IMG/VR virus record: IMGVR_UViG_3300021255_000054
From: a virus
Taxonomy: Duplodnaviria; Caudoviricetes
Direction: 5' to 3' (one strand)
Length of the DNA stretch: 64,000 bases
How positions within the stretch are numbered: position 1 is the first letter of the stretch; each line of letters opens with the position of its first letter. Made by a program: the position numbers and the translations under genes. The notes beneath the pieces were generated by a model. It saw only the letters and a program-made list of their open reading frames with translations. It did not search any database and was not told the origin of the DNA. This document shows positions 1 to 64,000 of this stretch, piece by piece.

Positions 1-211
1 GAGGTACGATTGTTGTTCAGCTGACAACCCAGTGGATGGATTTGACGCATCCCGTGCTACTACTGCGAGAGGGTACACGCTTAGGCTTTGCATGCGGACC
101 ACGGCCCACGAAGGTAGCGCATTATCTTATGTACCAAGTGTACAAAGAGTTTTCGGATACGCGAAAGCGTATCTTGTGTCCAAATTAAGTTCAAATCTTA
201 ATATGGGCCCT
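1..211 (+). ncRNA. 3' part of a structured, tRNA-like RNA truncated by the window edge
   Basis: GC-rich non-coding stretch with hairpins (GATACGC-GAAA-GCGTATC, ~156-173), ending in a T-arm (TTAAG-TTCAAAT-CTTAA, 185-201) followed by TATGGGCCC; 5' end not visible. Confidence 0.4.
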
Positions 212-293
212 TTACTTCGCAACCAGGAACGTGCTGGCCAATTCCACAAATATTGCGGCAAGTTTTCGGGTTCTTGCTAAAAATCCCGTCCAT

Positions 294-367
294 ACCTCTC
301 TAATCCAACTGGAAGAGATAGCACGCTAAGAACGTGTACAGTATGAGTTCAAATCTCATGAGAGGTA
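294..367 (+). tRNA. tRNA-Leu(AAG), short variable loop
   Basis: ACCTCTC/GAGAGGT acceptor; anticodon arm GCACG-CTAAGAA-CGTGT; T arm ATGAG-TTCAAAT-CTCAT. Confidence 0.75.
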
Positions 368-401
368 CTTAGTAATCCGGAAAATATAGTATCTGAATTA
401 T

Positions 402-474
402 CTCCCGTTAGTCTAAGGGATTAGAACGAGTGACTACGGATCACTAGATGGGCGTTCGAATCGTCCACGGGAGA
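402..474 (+). tRNA. tRNA-Arg(ACG)
   Basis: CTCCCGT/ACGGGAG acceptor; AGTGA-CTACGGA-TCACT; TTCGAAT loop. Confidence 0.9.
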
Positions 475-487
475 TTCTGACAGGAAC

Positions 488-601
488 GTAGTGTAGAGGT
501 TCGAATCCTCATGCAGTGGGTGGAAGCCGTTAGTTGGTCACTAACGCTCGCTGCACGGATATAGGCGATACCGCGTTTGGCAAGATCACCGCTTGCACTG
601 T
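488..601 (+). ncRNA. circularly permuted tRNA-like RNA (YrlA/Y-RNA-like topology)
   Basis: closing stem GTAGTGTAG/TTGCACTGT; T arm GAGG-TTCGAAT-CCTC first, then a loop-closed acceptor-like helix TGCAGTGGG/CTCGCTGCA, then a D-like arm. Confidence 0.45.
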
Positions 602-609
602 TTATTTAT

Positions 610-682
610 GCTCGGTTAACTCAGCTGGGAGAGTACCTGCCTTACAAGCAGGATGTCGGCGGTTCGAGCCCGTCACCGAGTA
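610..682 (+). tRNA. tRNA-Val(TAC)
   Basis: cloverleaf; CCTGC-CTTACAA-GCAGG. Confidence 0.93.
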
Positions 683-685
683 CAT

Positions 686-757
686 ATCTCTCTGGCGTAA
701 TGGTAGCGTAGCAGACTCTTAATCTGTCAGGTAAGGGTTCAAATCCCTTGGGAGGTA
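686..757 (+). tRNA. tRNA-Lys(CTT)
   Basis: GCAGA-CTCTTAA-TCTGT; T arm AAGGG-TTCAAAT-CCCTT. Confidence 0.88.
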
Positions 758-895
758 CTTATAATATTTATTAGAAGGTGATTGATATGAAATCTATTGA
801 AGATATATTTGATATGCTTGATCTCTTCTATGCTAACAAACATTACCATGATAGGTTGAAACGTCAGTATGAGAGGAGAAAAGAAAAAGAAATAT

Positions 896-967
896 GCGCG
901 TGTAACCAAGTGGTAAGGTAATGGACTTTTAATCCATGAGTCGCAGGTTCGATCCCTGTCACGCGCA
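896..967 (+). tRNA. tRNA-Lys(TTT)
   Basis: GCGCGTG/CACGCGC; ATGGA-CTTTTAA-TCCAT. Confidence 0.92.
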
Positions 968-971
968 CTAT

Positions 972-1043
972 GCCGGTGTGGTCCAACGGAAACGACAAGA
1001 GACTTCTAATCTCTTGATTAGGGTTCGACTCCCTACTCCGGTA
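972..1043 (+). tRNA. tRNA-Arg(TCT)
   Basis: AGAGA-CTTCTAA-TCTCT; TTCGACT loop. Confidence 0.9.
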
Positions 1044-1045
1044 CT

Positions 1046-1118
1046 GTGCTAGAAGCCGAAGCGGATAGGCCGCAGATTGTGGCTCTGCGTGTAATGGGTT
1101 CGAGTCCCATCTAGCACC
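1046..1118 (+). tRNA. tRNA-His(GTG)
   Basis: GTGCTAG/CTAGCAC; GCAGA-TTGTGGC-TCTGC. Confidence 0.9.
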
Positions 1119-1124
1119 CTTTAT

Positions 1125-1199
1125 GCCGAGGTAGCCAAATGGCAAGGCTGGAGACTGAAAATCTCCCATGTGGTGGTTCAATTCCACCCCTCGGCACCA
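1125..1199 (+). tRNA. tRNA-Phe(GAA)
   Basis: GGAGA-CTGAAAA-TCTCC; encoded CCA. Confidence 0.93.
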
Positions 1200-1203
1200 A
1201 TAT

Positions 1204-1231
1204 TTGACTTTTTTTAATTTTCATGTATAAT
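1204..1231 (+). promoter_or_regulatory. sigmaA-type promoter
   Basis: TTGACT-N16-TATAAT. Confidence 0.75.
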
Positions 1232-1254
1232 ATATATGAAAGGATGAGGAATAT

Positions 1255-1461
1255 ATGTTGCATACACTTATTTATACTACTAAAGATCGTGGTACGGCTA
1301 TTCTTAACATGGAAGATATTACAATGGTACGTCCTGCAGATGAAGAAGGTATGATTGAATTTGTCATGCGTGGGTATAAAGTATTAAAAGTGCCTGGTGA
1401 TATAAAAAAGTTAGCTAATATTTATGAAAGTCTCACTGGCACGTATTTTTATAGTGAATAA
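1255..1461 (+). CDS. hypothetical protein
   Basis: ORF with GAGGA RBS after promoter. Confidence 0.65.
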   Translation: MLHTLIYTTKDRGTAILNMEDITMVRPADEEGMIEFVMRGYKVLKVPGDIKKLANIYESLTGTYFYSE

Positions 1462-1480
1462 TAATATGAATATTAATATA

Positions 1481-1552
1481 GGTTCCAATCCTCGTCGGCC
1501 GGGGTACGGTCTGCAAAACCGTGGTTAGTGAGTCCGACTCTCACTGGAACCT
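1481..1552 (+). tRNA. tRNA-Cys(GCA)
   Basis: GGTTCCA/TGGAACC; ACGGT-CTGCAAA-ACCGT. Confidence 0.85.
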
Positions 1553-1559
1553 CTTTTAT

Positions 1560-1635
<76 letters not shown>

Positions 1636-1639
1636 TTAT

Positions 1640-1713
1640 CGGGGTATAGTACAGCTTGGTAGTACGTCTGATTTGGGATCAGAAGGCCGCAGGTTCGAAT
1701 CCTGCTACTCCGA
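1640..1713 (+). tRNA. tRNA-Pro(TGG)
   Basis: TCTGA-TTTGGGA-TCAGA. Confidence 0.93.
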
Positions 1714-1719
1714 CTTTTA

Positions 1720-1787
1720 AGACTCAGACAGCAATATTTTAAAGCACTGCACAACATTTTCCCTTAGTGCAAGGGACGAGTCTAGTT
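1720..1787 (+). ncRNA. CAGCAA-stem RNA, copy 1
   Basis: AGACTC..CAGCAA ... GAGTCT-AGTT; internal CCCTT-AGTGC-AAGGG hairpin whose loop is complementary to upstream GCACT. Confidence 0.55.
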
Positions 1788-1808
1788 TTTAATATAAAGG
1801 AGAATTAT

Positions 1809-2942
1809 ATGAACATTGTAAATGCAGGTAGCCGTTTTCAAGTATTTGGTGAAGATGTGAAGACGTTTCGTAATCTTCCTATTGGTACTTATACTATTAA
1901 TTTTCATCCTATGCAGGGCTTCTATCTAACTTCTCACGAAGATTTAACTGTAATTGAGGATGTAATTTATGGTAGTAGTCAAAAGAAAGTAACTAAAATT
2001 ATGCAATCATATAAACTTATGAATGGGCGTAATTTTGGTGTACTTCTTTCTGGCCAGAAAGGTATTGGTAAAAGCCTTTTTGTGCGCCTTGTTGCGCAAG
2101 AAGGTATTAAAGAAGGCTATCCTGTAATTGTAGTAGATAGTGCTGCGCCTGGAATTGCATCTTTTATCTCCTCAATCGCGCAAGATTGTGTTGTTATTTT
2201 CGATGAATTTGAAAAAACTTTTAGAGATACTGATGAATGGAAGCCACAAGATGAAATGCTTTCACTATTTGATGGTATTGATGGTGGTCATAAGTTATTT
2301 ATTGTAACTTGTAATGAGCTTGATAATCTTAGTCAGTATATGATTAATAGGCCAGGACGTTTTCATTATCATATTACAATGAAACCACCTACAATGGAAG
2401 AAGTAGAACAGTATATGCGCGATAAGGTTAATCCTAAATATGAAACTGCTATTCAGGATGTAGTACAGCTTTCTGGCGCGATTGAAATGCCCTATGATTA
2501 CTTACGCGCGATTGCCTTTGAACTTAATCAGGGTTATAGTTTAAAGGAAACGATGCAGGATCTTAATATTACTAAGGCTAATAATCTTACTTTCGATATT
2601 AAGGCTTATCGTAAGGATAATGCCGTATATGAAGCTTGGAATATCACACTTGATCTAACATCTCGTAGATATGAGTGGCTTACAGTTAATAATTATGATA
2701 CTGCAACAGGTCGGCGCGATAGTGTTAGCATTCAGATTTGTCCTTCTAAGGCGCATCTAATTGGTAGTGAGTATATCATTAATGAAGGTATCATTAATCA
2801 TAAGTATGATGCTGATGATTTCTGGGAAGATGATGATGAAGTTGCCAAGAAGAAGGCTCAAGAAGCTAATGAAAAGTGGATTTTTGATAGAATTGTATTA
2901 ACTCGTGTTAAAACTTATGGATCAGATAGATATCTGGTCTAA
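1809..2942 (+). CDS. AAA+ ATPase
   Basis: Walker A GQKGIGKS, Walker B IFDEFEK, NRPGRF; start at ATG after AGGAG. Confidence 0.9.
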   Translation: MNIVNAGSRFQVFGEDVKTFRNLPIGTYTINFHPMQGFYLTSHEDLTVIEDVIYGSSQKKVTKIMQSYKLMNGRNFGVLLSGQKGIGKSLFVRLVAQEGIKEGYPVIVVDSAAPGIASFISSIAQDCVVIFDEFEKTFRDTDEWKPQDEMLSLFDGIDGGHKLFIVTCNELDNLSQYMINRPGRFHYHITMKPPTMEEVEQYMRDKVNPKYETAIQDVVQLSGAIEMPYDYLRAIAFELNQGYSLKETMQDLNITKANNLTFDIKAYRKDNAVYEAWNITLDLTSRRYEWLTVNNYDTATGRRDSVSIQICPSKAHLIGSEYIINEGIINHKYDADDFWEDDDEVAKKKAQEANEKWIFDRIVLTRVKTYGSDRYLV

Positions 2943-2943
2943 T

Positions 2944-3030
2944 GGCGGGTGAACCCTGCGAGGTGTGGGACCTGTCTCGAAAACAGTGGGAGCTGTAAGG
3001 CTTGTGGTTCGAGTCCACCGCCCGTCGCCA
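2944..3030 (+). tRNA. tRNA-Ser(CGA)
   Basis: CTCGAAA loop, long variable arm, CCA. Confidence 0.88.
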
Positions 3031-3110
3031 TCGCTAAGAGAATTCAGAGAGTATAGAAATGCAGCGCGTGGGCACTATACTCGGGTGGGTTAAATTCCCA
3101 CGGCGTACTT

Positions 3111-3197
3111 GTAGGAGAATCTCGGTGTGGACTGAGGCTCGCCTGGAAAGCGATGCGTCCGTGATAAACGGATGAGGTTCGACTCCTCTCTCTTACG
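3111..3197 (+). tRNA. tRNA-Ser(GGA)
   Basis: CTGGAAA loop, long variable arm, G73. Confidence 0.88.
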
Positions 3198-3399
3198 CTA
3201 CCCAGCCAGTAATAGGGTCTTCGGCACGCTAAGTTCACTGGCGACTTGTGCCTGTTTTATTCGGCGGTGATATTATGGGTTTCTATTGTAAAAGAAAAAC
3301 AAGTAAATCTAAAAGAAAAAATGTTGGATGTAAAGGCTGTATGTATTATCAAAAGGTACATTGGCCTGGAAGAGAAAAACGTTGGAGGTGTACTTGTTA

Positions 3400-3675
3400 A
3401 TGAGAAATTTAGCAGAGAAACGTCATAACGATTGGACAAAAGCTATTCGTAAAAAGAAAATAATTAATGCCTATGGCTGGGATTATTATGATAATCTACA
3501 TCAATATAGTAAGAATAAAATTCATTGTTCTTGCCCAATGTGTAGTAAAAAAACAAATAATAAACATCATTCTGGCGCGAGAGGATATGAACCTTCTAAA
3601 AATTGGTCTGAAACTGATAAACGCAAATTAGATGATATGAGACAACAAGAACTTGACTTCGAAGAAAATTTATGA
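3400..3675 (+). CDS. hypothetical phage protein (HCSCPMC Zn motif)
   Basis: ORF with GGAGG RBS. Confidence 0.7.
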   Translation: MRNLAEKRHNDWTKAIRKKKIINAYGWDYYDNLHQYSKNKIHCSCPMCSKKTNNKHHSGARGYEPSKNWSETDKRKLDDMRQQELDFEENL

Positions 3676-3681
3676 TATAAT
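3653..3681 (+). promoter_or_regulatory. sigmaA-type promoter upstream of CAGCAA-stem RNAs
   Basis: TTGACT-N17-TATAAT, about 12 nt before copy 2. Confidence 0.75.
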
Positions 3682-3693
3682 TTTATTAAAGAA

Positions 3694-3789
3694 AAGGCCA
3701 TTACAGCAAAATTTTTATAAGGATAAAAGATATGTTGATGTTACATAGCTGAGATGGTTCAAGTCCATCAAAATTTAAATGGCCTTGTT
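3694..3789 (+). ncRNA. CAGCAA-stem RNA, copy 2 (contains a T arm)
   Basis: AAGGCCATT-ACAGCAA ... GATGG-TTCAAGT-CCATC ... AATGGCCTT-GTT. Confidence 0.6.
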
Positions 3790-3791
3790 TT

Positions 3792-3915
3792 TAGACTCTT
3801 CAGCAACTTAAGTATACTTAACTCGCCATGTTAGAGTTTTTAGCTTAATTGGTAGAGCGCCCTATTTTAGATAGGGAGATGTGGGTTCAAGTCCCAGTTA
3901 ATACAGAGTCTAGTT
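3792..3915 (+). ncRNA. CAGCAA-stem RNA, copy 3 (D, anticodon and T arms, no acceptor stem)
   Basis: TAGACTCT-TCAGCAA ... GCTT-AATTGGTA-GAGC, CCCTA-TTTTAGA-TAGGG, TGGG-TTCAAGT-CCCA ... AGAGTCTA-GTT. Confidence 0.6.
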
Positions 3916-4079
3916 TTATATTATTTGAAAGGATATTATGGAAGAAGAGATTTTAGAACCATTAGTAGTAGAAGGCATTATGGATGATGAAGAATTGAAA
4001 GAAAAAGGGAAAGAATTAGATTTACTTTTTGATCGACTTTGGCAAGCAATGTTAAAAGATACTGGTTTATTTGATAAAT

Positions 4080-4166
4080 GACAGTGTGGCTGAGTGGGCG
4101 AAAGCGGCGGTTTGCTAAACCGTTGTCCTTGTACAGGGACCGAAGGTTCGAATCCTTCCACTGTCG
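4080..4166 (+). tRNA. tRNA-Ser(GCT)
   Basis: GGCGG-TTTGCTAAA-CCGTT arm, long variable arm. Confidence 0.9.
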
Positions 4167-4341
4167 TATATTAAAAGATAGGTGACTTAAATGAGAAGTG
4201 ACAATTCTAATATAAAAAGAATAGAAATCAAACATATGTTTGAATGTACTTGTTGGAATTGTAAGTAGTTTAAAGAAGAAAAAGAACAAAAGGAAATTAA
4301 AGAATCAGAAGATAAAGAAGATAATGCACCAGAACCGTGTT

Positions 4342-4510
4342 AATGCGGTGGCGGAAGAGGTAAACGCTGCGTCGTGAGACTACGGTAGTTACTTAATTCA
4401 TGGCCGAGATTGAAAAAGATCACTGACAGCCACTAATAGATAGGAATATTAGTAGAGATGGAGAGCGAAAAAACGTATGTCATGTAAGGTGCAAATCCTT
4501 GCCCGCATTT
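4342..4510 (+). ncRNA. tRNA-like RNA with ~110-nt insert replacing the anticodon arm (copy A)
   Basis: AATGCGG/CCGCATT acceptor; TGGCGGAAGAGGTAAACGC D region; CATGTAAGGTGCAAATCCTTGC T arm; paralog at 50308. Confidence 0.6.
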
Positions 4511-4512
4511 AT

Positions 4513-4669
4513 AGTCCCTTAGCGTAATGGTAGCGCAACGGACTTGTATGGGTCGTCTAGGTTGGAAGGCCGGCTCGGTGTATTAGAATACACAGATGAG
4601 AAGAAGTGAGTTCGATCCTCACCCCATGCATTGACTCCGTATGTGATGGTCCGATTCCATCAGGGACTG
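4513..4669 (+). tRNA. tRNA-Gln(TTG) interrupted in the anticodon loop by an 86-nt nested tRNA-like insert
   Basis: AGTCCCT/AGGGACT acceptor, GCGT/GCGC D arm, ACGGA/TCCGT anticodon stem; loop CT|TTGAC split by 4545-4630. Confidence 0.8.
4545..4630 (+). ncRNA. nested tRNA-like element (putative intron)
   Basis: TGTATGGG/CCCATGCA acceptor, GTCT-AGGTTGGA-AGGC D arm, GTGAG-TTCGATC-CTCAC T arm, irregular anticodon arm. Confidence 0.75.
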
Positions 4670-4696
4670 CGAATATTTAATAAAGAGATTAGACGT

Positions 4697-4945
4697 ATGA
4701 TTTTACACGGAAAAGAAATTACAGTACAAGTCGATAATATAGAACCATTCATTAATGAAAAATATGTAGGTTTTAAAATTTTATGGAGTGGTGATATTGG
4801 CTTTGGAGAATATACTATTTATAGGAAAGTTAATGAAAATAAATGGTATGTTGATGATGAATATATGGAAAATCCAAAAAATGATAGAACTTTTTTAAAA
4901 TTATTATGCGAAAATTTTATAAAACAGCTTGAGGAAATTGAATGA
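4697..4945 (+). CDS. hypothetical protein
   Basis: ORF; true start downstream of tRNA-Gln. Confidence 0.6.
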   Translation: MILHGKEITVQVDNIEPFINEKYVGFKILWSGDIGFGEYTIYRKVNENKWYVDDEYMENPKNDRTFLKLLCENFIKQLEEIE

Positions 4946-5385
4946 CATTATATACTTCTTATTTTGCTCAATTAAGAAATTTTCCACCTAATCTCGTAGG
5001 GCTCTCAACCGCAGTTTGGGAGCCCAAATGGCTTTAGCCCGGTAAAGACAAGAATGGAGCTATATGGCTTCCCATTCCTCCATTAAAGCCCGGAAAATCT
5101 TGTGATGGGCTATGCAATGGAAAATGTAATCCTAAGCATCCGCAGGATTGCTCTTTCTTAAAAGAGTATCGTAAACAATTAGATCAAATTAATTTTGAAG
5201 ACTTCTTACGTCAGCTATTAGAATTACGAGATAAAATTCGTGCTGGCGAACATTTAGATGATGTTGATTTTGCGCTATTAGTATATGAAGTTCCACAAAA
5301 TCAATGTAGTGAACGTGTCGTAATTCAATAGTGGTTTAAAGATCATGGAATGGAAATTGAAGAATGGCAGAAACTGAAATCTTGA
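4942..5385 (+). CDS. DUF488-like protein (2 TAG read as Gln)
   Basis: MTLYTSYFAQ ... LLVYE-x-C-x-R pattern; open only with TAG readthrough. Confidence 0.65.
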
Positions 5386-5592
5386 AACAAGCCTTGGCTT
5401 TTAATAAAAGTTTTATGCGTGCTTGTTATCATCCTAAGGCCCGTGTGCGAAAAAAGAATTATAAGCGCGCGAAACGTATTATGAATTGGCAATGTAAAAT
5501 TTATGGACATATGTTAGTTCCACAAGAATGGTTAAAGACTTGACTTTTCATAAAAATTATACTATAATTTTTATAGAAAGAAGGTGAGAGTA

Positions 5593-5955
5593 ATGTTCAG
5601 ATACAGTATGAAATCTCATAATCGACGTAAGCATCAACGTTGGGTCAACCGACATTGTCGTTATGTCAATAAATCTATTGAGAATGATGATTTATGGCTT
5701 GGTCGCTTTTATATTAGTCAAAATGGTTCTTTTATGGACTGGTTTGATGACAAGAGCGGCGGTTTAATGTATGTTAACATTACTATGCATGATAAAAAAA
5801 CAGGACGTACTCATACTGAATGGTATGATGGCCTTGAATTGGAATATAGGCTTTGGTGGGACTTGAATAATTTTATTGTTGATGATTGTAAAGTCTGGGA
5901 AGAAGTTCCAGATATTCGTACCAACCGTATTGATTATAGAAAGAAGGTAAAATAA
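5593..5955 (+). CDS. hypothetical protein
   Basis: ORF after a sigmaA promoter at ~5540. Confidence 0.7.
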   Translation: MFRYSMKSHNRRKHQRWVNRHCRYVNKSIENDDLWLGRFYISQNGSFMDWFDDKSGGLMYVNITMHDKKTGRTHTEWYDGLELEYRLWWDLNNFIVDDCKVWEEVPDIRTNRIDYRKKVK

Positions 5956-6154
5956 TGTTTAGATATCATGTAAAGTATTGGGACGAAGATATTGAGGAAC
6001 CTCAAGAAGAGAAGGGCCTTTGCGGCGCAAAAGATTATGGTCATGCCGCTCAGCGCATTGCTGACTTTTATGGTAAAGATAACATTGTAGAAATGACTCT
6101 TTATGAAACTGAAGATATTCTTCCCGATGGTCATCTATCGGATTGAATATAGAT

Positions 6155-6440
6155 TAGCGATCTTATCGCTATGCATCGCCTCCTTAATGATGCAACAAAT
6201 GTCTGAAAGCGAGCGTTGGCTTCGGCTCGGTAAATATTAGCCAATAGCTATATTCTGTGGAGGTACCAGTCACTCCACTGTGCACAAAATAACGACTGTG
6301 TATCATAGGTGCGATGGCGGGAACACCTAAAATTAACCGCCGAGTGGCGCCAGTGGGATAATGCGTTCAGACCGCAAAAGTCGCCCCTTAAGACTGGCAA
6401 ATTTACTTCGGGACGGTTTTCATACCGTCCCAATTTTTTA
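6155..6440 (+). ncRNA. unknown structured RNA ending in an intrinsic terminator
   Basis: many complementary pairs (GTCTGAA/TTCAGAC, TTGGCT/AGCCAA, GTGGAG/CTCCAC, TAGGTG/CACCTA plus GGCGG/CCGCC pseudoknot, GCCAGT/ACTGGC); terminator GGGACGG-TTTTCATA-CCGTCCC followed by a T run. Confidence 0.55.
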
Positions 6441-6982
6441 TTTGACTTTTTTTTGAAATTATATTATAATTTTTATGTAAGGAAGAGAAAGGAAATAAAA
6501 AATGAAAGTTAAGAGAGAAAAAGCATTTAGCGGTATTATTCATCGTGATGAACCTAAAGTTATACCTTGTATGTGCCCATCTTGTGGTGCAATCTTTCTT
6601 TTACATACTGATATTATTCCTAAGACAGACCGCGTTGGTCCTTGTCCTAATTGTGATACAATTCATAGTTGGAATGCATTTACAATTAGTCCTATTAAAT
6701 ATAAATTTATAAGATATTGGCGTATGAGAGATGGGGAGGCTTAATATGAAAAATCCACTTAGCTATGTAACTGAAGGTAATATTTTTACAGGTAAAGAAA
6801 TTAACGATTGGTGTCGTTCTCAATTACACAAAGCTCCGGCTTATGCCGCTCGTGAAGCACGTCGTCTTCTTCGTAAAAATTATAAAGATGATAGATTGTA
6901 TACTAATGAATGGACATGCCGCGATAGTGGTAGCGGTTCACCTTTGATGATGGTTTTTCGGCGTTATAAGGAGGAATAATTA

Positions 6983-7480
6983 ATGCCTACTTTATATATT
7001 ATGTGTGGTCCTTCTGCAAGTGGTAAATCTACTTGGGCTAAGCAATTTATGTCAGATCATCTTGATGAAGATATTCGTTATGTTTCTAGAGATGAAATTC
7101 GTTTCGCACTTATCGGTGAGAATGATAAATATTTTGTGCGAGAAAAAGATGTATTCCGTAAATTTTCTACTACAATTGCGCAGACACTTGTAGATGGATT
7201 TGATGTAATTGCAGATGCAACTCATCTTAATGAATTTTCGCGCCGTAAGCTTACACAGGCAATTGATTATTATACTAAAGATTATGAAATTGTATATGTA
7301 AGTTTCAATGTGGATACAGATCTTTGCCTTGAGCGTAACTCTCACCGTGAAGGACGTGCAAATGTGCCTGAAACTATTATTCGTAATATGTGCAGAGATT
7401 ATAAAGAACCTGTACTTAATGAAGATGAACGAGCGAAGGAAGTGATTCATGTATATGCCGGAAATTTTCCTGACCAGTGA
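6983..7480 (+). CDS. polynucleotide kinase (AAA_33 / Pnk-like)
   Basis: GPSASGKST, VSRDEIR, DATHL, RNxxREG motifs. Confidence 0.88.
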   Translation: MPTLYIMCGPSASGKSTWAKQFMSDHLDEDIRYVSRDEIRFALIGENDKYFVREKDVFRKFSTTIAQTLVDGFDVIADATHLNEFSRRKLTQAIDYYTKDYEIVYVSFNVDTDLCLERNSHREGRANVPETIIRNMCRDYKEPVLNEDERAKEVIHVYAGNFPDQ

Positions 7481-8015
7481 TATGCACTTTTGTCATAATA
7501 AGGAGTTTCTTTATAAGCCACGCGGCTTTTCTTCTGTAGAAGAAATGAATGAAATTATTATTGAAAATTGGAATAAGACTGTTGGAGAACATGACACTGT
7601 ATATGTTCTTGGCGATATCATGCTTAATGATGATGACAAGGGCATTGAATGTATGCAGCGGCTGAATGGAGAATTTTTTATTATTTGGGGTAACCATGAT
7701 AGCGATAAGCGTAAGGATAGACTCTTTAAAGAATGCCGCTATATGAATGGTGGTTGGTATGCTTGGAATTTTAAGTATAATAATAAATATTCTATTTATC
7801 TAAGTCATTATCCTACTATTACTTCTAACTTTGATCAGAAGCATTTTTCCCAGCATGTATTCAACTTTCACGGGCATACTCATCAGCCAGTAAACTTTTT
7901 TGATGAGAAAAATCCATTTATGTATCATGTTGGAATGGACTCGCATAATTGTACTCCAGTAAATATTGAAGAAGCATTTTCTGACATTAAAAAGCAGTGG
8001 GAGAAAATTAAATGA
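7449..8015 (+). CDS. calcineurin-like metallophosphoesterase
   Basis: SDMHFCH, LGD, GNHD, HGHTH. Confidence 0.9.
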   Translation: MYMPEIFLTSDMHFCHNKEFLYKPRGFSSVEEMNEIIIENWNKTVGEHDTVYVLGDIMLNDDDKGIECMQRLNGEFFIIWGNHDSDKRKDRLFKECRYMNGGWYAWNFKYNNKYSIYLSHYPTITSNFDQKHFSQHVFNFHGHTHQPVNFFDEKNPFMYHVGMDSHNCTPVNIEEAFSDIKKQWEKIK

Positions 8016-8401
8016 AAGCTAATACTATAAAAAGAGAAGAAATTTGTTCATACACCACTGTTGACGGACAAACATTTGAAAAGTGGGTAGATGCTTTTAA
8101 TCATGAATCTGCTTTACTTAGTAAGCGTGAAATTTATAGCAGAACGGTAGAGTTACCTTTTGAAGATACTGAATATGGTGAATTATATAAAATTGATAAT
8201 TATGAAGATTATCTATACTTAAGATTTACAATATGGAATAGTTGCGGCTCATCCAGTTGGAAAGGCCCTGGGTGGTATCTTGTTTTCCATTATGATGGTG
8301 GAGATTATCCAGATAATTTTACTATCTATTACGTACCTAATTATTTAAATGATATAGCAATAGGAATTGCTAATATTCAAGAAATTATTTCTGATATTTG
8401 A
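8012..8401 (+). CDS. hypothetical protein
   Basis: ORF overlapping the upstream stop. Confidence 0.65.
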   Translation: MKANTIKREEICSYTTVDGQTFEKWVDAFNHESALLSKREIYSRTVELPFEDTEYGELYKIDNYEDYLYLRFTIWNSCGSSSWKGPGWYLVFHYDGGDYPDNFTIYYVPNYLNDIAIGIANIQEIISDI

Positions 8402-8545
8402 CTTTTAAATAAATTTATATTATAATTATTATGTTAAAAGATGAACAATGTCTAATTGGGCATCCATGTAAAAATTGTATTCTTACATGTAATTTTAATA
8501 AATCCCACAGTCGTGACAACGACCAAGATGAAAAGGAGAATGAAA

Positions 8546-10057
8546 ATGAACGAATTACTAAAGAACCTCAAGGAACGTGAAAATGTAACTTATACTGCGA
8601 ATGGCGCGAAAGCTTACCATTCTACTATGTCAAAGGTTTATGACCTTTTCGCGCAAGGTGGAGCTATGCGTAGAGCTTCTGAATCAGATTGTATCAATAT
8701 GTTTGCATCTGCCTATAAAGAGAATCCTACCTTAGCCTTAAAGTGTCTATTCTGGCTTCGTGATATCCGTGGCGGCCAAGGCGAACGTAGATTTTTCCGT
8801 CTATGCCTACAGTGGCTAGCAATGAACCACAGACACGAGGCATGGCGTCTAATTCCGTTTGTGGCTGAGTATGGCCGTTATGATGACCTATTCGAGCTAT
8901 TTGATACTCCTTGCGAGCCTGAAATGCTTGGATATATTAAGTATGTGATTGATAAGAATGAAGATCACCTTGTATATAAGTGGATGCCTTCTATCAATAC
9001 ATCTTCTAAGAATACTCAGGCGCGCGGACGTAAGATCGCGCGTGAATTCGGTCTAACTGAGCGTGAGTATCGTAAGATGCTTTCTGAAGGCCGTAAGGCT
9101 TGTAATCTTGTTGAAACCCTAATGAGCCAGAATCGTTGGGATGAGATTGCATTTAATAAGCTTCCTTCTCGTGCTGGTATCCTTTATTCAAAGGCATTCG
9201 CGCGCAGAGAAGAAACTAAGGAACGTTATGCTGCTTTTATGTCTTCTGATAAGACTAAGGTAAATGCTGGAACTCTATATCCTTACGATGTAGTAAAGAA
9301 AGCGCGCGAAGTTATGGGCGGTTCTAGCTGGTGGAATGATGTAAACAATGTATCTATTAAGGATGTTAATCGTTTGGCCGCAAATAAATATTGGGATAAT
9401 CTTACTGATTATTTCAATGGTGCTACTCTAAATGCTCTATGTGTATGTGATACTAGTGGTAGTATGCTTTGTGGCTATGACCGCAATGCTATTGCTCCTA
9501 TTGATGTTGCTATCTCTCTATCTCTATATACTGCTGAGCGCGCGAAGGGGCCGTTCCAGAATCATTTCATTAGCTTTAGTTCTAGACCTCAACTTATTGA
9601 AGTTGAAGGCGTGGATTTCTGTGATAAGGTATATCGTATCTATCGTAGAAATCTATGTGAAAATACTAACATTGAAGCTACTTTTGATTTGATTCTACAG
9701 ACTGCTGTTAATAAGCATCTGTCCCAGGATGATCTACCTGAAACACTAATTGTAATTAGTGATATGCAGTTTGACTATGCACGCACTAGTGCTCGTTATA
9801 GCGGCACTACTCTGATGGAGAAAATTGAAAGTAAGTGGAATTCTTATGGATATAAGATGCCTAAGCTTATCTATTGGAATGTTAATGCGTCTGGAGATGG
9901 TAATATTCCAATGAAGGATAAGGATGGCATTACATTCGTAAGCGGAGCTTCTCCTTCTATTTTTACTCAGATTCTGACCGGTAAGACAGGGATTGATCTT
10001 ATGCTAGAAGCACTTCTAAGTGATCGGTACGCACCAATCCATTCTTACTTAAATTAA
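8546..10057 (+). CDS. DUF2828 family protein (TROVE/Ro60-like helical domain plus vWA)
   Basis: TANGA, RDIRGGQGER, YGRYDDL, KWMPS, MIDAS CDTSGSM, ISDMQFD, YWNV. Confidence 0.85.
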   Translation: MNELLKNLKERENVTYTANGAKAYHSTMSKVYDLFAQGGAMRRASESDCINMFASAYKENPTLALKCLFWLRDIRGGQGERRFFRLCLQWLAMNHRHEAWRLIPFVAEYGRYDDLFELFDTPCEPEMLGYIKYVIDKNEDHLVYKWMPSINTSSKNTQARGRKIAREFGLTEREYRKMLSEGRKACNLVETLMSQNRWDEIAFNKLPSRAGILYSKAFARREETKERYAAFMSSDKTKVNAGTLYPYDVVKKAREVMGGSSWWNDVNNVSIKDVNRLAANKYWDNLTDYFNGATLNALCVCDTSGSMLCGYDRNAIAPIDVAISLSLYTAERAKGPFQNHFISFSSRPQLIEVEGVDFCDKVYRIYRRNLCENTNIEATFDLILQTAVNKHLSQDDLPETLIVISDMQFDYARTSARYSGTTLMEKIESKWNSYGYKMPKLIYWNVNASGDGNIPMKDKDGITFVSGASPSIFTQILTGKTGIDLMLEALLSDRYAPIHSYLN

Positions 10058-10081
10058 CCTTTTCTTCCTCTCTTATATATT

Positions 10082-10127
10082 AGTCAAGCAATTTATTGCT
10101 TGACTTTTTTATTGAATTTTGATATAA
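10082..10127 (+). terminator. intrinsic terminator whose 3' arm overlaps the next -35 box
   Basis: AGTCAAGCAA-TTTA-TTGCTTGACT plus T run; TTGACT...TATAAT. Confidence 0.7.
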
Positions 10128-10153
10128 TATTTTTAGAAAAGGAGAGATGATGA

Positions 10154-10927
10154 ATGGATAAACTTATGCTCGCCGTACAAAATCATCATAATTTTATTAT
10201 TAGTCAAGGCTTTAATGCAGTTATGACTGTATTAATTGGCTCTCAAAATTATGGCCTTGATAATGAAAATAGTGATATTGATACTTTTACTTTTATTTTT
10301 CCTTCTATGGAAGAGCTTGCTACCGCCGCAGAGCCGCAAGCAGGTGAATTTGAAGTAGAAGATGGTAAATGTGTATATAAAGATATTCGTATTGGCTTAA
10401 ATTTACTTAAAAGGACTTCTCCTAATAGTCTTGAATGCTTTGTAGGAAAGTATAGAGTATTTTCTGAAGAATATAGAGATATTTTCGAAAACTACTTAAA
10501 TGATGATATGAAAATGAATGCTATGACTCATTGTAATTATGATCATATGCTTTACGCCGCCGCAGGTATGGCTCATCAGCTTACCAAGCGTAGTATGCCC
10601 GCGGGAAAACGTTATTCACATGCTTTGCGCTTATGTAGCATGGTAGATACTTTTATTGATAGCTTTGATTATCGTTATTTGTTAGAATTGCTGCCTCGTG
10701 ATTATAGAAGTGCTTTGGACGCCAAGCGAGATACTGATAAAGCGCGAGATGGCTATTATGATAAAGAATGTGCAGCAATCGCGCAATTGCTTGATGATAA
10801 ACGTGACGAGTTTGTAAAATCGGAATTTAAAAAGAAAATGGAAACTGAAGGATTAGCTTTAATCGCACAGTTTCAAAAAGATTTAACTAAAAGATATATT
10901 CAACTAATGTTGGAAGAGGAGAATTAA
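10154..10927 (+). CDS. Pol-beta-superfamily nucleotidyltransferase
   Basis: GSQNYGL-x4-SDID motif. Confidence 0.8.
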   Translation: MDKLMLAVQNHHNFIISQGFNAVMTVLIGSQNYGLDNENSDIDTFTFIFPSMEELATAAEPQAGEFEVEDGKCVYKDIRIGLNLLKRTSPNSLECFVGKYRVFSEEYRDIFENYLNDDMKMNAMTHCNYDHMLYAAAGMAHQLTKRSMPAGKRYSHALRLCSMVDTFIDSFDYRYLLELLPRDYRSALDAKRDTDKARDGYYDKECAAIAQLLDDKRDEFVKSEFKKKMETEGLALIAQFQKDLTKRYIQLMLEEEN

Positions 10928-11358
10928 TGAATATTGATATTCACGCAGGAATGCGAGGACTAGTAAAAATTAATGGTAGTTGGCGCCCTTGTGAGTTAGT
11001 AGAAAGTAGTAACGTACATATTACTTCAAAGGGTTTATATCTCCCTTCATTACTAATTAATATGAGTAATGATGGCGAAGATATTGAAAATGAAGATACA
11101 ATAGATCATGAATATTGTGAAGAATTACTTCAGAATTACTTTTTAGAAGCTTTTCCGATTGATGATTGGGTAAAAGATCATTCAAAATATTTTATGACTA
11201 AAGAAGATTACATCACCTTTATTGAAGATGAAAATTTTAATCGTCAATTAGAAAATGCTTATGTTTCTGATGGTAAATATGGCTATTATAGTGTAGCTAA
11301 ATATACACGTAACTGGATTGAAAAGCAACCATTTAAATACATTGTAAGAGGAGATTAA
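10927..11358 (+). CDS. hypothetical protein
   Basis: ORF with RBS. Confidence 0.65.
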   Translation: MNIDIHAGMRGLVKINGSWRPCELVESSNVHITSKGLYLPSLLINMSNDGEDIENEDTIDHEYCEELLQNYFLEAFPIDDWVKDHSKYFMTKEDYITFIEDENFNRQLENAYVSDGKYGYYSVAKYTRNWIEKQPFKYIVRGD

Positions 11359-11359
11359 A

Positions 11360-11965
11360 ATGGAAGAACCTAAGCTTACTTGGAAAAAGTTTTTTGGACA
11401 TTGGAAAACTGTTCGTACTCATAGAAAATGGGTAAGATATTATTGTCATCTTGCCGGTATTACCTGGCGCGGCATAAAACATGATTTAAGTAAGTATTCT
11501 CCTATTGAATTTCTAGAATCGGCAAGATTTTGGACTGGAGACGAATCTCCTATTCACGCGGCAAAGCGATTTTATGGATATTCGCGCGCTTGGCTTCACC
11601 ATCGCGGCCGCAATCCACATCACTGGGCTTATTGGGCAGATAATTTTAGTGAAGGCTTAAAAGTATATTGTATGCCATGTAATGACTTCGTTGAATTAGT
11701 ATGTGATTTCTTAGCCGCAGGTCGTGCCTATAGTGGTGATTTTTTTAGTTATAGTGGCGAACGCGCTTGGTGGCTTAAAGATAGGGAGCGCGGCAATAGC
11801 GGTATGAATCCTAAGAATAAACTAATGCTTGATATCATTTTTAGTGATTTAGAATTTGCAGAAAATCATAGTCTTGCAGGATGCCCGACATCTCTTATTA
11901 CTTCTACCCCTGAGTCACTAATTAAATCAGGATATCTACAGGAAGTATGGAGGGCTAATAAATGA
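11360..11965 (+). CDS. HD-like metal-binding protein (DUF5662-type)
   Basis: HDLSKY, WLHHRGRNPHHW, ELVCD. Confidence 0.75.
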   Translation: MEEPKLTWKKFFGHWKTVRTHRKWVRYYCHLAGITWRGIKHDLSKYSPIEFLESARFWTGDESPIHAAKRFYGYSRAWLHHRGRNPHHWAYWADNFSEGLKVYCMPCNDFVELVCDFLAAGRAYSGDFFSYSGERAWWLKDRERGNSGMNPKNKLMLDIIFSDLEFAENHSLAGCPTSLITSTPESLIKSGYLQEVWRANK

Positions 11966-12262
11966 ATCAGCAAAGACAGGAAATTCCAATTGATAATGTT
12001 GGTACGGTACTCCAACAATTAGTTCAAGCTTGTAAAGCCGGAGACCCAGGACTTGAAAATATGCGATGTGCATATATATTAAAAGAAGATCCACTTATTT
12101 ATGTATATAGTATTTTTGATCTAATTGATAATTTAGTTAAGAAACCTTTAGATTTAAACACAGTAGAAAAATTTTATATTTATAGACCACTTAGCGAAAG
12201 TTAAGTGGTTGATTTTTTTTTAAAATTATTGTATAATATTTATACAGAAAGGGGAGATAGAG

Positions 12263-12979
12263 ATGCCAGTGGCGAAAACTTATGAAAAATATCCACTTGA
12301 TGGAGAGCCGTTTGAAGAAAATAATCGGCTTTATGTGTACGTAATCGCGCCCAAGGGCAAGAAGAAGGTGCGTTGGTATTCTAATGCAGAATATAAGCGT
12401 ATGTATCCTGACACAGTTATTGTCTCCTCTTTCAATGCGCGACAAGCCTTTGGTTTTGGAGAAGTAGGATACATCACTATTTTTAAAGGTGATGAAGATA
12501 CAATACGGAGTTGGGCTCAAGCTAGCTGGCCGCCTAAAGCCTGGTATAATACGCTTTTTAATTTTTATACACCTGGCGGCAGAGCATTAGAAAATTTGCC
12601 TTCTACCATTACTCCTATACAGGTCAAATGGTCTGATATAGCCGCAAATGAAACTCAGCTTAAATCTGATGAAGAAGTAAGAAAATATGTTATGGCACTC
12701 ACTACTGATATGGTGGATAGTACAAGCCACTTTCAAGGAACAAAAGATGAATGGCTTGAAAGAAAAGTTGTTATTAAAGAAAATAAAACAAATGAAAGTC
12801 ATTTCGGTGAAAAGCATACGCATGTTATGCTTGATGCCGAAGGTAATAAGTATATTTGGGAAACAGGCGCCAAAAATTATGCGCCTGCTATGGAAATTAA
12901 ATTAAAAATGAAGGTAAAGGAGCATAAGGAAATTAATGGAGAAAAATGCACGGTTGTCTGGTATTGTAAGGAAGTATAA
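12263..12979 (+). CDS. hypothetical protein with C-terminal OB-like domain
   Basis: ORF after promoter; ESHFG...DAEGNKYIW pattern. Confidence 0.6.
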   Translation: MPVAKTYEKYPLDGEPFEENNRLYVYVIAPKGKKKVRWYSNAEYKRMYPDTVIVSSFNARQAFGFGEVGYITIFKGDEDTIRSWAQASWPPKAWYNTLFNFYTPGGRALENLPSTITPIQVKWSDIAANETQLKSDEEVRKYVMALTTDMVDSTSHFQGTKDEWLERKVVIKENKTNESHFGEKHTHVMLDAEGNKYIWETGAKNYAPAMEIKLKMKVKEHKEINGEKCTVVWYCKEV

Positions 12980-13347
12980 AGCAATGGGACAGCTCTCCTT
13001 TATTAGAGACAAAGAACTGGTTAATCAATATTGTTTTGGTACTCCCACTACTGAACAGAAAAAAGAATTACAAAATATGGGTTTTTGTTTCTGGAGTATG
13101 CTTCAAGACCCTGAAACTAAAGAATTTTACGAGATGTGGATGAAATGACAAGAATACTAAATCCCCATTGGATGGGAATGATCGCGCGATGTAACAGCGG
13201 ATGCGGCGCTTTAATTGGTTTTGAGCCAGAAGATGTAAATAAAAATCAATGTATTACTTGCCCGCAATGCAAACAAGTATTATGGGTTCCATTTAATCCT
13301 AATTATGATGGAGTTATTAAAGAAGAAGAAGAAAAGGAGAACAAGGA

Positions 13348-13737
13348 ATGATTTATCTTATTTACGCTGCAGAACAGACCTATGGTGGCCTTCATGGTAT
13401 GTATAATGTTGATATTATTGAAGCAGATTCTGAAGAAGAAGCTGACGAATATGGCGAAGAAATGTCTCGTGATGTAATGGAAACCTATACTAGTATTCTT
13501 GATACTATGTATGAAGAAGCTTATGATGCTGCACAAAATGAATGTCTTGAAGAAGATACTGAAGAATATGAAGATTATGTTGGGACATATGTCGAAGATC
13601 TCATAGCTAATAATCTGGAATGGTCTGTATATGAACTGAGTTCAGAACATACTATGGATGAATATCGTGAGATGTTAAGAAATCATCAAGACTGGGAAGA
13701 TCTTAGAGATAAATATGCCATTAGAAAGGATGAGTGA
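13348..13737 (+). CDS. highly acidic hypothetical protein
   Basis: ORF, Glu/Asp-rich. Confidence 0.65.
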   Translation: MIYLIYAAEQTYGGLHGMYNVDIIEADSEEEADEYGEEMSRDVMETYTSILDTMYEEAYDAAQNECLEEDTEEYEDYVGTYVEDLIANNLEWSVYELSSEHTMDEYREMLRNHQDWEDLRDKYAIRKDE

Positions 13738-14531
13738 TATGTCATTAAATAGTATATTGGTTTTAATCGCAATTATATTAATTATTAGTTTTCTATTTAA
13801 TGATAATAACACACGGCCACTATAAAGAAGCAATGGATATATTAAAGGAGCGAGAATATGGCGAAACTATGGTTCAGAAACAGTAAAGGACAAGAAAGAT
13901 TTCTTACCGAGTGTGAAACTTTACAAGAAGTTAATATAGAAATTGATAAGTTTATTGCCGATGCTAATGATAGATATCCTAATAAGAGAGCATTCAAGCG
14001 CTACTATACTCGTATGTGGCAAGAGGATGGACGTTGGAAGTTTGATGTAGGCAGTTATACTGAATTCTTTTATTGGGATAGTGATAAAAGTTATGAGGAA
14101 ATGAGTAAAGAAAATGATGCAAACAATTAATTTTGGTGATGAAGCTCATATGCGTATTGCTAAGTTAGAAAAAGAAAATTTTGAGCTTAATGCTAAATTA
14201 CAATCGACAGAAAGGCGTCTTAGCTATACCAGTGATGAATTGGATCGAATTAGGAAAGATGCTAAGATTGGCGCTGCGTTAAAGGTAATTTTAAAGGAAA
14301 TAAAAGATAAATAACAATTATTGAGGTAAATATTATGTCGAATGAATATAGAGACTGGCTTTGGGATAAAGTGCAAGATATTGTACTTGAACGCGGACTA
14401 GCCGACAAAGTTTTTGGTACTTCCACTACAAGGTTTGTAGATGGACTTAAAGATGGCGCACCAGTTCGATTTGAAGTTTGGTTTGATCACGAACTAGGAG
14501 AATGGCGAGTTGAATATAGGGAGACAGGTAA

Positions 14532-14774
14532 ATGAAGAAAATTATAATTATTATACTTTGTTTATGTTGTGTATTTTTGCTTACGGGATGTACTCAAGTA
14601 AGTAAACCTGAAGGCTCTACTACTTATACTTATGCTATGATTATTATGCCTGATGGTTCAATTATTAAAGGAAAGTGCGAAGATTATATGCGATATTCTA
14701 ACAATTGGATGACAGTACAAATTAATGGAACTACATATCACTTAAATGATTGGCGAGTTACACTTTATAAATAA
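14532..14774 (+). CDS. putative lipoprotein
   Basis: MKK, hydrophobic stretch, LTGC lipobox. Confidence 0.7.
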   Translation: MKKIIIIILCLCCVFLLTGCTQVSKPEGSTTYTYAMIIMPDGSIIKGKCEDYMRYSNNWMTVQINGTTYHLNDWRVTLYK

Positions 14775-14835
14775 TTGACATTTTCTAAATTTATGATATA
14801 ATTATTATGTAAGAAAGAGAGAAAGGATGATATAA

Positions 14836-16062
14836 ATGCTAAATAAGAATCAAGAACGTGAACTTGCTTACGTAGTTCTAATTGATGGTATTGAACCGAT
14901 TCCTGGTTATGACCGCGTAGAACACGCAATCGTTGGCGGTTGGCGTGTAATTGTACAGAAAGACCAGTTTAAAGTAGGCGATCCTGCTATTTATTTTGAA
15001 ATTGACTCTCGTGTGCCTTCTGATAAGGAGTGTTTTGCTTTCCTCGAAAAACGGCATTATAAGGTAAAGACTTTGAAGATGTGTAAAACCCTGTCGCAGG
15101 GCCTACTGATGCACGCTAATGATTTTGGGTGGACTAATTACTGGGATGAAGATAATAAAGAATGGTGTATTAAAGATAGTGATGAATATCTACACTATTC
15201 TACCGATGAAACTCGTTTTCTTACTAAGCAACTTGGCGTAACCTACGCTGATGATGAAGACAACGCACGTAAGGCTCCTTCTGTAGATAAATACAAGAAG
15301 ATGGAAATGCGGCATCGTAAACTGTTTAAGAATCCTGTGATTCATTGGTTTATGCAGTATAAGTTTGGCCGCGAAGTTATGTTTTTCTTCTTTGGGAAGA
15401 AAAAGGATAAGAAGAATGGATGGCCTTCTTGGGTATCTAAGACTGATGAAGAACGTGTGCAGAATATGCCTTGGATATTGGAAGATTCCGGTGATTGGGT
15501 AGCTACTGAAAAGATTGATGGTACTAGCACTACTTTCACTATGAAGCGCGGGAAGTTCGATAAAAAGAACTTCTATGTATGCTCTCGTAATGTTTGCTTT
15601 GGTGAAGAAAATAAGCCTTGCTATTATGACACTAATGTATATTGGGAAATGGCAAAGAAGTATAATATTTTTGAAGTACTTTCTAAGATGCTTGAAAAGT
15701 ACCCGCAGGAAGAGTGGATTACCATTCAAGGTGAAACCTATGGTGATGGTGTACAGCGGCGTGATTATTCTCTAACTGAACATGATTTTGCCGCCTTTAA
15801 CTTGATTTTCTCTTCTAAAGGACGAGTCGGAACTCTGGAAATGCTCAAGATTCTTGCAGAATACGATATTCCTTGTGTTCCCGTACTTGAAGAATGCATG
15901 AAAATTAACCAGTTTGAAAATGTTGATGCTATTCTAGCTTATGCAGATGGTAATTCTGTAAAAGATGGCAAGCCTCGTGAAGGAATTGTATTCCGTTCTA
16001 TTGATGGCACTAAGTCTTTTAAGGCGGTAAGCAATAGCTTTTTGCTGAAATATCATGAATAA
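14836..16062 (+). CDS. ATP-dependent RNA ligase (Rnl2/DRB0094-like, N-terminal OB domain)
   Basis: TEKIDGTS, CSRN, QGETYG, EGIVFR, SFKAVSN. Confidence 0.88.
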   Translation: MLNKNQERELAYVVLIDGIEPIPGYDRVEHAIVGGWRVIVQKDQFKVGDPAIYFEIDSRVPSDKECFAFLEKRHYKVKTLKMCKTLSQGLLMHANDFGWTNYWDEDNKEWCIKDSDEYLHYSTDETRFLTKQLGVTYADDEDNARKAPSVDKYKKMEMRHRKLFKNPVIHWFMQYKFGREVMFFFFGKKKDKKNGWPSWVSKTDEERVQNMPWILEDSGDWVATEKIDGTSTTFTMKRGKFDKKNFYVCSRNVCFGEENKPCYYDTNVYWEMAKKYNIFEVLSKMLEKYPQEEWITIQGETYGDGVQRRDYSLTEHDFAAFNLIFSSKGRVGTLEMLKILAEYDIPCVPVLEECMKINQFENVDAILAYADGNSVKDGKPREGIVFRSIDGTKSFKAVSNSFLLKYHE

Positions 16063-16125
16063 TTTAAAAGAAATATTGATAAAAATAATATCTTTATATA
16101 AAGAAGCTTAGGAGGTATTAGATGA

Positions 16126-16629
16126 ATGAATATGCTCCATGGATTTTCCAATAATAAATATGAATTTTTGAGCAACTTCGCTGCTTGTGAGATCTTTTAT
16201 GCGAATGACGTCGATCCAGAAGGATGGCATTATAAAACATCTGAGCACGCTTTCCAAGCAGCGAAGGCTCGTTCCCCACAAGAAATGCATTGGGTAGCTG
16301 CCGCCACTACTCCCGGTGAAGCAAAGCGTAAGGGACATAATGTTTGTCTGCGCAAAGACTGGGAAGAAATTAAAGATCAAGTTATGCTTGATATTTTAAG
16401 AATTAAATTTAAAGATCCAGATATGCGTGCACGTATGATGGGTACTATTGTTGATGGTATTGATGGATTTTGTGAAGATAATTGGTGGCATGATAACTAT
16501 TGGGGCGATTGTCAGTGTGAAAAATGTAAAAATATACCCGGTCAGAATAAACTGGGTAAACTTTTAATGCAGGTTCGTGAAGAAATTGTCAGTGATATAC
16601 TAAATGTATCAACGAAGGAGGAACAGTAA
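16126..16629 (+). CDS. NADAR family protein
   Basis: FLSNF, SEHAFQAAK, RKDWE, YWG, GQNKLGKLLMQVRE. Confidence 0.9.
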   Translation: MNMLHGFSNNKYEFLSNFAACEIFYANDVDPEGWHYKTSEHAFQAAKARSPQEMHWVAAATTPGEAKRKGHNVCLRKDWEEIKDQVMLDILRIKFKDPDMRARMMGTIVDGIDGFCEDNWWHDNYWGDCQCEKCKNIPGQNKLGKLLMQVREEIVSDILNVSTKEEQ

Positions 16630-16637
16630 ATTACAGA

Positions 16638-16826
16638 ATGATAATGGAACTTTATAAAATGCTGCTCCCAAATAATGGAGAAAGATATGATTTATCTACA
16701 GAAGAGTTAAATGATTTACTTTATTAGGCATATAAAAATGGATATAATTATGGTTATTAGAATGCTAAAGTAATGTATGATTTAAATATGACAGCTTGGG
16801 CAGAAATAAAAGAAAAAGGAGAATGA
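16638..16826 (+). CDS. hypothetical protein (2 TAG)
   Basis: fills the gap only with TAG readthrough. Confidence 0.45.
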
Positions 16827-16969
16827 AAAATAATGGAATCAAATGCTACTTATTTGAAATGGTGTTATCGGCGTAATTTACTACGGTCACGTAGTGAAGA
16901 AGTAAATCATGGTATTATTGGAAAACTAAATAGAAAAATTCGTAAGTATGAAGAGGAGCATAAAGAAGA

Positions 16970-17884
16970 ATGATTTTACTTATTCTTGGTATTTTAATTC
17001 TTATTGGTGGTATTATCGCCAGTGCAATGGTTACAGATTTTAATAAAGTATTTTCAATTGGTGGCGCAGTGATATGTATTATTTGTATTCTATGTTCTTG
17101 TATTTCATATGTACCAACAGGTTATACAGGAATTGTAACTACATTTGGTAAGGTACATAATGAAACACTTGATGCCGGTATTAATTTTCATGCCCCATGG
17201 GATAATGTAATTAAGATGGATAACCGTGAACAGCGTACTACTTTCACGCTTGAAGCTTTTTCTAAAGATATTCAGCAGGTAGGCGTCCAGGGCAGCGTAA
17301 ACTATAATATTGATAAAGTTACTGCAATGAATCTTTATAGAGATGTAGGTATTGAGTATCCTACTATTTTGATTGGCCCTCGTATTCAAGAAGATGTAAA
17401 GATTGTTATTGCTAAATATACTGCTGAAAATCTAATTGAAAATCGTCAAGCTATGTCAGACACGATTTTCGAACTATTGAAGACAGAACTCGCGCCAAAA
17501 GGCATTAATATGATTTCTTTAGCTATTGAAAATGTAGATTTTACGGATGTATTTGAAGCAGCTGTAGAAGCTAAACAGGTTGCTACCCAGGAAAAGCAAC
17601 GTGCTCAAACTCTGCAGGAACAGCAAACTATGGAAGAAGAGCAGAAGGCTGAGCGTGCACGTATTGCTGCTCAGGCTGAAGCAGATGTAAAGAAGATTGA
17701 AGCTGATGCAGAAGCATATGCTATTCGCGCAAAAGCCGAAGCTGAAGCAGAAGCTAATAAGAAACTTAATTCATCATTAACTTCCGAACTGATTGAATAT
17801 AATAAAATTCTACATTGGGATGGACAGCTACCGAAATTTACTGGCGGTACAGTTCCAATTGTAAATTTTAGTGGGGTTGAATAA
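16970..17884 (+). CDS. SPFH / band-7 (prohibitin-like) membrane protein
   Basis: N-terminal TM segments, G-x-V-TTFG, EAEA coiled coil, WDGQLP. Confidence 0.9.
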   Translation: MILLILGILILIGGIIASAMVTDFNKVFSIGGAVICIICILCSCISYVPTGYTGIVTTFGKVHNETLDAGINFHAPWDNVIKMDNREQRTTFTLEAFSKDIQQVGVQGSVNYNIDKVTAMNLYRDVGIEYPTILIGPRIQEDVKIVIAKYTAENLIENRQAMSDTIFELLKTELAPKGINMISLAIENVDFTDVFEAAVEAKQVATQEKQRAQTLQEQQTMEEEQKAERARIAAQAEADVKKIEADAEAYAIRAKAEAEAEANKKLNSSLTSELIEYNKILHWDGQLPKFTGGTVPIVNFSGVE

Positions 17885-17955
17885 TTCAACCTCATTTTTT
17901 TATTTGATTTTTTTCTAAAATTATTATATAATATTTATATAAAAGGAGTGATAGT

Positions 17956-18696
17956 ATGGATAGATTATATGTATTAGATATGCCTGCATTAACTAATTTT
18001 GAAGCTGATGGAAAAATTATTGAATATATCTGTGACCATTTTTCCAAGTATAATTGTGATCAAGTAGTACGTACAGATAGTTTATCACAATATGGTAAAA
18101 CTTCAGGTATATTAAAAGTAATTCCAATCTCTAGTGTAGAACATACTAGAAAATGGCTAAAAACAAATTTTCATACTTCACTTAAACCTATTGAATTACC
18201 TGAAGTATTAATGAAATATTCTCCGGGATACCAGAAGCTTACCGGTGAAGAACTATTAAAACTAGGCTATGATAATGATAAATATTTTATTAAACGTATT
18301 GACAAAATGAAAAGTTGGACTGATTTGATGAATCCATACGAGAGCGCAAGACCTCATATTAGTAAGAACGGATTATATGCAGTAAGTCCTTTACATTGCA
18401 TACTTGCTGAATATCGAATTTTTGTATATTATGATAAAATATTAGGATGTCAGCATTATAGTGGAAGTCCTCTAAGCTTTCCAAATGCAGAAATAATTTC
18501 TAAAATGATCTATGAATATTCATTTACTACCGCGCCAAAGGCTTATACTTTAGATGTAATGGTAACACTGGAAGATACAATTCCATTAGAAGTACATCCA
18601 TTTGTAGCCTGTGGATTATATGGATTTCAAGATATAAAATTACTAGATATGTGGGAAAAAGGTTTGGATTGGTATATAAAGAAAGAAGGAAGATAA
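17956..18696 (+). CDS. ATP-grasp protein (R2K/DUF4343-like)
   Basis: FIK, EYRIFV, YTLDV, LEVH..ACGLYG. Confidence 0.7.
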   Translation: MDRLYVLDMPALTNFEADGKIIEYICDHFSKYNCDQVVRTDSLSQYGKTSGILKVIPISSVEHTRKWLKTNFHTSLKPIELPEVLMKYSPGYQKLTGEELLKLGYDNDKYFIKRIDKMKSWTDLMNPYESARPHISKNGLYAVSPLHCILAEYRIFVYYDKILGCQHYSGSPLSFPNAEIISKMIYEYSFTTAPKAYTLDVMVTLEDTIPLEVHPFVACGLYGFQDIKLLDMWEKGLDWYIKKEGR

Positions 18697-18697
18697 A

Positions 18698-19561
18698 ATG
18701 CACGATATTTTTTATTTTACAGACATTCATGGCTGCTATGATTTATATAAAGCAATTATGGATTACTGTTATAAACAAGATCCAGAAGCAACTATTATTT
18801 ATGGCGGCGATGCCTGTGATCGTGGCCCAGATGGATATAAGATCATGAATGAACTTTTAGATAACCCAAAAGTTATTTATCTAAAAGGTAATCATGAAGA
18901 TATGTTTGTTAAAGCTGCGCGCTTTATTATTAATTACTATAAAGATGAATTAACTGAAGAAAAAGTAAAAGCATATTTATATAGTTGTTCTCTAAAAGAT
19001 TTCGCCGCATCCCAAGTACAGCTTTCAATTATAAATGGCGGGAAAAAGACGCTTATGGATTGGATGCTTGCAGGTATGTCCAATGAGTTTGTCTCTCGCA
19101 TTAATAATTTAAATGCAGCATTATCTTATGAGAATATTGATTTCTGCCACGCAGGTGGTGATCCGCGAGTATTTAAACGTGTATCTGACGATGAATATGA
19201 AGGTGAATTTATTGATAAAGATGATTTAACCCATATTTTATGGGATAGAAATTATTTAACTGAAGGATGGACAACTGGTAGAATCTGCGTTTATGGTCAT
19301 ACTCCAGTATGGCATCTAGCCGCGAAATATTATGGAAAAGATAAGGCTGAAGAACACGCGCGTCCTTGCGCTTATGTTGGTCTTCTTGATGACAGATTTA
19401 CTGGTAAAAAAATCAATATGGATTGTGGTACATTTTGGAGCGGGCGCGCGTATGTTTTAAATGTGCTAACAATGAAGGCACAAGGATTTAAAGATACTAA
19501 TTTAAATGATAATGAAATTAGAGAGCATAATATAGAAAAAATTGAAATGATTCAGATGTAA
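18698..19561 (+). CDS. Ser/Thr protein phosphatase-like metallophosphoesterase
   Basis: TDIHG, GDACDRG, GNHE, HAG, GHTP, DCG. Confidence 0.9.
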   Translation: MHDIFYFTDIHGCYDLYKAIMDYCYKQDPEATIIYGGDACDRGPDGYKIMNELLDNPKVIYLKGNHEDMFVKAARFIINYYKDELTEEKVKAYLYSCSLKDFAASQVQLSIINGGKKTLMDWMLAGMSNEFVSRINNLNAALSYENIDFCHAGGDPRVFKRVSDDEYEGEFIDKDDLTHILWDRNYLTEGWTTGRICVYGHTPVWHLAAKYYGKDKAEEHARPCAYVGLLDDRFTGKKINMDCGTFWSGRAYVLNVLTMKAQGFKDTNLNDNEIREHNIEKIEMIQM

Positions 19562-19631
19562 TAGAATTACATATTTTTATGGGGAAGAGCCATTCTAAGG
19601 AATGGCTTATTTTATTGGAGGTGATATAATA

Positions 19632-21746
19632 ATGAAACCTGGAGCATTATTTTCATGGAAAGGTTTGGTGCCAGATTCGATTTATGGCGGTTCAATGGCG
19701 CATTATATTTATTTTACCTCTTTATTAAGTAAAGGGCCTGAAGGCACAAATATTGCATCTAATGCTTATAATTATTTATATAGTAATACCGTATTAGCTT
19801 CTACAAAATATGATCCACATACAGTAATACAAAATCATTCAAGTATTACTATAGATACTGTATTTACATTCTTAGATCAAATTATAGCTAATGAACAAAG
19901 CAAAGAAATGGCATTTTTACAATGGATGGCTTCAAAAAAAAATGAAGGTTTAGATGTTACTTTGCCAGATCTCTATTCTAATTGGAGTGATTTTATTAAA
20001 GAATTTAATAAAAATGTATAGGATGGTCAAGATGCTATATAGCGTCTTGAAATAGAACGTAAAAGATTAGAATATAATATTAATACAATGCGGCAAAAAA
20101 ATGAAACTAAATTACTATCAGGAGAATATACCCCCGAAGATTTTGAACAGGCTCAAAAAGGCTATATACGTAGTGCCAACTTAAATACCGCCGCTCAGCT
20201 TTCTAAAGTTGTTGATTTTTTAAGTGGCAATCGTCGTGCAAAAACAGGTGAAAAGGTATTACAATATATTCTTACACGTATTGGTCCACATTTAATTGAT
20301 TGGCAAACCTCTGGTATAACTTTAAATAAACGATAGTTGGCTGGACTCTTAATTGGTGTTTCACACATGATTTTAGATGAATATAATACAATTGTTAATG
20401 AATTAAAATTAAATGATTTAGCAAAAGGACAAAAAAACAATTATGCAGTTACGCGCGATTTAGAGAGTATTTTAGAGGGAAATGAGTATATTAATACATT
20501 ATTTGATAATTTAATTACAACTAATAATTTACCTATGATTGCTAATAAATTTGTTTAGGAGTATGCTGTAGATTTATCTAATACAAATAAAAATGCTAAT
20601 TTTTAGGCAGCGATTAAAAATTATGCTAAAAATACAGAAAAGAAAATGCGAGAAGAAGAAAAAGCTTCTGAATTAGCTAAAGATTTATCTAAATTATATT
20701 CTCGTTAGGTAGCGAATGAACGTTCATTAGAAAAAGCATTTCATGTAACTTAGAATAAAAGCGCACTATCTGAAATAAAAGATGCTATGATTGGCATATT
20801 CAATGGCGCAGTTCATAGTCATAGAGTGGGCCAAGCACAAGGCCGTGCAGACGTAATATTAGGATATTTATCTATTGATCCTAATTTATTAACGTCAGAA
20901 ACAGAACTTAATGCATATGCAACTGCCGCACAAGAAATTTCTGATGCATTAACTGCTTTAGAAGATAAATTTAGTGGTCTAAATACTGTAGAATATTATG
21001 AAAAACAAGAAAAAAATTGGGCAACTGCGATGAAAAAAATTGATAAAGCCATTGCTAAATTTAAAGAAATTTATAATGGCTTAGCAGACTGCTTTGTTAT
21101 AGAAGACTCAACAAAATACTATGATTCCTTTCGAGTAACAAAAAATATTCAAGGAGACATGACTTGGGAGGCATTTCAAGGTGGCAGTCTTGGTAGTAAT
21201 TTAGAATCATAGTTAAGTAAAATTAATGCTTTATATACCGCAGGAGGTTTATCTACTTTTGATACCACATGGCTATTAGATGCATGTATCAACGCTGGTC
21301 CTGGAATGATAGGAGAAGGTAATAAAAATAATCTTGAAAATTATTTTTCCGCAATTGCAGCAATATTACTATTTGATAATTAGTTAGGATTAGCTCGTGA
21401 AATTATTCAAAATATTCCTGCTAGTGGCACTTCTGTAAAACAATTACATGTATTTTCAATTAATGGTGGATATTATCCACTATCATTCTTATTAAAGGCT
21501 ACCAAAGATCATTTAGCAAAAGTATATTAGGCAGCAGATAGCGAATTAAGTAATGGAGCATATGGAGTCCGTGCCACTCTTTCAGGCTTCGCACATCATC
21601 CTCCTAAATTTGATCCTAAATTTAATCCTATGACTCCAGCTAGTTGGCAAGATGTTTATCAAAAAGGTATTTCTTCTACTAAATTGGAAATTACTTTTTT
21701 AGCTGGTTTTTTAGATTTATTAAATGCAATGTTCAATCCTGAATAA
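19632..21746 (+). CDS. 704-aa hypothetical (probably virion/late) protein with 10 in-frame TAG
   Basis: GGAGG RBS; a single frame joins track ORFs 19602, 20088, 20337 and 20787 with no TAA/TGA until 21744. Confidence 0.8.
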
Positions 21747-21784
21747 GGGTTTTAACATATATTCTTTCTAAGGAGGTGATACCA

Positions 21785-22216
21785 ATGGGATGGATTGTTG
21801 ATTTTTTTAAAAACTTTAAAGAACGTTACGAAAATCAAATTATTCGTAACCAAAAAATGGACGAATTCCTTTCGGGCGCAAGAGATAATTGTACAAATAT
21901 AGAACGTATTAGTAATAATATGAATACAATGCAAAAATCTATTGAAAAAATAGATAATAAAGTTAATAAAATTACAGACGATATTGATCATATTAATGGA
22001 CGTTTAGAAGTAATTGGAAAAGGCACCAAAATGGAATTATTTGATACCTTATATAACTGGAAGAAAATTCTAGTAGATGACCGCGGCTGGGCCAGTCCAG
22101 CAGAAAAGAAGGAAATTACCCATATTTATGAAGTCTATCATGATGAATTAGGTGGTAATGGTCAAGGAGAAATATATTATCAATAGATTATGCTGCTACC
22201 TGAGGAAAAGATTTGA
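21785..22216 (+). CDS. holin-associated type protein (1 TAG)
   Basis: coiled coil then YxxYH-x2-LGGNG...LP, typical of Firmicutes phage lysis-region proteins; LP follows the TAG. Confidence 0.55.
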
Positions 22217-22264
22217 CTTTTTAAATAAATTAAATTATAATATAATAAATAGGAGGAAACCGTT

Positions 22265-22780
22265 ATGATAAAAGGCAAAAGAAGTACGGCTCAAATTTCA
22301 ACTTTAGAAATTTATACTGATGGATCTTGTAAAAAATTAGGTAAAAGTACATTCGGCGGCTGGAGCTTCATTGCCTTACGTGGCGGCGAACGCATTTATG
22401 AAGTGTCTGGTAGCGAATATGGTACCACAAATCAGCGTATGGAATTATTGGCGATACGCAATGCCTTAGAGTTCGCGCAAAAGAATAGACACCCTAATGA
22501 ACCTGTTATTATATATAGCGATTCTGCTTATGCTATAAATTGTTTTACACAAGAATGGTACACTACTTGGCAAGATAATGGTTGGGTAAACTCTAAAGGT
22601 AAAGATGTAGCTAATCAAGATTTATGGGTTGAAATTGTGCCTTATTTTGATAATTTCTGGTATAATTTTTCTAAAGTAAAAGGTCATGAAAATGTATATT
22701 GGAATAATGAATGTGATAGATTGGCACAAGAAGAATCACAAACACTAAAAGATAATTTTAGAGGAGAACTAAATGGATAA
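22265..22780 (+). CDS. rnhA: ribonuclease HI
   Basis: YTDGS, TNQRMEL, SDSAY, NQDLW, KVKGH, NNECDRLA. Confidence 0.93.
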   Translation: MIKGKRSTAQISTLEIYTDGSCKKLGKSTFGGWSFIALRGGERIYEVSGSEYGTTNQRMELLAIRNALEFAQKNRHPNEPVIIYSDSAYAINCFTQEWYTTWQDNGWVNSKGKDVANQDLWVEIVPYFDNFWYNFSKVKGHENVYWNNECDRLAQEESQTLKDNFRGELNG

Positions 22781-23099
22781 CATGTTTGAAGTTGAGCGCG
22801 ATGATTATATAGCGTTCATTGGATAGTTAGATAAACAAAAAATGGATTTAGAAGAATATGCTTATAAAGATTGTAATTTCTTAAAAATTATTAGTAAGAA
22901 AACCGGTACACATTTAAGTACACGAGTTATATATCATGGTGAGGATGAAGGGAAAGAGCAATATTTTATTTTTAATTATCCAGATGCTGATGAGCGCATC
23001 GCGCCAAAGCCAGTGTGGCAATTAAAATTAGAATCCAAAGAAGAAGTTCAAACTTTTTTTAATATATTAAATAAAATGTAGGAGAAAAAGAATGAATGA
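22773..23099 (+). CDS. hypothetical protein (2 TAG)
   Basis: GAGGAG RBS; ends at a TGA overlapping the next ATG only with readthrough. Confidence 0.65.
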
Positions 23100-23297
23100 G
23101 ATTTATACAAATGTTAGACAAGATATAAAAGAAGCCGCAGAAGCGGCGTGGGATATCGCTATGCATAAACATAATTTATTAGATGCAGCTGAATTCCTAT
23201 CTACAGTTACAGATTATTATTCTGGAATATGCACTCCCGAAGAAACAGAATTTATTCGTTTCTATTTTAGAATGAAGATGGAGGAAGAAAAAAATAA

Positions 23298-23858
23298 ATG
23301 AATTGTTCATTAGTATTAAGCGGCAAATCTGGTAGCGGAAAAGACCAATTCGCACAGTATATGAAAGAAATATTAGCCGCACATAATAAACGCACCATTA
23401 TTATACATTATGCAGATGTATTAAAATTTTTCTTAAAAGAATTCTATGGCTGGGATGGCCAGAAAGATGCTATTGGTAGATCTTTATTACAGGGTGTTGG
23501 AACTGATCAGGTTCGCGCGCACAATCCAGACTATTGGACTCATGTAGTAGTAGATTTCTTAAAAGCTATTGAAGATTATAGTGACTTTGATGTAGCAATT
23601 ATTCCTGATGGTAGATTTGAAAATGAAGTTAATATTGCCTTATCTACATTAAATAATTGCTATAGTATTAGAATTGAAAGAACTAATGAGAATGGAACTC
23701 CTTGGGTTAATCCTAATCTTACTGAAGATCAATTAAAGCATCCTAGTGAAACTTCTTTAGATGTATTTGGTTGGGATTATATTGTACATAATGATGAAGG
23801 ATTGGAACTTCTTAAAGAAAGCGCCGAGACCGTACTTAAAGATTTGAAACTAATTTAA
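23298..23858 (+). CDS. dNMP kinase
   Basis: SGKSGSGKD, RSLLQ..GT, DGRFENE, HPSET. Confidence 0.85.
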   Translation: MNCSLVLSGKSGSGKDQFAQYMKEILAAHNKRTIIIHYADVLKFFLKEFYGWDGQKDAIGRSLLQGVGTDQVRAHNPDYWTHVVVDFLKAIEDYSDFDVAIIPDGRFENEVNIALSTLNNCYSIRIERTNENGTPWVNPNLTEDQLKHPSETSLDVFGWDYIVHNDEGLELLKESAETVLKDLKLI

Positions 23859-23869
23859 AGGAGAATTAT

Positions 23870-24997
23870 ATGATAGATTATGCTACTTCTGAACCAATGA
23901 AATACTTTGCGCCTTCAGCTACAATGTCTTCTGAGGCAAGGCGTACTAAGCTAGAACAGCTCGCCGCTTCAGGAAATTATTTATTTGGTCTTAAAACCGA
24001 TGGAAATTGGAGCCGAGCTATAATTTCTCCTGAGCAGAAACTGTTACAAACACGTGGCATTTCTAAAACTACAGGGACATATGGTGAAGTACAAGATAAA
24101 GTATTGTTCTTCAATGATATTTGTAATGCTTTTACAGATACTACAGTAATACTTGGAGAAATCTATCTCCCCGGTGCGATAGATAAAGATGTAGGGGCTA
24201 TACTTCGTTGCCTCGTACCCAAAGCGCTATCGCGGCAAAAAGATATTCCTCTACGTTGGCGTATTTTTGATGTGCTTGCACTTGATGGCACAGATTATAT
24301 GAATACTCATTTTGAAGAGCGTATTAAATTAATTCCACAAGTAGTGTCTCGTATTAATTCACCTCTAGTAGAAGGTGTTTCATATTATGAAATGGATGAT
24401 ACTTTCTTTGATAAAATGAGTGATATATTCGCTGCGGGTGGAGAAGGAGCAGTATGCTATCGTAAAGATTCTATTTATATTCCTGGAAAAAGAGGCCCGC
24501 ACGCGTGGGATACAGTAAAAGTAAAACAAGAAATTACTTCTGAAATTGATGCTTTTATTAGTGGTATTGTACCCGGTGAACATATTTATACTGGTAAAGA
24601 TTTAGGTAGCTGGCAGCTATGGGAAAATCAGCGTACCGGAGAATTATTATATGGCTCTTATTTTGGTGAATATCAAACCGGTGGTGCTTATTTACCAATT
24701 ACTAAAAACTATTATAATAATTGGCCTGGCGCGATTCAAGTATCAGTTTATGATAATAATCATAATGAAGTTCCATTATGTAAAGTTGCTGGATTAACAG
24801 ATGAGTTTAAGACTGAATTACGTGATAATCCAACAAGATGGATTGGATGTCCAGTAACCATTGGCGGCATGATGGTATCTTCTGCAAAGGCAGATTCTAA
24901 TGGTAATGGTATTTCTATACGTCATCCATTATTAAAACGTATTAGAGAAAATGATCTATCAAAAGAAGACTGCACTTTAGCAAAAATTTTTGGTTAA
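23870..24997 (+). CDS. ATP-dependent DNA ligase
   Basis: KTDG, GEIY, FDVL, EGAV, KVK, IRHP. Confidence 0.88.
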   Translation: MIDYATSEPMKYFAPSATMSSEARRTKLEQLAASGNYLFGLKTDGNWSRAIISPEQKLLQTRGISKTTGTYGEVQDKVLFFNDICNAFTDTTVILGEIYLPGAIDKDVGAILRCLVPKALSRQKDIPLRWRIFDVLALDGTDYMNTHFEERIKLIPQVVSRINSPLVEGVSYYEMDDTFFDKMSDIFAAGGEGAVCYRKDSIYIPGKRGPHAWDTVKVKQEITSEIDAFISGIVPGEHIYTGKDLGSWQLWENQRTGELLYGSYFGEYQTGGAYLPITKNYYNNWPGAIQVSVYDNNHNEVPLCKVAGLTDEFKTELRDNPTRWIGCPVTIGGMMVSSAKADSNGNGISIRHPLLKRIRENDLSKEDCTLAKIFG

Positions 24998-25028
24998 GCC
25001 CTATGTATATAGGTGCTGAGGAGGATTT

Positions 25029-25634
25029 ATGGAACTAGAAGAACTATTTAGTGGTTTAGATCGTTATGGACTAGACCCGGTAACTTATCAATATTTTCAT
25101 CAACTATTAGAACGGCGCACAGTTCTATTAAATTATGATGTATCTGATGATATAGTTGAGAGAGTATATCTGCCTTTAAAAGAATTTGAAGATGATGATT
25201 CTAATGAGCCAGTTACACTAATTTTAAATAGTAGTGGTGGCTCAGTATCTGATGGATTCTTTTTAGCGCATTATATTTCGCAATATTCTAAGCCACTTAA
25301 TATATTGGTTCCTGGATATGCTTGCTCTATGGCCGCAGTTATATTAGCAGGTGGCGGCAAGAATGAAAATGTAATTAGAAGTTGTTTCCCCTGTTCATAT
25401 GCTCTTATTCATGATGGCTATGTAGCATTAGCAGCTTCAGAATCTAAAACCGCTGCTGACATTATGGCTTTTAATGATAAGGTAGATGAACAAATTAAAG
25501 ACTTTATAGTTAAGAATACCAATATCACAAAAGAAGAATATGACTCCCATATGAGACATCAATGGTTCCTTTATGCTGATGATATGTTAGAAAAAGGATT
25601 AATTGATAGAATCATAGGAGTGACTGAAGAATGA
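25029..25634 (+). CDS. ClpP-like protease
   Basis: NSSGGSV, ACSMAAV, LIHD, GLID. Confidence 0.85.
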   Translation: MELEELFSGLDRYGLDPVTYQYFHQLLERRTVLLNYDVSDDIVERVYLPLKEFEDDDSNEPVTLILNSSGGSVSDGFFLAHYISQYSKPLNILVPGYACSMAAVILAGGGKNENVIRSCFPCSYALIHDGYVALAASESKTAADIMAFNDKVDEQIKDFIVKNTNITKEEYDSHMRHQWFLYADDMLEKGLIDRIIGVTEE

Positions 25635-26860
25635 ATATAACACATTGGGCGGATACTTCCGCAGTTTTACATTGGAAAGGACTAGATGATTGTGATAAGA
25701 TTGGTATTAGCCCTATAACTGTATCTGAGCTTGAACATATTAAAACTTCTAAAGAAGATGATAAAATTAAATTTACTGCGCGAGAAGCTATTCGCGCAAT
25801 TTTAAATACTAGTCATTTTGAGACTATATTAGTAGATAATCATAAGATAGATAAGATGCTTAAAAAATATGAATTTTTAAGCGATATTAATGATCATAGA
25901 ATTTTATGTGCGGCTGAATTAACTGCTATTCAGCAAGGACAAGAAATTATATTTTTAACTTGTGATGCTACTCAATATTTATTTGCATTACAGATGCCGC
26001 ATCTATTAGCCGCATATAGTGGTAATGATTCATTAGATGAAGAAGAATGGGCTGGTTGGGAAAAATATACTCCTTCTGAAGAACAGCTAAATATGTTATA
26101 TACTAGTCCTAATATTAATATATTAGGTTGTAAAACTAATGAATTCGCGCGTATATATGAAGGCAATGAATTAAAAGATATTTTATTCTGGACTGGAAAT
26201 GAATATCGACCATTAAAATATAAAGAAATCCATAATGACTTTCTTGGTAAATCTGTACGTCCATTAAATATTGAACAAAAAATGACTTTTGATTTATTAC
26301 AAAATCCTAATATTCCTGTTAAATTATTGACAGGAGTACCTGGGTCTGGAAAAGATTATTTAATGTTTTTACACGCTTGGGACTTAGTACAACGAGGTAA
26401 GAAAGATAAGATTATTTATATTCGTAATCTAGTACCATTTAAAGATGCACCTGAAATTGGTTTCTTGGAAGGTTCCTTACAAAAGAAAATTGAATGGGGC
26501 CTTGGTCCATTAACTAGTATTTTAGGTGAAGATGGCTTACAGATGGCACAACAGACAGGACAAATTGAAGCCGTTAATTTAGGTTTCATTCGTGGCTGTA
26601 GCTGGGATAATACAATTTTATATGTATCTGAAGGGCAAAATATTACCGGAGGTGGATATAAATTATTAGTAAGTCGTTGTGGTAAAAATAGTGAGCTATG
26701 GATTAACGGTGATACATTACAAACTGATGGTAAGAAGTTTGAAAGTAATAATGGTATTGAAAGATTAAATAAAGCACTAGCAGGAAATAAACTATTTGGT
26801 ACTGTAAAATTATTAAAAACAGAAAGATCTGAAGTAGCTGAGCTAGCAAGTCAGATTTAA
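25631..26860 (+). CDS. phoH: PhoH family ATPase with N-terminal PIN domain
   Basis: DTS..EL..NDHRIL..TCD PIN; GVPGSGKD, IRGCS, EGQN, SRCG, GD..Q. Confidence 0.88.
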   Translation: MNITHWADTSAVLHWKGLDDCDKIGISPITVSELEHIKTSKEDDKIKFTAREAIRAILNTSHFETILVDNHKIDKMLKKYEFLSDINDHRILCAAELTAIQQGQEIIFLTCDATQYLFALQMPHLLAAYSGNDSLDEEEWAGWEKYTPSEEQLNMLYTSPNINILGCKTNEFARIYEGNELKDILFWTGNEYRPLKYKEIHNDFLGKSVRPLNIEQKMTFDLLQNPNIPVKLLTGVPGSGKDYLMFLHAWDLVQRGKKDKIIYIRNLVPFKDAPEIGFLEGSLQKKIEWGLGPLTSILGEDGLQMAQQTGQIEAVNLGFIRGCSWDNTILYVSEGQNITGGGYKLLVSRCGKNSELWINGDTLQTDGKKFESNNGIERLNKALAGNKLFGTVKLLKTERSEVAELASQI

Positions 26861-26877
26861 TTTAAGAGGTGAAATAA

Positions 26878-27975
26878 ATGCATATTATTTCAAAATAGGG
26901 TAATATGGATAATGTATTAACCTATGAACATATTTGCGATACTATTGCTGATATGAATAATATTGAAAAAAAATATATTACTTTGGGCTCTACTTGTATT
27001 GTGCTTTCTGGCTCAGCTAATGCATTAGAAGCTTATATGGCAGATTCAAATAAAGAATGGCATGAATTATTAGTATCCGGTAGTGAAACTGGTGGCAATA
27101 GTGGTATTAATACTGCTGTTTTAAAAACACTTCTCGCGCCAACTCGTGTGTCATCCTTAGAGCCATCTAAATTATTATCTGGAAATATAATAGAAGCTAT
27201 TGGAACTCCAACTTATGTAGAAGATATATCATAGTATGCCAATTATGGACTAACTAATACTGGCTGGTATGTTTTTAGCCGCATTGCCGCGCCAGAAAAT
27301 ACTATTGTTAGTGCTTCTACTACAATTACCGGTGCAGATGGATATATACTTACATCTGGCACTGATCATATTGATATTGCAATTCGTTTTGATGTCGCGG
27401 CAACTTCAAAAACAATAACCATTAATTGGGGTTCTGAAGAAGAAACTTTTATTTTTAAAGCTACTGACTTAGCAATTAATAATTTAGACTACCGCGTTAC
27501 TTTCTATGTATATGATGTAGATGACTACCTAACATGGGAATATGGCCTAACTACTGATACTACTTTTGTCGAAGATAAAACATACTATACACTTTCTGAT
27601 GGCGAGTATATCGCAGCCGAAGTAACTGTAGGTGATGAAGTACCGGAAAATACTTACTATAATCATACTAAAGTAATCTTCTCCGGCCTTACACCAAATA
27701 TTACATATAAATGTAATACAATTATTGACTGCCCAATGGAATTTATTCTGCCTGCCGTTGATAATGATACGCATGGATGCTGGTTTGAAATAAGATGCCG
27801 TCATAATGGCTCTTACAGTATGACCCTAACGCCGCCTGATGACACTGTAAAAATTGCTACTGAACATACTCAAGCCGAAACTAAGGGTCTAAACATGATT
27901 AATTTACATTACACTAATGTTTGCGGCGTTAAACTATGGCGCTTTATGAATACACATTCTACTATTCCAGCATAA
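26878..27975 (+). CDS. putative virion/tail-associated protein (2 TAG)
   Basis: GAGGTG RBS; one frame joins track ORFs 26905 and 27736. Confidence 0.65.
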
Positions 27976-27989
27976 GGAAGTGACAATTA

Positions 27990-28355
27990 ATGACTTGGAC
28001 ATATGAACGACTAAAGGAAGATGGCACTCTTGAATATTTGCCAATTAATGATACAGACGGCTCCATCACTGGAAAAATTATTTTAGGTGTCAAACAATGG
28101 TTTGATGAAAATCCAAATGAATATCGGGCACGTGGATGGATTAAGCATATTACACATACGAATGAAGAAATAAAAGAAATTGTAGGAGACTACAATCCTC
28201 AGACTCAATATATTACTACTACACAAAAAATGATAGATGACTATACAATAGAAGATACATACAATATTGGTACTAAGAGCGAGGAAATGCTATTGTTTGA
28301 GGACATGGCTAATACTCTAGGTATCACTGGCGGCTTTATTGTTGGAGGTATATAA
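27990..28355 (+). CDS. hypothetical protein
   Basis: ORF in the same operon. Confidence 0.65.
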   Translation: MTWTYERLKEDGTLEYLPINDTDGSITGKIILGVKQWFDENPNEYRARGWIKHITHTNEEIKEIVGDYNPQTQYITTTQKMIDDYTIEDTYNIGTKSEEMLLFEDMANTLGITGGFIVGGI

Positions 28356-28356
28356 T

Positions 28357-28527
28357 ATGACACGAGAAATAGATATGATGGCACATATTTAGGCGGAAAA
28401 AGAAAAGGAAATTGACCGCGCACTAAATGTATAGCCTCTTAATTTAAATGCAGAAAGTAACACTTTGGCCGCGGGCAAGCGCTTCACTTTTGATATTATA
28501 GACACTCCCGTAGATCCATTACGATAA
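28357..28527 (+). CDS. small hypothetical protein (2 TAG)
   Basis: GGAGG RBS; fills the gap with readthrough. Confidence 0.5.
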
Positions 28528-28539
28528 GGAGGAATAACT

Positions 28540-29013
28540 ATGTTTAACATTACACCAGTAGTTTCTCCTCATCCATCTGATTGCGGCGCTACTTGTCTAA
28601 AAATGCTATTATCCTACTATAATACTGAAGCTGACTTAACTGCATTAACTAAGGAATGTAATACCACGATAGTTGGGTGCAGCGCAAAAGACTTACTTGT
28701 AGTTGGTCGTAATCATGGTCTTGATATGCAGGCTTATAAAATGGACGCGGCCGAAGTCGTGCGTTAGGACCGTCCGAGTATCGTATGGTGGAAACATAAC
28801 CATTTCGTTATATGCTGCGGTCACGACGTTGAAGACAAAGTAGTAATTATCAACCCTGACCTAGGACAATACCGCATGACTTTTGGCACATTTGAAAGCT
28901 TCTACTCCGATATCGCTATCTTCAATGGCGAACCAGCAGATATTGTAGAATCTACAGATGCATCTTCTGCTGATTACATTGAAGCACTTCAGATGTTGGG
29001 GGTGGGAGTATGA
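28540..29013 (+). CDS. C39-like cysteine peptidase (1 TAG)
   Basis: SDCGATCL before the TAG; WW..NHFV and INPD after it. Confidence 0.8.
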
Positions 29014-29411
29014 CACGAGATGAGCTCATTGCGGCCGTCCGCGCGCGAATCGCACAAATGAATACTATACTTACTACCTTAACAGACGAAACCGCATTAG
29101 AAAGTGCAGTACTTTTCCCAGTATGGCACTAGGGTGAAGCTTATGAAGTTGGTGCACGAATACGTTATAATGATAAATTATATCGTGTAGTACAGGCACA
29201 TACTTCTCAACTAGGATGGGAACCTGATATTACACCTGCTTTATTTACTGAAATAACAATGCCAGGTACTATTGCTGAATGGAAACAGCCAACTGGTGCA
29301 CAAGATGCTTACAATACAGGAGACAGAGTAACATACAATGAGCAGACTTGGGAGTCTACAGTTGATAATAATGTATGGCAACCCGGCGTATATGGCTGGA
29401 TAGCTATCTAA
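29010..29411 (+). CDS. CBM5/12 (ChtBD3-type) carbohydrate-binding protein (1 TAG)
   Basis: W..G..Y..G..IRYN..LY.V.QAHTSQ..WEP and WKQPTGAQDAY..GDRV..N..W repeats. Confidence 0.85.
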
Positions 29412-29417
29412 ATTTAT

Positions 29418-29471
29418 GGGCGCGAAAGCGCCCTCTTTTTTATTTGACTTTTTTTAAATTTGCTGTATAAT
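29418..29471 (+). promoter_or_regulatory. terminator plus sigmaA promoter of the NAD operon
   Basis: GGGCGC-GAAA-GCGCCC and T run, then TTGACT-N16-TATAAT. Confidence 0.75.
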
Positions 29472-29497
29472 TATTATAGAAAAAGGAGGATTAAAAA

Positions 29498-30010
29498 ATG
29501 AAATATCTAATTGTTATTGATGCACAAGAAGATTTTACACGTGGCGCCCTTAGAAATGAGGAAGCAATCGCGGCGATCCCTAATATTCAAAAATTAATTG
29601 AAAAGGCGCGCGCAGAAGGGTTTTACCTTATTGCTACTCAAGACACTCATCATGAAGAAACTTATATGACTAGTCAAGAAGGTAGAAATCTTCCTGTTCC
29701 CCATTGTATTGCAACCACTCCTGGTTGGAAAATTTGTCATGAGCTAACAGATTTCAATTGTTATATTGCCAAGCCAACATTCGGCTATACAAAATGGGAT
29801 AATCGTCTAACTGCTCCAGAGGAAATTTGGCTTTGTGGTTTTTGTACTGATATTTGTGTATCTGCAAATTTTCAGATATTAAAGGCACAGTTTCCTGAAG
29901 TCCCAATTAAAGTATTCGCAGATTGCTGCGCTGGAGTAACACCAGAATTACATGAAGCCGCGCTAAAAGTAATGCAGTCTTGTCAAGCAACGATTGTGAA
30001 AGGAGTATAA
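29498..30010 (+). CDS. pncA: nicotinamidase / isochorismatase family
   Basis: IDAQEDF, TQDTH, PHC, KPTFG, GFCTDICV; adjacent to pncB. Confidence 0.88.
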   Translation: MKYLIVIDAQEDFTRGALRNEEAIAAIPNIQKLIEKARAEGFYLIATQDTHHEETYMTSQEGRNLPVPHCIATTPGWKICHELTDFNCYIAKPTFGYTKWDNRLTAPEEIWLCGFCTDICVSANFQILKAQFPEVPIKVFADCCAGVTPELHEAALKVMQSCQATIVKGV

Positions 30011-30011
30011 A

Positions 30012-31583
30012 ATGAAATTTGATCCGATTATTACATCTCTACTCGATACTGATTTGTATAAGTTTAATATGAACCAAGTAATGTTCCATCAGCATACAGA
30101 CCTGATGGGCGAATATCATTTTAAATGCCGCAATGAAAATGTTTTCTTTACTGAAGAAATGTTTAATGAAATTAATGAGCAGATTGACCATCTTTGCACT
30201 CTAACTTTCAAGCCAGGAGAATTGAATTATCTGCGTTCTATTAGATTCATTAAACCCGATTACGTAGAATTCTTGCGGTTGTGGCATCCTATTAGAGACT
30301 ATGTGCATACTACTTGGTCCCCTGATGGTTATCTCGGTATTCATGTAAATGGCCCGTTGTTTTCTTGTATGCAGTTTGAAATTTATCTTCTGGAAATTGT
30401 AAATGAAGTTTACTTCAGAATGAAATATGATTATAATGATCTTCTGAAGTCAGCTAAAGAAAGATTAGATCAGAAAATTAAAGATTTTCAGAATCAAAAA
30501 TATACATTTAAGTTCGCGGAATTTGGATGCCGGCGGCGCCTTTCACGTGAATGGCAGGATGTAGTTGTACGCCGATTTGCTAAAGAAACCAATAATATGG
30601 TTGGCACTTCTAATGTATATTTAGCTTATAAATACAATCTATTACCAATTGGAACATATGCCCATGAATTTGTTCAGATGTATCAGGGCATTAATAAAAT
30701 TCCACTAGCATATACAAATTATTATGCTATGAAGGATTGGTATCATGAATATAATGGTGATAATGGAACAGCGCTAACTGACACTATCACTACTGATATA
30801 TTCTTACTGGATTTTGATAGATCAATGGCCAATAACTTTACTGGTGTTCGCCACGATAGCGGTGATCCATTTATCTGGGGCGAAAAAATGATTGCTCATT
30901 ATCAGAAATTCGGAATTGATCCTAAAACTAAAACTTTACTTTTTAGTGATAGTTTGGATTTTGATAGAGCGCAAAAATTATATAATTACTTCAATAACCG
31001 CGTAAAAGTTTCTTTTGGTATCGGAACTTTTGTATCTAATGATACTGCCGTAGAGCCACTGAACATTGTGATCAAGCTGCAGTATGTCAACGGTAATCCC
31101 GTTGCGAAGCTTTCTGATGCAAGTGGGAAAACAATGTGTGCTGATCCGAAATATAAAATTTATCTTCAGTCCTCTGTTAATTTTAGACTTAATAGAGAAG
31201 GAAGCACGCAGACTAAAAAAGAGCCAAAATGGGTGTATCGCCTCGAAAGCACTGATCCCAATAATGGACTTTGGTATAATAGTTATGGAGAATTTTGTTG
31301 GGGCATTAATGCACTTCCTAATTGCGAAACAAAGAATCTTCCTATGGGCTATGATGTTCGATATCAGAAAGATGGTCGTCAATGGTTTAGCTCTTGCAGC
31401 AATAAAGAAGATTTAATGCATTGGTTTAGTGTTGAAGATGCCACAAACCTTGTTGCGCAGGGATTTGAGTTCGCGCGATATCTTGCTACAGAGTATGAAG
31501 AATATCCTCTTGAAACCACATTTATTAAAGGTTCTGCACTAATGCGTGAAGTTATGGATATTAAAGACTTGTTTAAGGAGTAA
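30012..31583 (+). CDS. pncB: nicotinate phosphoribosyltransferase with extra C-terminal domain
   Basis: LLDTDLYK, EFGCRRR, GTSN, GTYAHE, RHDSGD, FSDSL, FGIGT, KLSD. Confidence 0.92.
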   Translation: MKFDPIITSLLDTDLYKFNMNQVMFHQHTDLMGEYHFKCRNENVFFTEEMFNEINEQIDHLCTLTFKPGELNYLRSIRFIKPDYVEFLRLWHPIRDYVHTTWSPDGYLGIHVNGPLFSCMQFEIYLLEIVNEVYFRMKYDYNDLLKSAKERLDQKIKDFQNQKYTFKFAEFGCRRRLSREWQDVVVRRFAKETNNMVGTSNVYLAYKYNLLPIGTYAHEFVQMYQGINKIPLAYTNYYAMKDWYHEYNGDNGTALTDTITTDIFLLDFDRSMANNFTGVRHDSGDPFIWGEKMIAHYQKFGIDPKTKTLLFSDSLDFDRAQKLYNYFNNRVKVSFGIGTFVSNDTAVEPLNIVIKLQYVNGNPVAKLSDASGKTMCADPKYKIYLQSSVNFRLNREGSTQTKKEPKWVYRLESTDPNNGLWYNSYGEFCWGINALPNCETKNLPMGYDVRYQKDGRQWFSSCSNKEDLMHWFSVEDATNLVAQGFEFARYLATEYEEYPLETTFIKGSALMREVMDIKDLFKE

Positions 31584-31588
31584 AAAAA

Positions 31589-32836
31589 ATGAGAATCGGA
31601 ATTTATGGTGGCACATTTAATCCAATTCATTGGGGACATTTATTCGCGGCAACAACCGCTTTGGGAAAGGGACTTGATAAGGTAATCTTTGTTCCCGCAG
31701 GAACTCCTTATATGAAACCTCAAAATGAGATTGCTTCCGCGCACCATCGTCTTAATATGGTGAAGCTAGCAATTAAAGATAATCCAAAATTTGAAGTTAG
31801 TGATATTGAGTGTAAAACAGAAGGAAATTCTTACACTGTAGATACATTACGAAAATTTAAAGCTATGTATCCTAATGATCATTTGTGTCTAATTGTTGGT
31901 AGAGATGCATATGAACAGATGAGAACGTGGAAAGACCCTTATGAAATTCAGGCGCTCGCTGATTCTATTGTAATAATTGAACGTGAACTTAAAATTTCCT
32001 CTACATTAATTCGGACCACGCTTCCCTATTATGATAACATAGCTAAATCCATGCTGCCACCGCAAGTATATGATTATATCATTGCCAATAAATTATATAT
32101 GGGGAATAAGATGTTTGACGCAAAAAAAATTACTAACGAAATTGTTGAATGGATTCGTAATTGGTTTAATGAAAATGGACCTAATTGTAATGCTGTAATT
32201 GGAATTAGCGGTGGAAAAGATAGCACCGTGGTTGCTGGTCTATGCGTTAAGGCACTCGGTCATGATCGAGTATGCGGCATACTTATGCCAGATGGAGTGC
32301 AAAATGATATTAACGATAGTATTAGAATTTGCGATTTTCTTAAAATTGATTATTTAAAAGTTGATATTCATCCTGCTGTCAAAGCTATATCTGCTTGTAT
32401 GGGCGAAATTAGTACTGAACAAGCTATGATTAATCTTCCTCCCCGTGTTCGTATGACAACTCTTTATTACATTTCTCAGTGTATGAATGGACGAGTTGCA
32501 AATACTTGTAACTATAGTGAAGATTATATTGGATATAGTACAAAATACGGCGATACAGCGGGCGATTTTGCGCCGCTTAAAGATTTAACTTCTGAGGAAG
32601 TTATTGCGGTTGGCTGCGAACTTGGTCTGCCAGTGGATCTTCTTATCAAGCCGCCATCTGATGGTTTATGCGGAAAGACTGATGAAGATAATATTGGATT
32701 TACTTATAAAGAACTAAATGATTATATTAGGTACAATATTCAACCCGCACCTGAAATTAAAAAGAAAATTGACGAACGGCATAAGCAAAATCTATTTAAA
32801 CTTATGCCTATGGCACAGTATAAAATGGAGGAATAA
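31589..32836 (+). CDS. nadD-nadE: NadD-NadE fusion (NaMN adenylyltransferase plus NH3-dependent NAD synthetase)
   Basis: GGTFNPIHWGH, ISSTLIR; then ISGGKDS, RVRM, GYSTKYGD, PSDGL..TDED. Confidence 0.92.
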   Translation: MRIGIYGGTFNPIHWGHLFAATTALGKGLDKVIFVPAGTPYMKPQNEIASAHHRLNMVKLAIKDNPKFEVSDIECKTEGNSYTVDTLRKFKAMYPNDHLCLIVGRDAYEQMRTWKDPYEIQALADSIVIIERELKISSTLIRTTLPYYDNIAKSMLPPQVYDYIIANKLYMGNKMFDAKKITNEIVEWIRNWFNENGPNCNAVIGISGGKDSTVVAGLCVKALGHDRVCGILMPDGVQNDINDSIRICDFLKIDYLKVDIHPAVKAISACMGEISTEQAMINLPPRVRMTTLYYISQCMNGRVANTCNYSEDYIGYSTKYGDTAGDFAPLKDLTSEEVIAVGCELGLPVDLLIKPPSDGLCGKTDEDNIGFTYKELNDYIRYNIQPAPEIKKKIDERHKQNLFKLMPMAQYKMEE

Positions 32837-33166
32837 AATGGAGAACTTCTATGACAAACTAATTGACGAGTACTTTAATCGTCATCCAGATGCAGGCTTA
32901 GCTTGGTGGATGCTACCACTTGAACAGCAACCAGAAGGCTTTAAACAAGAAATGTATGATATTATGTGGAATTTAACGCATAAAGAGCAAAATACGGATG
33001 TGCAGTAAAATGAAAATGATAGTAATAACAACAATTGATACACTCCCGGATTATTGCTATGAATGCCCGTGTTACAACGGTGAGCATTGCTATTGTCAGG
33101 CTGACAAAGAACGAAGATATTCTGAATATAGACCATATTGGTGTCCATTAAAGGAGATAAATAGTA

Positions 33167-33607
33167 ATGACTGACAGGGAGAGAGTTATCAAAGGGCTAG
33201 AATGTTGTTGTTCACCAACAATATGTAAAAACAAATGCCCATATACAAGTTTGTACGAACCACGGAACGGATATGGATACTGTATAGAAGGATTATTGCC
33301 AGACGCCCTTGCCTTGCTGAAAGAACAAGAACCTAAAACACCGATACATATTTACGAAAAGTATCCGCAGCACGATTGGGAGACAGATGAAGATGGCAAC
33401 ATAGATGAATGGGCTATGAGTTATGACTTTCACAATGGCCCTGTATGTAAAAGATGTTATCACTCATTTTGCATTCATTGCGAACCCAATGGATTTGATG
33501 ATGGGCCGTGCGTAATAGATGAATATAAATGCCCAAAGTGCGAATGTATTCTTCAGAAAGGAACGAAATTCTGTTCTGAATGCGGACAAGCGATAAAATG
33601 GGATTAA
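33167..33607 (+). CDS. Cys-rich Zn-binding hypothetical protein
   Basis: multiple CxxC motifs. Confidence 0.65.
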   Translation: MTDRERVIKGLECCCSPTICKNKCPYTSLYEPRNGYGYCIEGLLPDALALLKEQEPKTPIHIYEKYPQHDWETDEDGNIDEWAMSYDFHNGPVCKRCYHSFCIHCEPNGFDDGPCVIDEYKCPKCECILQKGTKFCSECGQAIKWD

Positions 33608-33627
33608 TATATAATTGGAGTGATAAA

Positions 33628-34176
33628 ATGAAAATTTATTTAGCAGGACCAATTTTTACTTATGGTGATTTACTTAGAAATACTGAATGGGCAGTTAAAA
33701 TACGAGCTGCAATTCCAGGAGTAGATCTATATTCCCCTGTTGAAAACACTGATATCAATGGAGTCGAAGGGAAAAAGAAATTTGCGGGCTCTCAAGAAAT
33801 TGCTAATGGGGATAATATTAGATTAAATAAAACTGATATTCTTGTGGCTTGCATAGATGGAGATGTCCTCCCATCCGGCACGTGTGCGGAAATTGGTAAA
33901 TTTCATGAAAAGATTGAACGTGGAGATCATAAATATATTGTTGGTATTTGTACTGATAATAGACAAATGTTCCTAACTCATAGTGAAGCCAAAGATAAAG
34001 GCGGCGCTGCGGCATTAGGTGAGCAGCAGTATAGTTATCAGAATCTTTATGTTACTGGTCTAATTAAACAGGGTGGCATCCTTGTGAGTAATATTGAAGA
34101 TGCTATTGTCTTTATTAAAGAACATGAAGATGAATTTAAAGAAGAATCAGCTAGCGCTGTATCTGAATGGAGGTAA
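33628..34176 (+). CDS. nucleoside 2-deoxyribosyltransferase family
   Basis: KIYLAGPIF, YSP, SGTCAEIG, NLYV. Confidence 0.85.
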   Translation: MKIYLAGPIFTYGDLLRNTEWAVKIRAAIPGVDLYSPVENTDINGVEGKKKFAGSQEIANGDNIRLNKTDILVACIDGDVLPSGTCAEIGKFHEKIERGDHKYIVGICTDNRQMFLTHSEAKDKGGAAALGEQQYSYQNLYVTGLIKQGGILVSNIEDAIVFIKEHEDEFKEESASAVSEWR

Positions 34177-34178
34177 TT

Positions 34179-34646
34179 ATGGCTACTACAGATAAAGTTA
34201 CAACCACAACCACAGGCACGGGCACAACCTGTTAGTGTCCATATATCAAACCAAAAGCAGAATAGGGATGGGAGTGTCCTCGCTGCGGCCGCATTAACGC
34301 ACCTTGGGTAAGGCAATGTGATTGTTCTAGAAGTGATAAATGGGATATTACTTGGAACAAAGATGATTGCGCAAAACCGTGGTGGTATGATTATATTGTT
34401 AAATGCAACGAAGCAGATAACGTATTAAATAATCCTAACATTTACAAAGTTGGTGGTAGTGATTATAAAACGGAAAATACATATGTAAATTTTAATAATA
34501 CACAATCCAATAAAATTAATCCAAATTCAGTAACTACTGCTTGGAATTGTACTAATCCCGATTAGTGCCATTATACTACTGAATCAGTGGTAACTGATGG
34601 TATACATAATTTTTATAGTTTAAAAACACCAAAGGAGACTAAATAA
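34179..34646 (+). CDS. hypothetical protein with QGWECPRCG motif (3 TAG)
   Basis: GGAGG RBS; TAG falls at the Q of QGWxCPxCG. Confidence 0.65.
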
Positions 34647-34647
34647 T

Positions 34648-36051
34648 ATGTTATATAACATTAATGATAAGCTACCTGCAAAAAGACTCTTTGTCGCGGC
34701 AATGCAGCAAGTTATTGCCTGTTTCGTTGCTACAGTACTAATTCCACAGATTTGTGGAGTGCCTATCGCGCCCGCTATGCTAGGTGCCGCATTAGGCACA
34801 CTGCTTTATCAGCTATTTACTAAGGGTCAAAGTCCTATGTTTATTAGCTCTTCTGGAGCATTCGTAGCAGCAGTATTAGGCGCATTAGCACTTGGAACTG
34901 CCCCAAACTACCTCGCTGTATTTATTGGCGGCCTAATTGTATGCCTTGTATATTTTGCGGTCGGGCTAGCAATTAATCATTTTGGTACAGATTGGATTAA
35001 CAAAGTATTGCCGCCAGTTGTAATTGGCCCAATCGTAGCAGTTATCGGCTTAAATCTTGCTACATTCCTGCCAACATATTTCCAAATTAATGGGCAGTAT
35101 AGTTTAATTGGCTTTGGTCTAGGAATGCTTACACTTCTAATTACCGCACTAATTTCTCATTATGGAAAAGGCTTTATTAAGAATCTTCCATTCCTAATTG
35201 CTATTCTTATTGTGTATGCCTTTGCCGCAATATTAACAGTATGCGGTATTCCAATTATTGACTTTAGCGTATTTAATGGAGTAAGATTATTCCAGATGCC
35301 AGACTTTGCATTCTTACATTTTGGCGCTTTTGATTGGAGTCTATTACCACAGATTCTATTACTTTTCCTGCCTCTATCACTGGTAACACTATGTGAGCAT
35401 ACGTCAGACCATAAGGCCCTAAGCGCTGTTATCGGTACAGATTTAACACAGAAGCCTGGCCTTGGTTATACTCTAATGGGTGATGGTGCTGCCACTGCTC
35501 TTGGTACTCTTATTGGTGCAATGCCTAATACGAGCTATGGCGAAAGTGTAGGAACTACAGGATTTAGTAAAATCTGTTCTAAGTATGTGATTACACTTGC
35601 CGCAATTATTATGGGTATTGCCGCATTTATTGGGCCATTGCAGGCTTTCCTTGTTAGTATTCCCAGTGCTATCTTTGGTGGGTGTGCGGCGATCCTTTAT
35701 GGATATATTACTCTAAGTGGTATCCGTACTATTAAAGATAGTAATATTGATTTAAATAATAATAAGAATGTTACTATTATCGCCGCGGTATTAACTCTTG
35801 GCGTATCTGGCGCAGTATGTAACTTTGGAATAGTAAGTATTGGAACCACAGCATTAGCAATGATTGTTGGTATTGTATTAAATCTTATTCTTAAAGATAA
35901 ACCAAAATTCGGTGTAAATGAACCCGCAACGATTACATTTACTAACACTAAAACTGGTGAATCTTTTGATATAAAAGAAAAACCACAACGCGGATTGCGC
36001 GCGCAACTTAATGTTCTAGATGACGCTGCAATATTGGAAGAAAAACAATGA
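34648..36051 (+). CDS. NCS2 (uracil/xanthine) permease
   Basis: SSGAFV, PPVVIGP, EH..DH, MGDG, PNTSYGE signature; many TM segments. Confidence 0.92.
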   Translation: MLYNINDKLPAKRLFVAAMQQVIACFVATVLIPQICGVPIAPAMLGAALGTLLYQLFTKGQSPMFISSSGAFVAAVLGALALGTAPNYLAVFIGGLIVCLVYFAVGLAINHFGTDWINKVLPPVVIGPIVAVIGLNLATFLPTYFQINGQYSLIGFGLGMLTLLITALISHYGKGFIKNLPFLIAILIVYAFAAILTVCGIPIIDFSVFNGVRLFQMPDFAFLHFGAFDWSLLPQILLLFLPLSLVTLCEHTSDHKALSAVIGTDLTQKPGLGYTLMGDGAATALGTLIGAMPNTSYGESVGTTGFSKICSKYVITLAAIIMGIAAFIGPLQAFLVSIPSAIFGGCAAILYGYITLSGIRTIKDSNIDLNNNKNVTIIAAVLTLGVSGAVCNFGIVSIGTTALAMIVGIVLNLILKDKPKFGVNEPATITFTNTKTGESFDIKEKPQRGLRAQLNVLDDAAILEEKQ

Positions 36052-36142
36052 TAATAATAAAATTGGGGAGTTGAAATTTCAACTCTCCTTATTTGACTTT
36101 CTATAAAAATTAAGATATAATTTATATAGAAAGTGAGGGGCG

Positions 36143-36511
36143 ATGATAATGACTAATTGGAAAGAAATGACTCAGTTCAATGATCAGGACGCCAATGAAT
36201 TGATCAATGCCGCGCACGCACATCTGGTAGATATGGAATTAAAAAATCAGTGGGATTCTACTGTAAATGAATTCAAGTTCCAAGATTTTCTGCAGCAAGC
36301 ATTCGATTATATGCTGCAGCATATTGAGGATCAGTTGCATGATGATGTGGCTAAGTATCAGTGGTATCCTAAGATCAAAGAGTTTTGGGATTATGCTGAG
36401 TTGATCCAAATGGTAGATTGTACTGTTAATGACGCTATTGAAGATTTTCACACAAGTAAAATCTATGAGATGGTTGAAACGTGGTGGGCGGAAACTTTCG
36501 GTTTGGTATAA
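36143..36511 (+). CDS. hypothetical protein
   Basis: ORF after terminator/promoter at 36065-36121. Confidence 0.65.
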   Translation: MIMTNWKEMTQFNDQDANELINAAHAHLVDMELKNQWDSTVNEFKFQDFLQQAFDYMLQHIEDQLHDDVAKYQWYPKIKEFWDYAELIQMVDCTVNDAIEDFHTSKIYEMVETWWAETFGLV

Positions 36512-36774
36512 AAGCTAATCTCATTTGAAAACTTTTAAAAATAAAAATTATTTTATAATTTTTATAGAAAGAAAGGATAGTGGAATTCTGATAATGACAA
36601 GACAAGAAATAATTGATGCATTTAAAGCAGAACTGAATAAATCTTATACAATATGTACAGTTACTTATAAAAATCTTATTCCTATTAAAATAAAAGAAAC
36701 CGAGTATCCACAGCTTTCATTGACATTTGACCGTTCTATAATTGAAGCAGCATTGGTTTTATTGGAGACTAAAG

Positions 36775-37290
36775 ATGAAATTTAAAGATTGTGTTAAAAA
36801 CTTTCCACTTAATGATACATTAGTTGGATATTATGATACTGAGCAGTCTTTTAGCATATCCGTTGGTAGAAGTGTAGATAATATTGAAAAGTGGCGCGAT
36901 AATCCTTTTTGGGAAGATAATAACAGTTATGCATTCATAACTTATGAGCCATTTGATAATAAATTTACTTGTTGGAGCTTCTTATTTGATAGAGTTAAAG
37001 GATATCTAAATGAAACAGATGATCCTGATAACTTTTATCCAGCTACATACTCCGAAGATTTTGGCTGGACAAAAATTGACCCATCCGATCCTAAAGTAAT
37101 ATTTCCCGATGATAAGCTTGCGATAAAGCTTGGTTGGCCACTTGAAGAGCTTACAACAGATAAATATCGGCGCGAACAGGTAGCTTATTTATTTGACCCT
37201 GAAAGTTATTTGAATGGATATATATTGACAAGTCCGGATGCTATAAAAAAGTTTGTTAAATCGAAAAATTTTAGAATGAATGCAGAATAA
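36775..37290 (+). CDS. hypothetical protein
   Basis: ORF with GGAG RBS. Confidence 0.6.
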   Translation: MKFKDCVKNFPLNDTLVGYYDTEQSFSISVGRSVDNIEKWRDNPFWEDNNSYAFITYEPFDNKFTCWSFLFDRVKGYLNETDDPDNFYPATYSEDFGWTKIDPSDPKVIFPDDKLAIKLGWPLEELTTDKYRREQVAYLFDPESYLNGYILTSPDAIKKFVKSKNFRMNAE

Positions 37291-37296
37291 TTAAAT

Positions 37297-37321
37297 TACC
37301 TATTCTATGTGAGAATAGGTA
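37297..37321. promoter_or_regulatory. inverted repeat upstream of the XRE gene (operator or terminator)
   Basis: TACCTATTCT-ATGTG-AGAATAGGTA. Confidence 0.5.
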
Positions 37322-37364
37322 TATTTCTTTTACTTTTAATTATGTCTCTGAGGCAGGTGAGAAT

Positions 37365-37547
37365 ATGACACGAGATATTATAAAACAATATGAGCTATTT
37401 GTATATAATAAAGGATGGACTCAAACTGAAGCGGCAGAATATATTGGATGCAGCCAAGAACACCTAAGCCGTATCTTTAAAGGAACAAAAAATCCTTCAG
37501 TTAAACTATTAGATAAAATGGAAGAGGTTATACAGAATGACAGATAA
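37365..37547 (+). CDS. XRE-family HTH protein
   Basis: WTQTEAAEYIGCSQEHLSRIFKG..NPS. Confidence 0.85.
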   Translation: MTRDIIKQYELFVYNKGWTQTEAAEYIGCSQEHLSRIFKGTKNPSVKLLDKMEEVIQNDR

Positions 37548-37719
37548 ACTTTATATTATTTATATGCCACGAGTAGCAGCCGCATTACGTGAATTAGGCT
37601 TTAAAATTATAAAAGTAACACCCAATATAAAGAAACCTCAATATGATGTATATTGGTTTAATGACACGCCTGAATTACGCGCGGCAATTCCTACAGCTGT
37701 AAAAATGGCTAAGCGGTAA
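37537..37719 (+). CDS. small DUF5659-like protein
   Basis: A..L.ELGF.I....PN.KKP...VY.F..TPEL pattern. Confidence 0.55.
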   Translation: MTDKLYIIYMPRVAAALRELGFKIIKVTPNIKKPQYDVYWFNDTPELRAAIPTAVKMAKR

Positions 37720-37738
37720 TTCAGGAGGTATTCAGGTT

Positions 37739-38074
37739 ATGGCAGCAGAAAAGAAAGCACTCGCATTATTGAGCGATGTAGATAAATCTACTTATAATGA
37801 AAAGAATTTATTTTATCAAATTGCACCCGAAATGTTTGAAAAGATCAACCAAAAAATTGATAACAAAAGTGGAGCACAAAAGACATTATTACTTTATTTA
37901 ATCTTTCAGCGGCAAAATGGTGATTTTCACCCAGCAGAAGCAACTATTCTTAAAGCGTGTAATTTTGATCATAAACGCTATAATGCTGCACGCGATGCGC
38001 TTATTGAGCGCGGATTTTTAGAATATGAGCCATATAAATATCTTAAAATTATGTACAAAAAAATTATGGAATAA
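37739..38074 (+). CDS. putative winged-helix replication initiator / DNA-binding protein
   Basis: LLLYL...helix-turn-helix...ARDALIERGFL; directly precedes the repeats. Confidence 0.5.
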   Translation: MAAEKKALALLSDVDKSTYNEKNLFYQIAPEMFEKINQKIDNKSGAQKTLLLYLIFQRQNGDFHPAEATILKACNFDHKRYNAARDALIERGFLEYEPYKYLKIMYKKIME

Positions 38075-38313
38075 TGTATGTTTTGAGAACACACCTGTGT
38101 CTTCACGACACACTTCATCAATGTATGTTTTGAGAACACAGGTATGTCGTGAAGACACACCTGATGTGTGTCTTCAAATCCAGAAGGTGTGTCGTGAAAA
38201 CACTCTTCATCTATGTTGTGAGAACACACATAATATAATAAAACATAATAAAATTAACATAATAAAAATAAAATAAATGCGGCGCAAGTTTGCGCTGGCG
38301 CGCAAACCGCCGC
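38074..38313. repeat. iteron-like repeats, AT-rich tract and GC hairpin (putative origin)
   Basis: about 7 copies of TRTGTYKTGARRACAC in both orientations; exact 20-mer at 38074 and 38121; A-rich 38230-38278; GC hairpin 38279-38313. Confidence 0.7.
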
Positions 38314-39716
38314 GAAAGGAGTAAATATGAGTAATTTAACAGATGAAAATTTCTTAAAACATCAAACAAAAAAACAACTTATAATCTATCTTCATAATAC
38401 AGAATTAGAACTTGAGAATTTACGTAATCGAATGTATAAAATAACAGGATGCCGTAATTTCGGTAATCCTGATGGAACGGATGGTGTTTGTGTTGAGTGT
38501 TATTATAATAAAAAAGAATTATTTGATAAATGTTGGGACTTTAAATTTAATAATTGACATATAATCAAATTTATATTATAATAAAGAAAAAAGAGGTAAT
38601 AATATGAAAGAATGTAGTTTTTGCCGCAAAATTACACAATCTGCTTATGATTTAAATGAAGGTCAAGAAGTCAATCAAGGCTTTGAAGGCGAAGCATTCA
38701 TTGATTTACTAGGAGATCTAATTGTTCATATAAATGATTTGCAAGGAAGTAGAGACGTTGAGGCCGCACTTCATATTAATTACTGTCCTTGGTGCGGCCA
38801 AAAGATTGAGAGGTTATCTAAATGGAACCTAAAGTAATAGATTTTATTGATGTAGTACATGCTGAATATGGAACGATAGTTTGGCTAGGCAAACCTAGTA
38901 AAGAACAACGTGAAGCAAGAAGGTGGTAAAGTTATGATTGCTATTGATATGAATATGCCGCGTGGTTGTGATGGTTGTTTATTCTTATTTCAAGGTAGAA
39001 CTGATGATCTTTCAATTCGTAAGCTTAATGGCCCTGAATTTTATTATCGTTGCTCTATAGAATGGCGCTTGGATATTACAGATAATGATAAACCATTACA
39101 AAAACGGCATAAAAATTGCCCACTAATTGAAATTAAAGAGGAGAATAAAAAATGAAATGTAAATTATGTGAAGAAGGGGTATCCGCAGTAAAATATTATG
39201 CAAATTCTCAACAAGGAATAGATGATCCTAGAATTAAATATGAAACTGAAATTTCACTAGACTCTAGAGAATTAACAGTATATACAAATATGCTAAACTC
39301 AATGGGTTATCCAAAATCAGAAATTTTAACTCAGATTCCTATTTACTATTGTCCTTGGTGCGGAAGAAAATTAAATGAATATGAGGAATAAATAAAATGG
39401 AAATTCTTGAAACAATTCCAATATATGGTACTCCTGTTTGGGTTACTATTTTAATAGTATGCGGTTTTGGAGCATTAATCCTTTCTATTGGTATTGCAGA
39501 AACTAAATATGCATGTTATATTGCCTTATTTATAGGCGCGTTAGCTGTATTAACTGGACTAGTAGGTCTTATTGTACTAGGCGATACAGAATTTAAACGT
39601 AATGAATATATAGTACGCATTACTGATATGCCAGCTCAGGAATTCGTGGAAAAATACGAAGTAACAAAGCACTTTGAATATTCTGATGTAATTCAAGTAA
39701 AGGAGATTGAAAAGAA

Positions 39717-40007
39717 ATGAAAGTAATTGCTCGCCCGATTGGTACTGGTAAAACTCGTGAGCTATTAGAAACGGCATTAGAAAATGATGGAATTGTCCTA
39801 ACAACTAATAAGCGCGCACTGATTGAAAAGGCAAAAGCATATGGATTTGATGATATCTGTATTGTTGATTGGAATGATCTTCTTTATAATGATTATGATC
39901 ACGAGAAACCATTATATGTAAATAAACTTGATGATGCTATGGAAGAATATTTTAGACTAGATTTTGGTTTAAAGCTCGCGGGCTATAGTGTTGCTATGGA
40001 GGTATAA
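39717..40007 (+). CDS. small P-loop-like protein
   Basis: RPIGTGKT. Confidence 0.55.
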   Translation: MKVIARPIGTGKTRELLETALENDGIVLTTNKRALIEKAKAYGFDDICIVDWNDLLYNDYDHEKPLYVNKLDDAMEEYFRLDFGLKLAGYSVAMEV

Positions 40008-40172
40008 TATGGGAGCACCGCAAATAATTTGGTTTATAATCGCTATAATTGATATTGTTTATACAGGTATTCACAATGGAGAACGAAAGGAAGGTGAATA
40101 TAATTTTTGGACTAATTTACTGGCTATCATTATTGAATACTTTTTCTTTAAGTGGGGAGGATTTTTTAAGTA

Positions 40173-40592
40173 ATGTTTACTAGTTATGATACTGAAACCC
40201 AGCAGGTATCACATGTTTATAGTAAAGATGAACTTGTTAAATCTATAGATGATACTATTAGTTATTATGAGCGCTCACTTAAACGCTTACATGATGAAAA
40301 TAAGAAAATGCGCGAAAATGCTAAAGCAGAAGTCAGTAAAGAATTTGAACATGAAATTAATTATTTGCGCGAAAAGCTAAGACTTTCATATGGAAGTTTT
40401 GCTTCTCAAAAAGAACTTGATGCATATAATGATTTTGAACAGCGGCATATGCATGACCGTGAAACTTCAAGATATAATGGTGGCCGCGCGCCTTACTTAA
40501 TTCCAACGGGAACTGGACTTGGAGTTATTTTACATGTTAAATGCCCCATTTGCGGTGAAGAAGAAAATATTACTGATGATAGCGTGTGGTGA
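40173..40592 (+). CDS. hypothetical protein (C-terminal PTGTG..CPICG)
   Basis: ORF in a tightly packed run of small genes, 38.3-42.4 kb. Confidence 0.65.
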   Translation: MFTSYDTETQQVSHVYSKDELVKSIDDTISYYERSLKRLHDENKKMRENAKAEVSKEFEHEINYLREKLRLSYGSFASQKELDAYNDFEQRHMHDRETSRYNGGRAPYLIPTGTGLGVILHVKCPICGEEENITDDSVW

Positions 40593-40596
40593 AATT

Positions 40597-40803
40597 ATGA
40601 AATTACATATTAAAATCTCTTATGAATGGGAAGAAGATGTAACTGAAATGCTATAGGAATGGTTAGAAGATGGCTATACTATAGAAGAATTTAAACAACA
40701 AGAAGTTTCTTTACATCATGCTATTGATAGGTTAGATACCGCTGCAGATAATCACATATTATCTAATTATAAACGTGAATTAGAATAGGAGTGGATTGAA
40801 TGA
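40597..40803 (+). CDS. hypothetical protein (2 TAG)
   Basis: ends at a TGA overlapping the next ATG with readthrough. Confidence 0.55.
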
Positions 40804-41252
40804 AAATTTATCTTGCTGGCCCATGTGATACTGATCATCGTACAATGATGATGTCAATTGCAAAGTACTTTCGTGATAATGGACAAGAAGTGTATTGTCC
40901 TTTTGAACTTAAAATTGAAAATGCTTGGGATTATTCGCAAGAAGATTGGGCGCGATTGGTCTTTACAGAAGATATTAAAGCTATGAATGATTGTGATCTA
41001 ATGGTTGCTATTAGCCCAGGACGCATTGGAAGTGGCGGCACCAACTGGGAGATTGGGTATGCCTATGGCCGCGGAATTCCAGTTCATGTAATTCAAGTTG
41101 AAAACAATCCAACTTCTCTAATGATCTATTGTGGTTGTACTAACTTTATTAATTATGATCCAGCATATAATCCACTCGCCAATGAACTACAGTGGATTTG
41201 CGACCATGGAGCAACTGAATATCATGGAAAATGTAAAACAGTATTGACTTGA
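40800..41252 (+). CDS. second nucleoside 2-deoxyribosyltransferase-like protein
   Basis: KIYLAGP, D...D, SGGTNWEIGYAYG. Confidence 0.82.
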   Translation: MKIYLAGPCDTDHRTMMMSIAKYFRDNGQEVYCPFELKIENAWDYSQEDWARLVFTEDIKAMNDCDLMVAISPGRIGSGGTNWEIGYAYGRGIPVHVIQVENNPTSLMIYCGCTNFINYDPAYNPLANELQWICDHGATEYHGKCKTVLT

Positions 41253-41544
41253 GGTAATTATGGCAGTAAATAATATAATTCCAGGAAATGCCACATATAA
41301 TTTAACTTTTCTTAAGTGTTGGCGATGTGGCACGTTATACTCTACAGACCTTCCCATGCAAAGACATTTTCCAAAAGATGGACTTTTTAACTCCTGGTCT
41401 AGTTATGAAAGTTGTCCAATATGTGGCTGCGATACTAATGCAAATGAATGTAAAATATCTCCTGCTAAATTTAAATGGATTCGTTATTGGCGCGGAGTAA
41501 AACAGAGAATGAGAGGTAAAGAAGATTAAAGGAAGTGAATATAT

Positions 41545-41859
41545 ATGCAAAAATATAATGTAATTACTTTATGTGGTAGCACACGTTTTAAGGAAGATTT
41601 TGAACGTGTTAACAGGGAACTTACTTTGGCGGGTAATATCGTCATTAGTGTTGGTTGCTTTGGCCACGCTGGCGATGTTTTTACTGAAGAAGAAAAAATA
41701 ATGCTTGATGATATCCATAAAAGAAAGATTGATATGGCTGATGCTATTTATGTAATTAATAAAAACGGATATATTGGTGAAAGTACGAAGAGCGAAATTA
41801 AGTATGCACTTGAACATGGAAAACAAGTGATGTTAATGGAGAATCAATATGAAGTATGA
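41545..41859 (+). CDS. DUF4406-like / deoxyribosyltransferase-fold protein
   Basis: ITLCGSTRF, HKRKIDMADAIYV..GYIGEST..EI. Confidence 0.7.
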   Translation: MQKYNVITLCGSTRFKEDFERVNRELTLAGNIVISVGCFGHAGDVFTEEEKIMLDDIHKRKIDMADAIYVINKNGYIGESTKSEIKYALEHGKQVMLMENQYEV

Positions 41860-42247
41860 TTATAGAGATGCTATGGCTAATGATATTATAAATTATATAT
41901 TATATAATTGTCCTGAATATTTATCTGAAATAAATCAATCTGATGAATTGCGCGAAAAGTTATGGGAAGAATTATGGGCAGAAGATAGTATCACTGGTAA
42001 TGGTGGTAATTATTATGATACAGAAGAAAAATGTTTTGAATATATTTCAGGAAATACTGATCTAGTATATGAAGCCGCGCGTGAATTTTGTATTAATGAT
42101 AATATATATAAGATAATTGAACGTTATACAAATAAAACACTTGGACGTTATTTAGATTGTACTACACGTTGCTATATTTTAAGTAGTGCTATTGATTTAG
42201 CTTTGGAGAGGATAAAAGAAAATGTACATAAATGGAAAAACTTGTAA
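41849..42247 (+). CDS. hypothetical protein
   Basis: DSITGNG phage motif. Confidence 0.6.
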   Translation: MKYDYRDAMANDIINYILYNCPEYLSEINQSDELREKLWEELWAEDSITGNGGNYYDTEEKCFEYISGNTDLVYEAAREFCINDNIYKIIERYTNKTLGRYLDCTTRCYILSSAIDLALERIKENVHKWKNL

Positions 42248-42401
42248 TAATTGCTCACATAAAAATGTATGCAAATATATGAAAGATGTACAAGAAACTA
42301 TTGAAAGTATACATATGAATAGAGAGTTACCAGAAGATATAAAAATAGTATTTCAAGTTGAATGCAAGCATTGGGGAGAGCCAATTATCAATACAAGATA
42401 A

Positions 42402-42430
42402 TTGACTCTTTTTTAAATTTATGTTATAAT
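42402..42430 (+). promoter_or_regulatory. sigmaA promoter
   Basis: TTGACT-N17-TATAAT with extended TG. Confidence 0.8.
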
Positions 42431-42464
42431 TATTTGTAAAGAGAAAGAGAATGGATGTGATTTA

Positions 42465-44327
42465 ATGCCTGATAATTATGGTATAGACTCAATTCAAAGT
42501 TTGGACTTCAGAGAAGGTGTCCGTACGCGAATTCAGATGTATTTAGGTTCGGATGATAATGAAGGAACTTACCAGGCTTTAAAAGAAATTATAAATAATA
42601 GTACTGATGAAGCACTTGCAGGATATGGAAAGCAAATCCGAATAATGCTAGACGAGCGGAATAATTCAGTTACGGTACGCGATTATGGTCGCGGAGTACC
42701 TTTTGGTATTCGTGAAAACGGCGAAAATGTTTTAGTATCTATATTTACTAAAAGTCATACTGGTGGTAAGTTTTCGCATGATGCCTATAAGAATGCCTCT
42801 GGTTTAAACGGAATCGGTGGTTCTTGTGTATGCCTTTCATCTAAAAATTTTACTGTTCAAAGTTTTCGAGATGGTAAACGAGCCGCGGCTATATTTGAAA
42901 AAGGAATTTTAAAGAATTATATTGAAGAGCCATGTAATAATCCTAACGGTACTAGAATAGATTTTAGTCCTGATCCTGAAGTATTTTCAAATGGCCCGAT
43001 TGGTTATGATTTTAATCGAATTTGTCAGGACATTCAAGATATTTCGTATCTTTATCCTGGAATTGAATTTATAGTTTCAAATGAAAATGATGTAAAAACT
43101 TATTGCGCGAAAAATGGTATTATTGATTTTGTAACAGTCAATGTAAAAAAGCCGCTACAAAAGCACATTATTACAGCATCTGCAGATGATGGAACTGATT
43201 CTATTGAAATTGCGTTTCAATGGGGCACTAAACGTGAAACTGCATATGTATTTGTAAATGGTCTTAGAGTTCCAGAAGGTGGTTCTCCTATTACCGGAGC
43301 TCGTGCTGCTATTACAAAAACATTTAATAATTTAGCTGATGCTTCATTTGATGGCGAATATATTCGTAAAAATCTATTTTATGTAATTAATTGTAAAGTA
43401 GAAAATCCATCATTTGCTAATCAGACTAAATCAAAAATTAATAATGCTTCACTTCGTACATTGGCTTCTACAGCTTTTACTAATGCACTTAAAGATATGA
43501 GTACTCAATATCCAAGTGAATTTAGTACAATTGTAGAAATGCTTCGTAAGATTGAAAAAGCAGAAGCAGCCGCCACAAAAGCCCGCGATGCAATTCTTAA
43601 TATGGAGAAAAAGGAAACTGAACAGCGTAAGCGCAAAGTTACTTCTTCTGATAAATATAAGGATTGCGAAAAACATGGTCAAGACTCAATGCTAATTATC
43701 TGCGAAGGTAATTCTGCGTTAGGTGGTCTGATGCCCGCGCGTGATGTTAAGACAGAAGCATTATATGCAGTGCGTGGAAAGGTCAAAAACCTAATGAAGC
43801 ATCCACTTGATGAATGCTTAGAAAATCAGGAAGTTTCTGATATTATCATGGCGCTTGGATGTGGTATTCAAGAAAAGTATAATAGTAAGAAGCTTAATTA
43901 TGGTAAAGTAGCTATTGCGGTAGATGCTGATGTAGATGGATATAATATTATGTGTCTTATTACTACACTCTTTTATGTCCTAATGCCTAAGTTTATTGAA
44001 GAAGGCAGACTCGGATGGCTGCGCGCGCCTCTTTATCGTTTAAGCAAAGGAAAACAGAGTGTGTACGCCTATGATGAAGATGAGCTTGCTGAGCTAAGAA
44101 AAACTAGACCTGGATGGGAACAGAGCCGCTTTAAGGGCCTCGGAGAATGCACTTCTGAGGATATGGAAGGTTCTATGCTACATCCAACAAATCGGCGTTT
44201 GGAGATTCTTACTATAAATGATGCTGAAGCAGCATATGAAAGTTTAAAAATGTTGATGGGTACGGAAGTTGAGGAGCGCCGGGACTTCCTGTTTGAGAAT
44301 GTGGATTTTAGTATTTTGAATAATTGA
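42465..44327 (+). CDS. gyrB: type IIA topoisomerase B subunit (GyrB/ParE)
   Basis: EIINNSTDE, DYGRGVP, GLNGIG, CEGNSA, RGK, DADVDG, RFKGLGE. Confidence 0.95.
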   Translation: MPDNYGIDSIQSLDFREGVRTRIQMYLGSDDNEGTYQALKEIINNSTDEALAGYGKQIRIMLDERNNSVTVRDYGRGVPFGIRENGENVLVSIFTKSHTGGKFSHDAYKNASGLNGIGGSCVCLSSKNFTVQSFRDGKRAAAIFEKGILKNYIEEPCNNPNGTRIDFSPDPEVFSNGPIGYDFNRICQDIQDISYLYPGIEFIVSNENDVKTYCAKNGIIDFVTVNVKKPLQKHIITASADDGTDSIEIAFQWGTKRETAYVFVNGLRVPEGGSPITGARAAITKTFNNLADASFDGEYIRKNLFYVINCKVENPSFANQTKSKINNASLRTLASTAFTNALKDMSTQYPSEFSTIVEMLRKIEKAEAAATKARDAILNMEKKETEQRKRKVTSSDKYKDCEKHGQDSMLIICEGNSALGGLMPARDVKTEALYAVRGKVKNLMKHPLDECLENQEVSDIIMALGCGIQEKYNSKKLNYGKVAIAVDADVDGYNIMCLITTLFYVLMPKFIEEGRLGWLRAPLYRLSKGKQSVYAYDEDELAELRKTRPGWEQSRFKGLGECTSEDMEGSMLHPTNRRLEILTINDAEAAYESLKMLMGTEVEERRDFLFENVDFSILNN

Positions 44328-44380
44328 CATTTACTTAAATTTATATTATAATAATCAAAAAGAAAGGAAATAATAATAAA

Positions 44381-44800
44381 ATGACACATGCATCTAGAGA
44401 TACAACAACCGGTTTAAAATTTGAAGAGCAGATTAAAACTAATACTTCCGGAATTGAACTTACTAAGCATAAACTATATAAATATCTAAATACTCTCGGA
44501 ATTAAATGGGATGATATTATTAGTAAAAAAATTTTGCCTGATGAAGCTTATTTTAATCCTATTACTAAAGAGTTAAAAATTTATGAAAAAAAATATCAAC
44601 AAGTTGCTGGTTCAGCTGATGAAAAACCTCAAACTTGTGGATTTAAGATTCATCAGTTTAAGAAAATTGGTAATGCAATTGGAGCGAAAAAAGTTACTTA
44701 TACATATTTACTTAGTTCTTGGTTTGCTAAACCAGAATATAAAGATATGCTTGATTATATTAAAAGTATCGAAGGATGCGATTATCAAATTATGGAGTGA
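44381..44800 (+). CDS. PD-(D/E)XK nuclease, restriction-endonuclease-like
   Basis: LPDEAY ... YEKKYQ..GSADEK. Confidence 0.65.
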   Translation: MTHASRDTTTGLKFEEQIKTNTSGIELTKHKLYKYLNTLGIKWDDIISKKILPDEAYFNPITKELKIYEKKYQQVAGSADEKPQTCGFKIHQFKKIGNAIGAKKVTYTYLLSSWFAKPEYKDMLDYIKSIEGCDYQIME

Positions 44801-44806
44801 TTTATT

Positions 44807-45340
44807 ATGGCTTTAAATAAAGGATATTTGACCGCAAAAACTGATAAAGCTTCTGATGAGGTATATACTCCAGCTTATGCGGTAAAACCAATTATAAAAT
44901 ATATAAAACCTACAGATATTATATGGTGTCCATTTGATATGGAAGATAGTGAGTATGTAAAATTAATTCGTGAGAATGAAAACAAAGTAATTGCGACTCA
45001 TATTGATACGGGTCATAATTTTTTTGAATATGAACCAGAAGAACATTATGATATAATTATTTCAAATCCACCATTTTCAATTAAAGATGATATTATTAAG
45101 CGGTTATATGAACTAAACAAACCTTATGCAGTGCTCCTCCCAATTCCTTCACTACAAGGGCAAAAGCGTTTTCCTTATATGAAAGATTGTCAAGCATTAA
45201 TTTTTGATAAACGTATTAATTATTATACTAATCCAATCAAAAAAGAAATTCAAAAAGGAGTGAGTTTTGGTTCATTTTATTTATGTCGCAACTTACTACC
45301 AAAAGATTTAATTTTTGAAGAGTTAAATATAAAGGATTAA
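44807..45340 (+). CDS. small N6-adenine DNA methyltransferase
   Basis: DEVYTP, IWCPFD, ISNPPFS. Confidence 0.85.
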   Translation: MALNKGYLTAKTDKASDEVYTPAYAVKPIIKYIKPTDIIWCPFDMEDSEYVKLIRENENKVIATHIDTGHNFFEYEPEEHYDIIISNPPFSIKDDIIKRLYELNKPYAVLLPIPSLQGQKRFPYMKDCQALIFDKRINYYTNPIKKEIQKGVSFGSFYLCRNLLPKDLIFEELNIKD

Positions 45341-45393
45341 TTGACAATCTATAAAATTTATGTTATAATAAATAAAAAGAAAGGAGTGAGATA

Positions 45394-47472
45394 ATGATTA
45401 AGAATGTAGACTTTCAGCACACCATTGAGGATGCATTTCTAAAGTACGGAGCTTCTATAGCTCAAGAGCGGTCATTGCCTGATGTAAGGGATATGCTCAA
45501 AATTGGTTTGCGGCAAGGTCTATATGCACAGTTTACTAATAAACTCACTCATAAAGATAAGTTCCAGAAGGCGCAAAAGAGTGTTGCCGCAGCTATGTCT
45601 CAGTCATATGTTCATGGTGATGTAGCAATGTATGATGCTCTTATTCGCGCCGCTCGGCCTTGGTCTAGCCGTTACCCACTTGAAGATGTACAAGGAAGTT
45701 ATGGTAATCCTTCATCTCCCGATAGTCATGCGGCCGCCCGTTATGTAGAAATGAAAGCGGGCGAAGTCGCAGACTTTATGTTTGACGGCCTTAAGAAAAA
45801 TGCTATTACAGAATGGTATGATAATTATGATAGTACAGAGAAAATCCCATCTGTATTTCCTTCTATTGGATATTGGAATATTGTGAATGGATGCCAAGGT
45901 ATTGCCGTAGCAATGGCAACTTCGGTGCCGCAATTTAATTTAAAAGAAGTAAACGCAGCATTAATCAAATTAATTAAGAATCCTAATGCTACTTATGATG
46001 AAATTTATTGTGCTCCTGATTTTGCAACTGGCGGATTAATTACGAATGCGAATGAAGTAAAAGAAAGCTTACGAATTGGTAAAGGGAAATCAATTCGTAT
46101 TCGCGCGAATATCAAGTATAATCCAAAAGAAAATATGCTTCAAGCCACAGAGCTTCCTTATGGCGTATTTACTAATACAGTAATGGATCAGCTTGCGGCA
46201 TTAGTAAATGATAATCCCGAATATGGAGTAGATAAAGTTATTGACCATACAAAGAAAGAAGCAGATATTCGTATTTATCTTTCTAAAGGTCAAAACCCTG
46301 ATAAGATGATTGCTAAGCTTTATCATGATACTTCATTAGAAAATCATTATTCTATTAATATGATTCTTCTGGATAAAGGACGCTTTCCAAAAGTATTTGG
46401 ATGGCGCGAAGCGTGTGAAGCTTATATTGCTCATATTAGGCAATGTAAACGCAATATCATTCAATTTGATCTTGATAAAGCACTCGCGCGCGAGAATGTA
46501 ATTAATGGATTATTAGTTGCTATAGCAAATATTGATGAAGTAGTTGCTATTATACGAGGTTCTGAAAATCCAAGCGTCGCGGCTGAAGCATTGATTGAAC
46601 GTTTCCAATTTAATAAACCGCAAGTAGATGCGATTCTATCCATGAAACTATCTTCCTTGTGCCGACTTGACGGGATAAAATTAAATAAAGAACTGGAAGA
46701 AACTAGACGTTTTATTGGCGACTGTAATTACCTATTAAATGAACCTACCGCTTTAGATGAAAAATTAATTGAAACACTAAATCTAGTATCTGAAAAATTC
46801 GGTGACTCAAGGCGCACAAAAGTTGAAAATATTTTGGGCGATGAAGAAGAACCTGAGGTAATTGAAGAAAAAGATATTTGTATTGTATATGATACAAAGA
46901 CCATTAAAGTTGTTGAGAAATCTAGCGTGAAAAAGTCAATTAAGAATCAGGAAATCTTCTATAGTACTAATTTAAGTAATTTGGTACTCTTTACTTCAAA
47001 TGGTAAATTCTATAGTGCTCCAATTTCTAAGTTGAAGTACAATAAAGACTATAAAGTAAATGAAGTATTTGAGAGCAGTACTGAGAAACCAGTATTAGTA
47101 CTTGATAGTAAAACCTTTAATGCTTTTGATTCAGTTACTATCGTAACTAAAAATGGGTTAGTTAAGAAAAGTCATATTGCAGAATATATCGTGCGTTCTA
47201 AAAAAGGAACTGCCGCGATTAAGCTAGACGAAAATGATATGGTAATTGCAGTTATTCTTAGTAGTGATGAAGATGATAGAATTGTTATAATTAGTAATAA
47301 TAATTATTATAATTGCTATCCATTATCTGAACTTACATATACTGGAAGAGTTACTAAGGGTGTTAAAGCGATTAAATTAAATCAAGATGAATATGTAAAA
47401 GAAGCTAAATGGGTAGGCGATTCTAGTTATAAAAATACCGGTCGTGCGGTAAGAGGAGTAAAGAATGAATAA
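45394..47472 (+). CDS. gyrA: type IIA topoisomerase A subunit (GyrA/ParC)
   Basis: RSLPDVRD, HGD, AAARY, GIAV.MAT, PDFATGG, C-terminal beta-pinwheel repeats. Confidence 0.95.
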   Translation: MIKNVDFQHTIEDAFLKYGASIAQERSLPDVRDMLKIGLRQGLYAQFTNKLTHKDKFQKAQKSVAAAMSQSYVHGDVAMYDALIRAARPWSSRYPLEDVQGSYGNPSSPDSHAAARYVEMKAGEVADFMFDGLKKNAITEWYDNYDSTEKIPSVFPSIGYWNIVNGCQGIAVAMATSVPQFNLKEVNAALIKLIKNPNATYDEIYCAPDFATGGLITNANEVKESLRIGKGKSIRIRANIKYNPKENMLQATELPYGVFTNTVMDQLAALVNDNPEYGVDKVIDHTKKEADIRIYLSKGQNPDKMIAKLYHDTSLENHYSINMILLDKGRFPKVFGWREACEAYIAHIRQCKRNIIQFDLDKALARENVINGLLVAIANIDEVVAIIRGSENPSVAAEALIERFQFNKPQVDAILSMKLSSLCRLDGIKLNKELEETRRFIGDCNYLLNEPTALDEKLIETLNLVSEKFGDSRRTKVENILGDEEEPEVIEEKDICIVYDTKTIKVVEKSSVKKSIKNQEIFYSTNLSNLVLFTSNGKFYSAPISKLKYNKDYKVNEVFESSTEKPVLVLDSKTFNAFDSVTIVTKNGLVKKSHIAEYIVRSKKGTAAIKLDENDMVIAVILSSDEDDRIVIISNNNYYNCYPLSELTYTGRVTKGVKAIKLNQDEYVKEAKWVGDSSYKNTGRAVRGVKNE

Positions 47473-47851
47473 AAAGTATATTGAACTATTTTAGGAAATG
47501 TCTAAAGCTATGGCAGTATCTGCTGAAACTGTCGCTGAATATGATAGGTAGCATAATGATAAGAAAGGTGAGAAAGCCGCGCTTCAAATGCGTGATGATT
47601 ATCAAGCGCTTCTTGATAAAATTAAAGAATTTGGTGAGGATTATGTCCCTACTAAAAACGATTGTGCTAAATTCACAGTTGCCGCAATGGTGCTGGTAAA
47701 TCAGTTGCAAGATAGAATGAATGCACTTAAAAAATCCATTGTTGGATATCAAACAGACTTAATTCCTAAATTACAGGAAATTGTAGATAAAGCCACTGAT
47801 GAAAATATCGTGGAAATGATTGAAGAAAAGTTTAATATTAAAGACAACTAA
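47465..47851 (+). CDS. hypothetical protein (1 TAG)
   Basis: GAGGAG RBS; ATG in frame with track ORF 47588 across a TAG. Confidence 0.65.
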
Positions 47852-47938
47852 ATATTTGATTTTTAATGAAATTTAAAGTATAATTAATATGTAAAAAAAG
47901 AAGAGGGCAAAAGCCCCAAAGAAAAGGAGAAATTATAT

Positions 47939-48304
47939 ATGACTATTAATTCTGAAAAGGTACTAAATTTTCTAAAGGAACATTATGGACAGGAATATAG
48001 TAAGCAGGAGATTGCTGATGCACTAGGGATTTCTCTCAGTGCAGTAATTGGCTCTATTAATCCACTAGAAACGAAGGGATATTCTCGTATCGCGCGTGAG
48101 GAAACGGTTGAACTGGAGCCCGCTACTGAAACTCGTAAGGCTAAGACCAAGGTAGTTAAGTATCATACTCTAACTGAAGAAGGTCTAGCTTATGATCCAG
48201 TTGCTGAAGAAGCCGCTAAGGCTGCTGCTAAGCAGGCGGATAAGGAACGTAGGGCCGCAGAAAGAGCTGCTAAGAAGGCTGCTAAGGAAGCCGCGGCTGA
48301 ATAA
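47939..48304 (+). CDS. HTH DNA-binding protein with Ala/Lys-rich tail
   Basis: EIADALGIS HTH; AAKAAAK tail. Confidence 0.75.
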   Translation: MTINSEKVLNFLKEHYGQEYSKQEIADALGISLSAVIGSINPLETKGYSRIAREETVELEPATETRKAKTKVVKYHTLTEEGLAYDPVAEEAAKAAAKQADKERRAAERAAKKAAKEAAAE

Positions 48305-48367
48305 TTGACAATATTTAAAAAATAAAGTATAATAAATAAAAAGAATAAATAAAAGGGGAAAAGAAAA

Positions 48368-49261
48368 ATGAAGAGTATTAAAGTATAGGCAGAAAACAAA
48401 ATCAATCTAGTTGGTAAATTACTTGATGCAACTTTTGGTGATGGTAAGCTATCCGATGGACGTCATTATGAGCGGGCTACTGTAACAGTTCGTGTAACTC
48501 AGACTTATGGTGGTAAGACTGAAACAAGTGAAATTCCGGTTGGAATGTTCGCAACTGATTTCACTTCTACTGGTAAGCCTAATCCCGCGATGAAGAGTAT
48601 TCACGATCTAAAGTTAATGAATACTGCTCAGAATGTTGGCATTGATGCTGCCGCAAATGTACGGTTTAGTGGTATTTCTCTTCAGGAGAATAATTTCGTA
48701 TCTCGTACTGGTCAGCTTATTAATGGCTGGCAGCTACGCGGTAGCTTCGTAAGTGAAGCGAAGGTTTCTGATGTTGGGTCTTTTGCTGTAGAAATATTCA
48801 TTATGGATATGCATGATGAAGTAGATAACAATGGTGATCCTACAGGACGTTTAGTTCTTCGTGGCGGTATTGTACAGTACGATGGACGTCTTGATGTTGT
48901 AAACTTTATTGTTGAAGCTCCCGATGCAGTAGAATATATTTCTCAGCATTGGAATACTCAGGATACAGTAGTTGTAAAAGGACGTATTCGTGTGACCTCT
49001 GAGGAACAGGAAGTTGCTTCTAGTGGTTGGGGTGAAGAAGTTCCTGAGACCACAACTCGTTATGTGCGCGAACTAATTGTTACAACTGGTCTAGATCCTA
49101 AAGAAGAAGATTTTGCTTATGATCCTACAGAGATCAAGAAGGCATTTAATGAACGTAAGGCCGCAATTGAGCAGATGCAGGAAAATGCTCGTGCTCATGC
49201 TACAAAAGGAACAACAGCAAATGCTCCTTCTACCGCGGCAAATAAGTACAGTTGGGAGTAA
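48368..49261 (+). CDS. ssb: phage single-stranded DNA-binding protein (1 TAG)
   Basis: MKSIKV(Q)AENKINLVG; two OB-like halves, aromatic/acidic end; precedes AAA_24. Confidence 0.7.
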
Positions 49262-49304
49262 GGCATAAGCCTTACTTTCCTTTTCTGTATGAGAGGTGAT
49301 TTAA

Positions 49305-50303
49305 ATGGCGGATATTGATATTTTTTCTCTGGAGCCTTCCAAGATTTCAAGAGATCTTAAGGGAAAATTCTTGCTAATCTACGGTCAGCCAAAGACAGGT
49401 AAATCTACTTTTGGTAGCCAGCTTCCACGCGCTTTGTTTATGAACTTTGAACAAGGTACTAACGCGCTTGCTGGTATTCGTAGCGCTCCTATTCTACGTT
49501 GGACTGATGCTAAGAAAGTCTTAACTCAGCTACGTAAGCCACAGGCAAAAGAGATGTATGATAGTATTGTTGTTGATACTGCTTCAATCGCTTGGCAACT
49601 ATGTGAAAAGTATATTTGCCAGCGTGAAAATGTAGATAGTATTCGAGATGTGCCTTGGGGCCAAGGTTGGAATATGCTAAAGACTGAGTTCTCAGAATTC
49701 TGGCGTGAAATTACACTACTTGGTTTTGGTATTCTTTTTATTGCGCATAGTAAGGATAAGCCAACAGAAATGCGCGATGAGGATGGGAATGCAATTACTG
49801 CTGTATGTCCTGATCTTCCAAATCAAGCTTATACTATCATTAACTCAATTGTTGATATTATTGGATATTTACAGGTTCAGATGAATCCCGACGGAACTTC
49901 TGAACGTTATCTATATACTCGTTCTACTCCGACAGTATTTGCAGGTAGTCGTTATCAGTATCTTGCTCCAAAGATTAAATTTGGATATCAAGAATTGGTA
50001 GATGCTATTGGAGATGCTATTGATAAGGCAGTAGAACTTGATGGTGCACAAGTTACTGATCATACTGAAATCGCGCAGATTAAGGACAGACCTTTCCCAG
50101 AGGTAATGACTGAAGCGCGTAATGTATGGAGTAGCTATCTTGATAGCGCTAAGAATGATGAAGAGAAAGATCAGCATTTAATGATTATGAAGGATATTAT
50201 TAAAAAGGTCTTTGGATCTGAGGAATTTAAACTCAGCCAAGCAGTGCCTTCTCAATCTTCACTTGTTGAATACTTTATTGATGAAGTAAAGCAGTTAATG
50301 TAA
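49305..50303 (+). CDS. AAA_24 / Sak4-like ATPase
   Basis: YGQPKTGKST, IVVDT, FIAH, VDIIGY. Confidence 0.85.
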   Translation: MADIDIFSLEPSKISRDLKGKFLLIYGQPKTGKSTFGSQLPRALFMNFEQGTNALAGIRSAPILRWTDAKKVLTQLRKPQAKEMYDSIVVDTASIAWQLCEKYICQRENVDSIRDVPWGQGWNMLKTEFSEFWREITLLGFGILFIAHSKDKPTEMRDEDGNAITAVCPDLPNQAYTIINSIVDIIGYLQVQMNPDGTSERYLYTRSTPTVFAGSRYQYLAPKIKFGYQELVDAIGDAIDKAVELDGAQVTDHTEIAQIKDRPFPEVMTEARNVWSSYLDSAKNDEEKDQHLMIMKDIIKKVFGSEEFKLSQAVPSQSSLVEYFIDEVKQLM

Positions 50304-50307
50304 TATA

Positions 50308-50442
50308 AATATAGTGGCGGAATAGGTAGACGCTACACAATGGTGTGAGAGTATGGCGACCTATGTGCAAAGTAGAACGTGCCAGAGCGATTCGAAGAGA
50401 TATAGCCGAAACCATGTAAGGTGCAAATCCTTACCTATATTT
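50308..50442 (+). ncRNA. tRNA-like RNA with ~80-nt insert (copy B)
   Basis: AATATAG/CTATATT; TGGCGGAATAGGTAGACGC; CATGTAAGGTGCAAATCCTTAC; followed by terminator AGAGCC-GTAA-GGCTCT and T run. Confidence 0.6.
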
Positions 50443-50527
50443 TAGAGCCGTAAGGCTCTTTTTTATTTGACAAATTTTAGAATTATGGTATAATATATAT
50501 AGAATGAAATGTAAAGGAGAGTGGAAT

Positions 50528-51016
50528 ATGAAAATCACTCGAAAGTGTTTTGGATGTAAGGAAGACTTCCGTAAAGAAGAATTAGTAGAATATTCTTCAC
50601 CGTCAGGAAAAACTTCAAATTGGTATTGTCCAAAATGTTTAGCAGAAAAGCAGTCGCGCGAAAAGTTTATGAATAAGATATGTATGATATTTGGCATTAA
50701 AGCTCCCGGGCCACTTATCTGGACGCAGAGAAAGCGGTTAAAGGCTGAATATGGGTATACTGATGAATCTATTGTTGATTGTCTTGAATATCTATACAAA
50801 GTAGAACATTATAAAATTTTAAAAGATTCATTAGGATTGGTGGCACCCTGGTCAATGGAAAAAATGCGTGAATGGAAAAAGAATGAAGAAGCTCGCGCGA
50901 GTAGTATTGCCGCCGCGATTGCAAATACTCCAATGAAAGAATATGTTGTACCAATTAAAGAAAATGTATCTAAGAAAAAGGAAATAAATCTAGATGACGG
51001 TTTGTTTGATGATTAA
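50528..51016 (+). CDS. Zn-binding protein upstream of the helicase (possible loader)
   Basis: CxxC..CxxC; position matches the SPbeta-type replication module. Confidence 0.6.
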   Translation: MKITRKCFGCKEDFRKEELVEYSSPSGKTSNWYCPKCLAEKQSREKFMNKICMIFGIKAPGPLIWTQRKRLKAEYGYTDESIVDCLEYLYKVEHYKILKDSLGLVAPWSMEKMREWKKNEEARASSIAAAIANTPMKEYVVPIKENVSKKKEINLDDGLFDD

Positions 51017-51028
51017 GGAGGATTGGAA

Positions 51029-52603
51029 ATGACTCTATCCGATATGTCTGCTTATAAGCAAATTATCGGTTGCTTAATATACAAACCTCTTTTATTTTTG
51101 GAATATCCTGAACTACAAGTTACAGATTTTGATTATAGACCTGCAAAGGTTATATTTAATACAATTTATAAATTATATCTTGCTGGCGCGAAAGAATTAT
51201 CTCCGGTTGAAATAGACCAAGAAATTGAACAAAATGGCGGTTTAGCCTTACAGGAGTATCGCAATGGTGGTTTGGATTTTCTTAAAACTTCATATGAGAT
51301 TGCTCAATTAAGCAACTTTGATATGTATTATAATAGAATAAAGAAATGTGCATTATTAAGAAAATTACAGCAAGCAAAATATGATATTAGTGAATTTTAT
51401 TTAGAAGATACCGATCCAGCAAATGAAGCAAAGTTAAAACAGAAATTAGAAAATGCAACATTAGAAGATATCTTAAATGCGGTTGAAAAGAATTATTCTG
51501 AGATTAGAAATGCTTTTCTTAATGGCGGCAGAACGAAAGGTGATCCAGCAGAAGGAATTTTTCAGTTAATTGATGACTTATAGAAGTCGCCAAGTATTGG
51601 GCCAAGCTTAGAAGGAAAAATATTTAGTACAGTATGCAGAGGGGCAAGAGATGGATGTTTCTTCTTAAAAAGTGCTAGTACTTCATGTGGTAAAACACGT
51701 ACCAGTGTATTTGATGCTTGCCATTTAGCTTATCCAATTAGATGGTCCGCGACGAAGCACGCATTTATTGAAGAACTTCAACCTGATGAAGAGCCACGTA
51801 TTCCGCGTAAAGTATTATTTATTGTAACTGAAATGGATAAAGAAGAACTTCAAACTATGATGCTTGCATATTTGTCTGGAGTAGACGAAGACCATATCTT
51901 AACTGGATTATATGAAAGGGATGAATTAAAAAGAGTAAAAACCGCCGCAAAAATTATTGAAAAATATAGTGGTTATTTTATTATTGAAGAGATTAGTGAG
52001 CCGAATTTACAGAATGTTGAAGCAACTATACGTAAGTATGCTACAGTAGATAATGTAAAATATATCTTTTTTGATTATATTCATACAACTGCGAGTCTAG
52101 TGGCACAATTCAGTAAGAACGGACTTAGAGAAGATGTTGTACTTATGCTTCTTGCGAATCAGTTAAAAGAGCTTGCAAAAACATATAATGTATTTATCTT
52201 CTCTGCCACACAAGTAAATTCATTTGCAATGGGTGATGAAGAAATGGGATTTAAAGATGAAAAAAGTATTCGTGGTTCAAAAGCTGTTGCAGATAAATGT
52301 GATATGGGTTATGTAATGACTCGCATATCTGAAAAAGGATGGAATAGTGTTTTACCAGTGTTAAAGATTGCAGCAAGAGAAGGAATTATTGACCCATCTT
52401 TCTTAGAAAATAAACCAACTCATATTTTAGATATTTATAAAATGCGGCGTGGCCGCTATAAAATGATTCGTATTTGGACTCGTATTCATTTAGGAACAGG
52501 AGAGCGAGAAGATTTATTTATTACAAGTGCAGATAATCAACCATTAAATGAGCCATTAGATTTATTTTCAAGTGCCTCAGAAAGAGTGATTGAAATAGAA
52601 TGA
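51029..52603 (+). CDS. DnaB-like replicative helicase (1 TAG at 51581)
   Basis: SASTSCGKT, TEM, FFDYI, ATQVN, IRGSK, KMRRG; halves in frame. Confidence 0.9.
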
Positions 52604-53721
52604 TTGATACTTTACAAGGATTAGATCCAGAATTAGAATTTTATAATATATCATTACAAGATATTGTAAATTCAATAACACTTAAAGATGTAGAAACATT
52701 TTTACGAAGTCTTGGTGTAGAACAAATTGCTGTATATGAAGATAAAGGGTATTTGGTATGTCCAACAATTTGTCATAATCCATTAGATGAAGCCGAATCA
52801 ATGAAGTTATATTGGTATCAAAATAATAAGATATTTAGATGTTACACTGAATGTAATGAAGCAATGTCTATTTTTACTCTTTATCAAAGAGTAATGGATA
52901 TTAATTATCATGAAGTAAGCTTTGAAGAAGCAGTTGATTATGTTAAGAAATGTATCGCGCATTTAGAAATTAATACAGAAGAACGTAAGAAATCAGAACT
53001 TGACTTAGAGAAATATCAATTTGATTCTTCCGTACCGATTTTAACTGAATATAAAAGTAATATTTTATCATACTTTACAAAAAAGTATCATCCATTATGG
53101 TTAAAAGATGGTATTACACGAAAGTCAATGGATAAATTTCATATAGGCTTTTCACTTGCACAAAATAAAATATCAATACCACACTTTGATATAAATGGTA
53201 GGCTGGTAGGCATTCGCGGGCGAGCTATTAATGAAGATGAAGCCGCATTATTTGGAAAGTATAGACCAATACAAGTTGGCGATACTTTATATGCACATCC
53301 ACTACATTTTAACTTATATGGAATATATGAGCATCAGAATGGGATCCGCGCGCGAGGAAGCGCAATAATCGCTGAGGGTGAAAAATCAGTATTGCTTGAC
53401 GATGGGTATTATGGTGATTTAAGTAATACTGTAGCTTGCTGCGGTTCAAATATAAATAAGTATCAAATTAACTTATTAACAAATGTATTAGGAATTAATG
53501 AAATTACTATTGCATTTGATAAAGAATATACAGATTGGCGCACAGAGCAAGCGCGAAAATATAGAGAAAAAATTGAAAGTATTTGTAGAAAATATAGCAG
53601 TCAAGCTATTTTCTATTATATATGGGATATAAATAATTTATTAAATGAAAAAGATTCACCTTTTGATAAGGGAAAAGAAGTATTTGAAGAATTATATAAA
53701 CATAGAATTCGGGTGAGATAA
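52600..53721 (+). CDS. DNA primase
   Basis: TICHN..CYTEC Zn finger; IRGR, AEGEKS, AFDKE TOPRIM, KDSP. Confidence 0.9.
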   Translation: MIDTLQGLDPELEFYNISLQDIVNSITLKDVETFLRSLGVEQIAVYEDKGYLVCPTICHNPLDEAESMKLYWYQNNKIFRCYTECNEAMSIFTLYQRVMDINYHEVSFEEAVDYVKKCIAHLEINTEERKKSELDLEKYQFDSSVPILTEYKSNILSYFTKKYHPLWLKDGITRKSMDKFHIGFSLAQNKISIPHFDINGRLVGIRGRAINEDEAALFGKYRPIQVGDTLYAHPLHFNLYGIYEHQNGIRARGSAIIAEGEKSVLLDDGYYGDLSNTVACCGSNINKYQINLLTNVLGINEITIAFDKEYTDWRTEQARKYREKIESICRKYSSQAIFYYIWDINNLLNEKDSPFDKGKEVFEELYKHRIRVR

Positions 53722-53886
53722 TGGAATTTGATTTAAAATTAGAAGAAAATAAAACATGCTGGTTATATAAATATAATTGTCCATGCAGAACTGGAGGATG
53801 TTATGGCTTACCAGATGATGGATGTCCAGTATATAGATGGTTTAAAGAAGTAATTAATTATCAAGAACGGGGAGCAATGGTGTGTA

Positions 53887-55659
53887 ATGAAGTATCGATT
53901 AAGGTGTAATTATACGACAGACGCAGAAGAAGCATTAATAGATATTCTAAAAGATCGTGGAGTTAAAAATGTTCATGAGTTTATGAATCCATCAAAGTCA
54001 TGTGAATTAAATCCATATGACTTAGATAATATTGATAAAGCCGCGGAACAATACCTATATCATCTGCGCAAAGATAGTAATATTTTATTTATTGTAGATT
54101 GCGATTGTGATGGATTTACAAGTTCTAGTATTCTATGGCTATATACAAAGCATATATTTCCAGAAGCTAAGCTTGAATTTACTGTCCATACTCATAAACA
54201 GCACGGCTTAGATGATAAGATAGATTGGATTGAAGATGAATCTAAATGGGATTTAGTTATGGTACCTGATGCCGGAAGTTATGATGTAAATGAACATTTT
54301 AAACTTGGACAGCTAGGTATGGATTGTATTGTACTAGATCATCATATGTAGGAATATGATAAAAATGGAAATCCAATTACTTCAACAGCACCTAATACAA
54401 TCGTTGTAAATAATCAGTTATCACCTAATTATGATAATAAATCATTATGTGGCGCCGGTATTGTTTATAAATTTTGTGAAGTATTAGATGATAAATTAGG
54501 TATTAGTCAAGCACATAATTATATTGACTTAGCTGCTTTAGGTGAAATCGCTGATGTTATGGATAGAACTGATTCTGAAACTAATTATATTATGATGGAA
54601 GGACTAAAAAATATCCATAATGAGGGCTTTAAGACTTTGCTCGCAGCGCAAGCTTTTTCCTTAAAAGAAAAGTGCGTACCTCCATATACAGGGCTAACTC
54701 CTATTGATATCGCATTCTATATCGCGCCTTTAATTAATGCAATTACACGTGTAGGGTCTATAGCAGAAAAAGAAGCAATGTTTTATTGTTTTATTGAACC
54801 TATGAAGCCTCTACAAAGCACCAAGCGTGGCGCAAAAGCCGGAGAAACTGAGTATGCCGCCGAACAAACTGCGCGCGTAGGAAAGAATGCTAAGTCCCGT
54901 CAAGATAGATTAAAGGAACAAGCTTTAGGAATTATTGATTTCAAAATTCAAAAAGATGGTTTAGCGGATAATAACATTATTCTAGTTGAATTAGATGCTA
55001 TGGATAATGTACCACAAGAATTAACTGGTTTAGTTGCGATGAATATTGTATCTAAATATCATAAGCCAGTTATGATTGGTCGCCGAAATGATAATGATGA
55101 GATTCAGGGAAGCATTCGTTCTGATGGGAATTTCGCCGGGCTACCAAGCTTTAAGAAATTTTTAGAGGACAGCGGTTTAACTACTTATACTGCTGGGCAC
55201 GATAATGCCGCTGGTTGGGGATTAAGTGGTAATAAAGTAGAATCTTTAATTAAGTACGCTAATACTCATCTTAAAGCAGAAGATTTTGAAAATTGTTATC
55301 TTGTAGATTATATCTTAAAAGGTGAAGGACATAATGATGCCCTATTGCGCGAACTAGCTTCGCATCCAGAATATTTCGGGAATCATATTGACGAAATTAA
55401 ATTAGTAATTGAAGATATTCCACTAATGAATATTATGCCTATGGGCGCAAATAAAGATAGTATGAAAATTTCATATAATGGAATTGATTATGTGCGCTTT
55501 AAAGATGAAGATTTCGTAGAAGAAGTAATGCAGAATCGTACTAAAAAACTTACTGTTTATGGGCGTGTAAATTTAAATACATTTAATGGTAAAACTAGTA
55601 TTCAAGTATTTATTGATGATTATGAATTAAAAGCAGATGAGCATAAATATGACTTTTAA
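53887..55659 (+). CDS. recJ: RecJ-like ssDNA exonuclease (1 TAG at 54349)
   Basis: DCDCDG, PDAG, LDHH, CGAG, ADVM, GSIR, AGHDNAAG; halves in frame. Confidence 0.9.
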
Positions 55660-55773
55660 AAAAAATTGATTGACAAAAAATGAAATTTGTAGTATAATTG
55701 ATATAGATAAAGAAGGAGCAGTGAATATGATAAAAAATGTGCGTAATGAAGCGCGAAAGGAGGTGGTGCCTGT

Positions 55774-58700
55774 ATGAAGATGACTTACCCTGGAAGTCTT
55801 CATAATTAGGAGCCATACACATTATAGTAATGAAACCCTTCGTGACTGTATCAATCGAGTAGAAGATTTGATTGATCTGGCAATTAACTTAGGTCATGAA
55901 TGTGTTGCAATCACTGACCATGAAACGATATCAAGTTATATTAAGGCAGAAAAGTATTATAAGAAGATTAAAGAAACGCATCCAGACTTTAAATTAATTC
56001 GTGGTAATGAGATTTATCTTACTCGTAATGGTTTAACGGCGAAGAATTTTGATAGGACAAAAGATAGGTATTTTCACTTTATTCTTCTTGCAAAAGACAA
56101 GATTGGATATAAGCAAATTTGTCAATTATCAACAAGAGCATGGCACCGTTCATATATGAGTCGGCGCCAGCGTAGACGTCCAACTTATTATCAAGATTTA
56201 AAAGATATTGTAAAGCCAGATAAAGGGCACTTGATTGCGTCAAGTGCCTGTTTGGGTTCTCAGTTGGATAGATTCTTACTTCAATATATGGATACTGGTG
56301 ATGAAGAATTTTATGAAACGGCAAAACGTTGGTGTTTATATATTGAAGATATTTTTGGTAAAGGAAATTTCTATTTGGAGATGCAACCTTCAAATGGAAA
56401 AGAACAAATCTTTGTTAATAAACAATTATTAAGAATTAGTAAAGAACTTGGTATTAAATATATTATAACAACCGATAGTCATTATGGGCGGCCGGAAGAA
56501 GCTAAAATTCATGAAGCATTTCTTAATTCACAAGATGGTGATAGAGAAGTTAAATCATTCTATGCGACAACGTATATGATGAGTGATGAAGAGATTCATA
56601 GTTTCTTTCCATATCTATCTGAAGAAGAAATTGAAGCTGCATATAGCGCGATTAGAGAGATTAAAGATAAGTGTGAAGATTTTAGTGTATTGAAACCATT
56701 GAAGATTCCAAGTTTACCTTGGCGTGATTTTCCAATTTGTCAGCTCGATGAATTTAAATATTATTATAAACAAATGCCAGCTATCAAAGAATTTGCACAT
56801 TCATCATATTATGCTGATAATCAATTAGTATGGGCACTACTTGATGGCATTAAGCGGCATCCAGATCTTCAAAATGAAAAAGCGTATAAAGCATTAAATG
56901 AATGTCTTGAAATGACTTGGGAATCTTCACAGGTTAATAAAGCGCAGTGGTCAGCATACTTCTTAAATCTACAAAAGATTATAGATGAATGTTGGAATGC
57001 GGGAACAATTGTTTTACCAGCGCGCGGATCAGGTATGGGATTCGTGCTTCTATATGCGCTTGATATTATTCAAATTAATTGTCTACGTGAAAAGACGAAG
57101 ACGTATCCTTGGAGGTTTCTTAATCCTGCTCGTGTATCAGTACTTGATATTGATGTAGATATTGAAGGCGTCCGTAGAGCACAAGTATTAGAGCATTTAA
57201 GAAGAACTTATGGTGAAAATCGAGTATCTAATGTTGCAACATTCAAAACAGAAAAGTCAAAGTCGGCAATTCAAACTGCATGTAGAGGATTGGGTATAGA
57301 TGTAGATGAAGCATCTTATATTTCAAATTTAATTCAAGCAGAACGTGGCCAAGTATATACATTAAAGCAAACTTATTATGGCGATGAAGATAATGGTATC
57401 GCACCGAATCAAGCATTTATTACAGAAGTAAATAAGTATCCAGGCTTATGGGAAGTCGCTCAGAGAATTGAAGGACTTATCTGTGGGCAAGGTATTCACG
57501 CTGGCGGCGTAGTATTTACAGATGAAGATTTTACGGAATCAAGTGCTTTAATGCGTGCGCCCGATGGCACGATTATTACACAATTTGAATTACATGACCT
57601 TGAAGATGTTTCAATGATTAAGATGGACTTATTGAGCGTTGAAGCTGCGGATAAGATTCATACTTGCCTTGATTTACTAGTTGAACAAGGCTATATTAAA
57701 GAGGGAAAAAATCTTAGAGAAACATATGAAGATGCACTTGGTGTATATAAAATAAATCGTGATGATAAGAAAATGTGGGATATGGTACAAAATCATGAAA
57801 TTGTGTCATTATTCTAGATGGAACAACAGAGCGGTATTCGTGGTATCTCATTAACACATCCACGAAGTGTCGATGAATTAGCAGTTCTTAATTCGGTTAT
57901 TCGTCTAATGGCAACTGAAAAAGGTGCGGAAAGTCCATTGGATAAGTATGCGCGCTTTAGGGAACGGCCGCAGGATTGGGATAGAGAAATGATTCAGATG
58001 GGTTTGACTGATGAAGAACGTCAGATTATGCATCGTGAATTAGATATTTCTGATGGTATGTCCATTACGCAAGAGCAATTTATGCAACTTGTACAATTAC
58101 CAGAATGCGGCGGCTGGGATCTACAGTTTGCAGATAAGTTAAGAAAGTCAATAGCAAAGAAGAATCCTAAAGAGTATGATGCCTTAACAAAACAATTCTT
58201 TGATAATGTAAAAGAAAAAGGATTAAGTGAAAAGTTCTGTAATTATGTATGGAATATTGAGATTGCGTTAAGCCGTGGATATGGATTTAACGCAGCACAT
58301 ACGTATTCATATTCCATTGTAGCATTACAAGAAATGAACCTTGCACGATTCTTCCCAATTATCTTCTGGAATACAGCAAACCTTATTGTAGATAGTGGCG
58401 GTATTCAAACAGTTGAATACGACGAAGATGGAATAGCTTCGATAGTAGTTGAAGCCGAACCTGATGAGGATGCAGAAGAAGAAGAGGAAGAACAAGAAGA
58501 ATGGGAAGAAGAAAATGAAATAACTGAAGACGAGAAGGAAGAGAAGAAAAAAGAAAAAACCAAAAATATTGATTATGGTAAGATTGCATCTGCGATTGGA
58601 AGATTCAGTACTTATGGAATTACAGTATCGCCGCCGAATGTAAATGATTCATCTTATACTTTTACTCCGGTAGTAGATAAGAATGAAATTTTATATGGAT

Positions 58701-59755
58701 TACGTGGTATTACAAGATTATCTACTTCAATTATTAAAGACATTATTGAGAAGCGTCCATTCACTTCTATTGATGACTTTTTAAATCGTGTTAAATTAAA
58801 TAAGGTTCAAATGACAAATCTAATTAAGTGTGGCGCCTTTGATGAATTAGTAGGTTTGCCGCGCGAAAAAATAATGTCAGATTATATTGGACGTATCGCA
58901 GATAAGAAGCAGAGATTAACATTACAGAATATGCAAATGCTTATCAATTATGATTTAATTCCAGATGAAATGACATATTATGGTAAGTTATTTATGTTTA
59001 ATAAGTTCTTAAAGACTTGTAAACAAGATGATGATTATATGTTAAATGATGCAGCAATTAACTTTATTGCTGAACATTTTAGTGCAGATTATATTAGTAA
59101 TGGTATGTCTATTAAACAAAATGTTTGGGATAATCTATATAAAAAAGGTATGGAACCAATGCGAGTATATTTAAAAGCGCATCAAGTAGAAATGTTAAAA
59201 GTATTAAATGATACTTTATATAATGAGATGGCAAATAAATATGCGTCTGGCAGTGTATCGCACTGGGAAATGGAATCAGTATCATTTTATAGTCATCCGC
59301 ATGAACTTGCCGAAGCTCAATATTTATATGATGATTTCTTTACATTACCAGAAGCGCCAGAAATTGATTATACTTTTACTGGTAGAGATGGTAATGAGAT
59401 AAGAGTATATAAGTTAAGAAAAATTATTGGAACTGTAATTGATAAAAATAAGATGAAAAATACAGTAACATTATTAACTCCGACAGGGGTAGTAAATGTT
59501 AAAGTATATAAAAATCAATTTGCAATGTTCGATAAACGATTATCTCAAAAAGGTGCAGATGGCCGCAAGCATGTGTTAGAAAATAGTTGGTTTTCACGTG
59601 GAACATTGTTAATGATTCAGGGAATTAGGCGTGAAAATGACTTCATTCCCAAGAAGCGGAAAGATAGTTTTTATCCTGTAATTTCTAAGATTACGGCAAT
59701 GCATGAAGATGGTACATTAGAATTTCAGACAGAAAGATTGGAGGTGGTAGAATGA
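55774..59755 (+). CDS. dnaE: DNA polymerase III alpha subunit (TAG at 57815; 7-nt gap at 55807-55813)
   Basis: PHP LHN/HTHYS, TDHE, RGSG, DIDVD, HAGG, KMDLL, F(Q)MEQ, YGFNAAH. Confidence 0.92.
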
Positions 59756-60846
59756 TAGGTTTAGTTGACCTTCAGCTATAGCAATGGAATAAGTAGTTGC
59801 TATGTCCTCCTAATCTTGAAATAATGAAAATTGCTAATTATTATCGTACAGAAGAGAATAAGTTTTGCCGCCTTATAAACTTAGATGAAACTGAACTTGA
59901 ATCATATGATAAGATTTATATATTCAGTGAATCTACAGCATATACTGAAGTACCTGAACATTTTAAGCGTGCTTCGAATGTCTTATATGGCGGTACTGCT
60001 TTTACTAATGATGTGTATGTACCTTTTGAAAATTCAATTATAGATTATACATTGCCGCATACTTTTATTTATAAAGAGTTTTTAAAAGAAAAGAATTTTG
60101 CAGGATTACCTATTAATGAGACATTAAATTTATTAGATAGTACATATTATAGATATCATGCGGGAGATAATATTCTCCCACTTCCGGTAATTCATAAAAG
60201 AAAGAAAGTGTATATCTATGATAATGACTTATTTCAACAAGATTGGCATCCTATTATTGATAAGATTCTTGCGCGCCAACCTTCATCAATTAATTTAATA
60301 CATCCTGCACGATATAACAAGATATCGGATTTTTTAGAAATACGAGAAAATAAAATAATTAGTCGTACTACTGATACTTACTTAGATTTGAATATTCCAC
60401 TTAATGAAACTTCAGTTTTAATGAAACATTATAAGACCAGATTATTGGCTACAATAACTAAAACTTCATAGGTATTTTTAACATTAGGTGGATCATTTTA
60501 TTATAGTACGGAATATTTTAAAGATTTAATTTATAAGTTAAAATTATTATATGCATTTTGGAGTAATAATATTCCAATTAAAATTAAGTATGAAATACCA
60601 AAAATTGGATGTTATAACCCATACAAAGATATATCTCAATTAATTGCTTCTTGGACGCAAGGAGAAACTAAAAATACAAAAACAATTTTGGAGCGCATTC
60701 CAAAAGATAAAAGTTTATCTAATCGGCGTCCTGAGCGCGAATAGGTAGAAGCAATTATTAAAAGACTTCCATCCGCAGAAACATTATTCCGTTAGACAGC
60801 AGAAACGGTTAAAAAAGGAGGAAACTGGTGTTATGGAAATAGATAA
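59752..60846 (+). CDS. hypothetical protein, N-terminus like phage radical-SAM-associated proteins (5 TAG)
   Basis: MIGLVD...PNLEIMKI..YY, GGT; open only with readthrough. Confidence 0.6.
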
Positions 60847-61039
60847 TATTAAAACAAAATATAGTGAGTTAAGCTCACAATTAAAACAAGCTTTAGCCAC
60901 TATGCAACGTAGTGATAGAGTATTTGTTATTAGAGATGAAATTAAGAGCTTACAAAATATGTGTCCGCATAGCAATGGTAATTATGATTTTTCTGATGCA
61001 GATTCTTGTCCATATTGCGGAAAAAAATTTAGGAAGTGA
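60833..61039 (+). CDS. small Zn-ribbon protein
   Basis: CPH..CPYCG. Confidence 0.65.
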   Translation: MEIDNIKTKYSELSSQLKQALATMQRSDRVFVIRDEIKSLQNMCPHSNGNYDFSDADSCPYCGKKFRK

Positions 61040-61044
61040 CATTA

Positions 61045-63324
61045 ATGGAATTGCTAATTAGAAAACGTACTGGCGAATTAGTACCATTTGATAAAGAAAA
61101 AATTCAAACAGCTATATGTAAAGCTTGGCATGATGTTTATCCTACTGAAACAGGAATGCCATCTTATTGTATAGAAATTGCTAATCTGATTGAATCAGTC
61201 GCAATTGAATTATCTGAACCTATGGATGTTGAAGATATTCAAGAGTTAGTTGAGGATTATTTAACAGATTATGATTTAAAGGTCGGAAAAGCATATATCA
61301 AGTATCGTTATAAGCACGGCGTGATGCGCGCAAATTCAACTGAATTTATTCGTGCTATTAGCGAAAAGCTTCGTGCTTCTAATGTACAAAATCAAAATGC
61401 AAATATAGATGAACATTCATTTGGCGGCAGAGTAGGAGAAGCTTCAGATGAAATGATGAAGCAATATGCATTAGATTATTGTATGTCTGATATGTCTAAG
61501 CAGAATCATTTAAATAATGAAATCTATATTCACGATTTAAGTGCATATGCAGTAGGAATGCATAATTGTTTAAGTATTCCATTTGATGATTTATTAGCTA
61601 AAGGATTTAATACAAGACAAACAGATGTACGTCCTGCTAATTCAATTAATACCGCGTTCCAGCTTGTAGCAGTTATATTTTAGCTTCAATCTTTAATGCA
61701 GTTTGGCGGCGTTAGTGCCACTCACTTAGATTGGACTATGGTGCCTTATGTGAGGAAGAGTTTTTACAAACATTATAAAGATGGATTGAAATACTTAGAA
61801 AATATCAATGAATTAAAAATAGTTGATGAAAATAACAATATAATTGATCTTAATACTATTGATTGGAACAGTAATATTATTGGCATAGAACATGCTAGAT
61901 TTGGCTCAGAAAAGGCATACAATTATGCAATGGAAATGACGGAACGCGAACTTCAGCAAGCGGTCGAGGGAATGTACCACAACCTTAATACACTTCAATC
62001 AAGAAGCGGGAATCAACTACCTTTCACGTCCATTAACTATGGCACCTGTACATTACCGGAAGGTCGTATGGTAATTAAAGCATTGTTAGAAGGTTCTATA
62101 AAGGGCGTAGGGAAGTATCATAAAACTCCTATATTCCCATGTGGTATTTTCCAACTTGGAAAGGGTATTAACCGCGCGCCCGGAGATCCAAACTATGACT
62201 TATATCAGCTTGCACTTGAATCTACTGCTAAACGTATTTATCCCAATTATGCTAATATTGATTGGTCTGGAAATGCAGGATACGATCCAAACGATCCAAC
62301 AACATATTTCAGCACAATGGGATGCCGTACAGCTAACGGCGCAGACATAAATGCAGAACCCGGTGTCAATCCACAACGTAAAGATGGCCGTGGCAATATT
62401 TGTCCAGTTACTATTATTATGCCAACGCTTGCAGCAGAAGTTAAAGAAGCCTATATTAATAAATATGGACTTGAAACCGCGCAAGAAGATGAAGCACATG
62501 TTGTAGATGCTTTTATTGGTTTATTAGATCAAAAAATTCATGAAGCAAAAGATATGCTAATTGAACGTTTCAATTGGATTTGCTCTCAATCTCCCGCATC
62601 CGCGAAGTTTATGTATGAAAATAATACAATGCTCGGCTATCATCCAGAAGAAGGAATCCGCTCAGCATTGAAGCACGGCACTATTGTTATTGGACAACTA
62701 GGACTTGCAGAAACACTTCAAATCTTAATTGGCTGTGACCATACAACTGAAAAGGGAATGGAGCTAGCTAAGAGAATTGAGCAGCTATTTAAAGATAGAT
62801 GTGCAGAGTTTAAAAAAGAATATAAGCTTAATTTCGGCGTCTATTATACTCCTGCTGAAAACCTTTGCTATACAGCAATGAAGAAGTTTAAAGCTAAGTA
62901 CGGTGAGATTGAAAATGTATCTGACCATGAATATTTTACAAATAGTATTCATGTACCAGTATGGCATGACATTTCAGTATTTGATAAAATTGATATTGAA
63001 AGTCAGTTAACTGGATATTCTAGCGCCGGATGTATTACATATGTAGAAGTTCCTTCTGGTGTAAAGAATAATATTCCCGCACTTGAAACCATTGTTAATT
63101 ATGCGATGGATCATGACATACCGTATTTCGCTTTGAACATACCGCTAGATATGTGTAATGATTGCGGCTATCAAGATGAAATTGGTGAAACCTGTCCTGA
63201 ATGTGGTAGTAAAAACATTTCAAGACTTAGACGCGTAACTGGATACCTTACTGGTTCCTATAAAGATGCTTTCAACTGGGGCAAGCAGAAAGAAGTTGAA
63301 GCAAGGGTTAAGCATATACACTAA
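61045..63324 (+). CDS. nrdD: anaerobic (class III) ribonucleotide reductase with ATP cone (1 TAG at 61681)
   Basis: ATP cone, YIHDL, HNC, AVIF(Q)LQS, MGCRT, TPAENL, YFTNS, RRVTGYL. Confidence 0.95.
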
Positions 63325-63815
63325 TGAGTAAGATTGCAGGAATCTATTGGGATGATACCGCGGCGGCGCCCGGTATCTCCCTCTCAGTGTATTTTTCGGG
63401 TTGCCATTTCCATTGCCCCGGATGCCACAATCCCGAAGCACAAGATTTTAACTATGGGCGCGAATATGATTTAGATATACGCCAAGAGATTATGCAGAAG
63501 CTTAATAAAAATGGAGTAATGCGTACATTAAGTATTCTTGGCGGCGAGCCATTAGCTGATGAAAATTTAGAAGATGTAATGAATTTAATTGGTTGGTGCA
63601 AGTTAGATTATCCAGATTTGAAAATTTACTTATGGACAGGTTATACAATGGAAGAATTAGAGAAGCGCGATAATCGTACTTTAGATCATATTTTACATAA
63701 TATTACCTGTTTAATAGATGGACGCTATGAACAAGATAAACGCGATACTACATTACCACTTCGAGGCTCTTCTAACCAACGAATAATTAATATGGAGAAA
63801 TATTATAATGAATAG
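63324..63815 (+). CDS. nrdG: anaerobic RNR activating enzyme
   Basis: GCHFHCPGCHN, LGGEP, DGRY, RGSSNQ. Confidence 0.95.
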   Translation: MSKIAGIYWDDTAAAPGISLSVYFSGCHFHCPGCHNPEAQDFNYGREYDLDIRQEIMQKLNKNGVMRTLSILGGEPLADENLEDVMNLIGWCKLDYPDLKIYLWTGYTMEELEKRDNRTLDHILHNITCLIDGRYEQDKRDTTLPLRGSSNQRIINMEKYYNE

Positions 63816-63987
63816 TCAAAATGATGCATTATTTAATTTCTTTTTAGATGGTTATAAAACATATTGTTTAAATAATAATATTGAATATAATTAGTCAAAC
63901 GCAATAAAAGAATTTATCCACTTTTGTCAACATGTTGATAAATTAGGAAATGAATATTTTAATTCTTCATATTTTCAAGGAGCATAA
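63808..63987 (+). CDS. small hypothetical protein (1 TAG)
   Basis: GGAG RBS; overlaps the nrdG stop. Confidence 0.45.
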
Positions 63988-64000
63988 TATGATAAAAAAG

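Follow-up and report, generated by a model that had tools for sequence, protein, structure and literature searches.

To our knowledge, only two mechanisms of tRNA splicing are established: self-splicing of group I introns, and cleavage and sealing by an endonuclease and a ligase at bulge-helix-bulge motifs. Phage tRNA introns that are themselves shaped like a tRNA have been reported before, with no mechanism given. Devoto et al. (2019, Nat Microbiol, PMC6784885, Fig. 4 and Table S6) described "enigmatic" introns in tRNA genes of Lak megaphages "that may encode a tRNA," in a report that gives no mechanism, boundary rule, or allelic series, and a study of jumbo phages with alternative codes notes that such introns "could encode another tRNA" (PMC13037316, 2026). 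In the literature, we found no paper that proposes or tests a mechanism for them. An earlier sequence-only reading of this DNA had proposed a new splicing route; the arrangement itself is not a first sighting, as the two reports precede it. What this locus adds is a natural series of alleles, a full-cloverleaf intron that lacks CCA and has its boundary defined at N74, and a homologue of the intron that stands by itself.

The window, a stretch of 64,000 nucleotides from a phage of the Caudoviricetes (IMG/VR record IMGVR_UViG_3300021255_000054), carries at 4513-4669 on the plus strand a complete tRNA cloverleaf with an 86-nt insert in its anticodon loop. Like the Lak introns, this insert interrupts the anticodon loop of a phage tRNA gene, has an acceptor stem and a T arm, and is absent from close relatives with intact exons. 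The Lak introns are also alike in being almost invariant in sequence across samples, with horizontal spread noted (PMC6784885), and in having a tail of 1-2 nt after the inner acceptor (Table S6); Lak phages read TAG as sense, as the window phage probably does, and there too tRNA finders mislabel the gene as Thr TGT. In contrast, Lak introns lie after position 37 (37/38) and have an extra 5' hairpin and an A/T-rich AAATTAAA linker before the tRNA-like part, whereas in the window the first intron base is +1 of the mimic itself and the insertion point is 34/35. The 5' hairpin with linker and the 37/38 position are thus a feature of the Lak subtype and not a definition of tRNA-shaped introns.

Group I introns (RF00028) also occur in the anticodon loop of bacterial-type tRNA genes and are polymorphic and mobile. 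The window intron, however, has 86 nt instead of ~170 nt or more and lacks a P3-P9 core, and it matched neither RF00028 (none at E up to 10) nor the ribozyme models. Therefore, it does not self-splice by group I chemistry, as had already been argued from its length and missing core. The search does detect group I cores where they are present: in relatives, the CUA suppressor tRNA harbors one (L012 3356-3535, 49.3 bits, E 8e-12, gathering score 50) in a compact intron of 175-177 nt (genes at L012 3331-3599, L017 4062-4330, and L005 2024-2289). The clade uses both classical self-splicing and tRNA-mimic introns.

Archaeal and eukaryal introns (bulge-helix-bulge, EndA/Sen, RtcB or Trl1) resemble the route proposed below in that cutting and ligation depend on proteins while the exons are held by the tRNA body. 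A bulge-helix-bulge motif consists of two 3-nt bulges separated by a 4-bp helix. The window has no such motif, and its junction bases are instead opposed across a 3 x 6 internal loop; furthermore, the predicted ends would be 3'-OH and 5'-phosphate, not 2',3'-cyclic phosphate and 5'-OH. No homologues of EndA (PF01974), RtcB, or RNase Z were found in 5 related phage contigs searched for each, most of them incomplete, with one complete genome for PF01974, and therefore the nucleases would be the host's. T4 anticodon-loop repair (PrrC versus Pnk and Rnl1) likewise involves a phage kinase/phosphatase and an RNA ligase, and the corresponding window genes lie 2-10 kb downstream of the tRNA. Unlike the T4 system, which mends a host-inflicted cyclic-phosphate break with Rnl1, the window would have a programmed break made by RNase P and RNase Z, with ligatable ends and an Rnl5-like ligase. 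tRNA-like elements such as mascRNA, which is embedded in MALAT1 and mimics a tRNA apart from a degenerate anticodon arm, are released from longer RNAs by RNase P and RNase Z. Their flanks are not rejoined, whereas rejoining in the window would yield a functional tRNA.

The tRNA-Gln gene and its alleles

The gene is made up as follows, together with its upstream neighbor:

4079..4167, plus strand: tRNA-Ser(GCU), the syntenic anchor directly before tRNA-Gln in all relatives
4513..4545, plus strand: 5' exon with the acceptor 5' strand, D arm, anticodon-stem 5' strand, and C32 U33 U34 (ARAGORN with introns; equals the first 33 nt of L022)
4546..4631, plus strand: tRNA-mimic intron, 86 nt, between bases 34 and 35, inner tRNA numbering 1-74 (G1 ... 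A73 T74); absent from L022, L019, L010, L023, and L003; boundary from L036
4632..4669, plus strand: 3' exon with U35 G36 A37 C38, the anticodon-stem 3' strand, variable loop, T arm, acceptor 3' strand, and discriminator G (equals the last 38 nt of L022)

When introns are allowed, ARAGORN places a tRNA at 4513-4670 and recognizes 86 nt of inserted sequence within its anticodon loop; the nested gene is missed by ARAGORN in its default mode and by Rfam at the gathering score. In the minimum free energy fold of 4513-4669 (−55.3 kcal/mol, z = −2.75), the outer acceptor, D, anticodon, and T stems are all formed, and the insert makes up its own multi-branched domain. Removal of the insert gives the 7-nt loop CTTTGAC found in the uninterrupted genes of relatives, and one of these (L022) equals the two window exons joined, base for base; the exons of the other uninterrupted alleles are identical or near-identical. 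The label "Thr(TGT)" given by ARAGORN is therefore a boundary artefact, and the identity of the outer gene as tRNA-Gln(UUG), which had been read from the window alone, is borne out by its orthologues. It is the only tRNA-Gln(UUG) gene of the window. The Gln identity elements of the E. coli set are a weak 1:72 pair, G73, G10, U35, and G36; A1-U72, G73, G10, U35, and G36 are present in the outer gene, with the reservation that the E. coli set may not be that of the host. The outer T loop, TCCGATT (window 4640-4646), has a C at position 55, where U or pseudouridine is near-universal, and some tRNA-Gln alleles (L034, L003) have a canonical TTCGA T loop.

Relatives were gathered via the neighboring kinase gene and via DNA patterns; a search of the phage GenBank collection with window 3700-5200 gave no DNA match. 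The tRNA-Gln locus occurs in five states:

L022, L019, L010/L028, L023, L003/L027: uninterrupted tRNA-Gln with loop CTTTGAC (Gln UUG)
L001 and seven metagenome contigs: tRNA-Gln with the 86-nt insert of the window
L004/L026: tRNA-Gln with an unrelated 83-nt tRNA-like insert
L018, L021: tRNA-Gln with an unrelated 43-nt minihelix of acceptor plus T arm that ends in ACCA
L020, L024, L025: tRNA-Gln truncated after ~26 nt by an HNH-type open reading frame that brings a different tRNA-Gln

An assembly chimera is ruled out by the presence of the same nested structure in at least eight independently assembled contigs. Across 12 alleles, 99.6% of the 252 cells of the outer cloverleaf (stems of 7, 4, 5, and 5 bp) are paired and 6 pairs are changed on both sides. 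The single mismatch occurs in L036, which looks like a recombinant, and the remaining stem changes are compensatory. The insertion points of the three unrelated tRNA-mimic inserts (86, 83, and 43 nt) differ by no more than one base, and all of these inserts leave halves that rebuild exactly CTTTGAC, either as CTT plus TGAC or as CTTT plus GAC, as expected if the spliced product is under selection.

The window intron is found on at least three exon backgrounds that also occur without it. In addition, the genes shared by the window and G001, the record of L001, are 75-84% identical, compared with 96-99% for the tRNA-Gln gene. Both observations point to horizontal spread of the intron, probably as a mobile unit. 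A target-site duplication was rejected, since the TTG repeat that flanks the window insert is not common to the 83-nt and 43-nt inserts. In the truncated alleles (L025 4496-5010, also L020 and L024), an HNH-type endonuclease reading frame with an in-frame TAG is followed by the different tRNA-Gln(UUG), which looks like a homing-endonuclease cassette that displaces the resident allele.

The inner tRNA mimic and its boundaries

The intron contains the following parts:

4546..4552, plus strand: 5' strand of the inner acceptor stem, paired with 4623-4629 (7 of 7 pairs), its first base abutting the 5' exon
4555..4570, plus strand: inner D arm, 4-bp stem and 8-nt loop with GG (read from sequence; identical in L002; a D arm in the Rfam alignment)
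4574..4600, plus strand: irregular arm where the anticodon arm would be, made of a 6-bp hairpin with a 4-nt loop inside a 3-bp stem (fold and comparison with L002)
4606..4622, plus strand: inner T arm, 5-bp stem and loop TTCGATC, stacked directly on the acceptor 3' strand
4623..4631, plus strand: inner acceptor 3' strand (4623-4629), discriminator A (4630), and extra intronic T (4631), without CCA

The Rfam tRNA model matches 4546-4630 with 23.3 bits (E 0.039; gathering score 29), and the alignment covers the acceptor, D, and T arms and skips the anticodon arm; the score stays below the gathering score because this arm is aberrant. No inner anticodon is present, since no 7-nt loop can be drawn, not even that of a stop-codon reader around the TAGA loop. 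Hence, the view that the insert is a non-decoding tRNA mimic holds.

A free-standing homologue of the intron lies at L002 5277-5350 (on a contig shared with L029 and L035), outside any recognizable tRNA. It has the same D arm, ends in GCA, and lacks the inner 6-bp hairpin. When the two copies are compared, all pairs of the inner cloverleaf are formed (100%), and 7 of them differ at both bases, 6 robustly; 3 of these 7 pairs are in the acceptor stem and 2 in the T stem, and the 3-bp stem covaries as well. None of 500 shuffles reached this covariation, and therefore the inner fold is under selection. Among the at least eight contigs with the window intron, only 3 intron positions vary, one of which keeps its pair as U-G; in L034, the closing pair of the inner hairpin has changed from U-A to U-G.

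As far as structure can be read from sequence, the inner domain has the features of an RNase P substrate, namely, a 12-bp stack of acceptor and T stem and an elbow of T loop and D loop. In the window intron, U(-1) pairs with A73. Pairing of this type in bacterial pre-tRNAs can move the RNase P cut to -1, as in tRNA-His processing.

Five other tRNAs of the clade (Lys, Trp, Ile, Asn, and Leu) carry similar inserts, which gave 10 distinct inserts for comparison: Gln 86 nt, its L036 variant, Gln 83, Gln 43, Lys 47, Lys 73, Trp 75, Ile 75, Asn 49, and Leu 47 (Leu in G006). Only the exons were used to set their boundaries: when joined, the halves had to yield either the same loop as in the uninterrupted orthologue or the anticodon loop to be expected. 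For each of the 10 inserts, the 5' boundary defined in this way is +1 of the insert's own acceptor stem, a 6-7-bp helix, and thus the RNase P site, and a hairpin of 5 bp and 7 nt stands immediately before the 3' strand of that helix in every one of them. Insert by insert, the agreement has a p of ~0.01-0.06 versus shuffles, where the registers include ties blind to the expected anticodon. The junction within the outer loop varies (34/35, 35/36, or 36/37), and therefore the insert and not the host tRNA sets the 5' cut.

At the 3' end, the distance between the inner structure and the boundary varies. Seven of the 10 inserts end in ACCA, GCCA, or GCAA, which is the position of a mature tRNA 3' end, and in 7 inserts the exons place the boundary after N76, compared with N74 in the window and in the Gln insert of L004 and about N73 in the Asn insert of G001. 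The tail that follows the inner stem measures 2 nt in the window (AT) and in the 83-nt intron (AC), 4 nt in the CCA types, and 1-2 nt in the Asn insert of G001. RNase Z cuts directly after the discriminator N73 or, in the case of Thermotoga-type enzymes, after CCA.

In the window itself, registers 4545-4630 and 4546-4631 give the same spliced RNA. L036 tells them apart: base 4631 is a C there while the exons are unchanged, so that only the split CTT / TGAC rebuilds the loop, which fixes the register 4546-4631. The earlier coordinates 4545-4630 thus had the length of 86 nt right and were one base off in register. A blunt 8-bp register, with cuts at -1 and after A73, was also considered. It gives the same RNA in the window and a Gln CUG loop in L036, and it is not a general rule, because L004 would then have a UCG loop of Arg type and L018 a loop of 9 nt. 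The tRNA-Asn(GUU) at G001 33864-33983 contains a minihelix intron of 46 nt, to which the introns of L011 and L018 are related. This intron has a shortened 3' tail, no CCA-like end, and a 1:72 mismatch, as either a variant that is tolerated or a copy in decay would.

A candidate excision route and its rivals

We propose that the tRNA-mimic intron is excised by RNase P and an RNase Z-type cut and that the exons are sealed by a ligase, a proposal that in our judgment stands about an equal chance of being right or wrong; we infer splicing itself and every enzymatic step from sequence, while the anatomy, the exact polymorphism, the boundary rule, and the maintained pairing of both cloverleaves are observed directly. 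The intron would have kept the recognition features of tRNA end-processing enzymes, a 7-bp acceptor on a 5-bp T stem and a T-loop/D-loop elbow, and would have lost the decoding arm. In the first step, host RNase P would cut 5' of intron position +1 and leave a 5' exon with a 3'-OH. An RNase Z-type endonuclease would then cut 1-2 nt past the acceptor stem, or after CCA in the CCA-ended relatives, and leave a 5'-phosphate on the 3' exon. Finally, with the exons kept in place by the outer anticodon stem, sealing by an ATP-dependent RNA ligase would restore CUUUGAC as a loop of 7 nt. A putative RNase P cut at the 5' junction is supported by the boundary rule drawn from the comparison of inserts. 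Hence, the earlier suggestion that host tRNA end-processing enzymes set the cuts fits well at the 5' side; at the 3' side, the variable boundary fits it less well. As had been cautioned at the outset, and counting against the route, RNase P at +1 and canonical RNase Z after N73 would produce an 8-nt loop in the window. The U(-1)-A73 pair, which might move the RNase P cut, likewise counts against it. Furthermore, RNase P alone cannot make the Lak 5' splice site, with its extra hairpin and linker, and therefore the model may be incomplete.

Downstream of the tRNA, the window encodes several enzymes that could act on RNA:

6983-7480, plus strand: polynucleotide-kinase-like P-loop kinase (Pfam AAA_33; with the phosphoesterase, PHROG 505 and 547)
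7449-8015, plus strand: calcineurin-like phosphoesterase (Pfam Metallophos; with the kinase, PHROG 505 and 547)
8456-10057: DUF2828/DUF7788 protein, Ro60-like; RNA-binding according to PHROGs
10154: RlaP nucleotidyltransferase
14836..16062, plus strand: ATP-dependent RNA ligase, Rnl5-like, with an N-terminal OB fold and a nucleotidyltransferase domain (Pfam PF21189 and PF09414), the candidate exon sealer

Together with a DUF5662 protein, these genes form an RNA-repair-style set at 6983-16062. The likely sealing enzyme would be the Rnl5-like ligase at 14836. Its open reading frame matches PHROG 968, "RNA ligase," with E 9e-68, and the closest solved structure is the Naegleria gruberi RNA ligase NgrRnl (5COT, E 2e-30; query residues 196-406 aligned with chain residues 139-337). 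A search of the 8 larger related contigs found a homologue in each, whether tRNA-Gln was interrupted or not, and since one of these contigs has an uninterrupted tRNA-Gln, co-occurrence of ligase and intron is uninformative. Rnl5 enzymes have been characterized as sealers of nicks in duplexes, not of anticodon loops. Cleavage by RNase P and by RNase Z produces 3'-OH and 5'-phosphate ends, and an ATP-dependent ligase can join these without prior healing. Thus, the kinase and the phosphoesterase, which the sequence-only reading had assigned to the joining of the halves together with the ligase, would not be required by the route.

The strongest rival explanation, which we consider unlikely, holds that a mobile tRNA-like element killed the tRNA-Gln gene and that RNase P and RNase Z release a functional inner RNA, e.g., a decoy or a scaffold, while the halves are never rejoined. 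Indeed, the compensatory changes in the free-standing homologue suggest that the inner RNA may serve a function independently of the tRNA; across contigs, the intron has changed less than the exons have (3 substitutions in its 86 nt versus at least 7 in 71 nt), and the genome is rich in other tRNA-derived RNAs that do not decode. A killed gene is, however, difficult to reconcile with three unrelated inserts whose halves keep the exact 7-nt Gln loop although the split point differs. Nor do the exons show decay in any of the at least eight contigs, and their stem changes are compensatory save the one mismatch in L036; this integrity could, on the other hand, reflect a recent insertion rather than selection. 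In addition, the intron-bearing genomes G001 and G002 have no second tRNA-Gln, and the same design recurs in the Lys, Trp, Ile, Asn, and Leu tRNAs.

Quite improbable, in our view, is splicing by a dedicated, unrecognised phage endonuclease or by self-cleavage, in which the tRNA shape would serve folding, stability, or recruitment of the ligase. A nuclease of this kind could account for a 3' boundary that lies 1, 2, or 4 nt past the inner stem and for the Lak 5' extensions, which RNase P and RNase Z alone do not explain, and the kinase, phosphoesterase, Ro60-like protein, and RlaP would suit the healing of 2',3'-cyclic phosphate and 5'-OH ends. Yet the relatives searched have no EndA-like gene, the insert matches no ribozyme family, and the RNase P-site 5' boundary in 10 of 10 inserts and the CCA-type terminus in 7 would be unexplained coincidences. 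That the composite is never processed inside and the outer tRNA is a stable scaffold showing the inner domain as cargo is suggested by the adjacent element at 4342-4510, which keeps an acceptor, a Leu-type D arm, and a T arm around a long unrelated sequence in place of the anticodon arm, but it is highly improbable, as a scaffold would have no use for loop halves that add up to CTTTGAC, alleles with identical exons are known without the insert, and the inner domain starts and stops at tRNA termini.

Returning to excision by end-processing enzymes, we tentatively extend it, with somewhat less than even confidence, to a third, enzyme-borrowing route of tRNA splicing in phages of this clade: a mimic with the ends of a mature tRNA would be cut out by the cell's RNase P and 3' tRNase, the gap would be resealed by a phage ligase, and the mimic might have a second life as a free RNA and might have originated by ligation into a nuclease-broken loop and copying into DNA. 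That the excised mimic may persist as a free tRNA-like RNA is suggested by its free-standing homologue. An origin by ligation into a broken anticodon loop would explain the CCA ends of most inserts and their location at the nuclease-prone sites 34-37. That the intron hides the anticodon from nucleases, or times the supply of tRNA-Gln, is pure speculation.

If true, removal by RNase P, a 3' tRNase, and an RNA ligase would be a third mechanism of tRNA splicing, and a housekeeping role would fall to phage RNA ligases, for which repair is the only usual explanation. Since tRNA finders miss or mislabel such genes, phage tRNA repertoires and analyses of recoding are biased. The locus is a favorable test bed, because one and the same tRNA-Gln is found intronless or with three unrelated tRNA-mimic introns, with both CCA-less and CCA-ended designs, a free-standing copy of the intron, and a candidate ligase 10 kb away.

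Probable TAG recoding and neighboring RNA elements

Reading TAG as sense raises the coverage by long open reading frames in several 4-kb bins of the window (e.g., from 0.54 to 0.94), and a frame of 1323 amino acids appears. Relatives have a CUA suppressor tRNA of 86-88 nt with a long variable region (G001 23445-23532, G002 105503-105588, and G006 183528-183615). To judge from these sequences, TAG read-through is likely in the window phage; its earlier description as a Gln-recoded phage goes beyond this.

The element at 4342-4510 belongs to a family of RNAs on a tRNA scaffold, which recurs in the window at ~50308-50442 and in L013 (412-506 and 612-770), L003, L009, L007, L025, and G001. Its members combine a terminal stem of 5-7 bp, whose two strands covary from copy to copy, with a Leu-type D arm and a T stem of 6 bp that closes an unusual loop, TGCAAAT; where a tRNA would have its anticodon arm, they have unrelated sequence of 60-130 nt. 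The family has no match in Rfam. A further element, at window 3792-3915 (tRNA-like core 3834-3905), has an 8-bp terminal stem followed by CAGCAA that encloses a tRNA-like body; the Rfam tRNA model gives it 43 bits, its loop is UUUUAGA, its acceptor stem is poor, and a similar element is found at L002 5203-5271. Since the genome encodes the Ro60-like DUF2828/DUF7788 protein, this RNA may be its Y-RNA-like partner. The related contig L005 contains a ROOL RNA at 11077-11659 (311.8 bits) and a skipping-rope RNA at 3097-3164 (38.1 bits).

Follow-up and report, generated by a model that had tools for sequence, protein, structure and literature searches.

How is a replicative DNA polymerase made from a gene that breaks frame in its catalytic motif after 11 codons? 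The question is raised by a 64,000-nucleotide stretch of DNA from a Caudoviricetes virus (the window), in which the gene for a PolIII-alpha-like replicative polymerase (dnaE) begins with an ATG and ten further codons (MKMTYPGSLHN, 55774–55806; all features of the locus are on the plus strand), runs into a TAG, and continues in another frame only after the 7 nt TAGGAGC (55807–55813).

The interrupted start of dnaE

The upstream segment contributes the initial His of the PHP H-x-H motif as well as its Asn, and ends with AAT (55804–55806), the predicted take-off codon. From the window sequence and 18 gap types of the same class in relatives, TAGGAGC is divided into the UAG (55807–55809), a spacer G (55810) and a predicted landing triplet AGC (55811–55813). 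The second segment (1,313 codons, 55814–59755), assigned from its reading frame, Pfam matches and relatives, opens at CAT 55814 (HTHYSNETLRD) and closes at TGA 59755; the window DnaE matches PF02811 (PHP), PF07733 (DNA_pol3_alpha), PF17657 (finger) and PF14579 (HHH_6), all above cut-off and in this order. The PHP match starts at profile position 5 in the downstream frame of the window and at position 2 in an uninterrupted relative, and this late beginning assigns the opening residues of the domain to the 11 upstream codons. The downstream frame has a TGA at 55781 and is without ATG, GTG or TTG until TTG 55868, an ordinary Leu codon of VEDLIDLA, and the upstream frame terminates at TAA 55828 if the TAG is read through. 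Taking out the 7 nt yields the canonical LHNHTHYS. The first-pass annotation of this DNA had placed the Shine–Dalgarno sequence, the ATG, the three stop codons and the point of resumption correctly, as all match the window sequence, and its claim that deletion of exactly 7 nt restores the PHP motif agrees with the junction of 65 uninterrupted relatives (the dnaE of relatives is 54–90% identical to that of the window).

Upstream of the ATG, sequence and fold indicate a Shine–Dalgarno sequence (AAAGGAGGTG, 55756–55765), the 3′ part of which is also the outer 5′ arm of a hairpin described below. A sigma-70-type promoter (TTGACA, 17-nt spacer, TATAAT; 55670–55698) matches the consensus at 12 of 12 positions; in relatives, the homologous promoter drives a homing endonuclease gene together with dnaE, and the promoter and ribosome-binding-site block precedes the endonuclease gene of the related locus L012.

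Alignments indicate that the phage clade reads TAG as Gln. The single in-frame TAG of the 1,313-codon frame (57815–57817) falls on the Gln of a conserved F-Q-M-E motif, where L012 has Q, and full-length polymerase requires a sense reading there. RecJ, DnaB, DnaE and NrdD each align full length across a TAG; in-frame stops across the clade comprise 95 TAG, 6 TAA and 5 TGA, with TAG mostly aligned to a conserved Q, and none of the complete dnaE genes terminates in TAG. ARAGORN and Rfam were run on the window and on the tRNA arrays of five relatives, and neither yielded a suppressor tRNA (anticodon CUA). A weak tRNA-like gene at 3835–3906 of the window has the anticodon UUA, and ARAGORN returned nothing for a tRNA-like element at 50308–50468. 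An intron-containing tRNA-Gln(UUG) was also considered as a suppressor, and hand checking found no splice register that yields CUA. At TAG 57815, the window dnaE needs read-through, the opposite of the outcome proposed below for TAG 55807.

Gap variants and a homing endonuclease cassette

The first-pass annotation had offered alignment of related dnaE 5′ ends as a check on the gap. About 65 related uncultured phage contigs have the uninterrupted YPGSLHN|HT junction, a single residue separates the two His in 65 of 65 ungapped loci, and the short gap at HN/HT recurs at the same place in at least 39 distinct relatives. (The first 15-nt DNA search pattern was too short and gave mostly chance matches, which were filtered by script.) With the same kind of gap present in 39 or more distinct sequences, drawn from many metagenome assemblies that are independent of each other, the interruption in the window is real, neither a chance nor an assembly feature.

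The gaps that follow the Asn codon (39 distinct 5′ ends) fall into 18 types of 4, 7, 8, 10 or 11 nt, in frame classes +1 and +2, and in each of them TAG stands immediately after AAY. The last triplet of the gap before CAY is AAC or AAT in 13 types, AGC in four (including that of the window) and GAC in one, all of which can pair with the anticodon GUU by Watson–Crick or G·U pairs; the spacer between TAG and this triplet varies (none, G, GG, AG, TG, GGTG, GGTT, GGTTA or GGTTG). The first-pass annotation had pointed to AGGAG within the gap as an SD-like element. This sequence is not conserved, with GGAAC, GGGAAC, AGAAT, TGAAT or C in other gaps, and a Shine–Dalgarno role was rejected for this reason. 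Two more cassette classes have their take-off at the first or second His codon of H-x-H, again with TAG next, and landing triplets (CAT, CAA, TAT and GAT) that are the same as the take-off codon or differ by one base. The class at the first His (His1) has a 12-nt gap; this gap is in frame, and plain read-through (LHQFIHNH) would be possible there with the motif intact. Pooling of all classes gives about 26 gap types, in each of which UAG comes straight after the take-off codon; 16 have a cognate landing triplet (AAY or CAT) and 10 have one that is a single base off, among them that of the window, where AGC would need a central G·U pair with tRNA-Asn (GAT would need a G–G mismatch with tRNA-His).

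The gap is linked to a homing endonuclease gene. A GIY-YIG open reading frame of 240–243 amino acids, with a stop codon that overlaps the dnaE start, adjoins dnaE in 12 of 14 gapped loci versus 0 of 65 ungapped loci (set found by protein search; Fisher 1.8e-12). The endonucleases of L012 and L104 match PF01541 at 42.5 and 30.3 bits, above cut-off, with weak HTH matches. In the window, a 16-codon mini-ORF (MIKNVRNEARKEVVPV and stop, 55727–55777) is the in-frame deletion remnant of such a gene, the first 2 codons being joined to the last 14, and its TGA overlaps the dnaE ATG. This assignment is based on tblastn with the L012 endonuclease, residues 224–240 of which match window positions 55724–55774 at 82% identity, and on L012 sequence at both gene ends; no GIY-YIG domain is found in the 16 codons that are left. 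The endonuclease has been lost wholly or partly in 33 of 64 gapped loci. An earlier suggestion that the gap is a degenerate intron remnant was close in spirit, in that the gap does belong to a mobile GIY-YIG cassette; what remains as a 16-codon remnant is the endonuclease gene.

Gap and endonuclease gene together are a widespread mobile cassette, the carriers of which are scattered among close relatives. On the DnaE tree, 14 gapped rows require 13 changes of the gap state, the same as with shuffled labels, and each gapped phage has very close ungapped relatives. The window is itself a mosaic: the body of its dnaE is 85–86% identical to those of the ungapped loci L001–L005 and only 64–77% identical to gapped loci, and its 70-nt cassette end has few differences from L009 and L012. 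In a comparison of a filled and an empty site (L063 versus L054), homology starts exactly at the gap.

The gapped 5′ ends also share a hairpin, which in the window spans 55763–55816 as judged from fold prediction and comparison of gapped 5′ ends. Its inner stem pairs UAUGAAGAU in the start-codon region with GUCUUCAUA, which covers the pre-take-off codons and the first take-off base (arms also written AUGAAGAU/GUCUUCAU); a middle stem pairs CCUG with UAGG and an outer stem pairs GUGGU with GCCAU, part of the landing and resume codons. The predicted energy is −15.4 kcal/mol over 51 nt in the window (z −3.3) and −22 kcal/mol in L012 (z −4.8), with means of −18.5 kcal/mol for gapped versus −9.7 kcal/mol for ungapped 5′ ends. 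An inner helix of 7–10 bp is present in 35 of 35 gapped 5′ ends (helices were measured by script, the MAFFT alignment having the ATGAAGA block out of register in some rows), and one compensatory change, G–C to A–U, separates the His1 and Asn classes. This conservation is only partly independent evidence, because the search patterns fixed the 3′ arm in most sequences and the cassettes share ancestry. Two stimulators of T4 gene 60 are missing from the window: there is no stem-loop inside the gap, which is too short for one, and the nascent chain is 11 residues long.

The proposed ribosomal hop and its alternatives

We consider it probable that the 7 nt are a short translational coding gap, brought by a micro-bypass cassette borne by a homing endonuclease, and that ribosomes hop over it. 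The intact cassette consists of a free-standing GIY-YIG gene inserted between promoter and dnaE; a replacement dnaE start (Shine–Dalgarno sequence, ATG AAG A.., ..YPGSLHN); the UAG with 0–8 spacer bases; and then the resident gene from its own Asn codon on. In the window, the endonuclease has been deleted in frame and the gap retained. After translation of the 11 codons, UAG would enter the A site with peptidyl-tRNA-Asn (anticodon GUU) on AAU; the tRNA would unpair, the mRNA would slide by 7 nt and re-pairing would take place on AGC (A–U, G·U and C–G), or on AAC or AAU in most relatives. Decoding would restart at CAU and give LHNHTHYS, and the tryptic peptide derived from the hop would be MTYPGSLHNHTHYSNETLR. 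The hairpin, in which the start-codon region pairs with bases immediately 5′ of the take-off codon, could re-form only as the pre-take-off bases exit the ribosome and may in doing so pull the mRNA forward, as suggested for the 5′ stem-loop of T4 gene 60. It would also hide the dnaE Shine–Dalgarno sequence and AUG, which would fit translational coupling to the endonuclease ORF or its remnant through the stop/start overlap. At the DNA level, by analogy with MobA and gene 60, the insert most likely breaks the endonuclease target in the conserved CAT-AAY-CAY, such that carriers would escape self-cleavage and ungapped alleles would be cut and converted. The gap with its variants, the linkage to the endonuclease, the remnant, the mosaic distribution and the hairpin are seen in the sequences; that ribosomes hop, how efficiently they do so, where the target site lies and any part in regulation are what we infer from them.

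The take-off and landing match is partly a by-product of how the cassette is joined, since what serves as the landing triplet is an Asn or His codon of the resident gene itself, and the likeness could therefore reflect descent and not selection for re-pairing. Three transitions are possible from AAC, and they give precisely the observed variants AAT, AGC and GAC, which mutation bias alone would favour. Moreover, because the clade reads UAG as Gln, this codon is not simply undecodable; it would act less as a pure stop than as a codon that is decoded poorly, and decoding would compete with hopping.

A frameshift at the UAG, with the rest of the gap translated into 1–3 extra residues between the His residues (LHNRSHTHYS in the window), is an unlikely alternative. 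Shifts to +1 are classically stimulated when the A site holds a stop or slow codon, as in prfB; the shifted frame is free of stops within every gap; and in formal terms the 4-nt gap (AAT T AGC CAT) amounts to a simple +1 shift. However, two different types of shift would be required (+1 for gaps of 4, 7 or 10 nt; +2 or −1 for gaps of 5, 8 or 11 nt): the gap lengths lie in different frame classes, so a single frameshift cannot explain them all, whereas a hop can. Frameshifting would also place varied inserts (S, RN, RS, GN, EN, VN, RVN or GLN) in the metal-binding H-x-H, which has one spacer residue in 65 of 65 ungapped loci. Re-pairing of tRNA-Asn is impossible at +1 (AUU) or +2 (UUA), and only AAY, AGC or GAC close the gap although the spacer varies. 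The first-pass annotation had favoured a gene 60-type hop, with AAT take-off beside UAG and a near-cognate landing on AGC, and had named a +1 frameshift as an alternative; gaps of 4, 7, 8, 10 and 11 nt that start with TAG and end with AAY, AGC or GAC argue for the former at the sequence level and disfavour the latter.

There is also a small probability that the cassette just disrupted the 5′ end of dnaE, the gene being either translated from an internal start (TTG 55868 in the window) without the first PHP motif or recently inactivated by a selfish element. The very close ungapped relatives of each gapped phage suggest that insertions may be recent, and in L009 and L012 an ATG lies two codons past the resume codon (HTMYS). 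The low dN/dS (0.04–0.18) between gapped alleles is no proof of selection after insertion, because the cassette moves horizontally. Against a broken gene, three complete or near-complete genomes (G003, G005 and G006) have no dnaE other than the gapped one, and there has been time enough for endonuclease loss and for about 26 gap types to arise with nearly all frames open. Nearly all gapped alleles that reach the gene end are open for about 1,300 codons; those that are not (L074, L078 and a few contigs from metagenomes) break off at a kind of large insertion that is also found in ungapped relatives. YPGSLHN of the upstream segment has undergone only synonymous changes among gapped relatives, and no internal start or Shine–Dalgarno sequence is conserved, TTG 55868 being a Leu codon. 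In the 8-nt class, the resident frame has a TAA four codons ahead of the resume codon and no start codon, which excludes separate initiation for that class. Internal initiation was rejected as a general solution, given this TAA and the lack of a resident-frame start before the His codon.

Removal or editing of the 7 nt in RNA, for instance by cleavage and ligation in the hairpin to leave a continuous mRNA, is very improbable. The gap does lie within the 3′ arm of a stable hairpin, and the many intron-containing tRNA genes and dnaE insertions of relatives point to active RNA processing in the clade, but removal would leave the invariant UAG after a sense codon and the tRNA-compatible landing triplet without a role, and we know of no bacterial or phage system that excises 4–12 nt from mRNA. 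A sequencing or assembly indel in the window contig, suggested by nothing else than the frame break itself, has practically no chance of being correct and is refuted by the comparative data, as no fewer than 39 distinct sequences, from many samples and assemblers, have the same architecture with conserved and co-varying features.

Should ribosomes hop as proposed, the cassette may belong to a second, independently evolved family of homing-endonuclease bypass elements, in which hops of 4–12 nt at UAG are driven by re-folding of the hairpin between the start region and the pre-take-off codons. Given that the phage decodes UAG as Gln, the hop could then act as a sensor, with efficient amber suppression sending ribosomes into the dead-end frame and shutting off the polymerase late in infection. 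We put this extension forward tentatively and regard it as doubtful.

Comparison with known bypass systems

To our knowledge, T4 gene 60 with MobA is the one natural cassette for programmed bypassing that has been studied well, and it was still called unique in a recent survey. Mitochondrial byps and a few candidate short gaps are the other known cases. The T4 cassette has reportedly been treated by Huang (1988), Bonocora (2011) and Manning and Atkins.

The clade described here provides dozens of natural variants, with three take-off positions, gaps of 4–12 nt, cognate and near-cognate landings, and loci that have or lack the endonuclease, the kind of series that is needed if the minimal rules of ribosome hopping are to be derived. 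If the hop occurs as the sequences suggest, this is a further case of a homing endonuclease that enters a strictly conserved catalytic motif by carrying a translational fix, and this fix has been placed in a phage that reassigned the very codon that would trigger the hop. Gene callers will report such dnaE genes as truncated or with a false internal start codon. A DNA search of cultured phages found nothing close and proteins matched at 40% identity at best (Staphylococcus, Enterocloster and SPbeta-type phages), which leaves no cultured model; a search of genome collections yielded only a match of 28% in a Lachnospira MAG.

Short gaps have been described in terminase genes of Streptomyces phages, where 7–10 nt are opened by a slow codon, with mass-spectrometric support in E. 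coli, and where phiHau3 was tested by placing a +1-frame stop within the gap (PMC10732093). The 10-nt UUA gaps of the phiHau3-type terminase and a 7-nt prophage gap (Smith 2013; Antonov et al. 2023, PMC10732093) resemble those in dnaE as short frame-breaking inserts in a conserved motif that begin with a slow codon, the removal of which restores the protein, and for which 5′ structure and SD-like stimulators have been proposed. They are triggered by UUA, a sense codon that is rare and linked to the host bldA tRNA, there is no homing endonuclease and three genes are known, whereas the dnaE gaps come in dozens of variants with a defined mobile context. As far as the account cited in PMC10732093 goes (Lang 2014), the mitochondrial byps of Magnusiomyces capitatus are similar to the dnaE gaps in being many independent mobile inserts with landing sites that match the take-off sites and with an undecodable first codon; unlike them, they are described there as GC-rich hairpin inserts of 27–55 nt that occur in many mitochondrial genes, with no endonuclease gene. 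In prfB (RF2), an early stop codon in the A site with an SD-like sequence nearby likewise redirects the ribosome, but by a fixed +1 slip on CUU-U with re-pairing on an overlapping codon, and not by a displacement of 4–12 nt.

The closest counterpart is T4 gene 60. The bypass cassette of gene 60 and MobA carries an insert that blocks self-cleavage, and several phages keep the bypass after endonuclease loss (bioRxiv 10.1101/2022.08.31.505936). Both it and the dnaE cassette place a gap in an essential gene of DNA metabolism, with UAG right after the take-off codon, a match or near-match of take-off and landing sites and 5′ RNA pairing implicated; in both, the gap travels with a free-standing homing endonuclease, is scattered among close relatives and is kept without the endonuclease in some lineages, of which the window is one. 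They differ in gap length (4–12 nt in dnaE versus 50 nt in gene 60), and the dnaE cassette has no in-gap stem-loop and a nascent chain of only 11–15 residues. Its endonuclease is of the GIY-YIG type and has no sequence homology to the HNH enzyme MobA; its target is the PHP H-x-H motif at the dnaE start, in contrast to the Toprim domain of the T4 topoisomerase, and dnaE is not split in two. In the dnaE cassette, the hairpin takes its 5′ arm from the Shine–Dalgarno sequence and start codon of dnaE itself, and the phage that hosts it reads UAG as Gln. The dnaE element is apparently a miniature, independent counterpart of the T4 gene 60 bypass.

The interrupted 5′ end of dnaE

The layout proposed in the first-pass annotation (ATG, 11 codons, a gap opening with TAG and then a new frame) was borne out by the window sequence. 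A perfect promoter match (55670–55698) is followed by a mini-ORF (55727–55777) whose TGA overlaps the dnaE ATG at 55774; segment 1 (MKMTYPGSLHN) leads directly into the gap (TAG at 55807, then GAGC), and segment 2 (1,313 codons, one in-frame TAG at 57815) runs from CAT 55814 to 59755. The frame of segment 2 is that of a complete PolIII-alpha. Its PHP match opens at profile position 5, compared with position 2 in an uninterrupted relative, so the first residues of the PHP domain sit in the upstream piece. Decoding of UAG 55807 would carry frame 0 no further than TAA 55828. On comparative sequence grounds, we favour with moderate confidence a hop of peptidyl-tRNA-Asn from AAU 55804 to AGC 55811, with decoding restarting at CAU 55814. 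Against this reading, ribosomes on the window's dnaE would have to hop over one UAG (55807) and read through another (57815).

Comparison of dnaE 5′ ends in related phages, which the same annotation had suggested, showed that the short gap recurs at the LHN–HT junction. A protein-guided search of viral contigs yielded 80 loci (54–90% identical), with dnaE uninterrupted through YPGSLHN–HT in 65 (always one residue between both His) and interrupted at the same position in 13. Sequence-pattern searches across viral and metagenome contigs enlarged the class with take-off at the Asn codon to 39 distinct sequences representing 18 gap types. Here TAG always lies immediately 3′ of AAY, gap lengths are 4, 7, 8, 10 and 11 nt, and the codon after the gap is CAY without exception; the 3′ triplets are AAC or AAT (13 types), AGC (4; the window's TAGGAGC, TAGC, TAGGGAGC and TAGGGTGAGC) and GAC (1). 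Two further classes take off one codon earlier (CAT TAG; 12 nt, in frame, landing on CAT, or 8 nt, landing on CAA) or one codon later (CAY TAG; 5, 7 or 11 nt, landing on GAT or TAT). L-H-N-H-T is recovered in every case when the gap is left out. Three points weigh against the hop: the landing triplet is near-cognate in 10 of about 26 gap types, the match between take-off and landing codons is partly due to cassette structure and transition bias, and plain read-through of the 12-nt class would give LHQFIHNH.

Frameshifting with translation of the gap itself is an unlikely explanation. Gap lengths occupy both non-zero frame classes, so one frameshift does not account for all of them. Slightly less likely again is a broken N-terminus or use of an internal start: in the 8-nt class, separate initiation is ruled out because the resident frame lacks a start codon and is closed by a TAA four codons ahead of the point where decoding resumes. 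The gapped dnaE is the sole dnaE in two complete genomes (terminal repeats) and one 96% complete genome, and nearly all gapped alleles reaching the gene end have an open frame of about 1,300 codons; in the others (L074, L078 and a few metagenome contigs) the frame breaks off at a large insertion of a type found in ungapped relatives. YPGSLHN of segment 1 is preserved with synonymous changes. Pairwise dN/dS (0.04–0.18) is compatible with function, although it does not give the timing of selection relative to insertion. Gap removal at the RNA level is very improbable, and an assembly artefact barely credible.

Hairpin and decoding of TAG

All gapped 5′ ends share a potential helix between (U)AUGAAGA(YK) around the start codon and (AG)UCUUCAU(A) just 5′ of take-off, with 7–10 contiguous pairs in 35/35 gapped sequences versus a median of 6 (chance level) in ungapped genes. 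Further out, the helix continues with CCUR against UAGG, and the landing and resume codons pair with GGUGRU from the 3′ portion of the SD. The hairpin reaches −15.4 kcal/mol for 51 nt in the window (55763–55816; z −3.3) and −22 kcal/mol in the related locus L012 (z −4.8); mean fold energies are −18.5 kcal/mol for gapped and −9.7 kcal/mol for ungapped 5′ ends (Mann–Whitney 7e-8; protein-search-only set). With take-off at the first His codon, AUGAAAACU pairs with AGUUUACAU, showing one compensatory G-C to A-U change and one new mismatch. The AAC to AGC change in the window keeps the helix (A-U to G·U) and also a G·U pair with the Asn anticodon. A slow or empty A site at UAG would favour the proposed hop, and the hairpin may assist by re-forming behind the ribosome.

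RecJ (53887–55659), a DnaB-like helicase (51023–52603), DnaE and NrdD (61006–63324) give full-length family alignments once TAG is read as sense, each requiring 1–2 TAG to be read through, and several more window ORFs grow longer. Clade-wide, in-frame stops within conserved genes comprise 95 TAG versus 11 others, most often at conserved Gln columns, and no dnaE terminates in TAG. These alignments indicate that the phage decodes TAG as sense. Because the clade reads TAG in this way, the gap UAG would act, according to cell state, either as a stop or as a sense codon in poor supply of tRNA. TAG-as-sense genes were noted over 48368–63324 and 19602–21746, including an unassigned ORF with 10 TAG (19602–21746) and one with 5 TAG (59752–60846).

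No tRNA with a CUA anticodon was found in the window or in the tRNA arrays of five relatives. A tRNA-like gene (3835–3906, + strand; Rfam tRNA, 43 bits; ARAGORN only at a relaxed threshold) has a poor acceptor stem and a 7-nt anticodon loop, UUUUAGA; its UUA anticodon would decode UAA, and perhaps UAG too, and the gene could represent either a suppressor or a tRNA in decay. The array (294–4631, extending past the window start) contains 11 genes by default ARAGORN and 15 when relaxed (adding Cys, Ser-CGA, Tyr and the UUA species); tRNA-Asn and tRNA-Gln are absent from its visible part. Relatives carry their own tRNA-Asn(GUU), the species that would carry out the hop (L229, 12981–13052; L230, 3961–4103; L231, 6201–6274); that of genome G003 contains an intron, and several other tRNA genes in relatives' arrays have 40–300-nt insertions in the anticodon loop. 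Window 50308–50468 gave no tRNA by ARAGORN (introns allowed) and no Rfam match at the gathering threshold.

A mobile endonuclease cassette

A 240-codon ORF in L012 terminates on the dnaE start codon and encodes a GIY-YIG catalytic domain above the Pfam cut-off, with weak helix-turn-helix matches; L104 has a 243-codon homologue. The window mini-ORF corresponds to the C-terminal residues of the L012 endonuclease (NKNVRNEARKEVVPI), with the endonuclease ATG ATA joined, without loss of frame, to the final 14 codons of that gene; the promoter/RBS block upstream is shared with L012. A whole or partial endonuclease gene adjoins dnaE in 12/14 gapped versus 0/65 ungapped loci (Fisher 1.8e-12; protein-found set); across all gapped loci, duplicate records included, 31 are whole, 7 partial and 26 without. 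There has been time for many lineages to shed the endonuclease and retain the gap, in keeping with use of the gapped gene. The L104 gene (2987–3718, − strand) has four in-frame TAG, so the mobile element is adapted to the amber-as-sense code. Between it and recJ lie two ORFs whose DPPY and NPPF motifs are of methyltransferase type (3826–5185, − strand); the recJ–dnaE spacer across L001–L274 varies from about 80 nt up to 4 kb.

When the first 40 residues are left out of the DnaE tree, gap state requires 13 changes for 14 rows, the shuffled-label value. The window dnaE body is 85–86% identical in DNA to ungapped L001–L005 and only 64–77% to gapped loci, whereas its 70-nt cassette end differs from L009/L012 at few positions. 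Between L063 (endonuclease plus 12-nt insert) and the near-identical L054 (neither), homology begins precisely at the gap. This pattern indicates that the cassette spreads horizontally like a homing element, and it means that the landing triplet is a codon native to the resident gene. In the DNA, the insert would shield carriers from the endonuclease. The dnaE of these phages is a mobile-element hot spot: many relatives have internal interruptions (after residues about 441–455, 560, 758, 786 and 834) of roughly 0.9–1.2 kb, probably introns, inteins or more endonuclease insertions, beyond which the polymerase frame picks up again (L078/G003, 26667–29700; L132/G006, 111376–114701; also L019, L026, L044, L054, L066 and others).

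Searches of cultured phages (DNA and protein) and a genome collection found no cultured relative. The nearest known system is T4 MobA/gene 60, a cassette described as unique, in which the bypass insert prevents self-cleavage and some phages retain the bypass after endonuclease loss (bioRxiv 10.1101/2022.08.31.505936). Nearest in size are the UUA-started 7–10-nt gaps in Streptomyces phage terminase genes (PMC10732093). The dnaE cassette is set apart from known systems by the family of its endonuclease, the gene it targets, the size of its gap and its stimulatory structure, and by residing in an amber-recoded phage.
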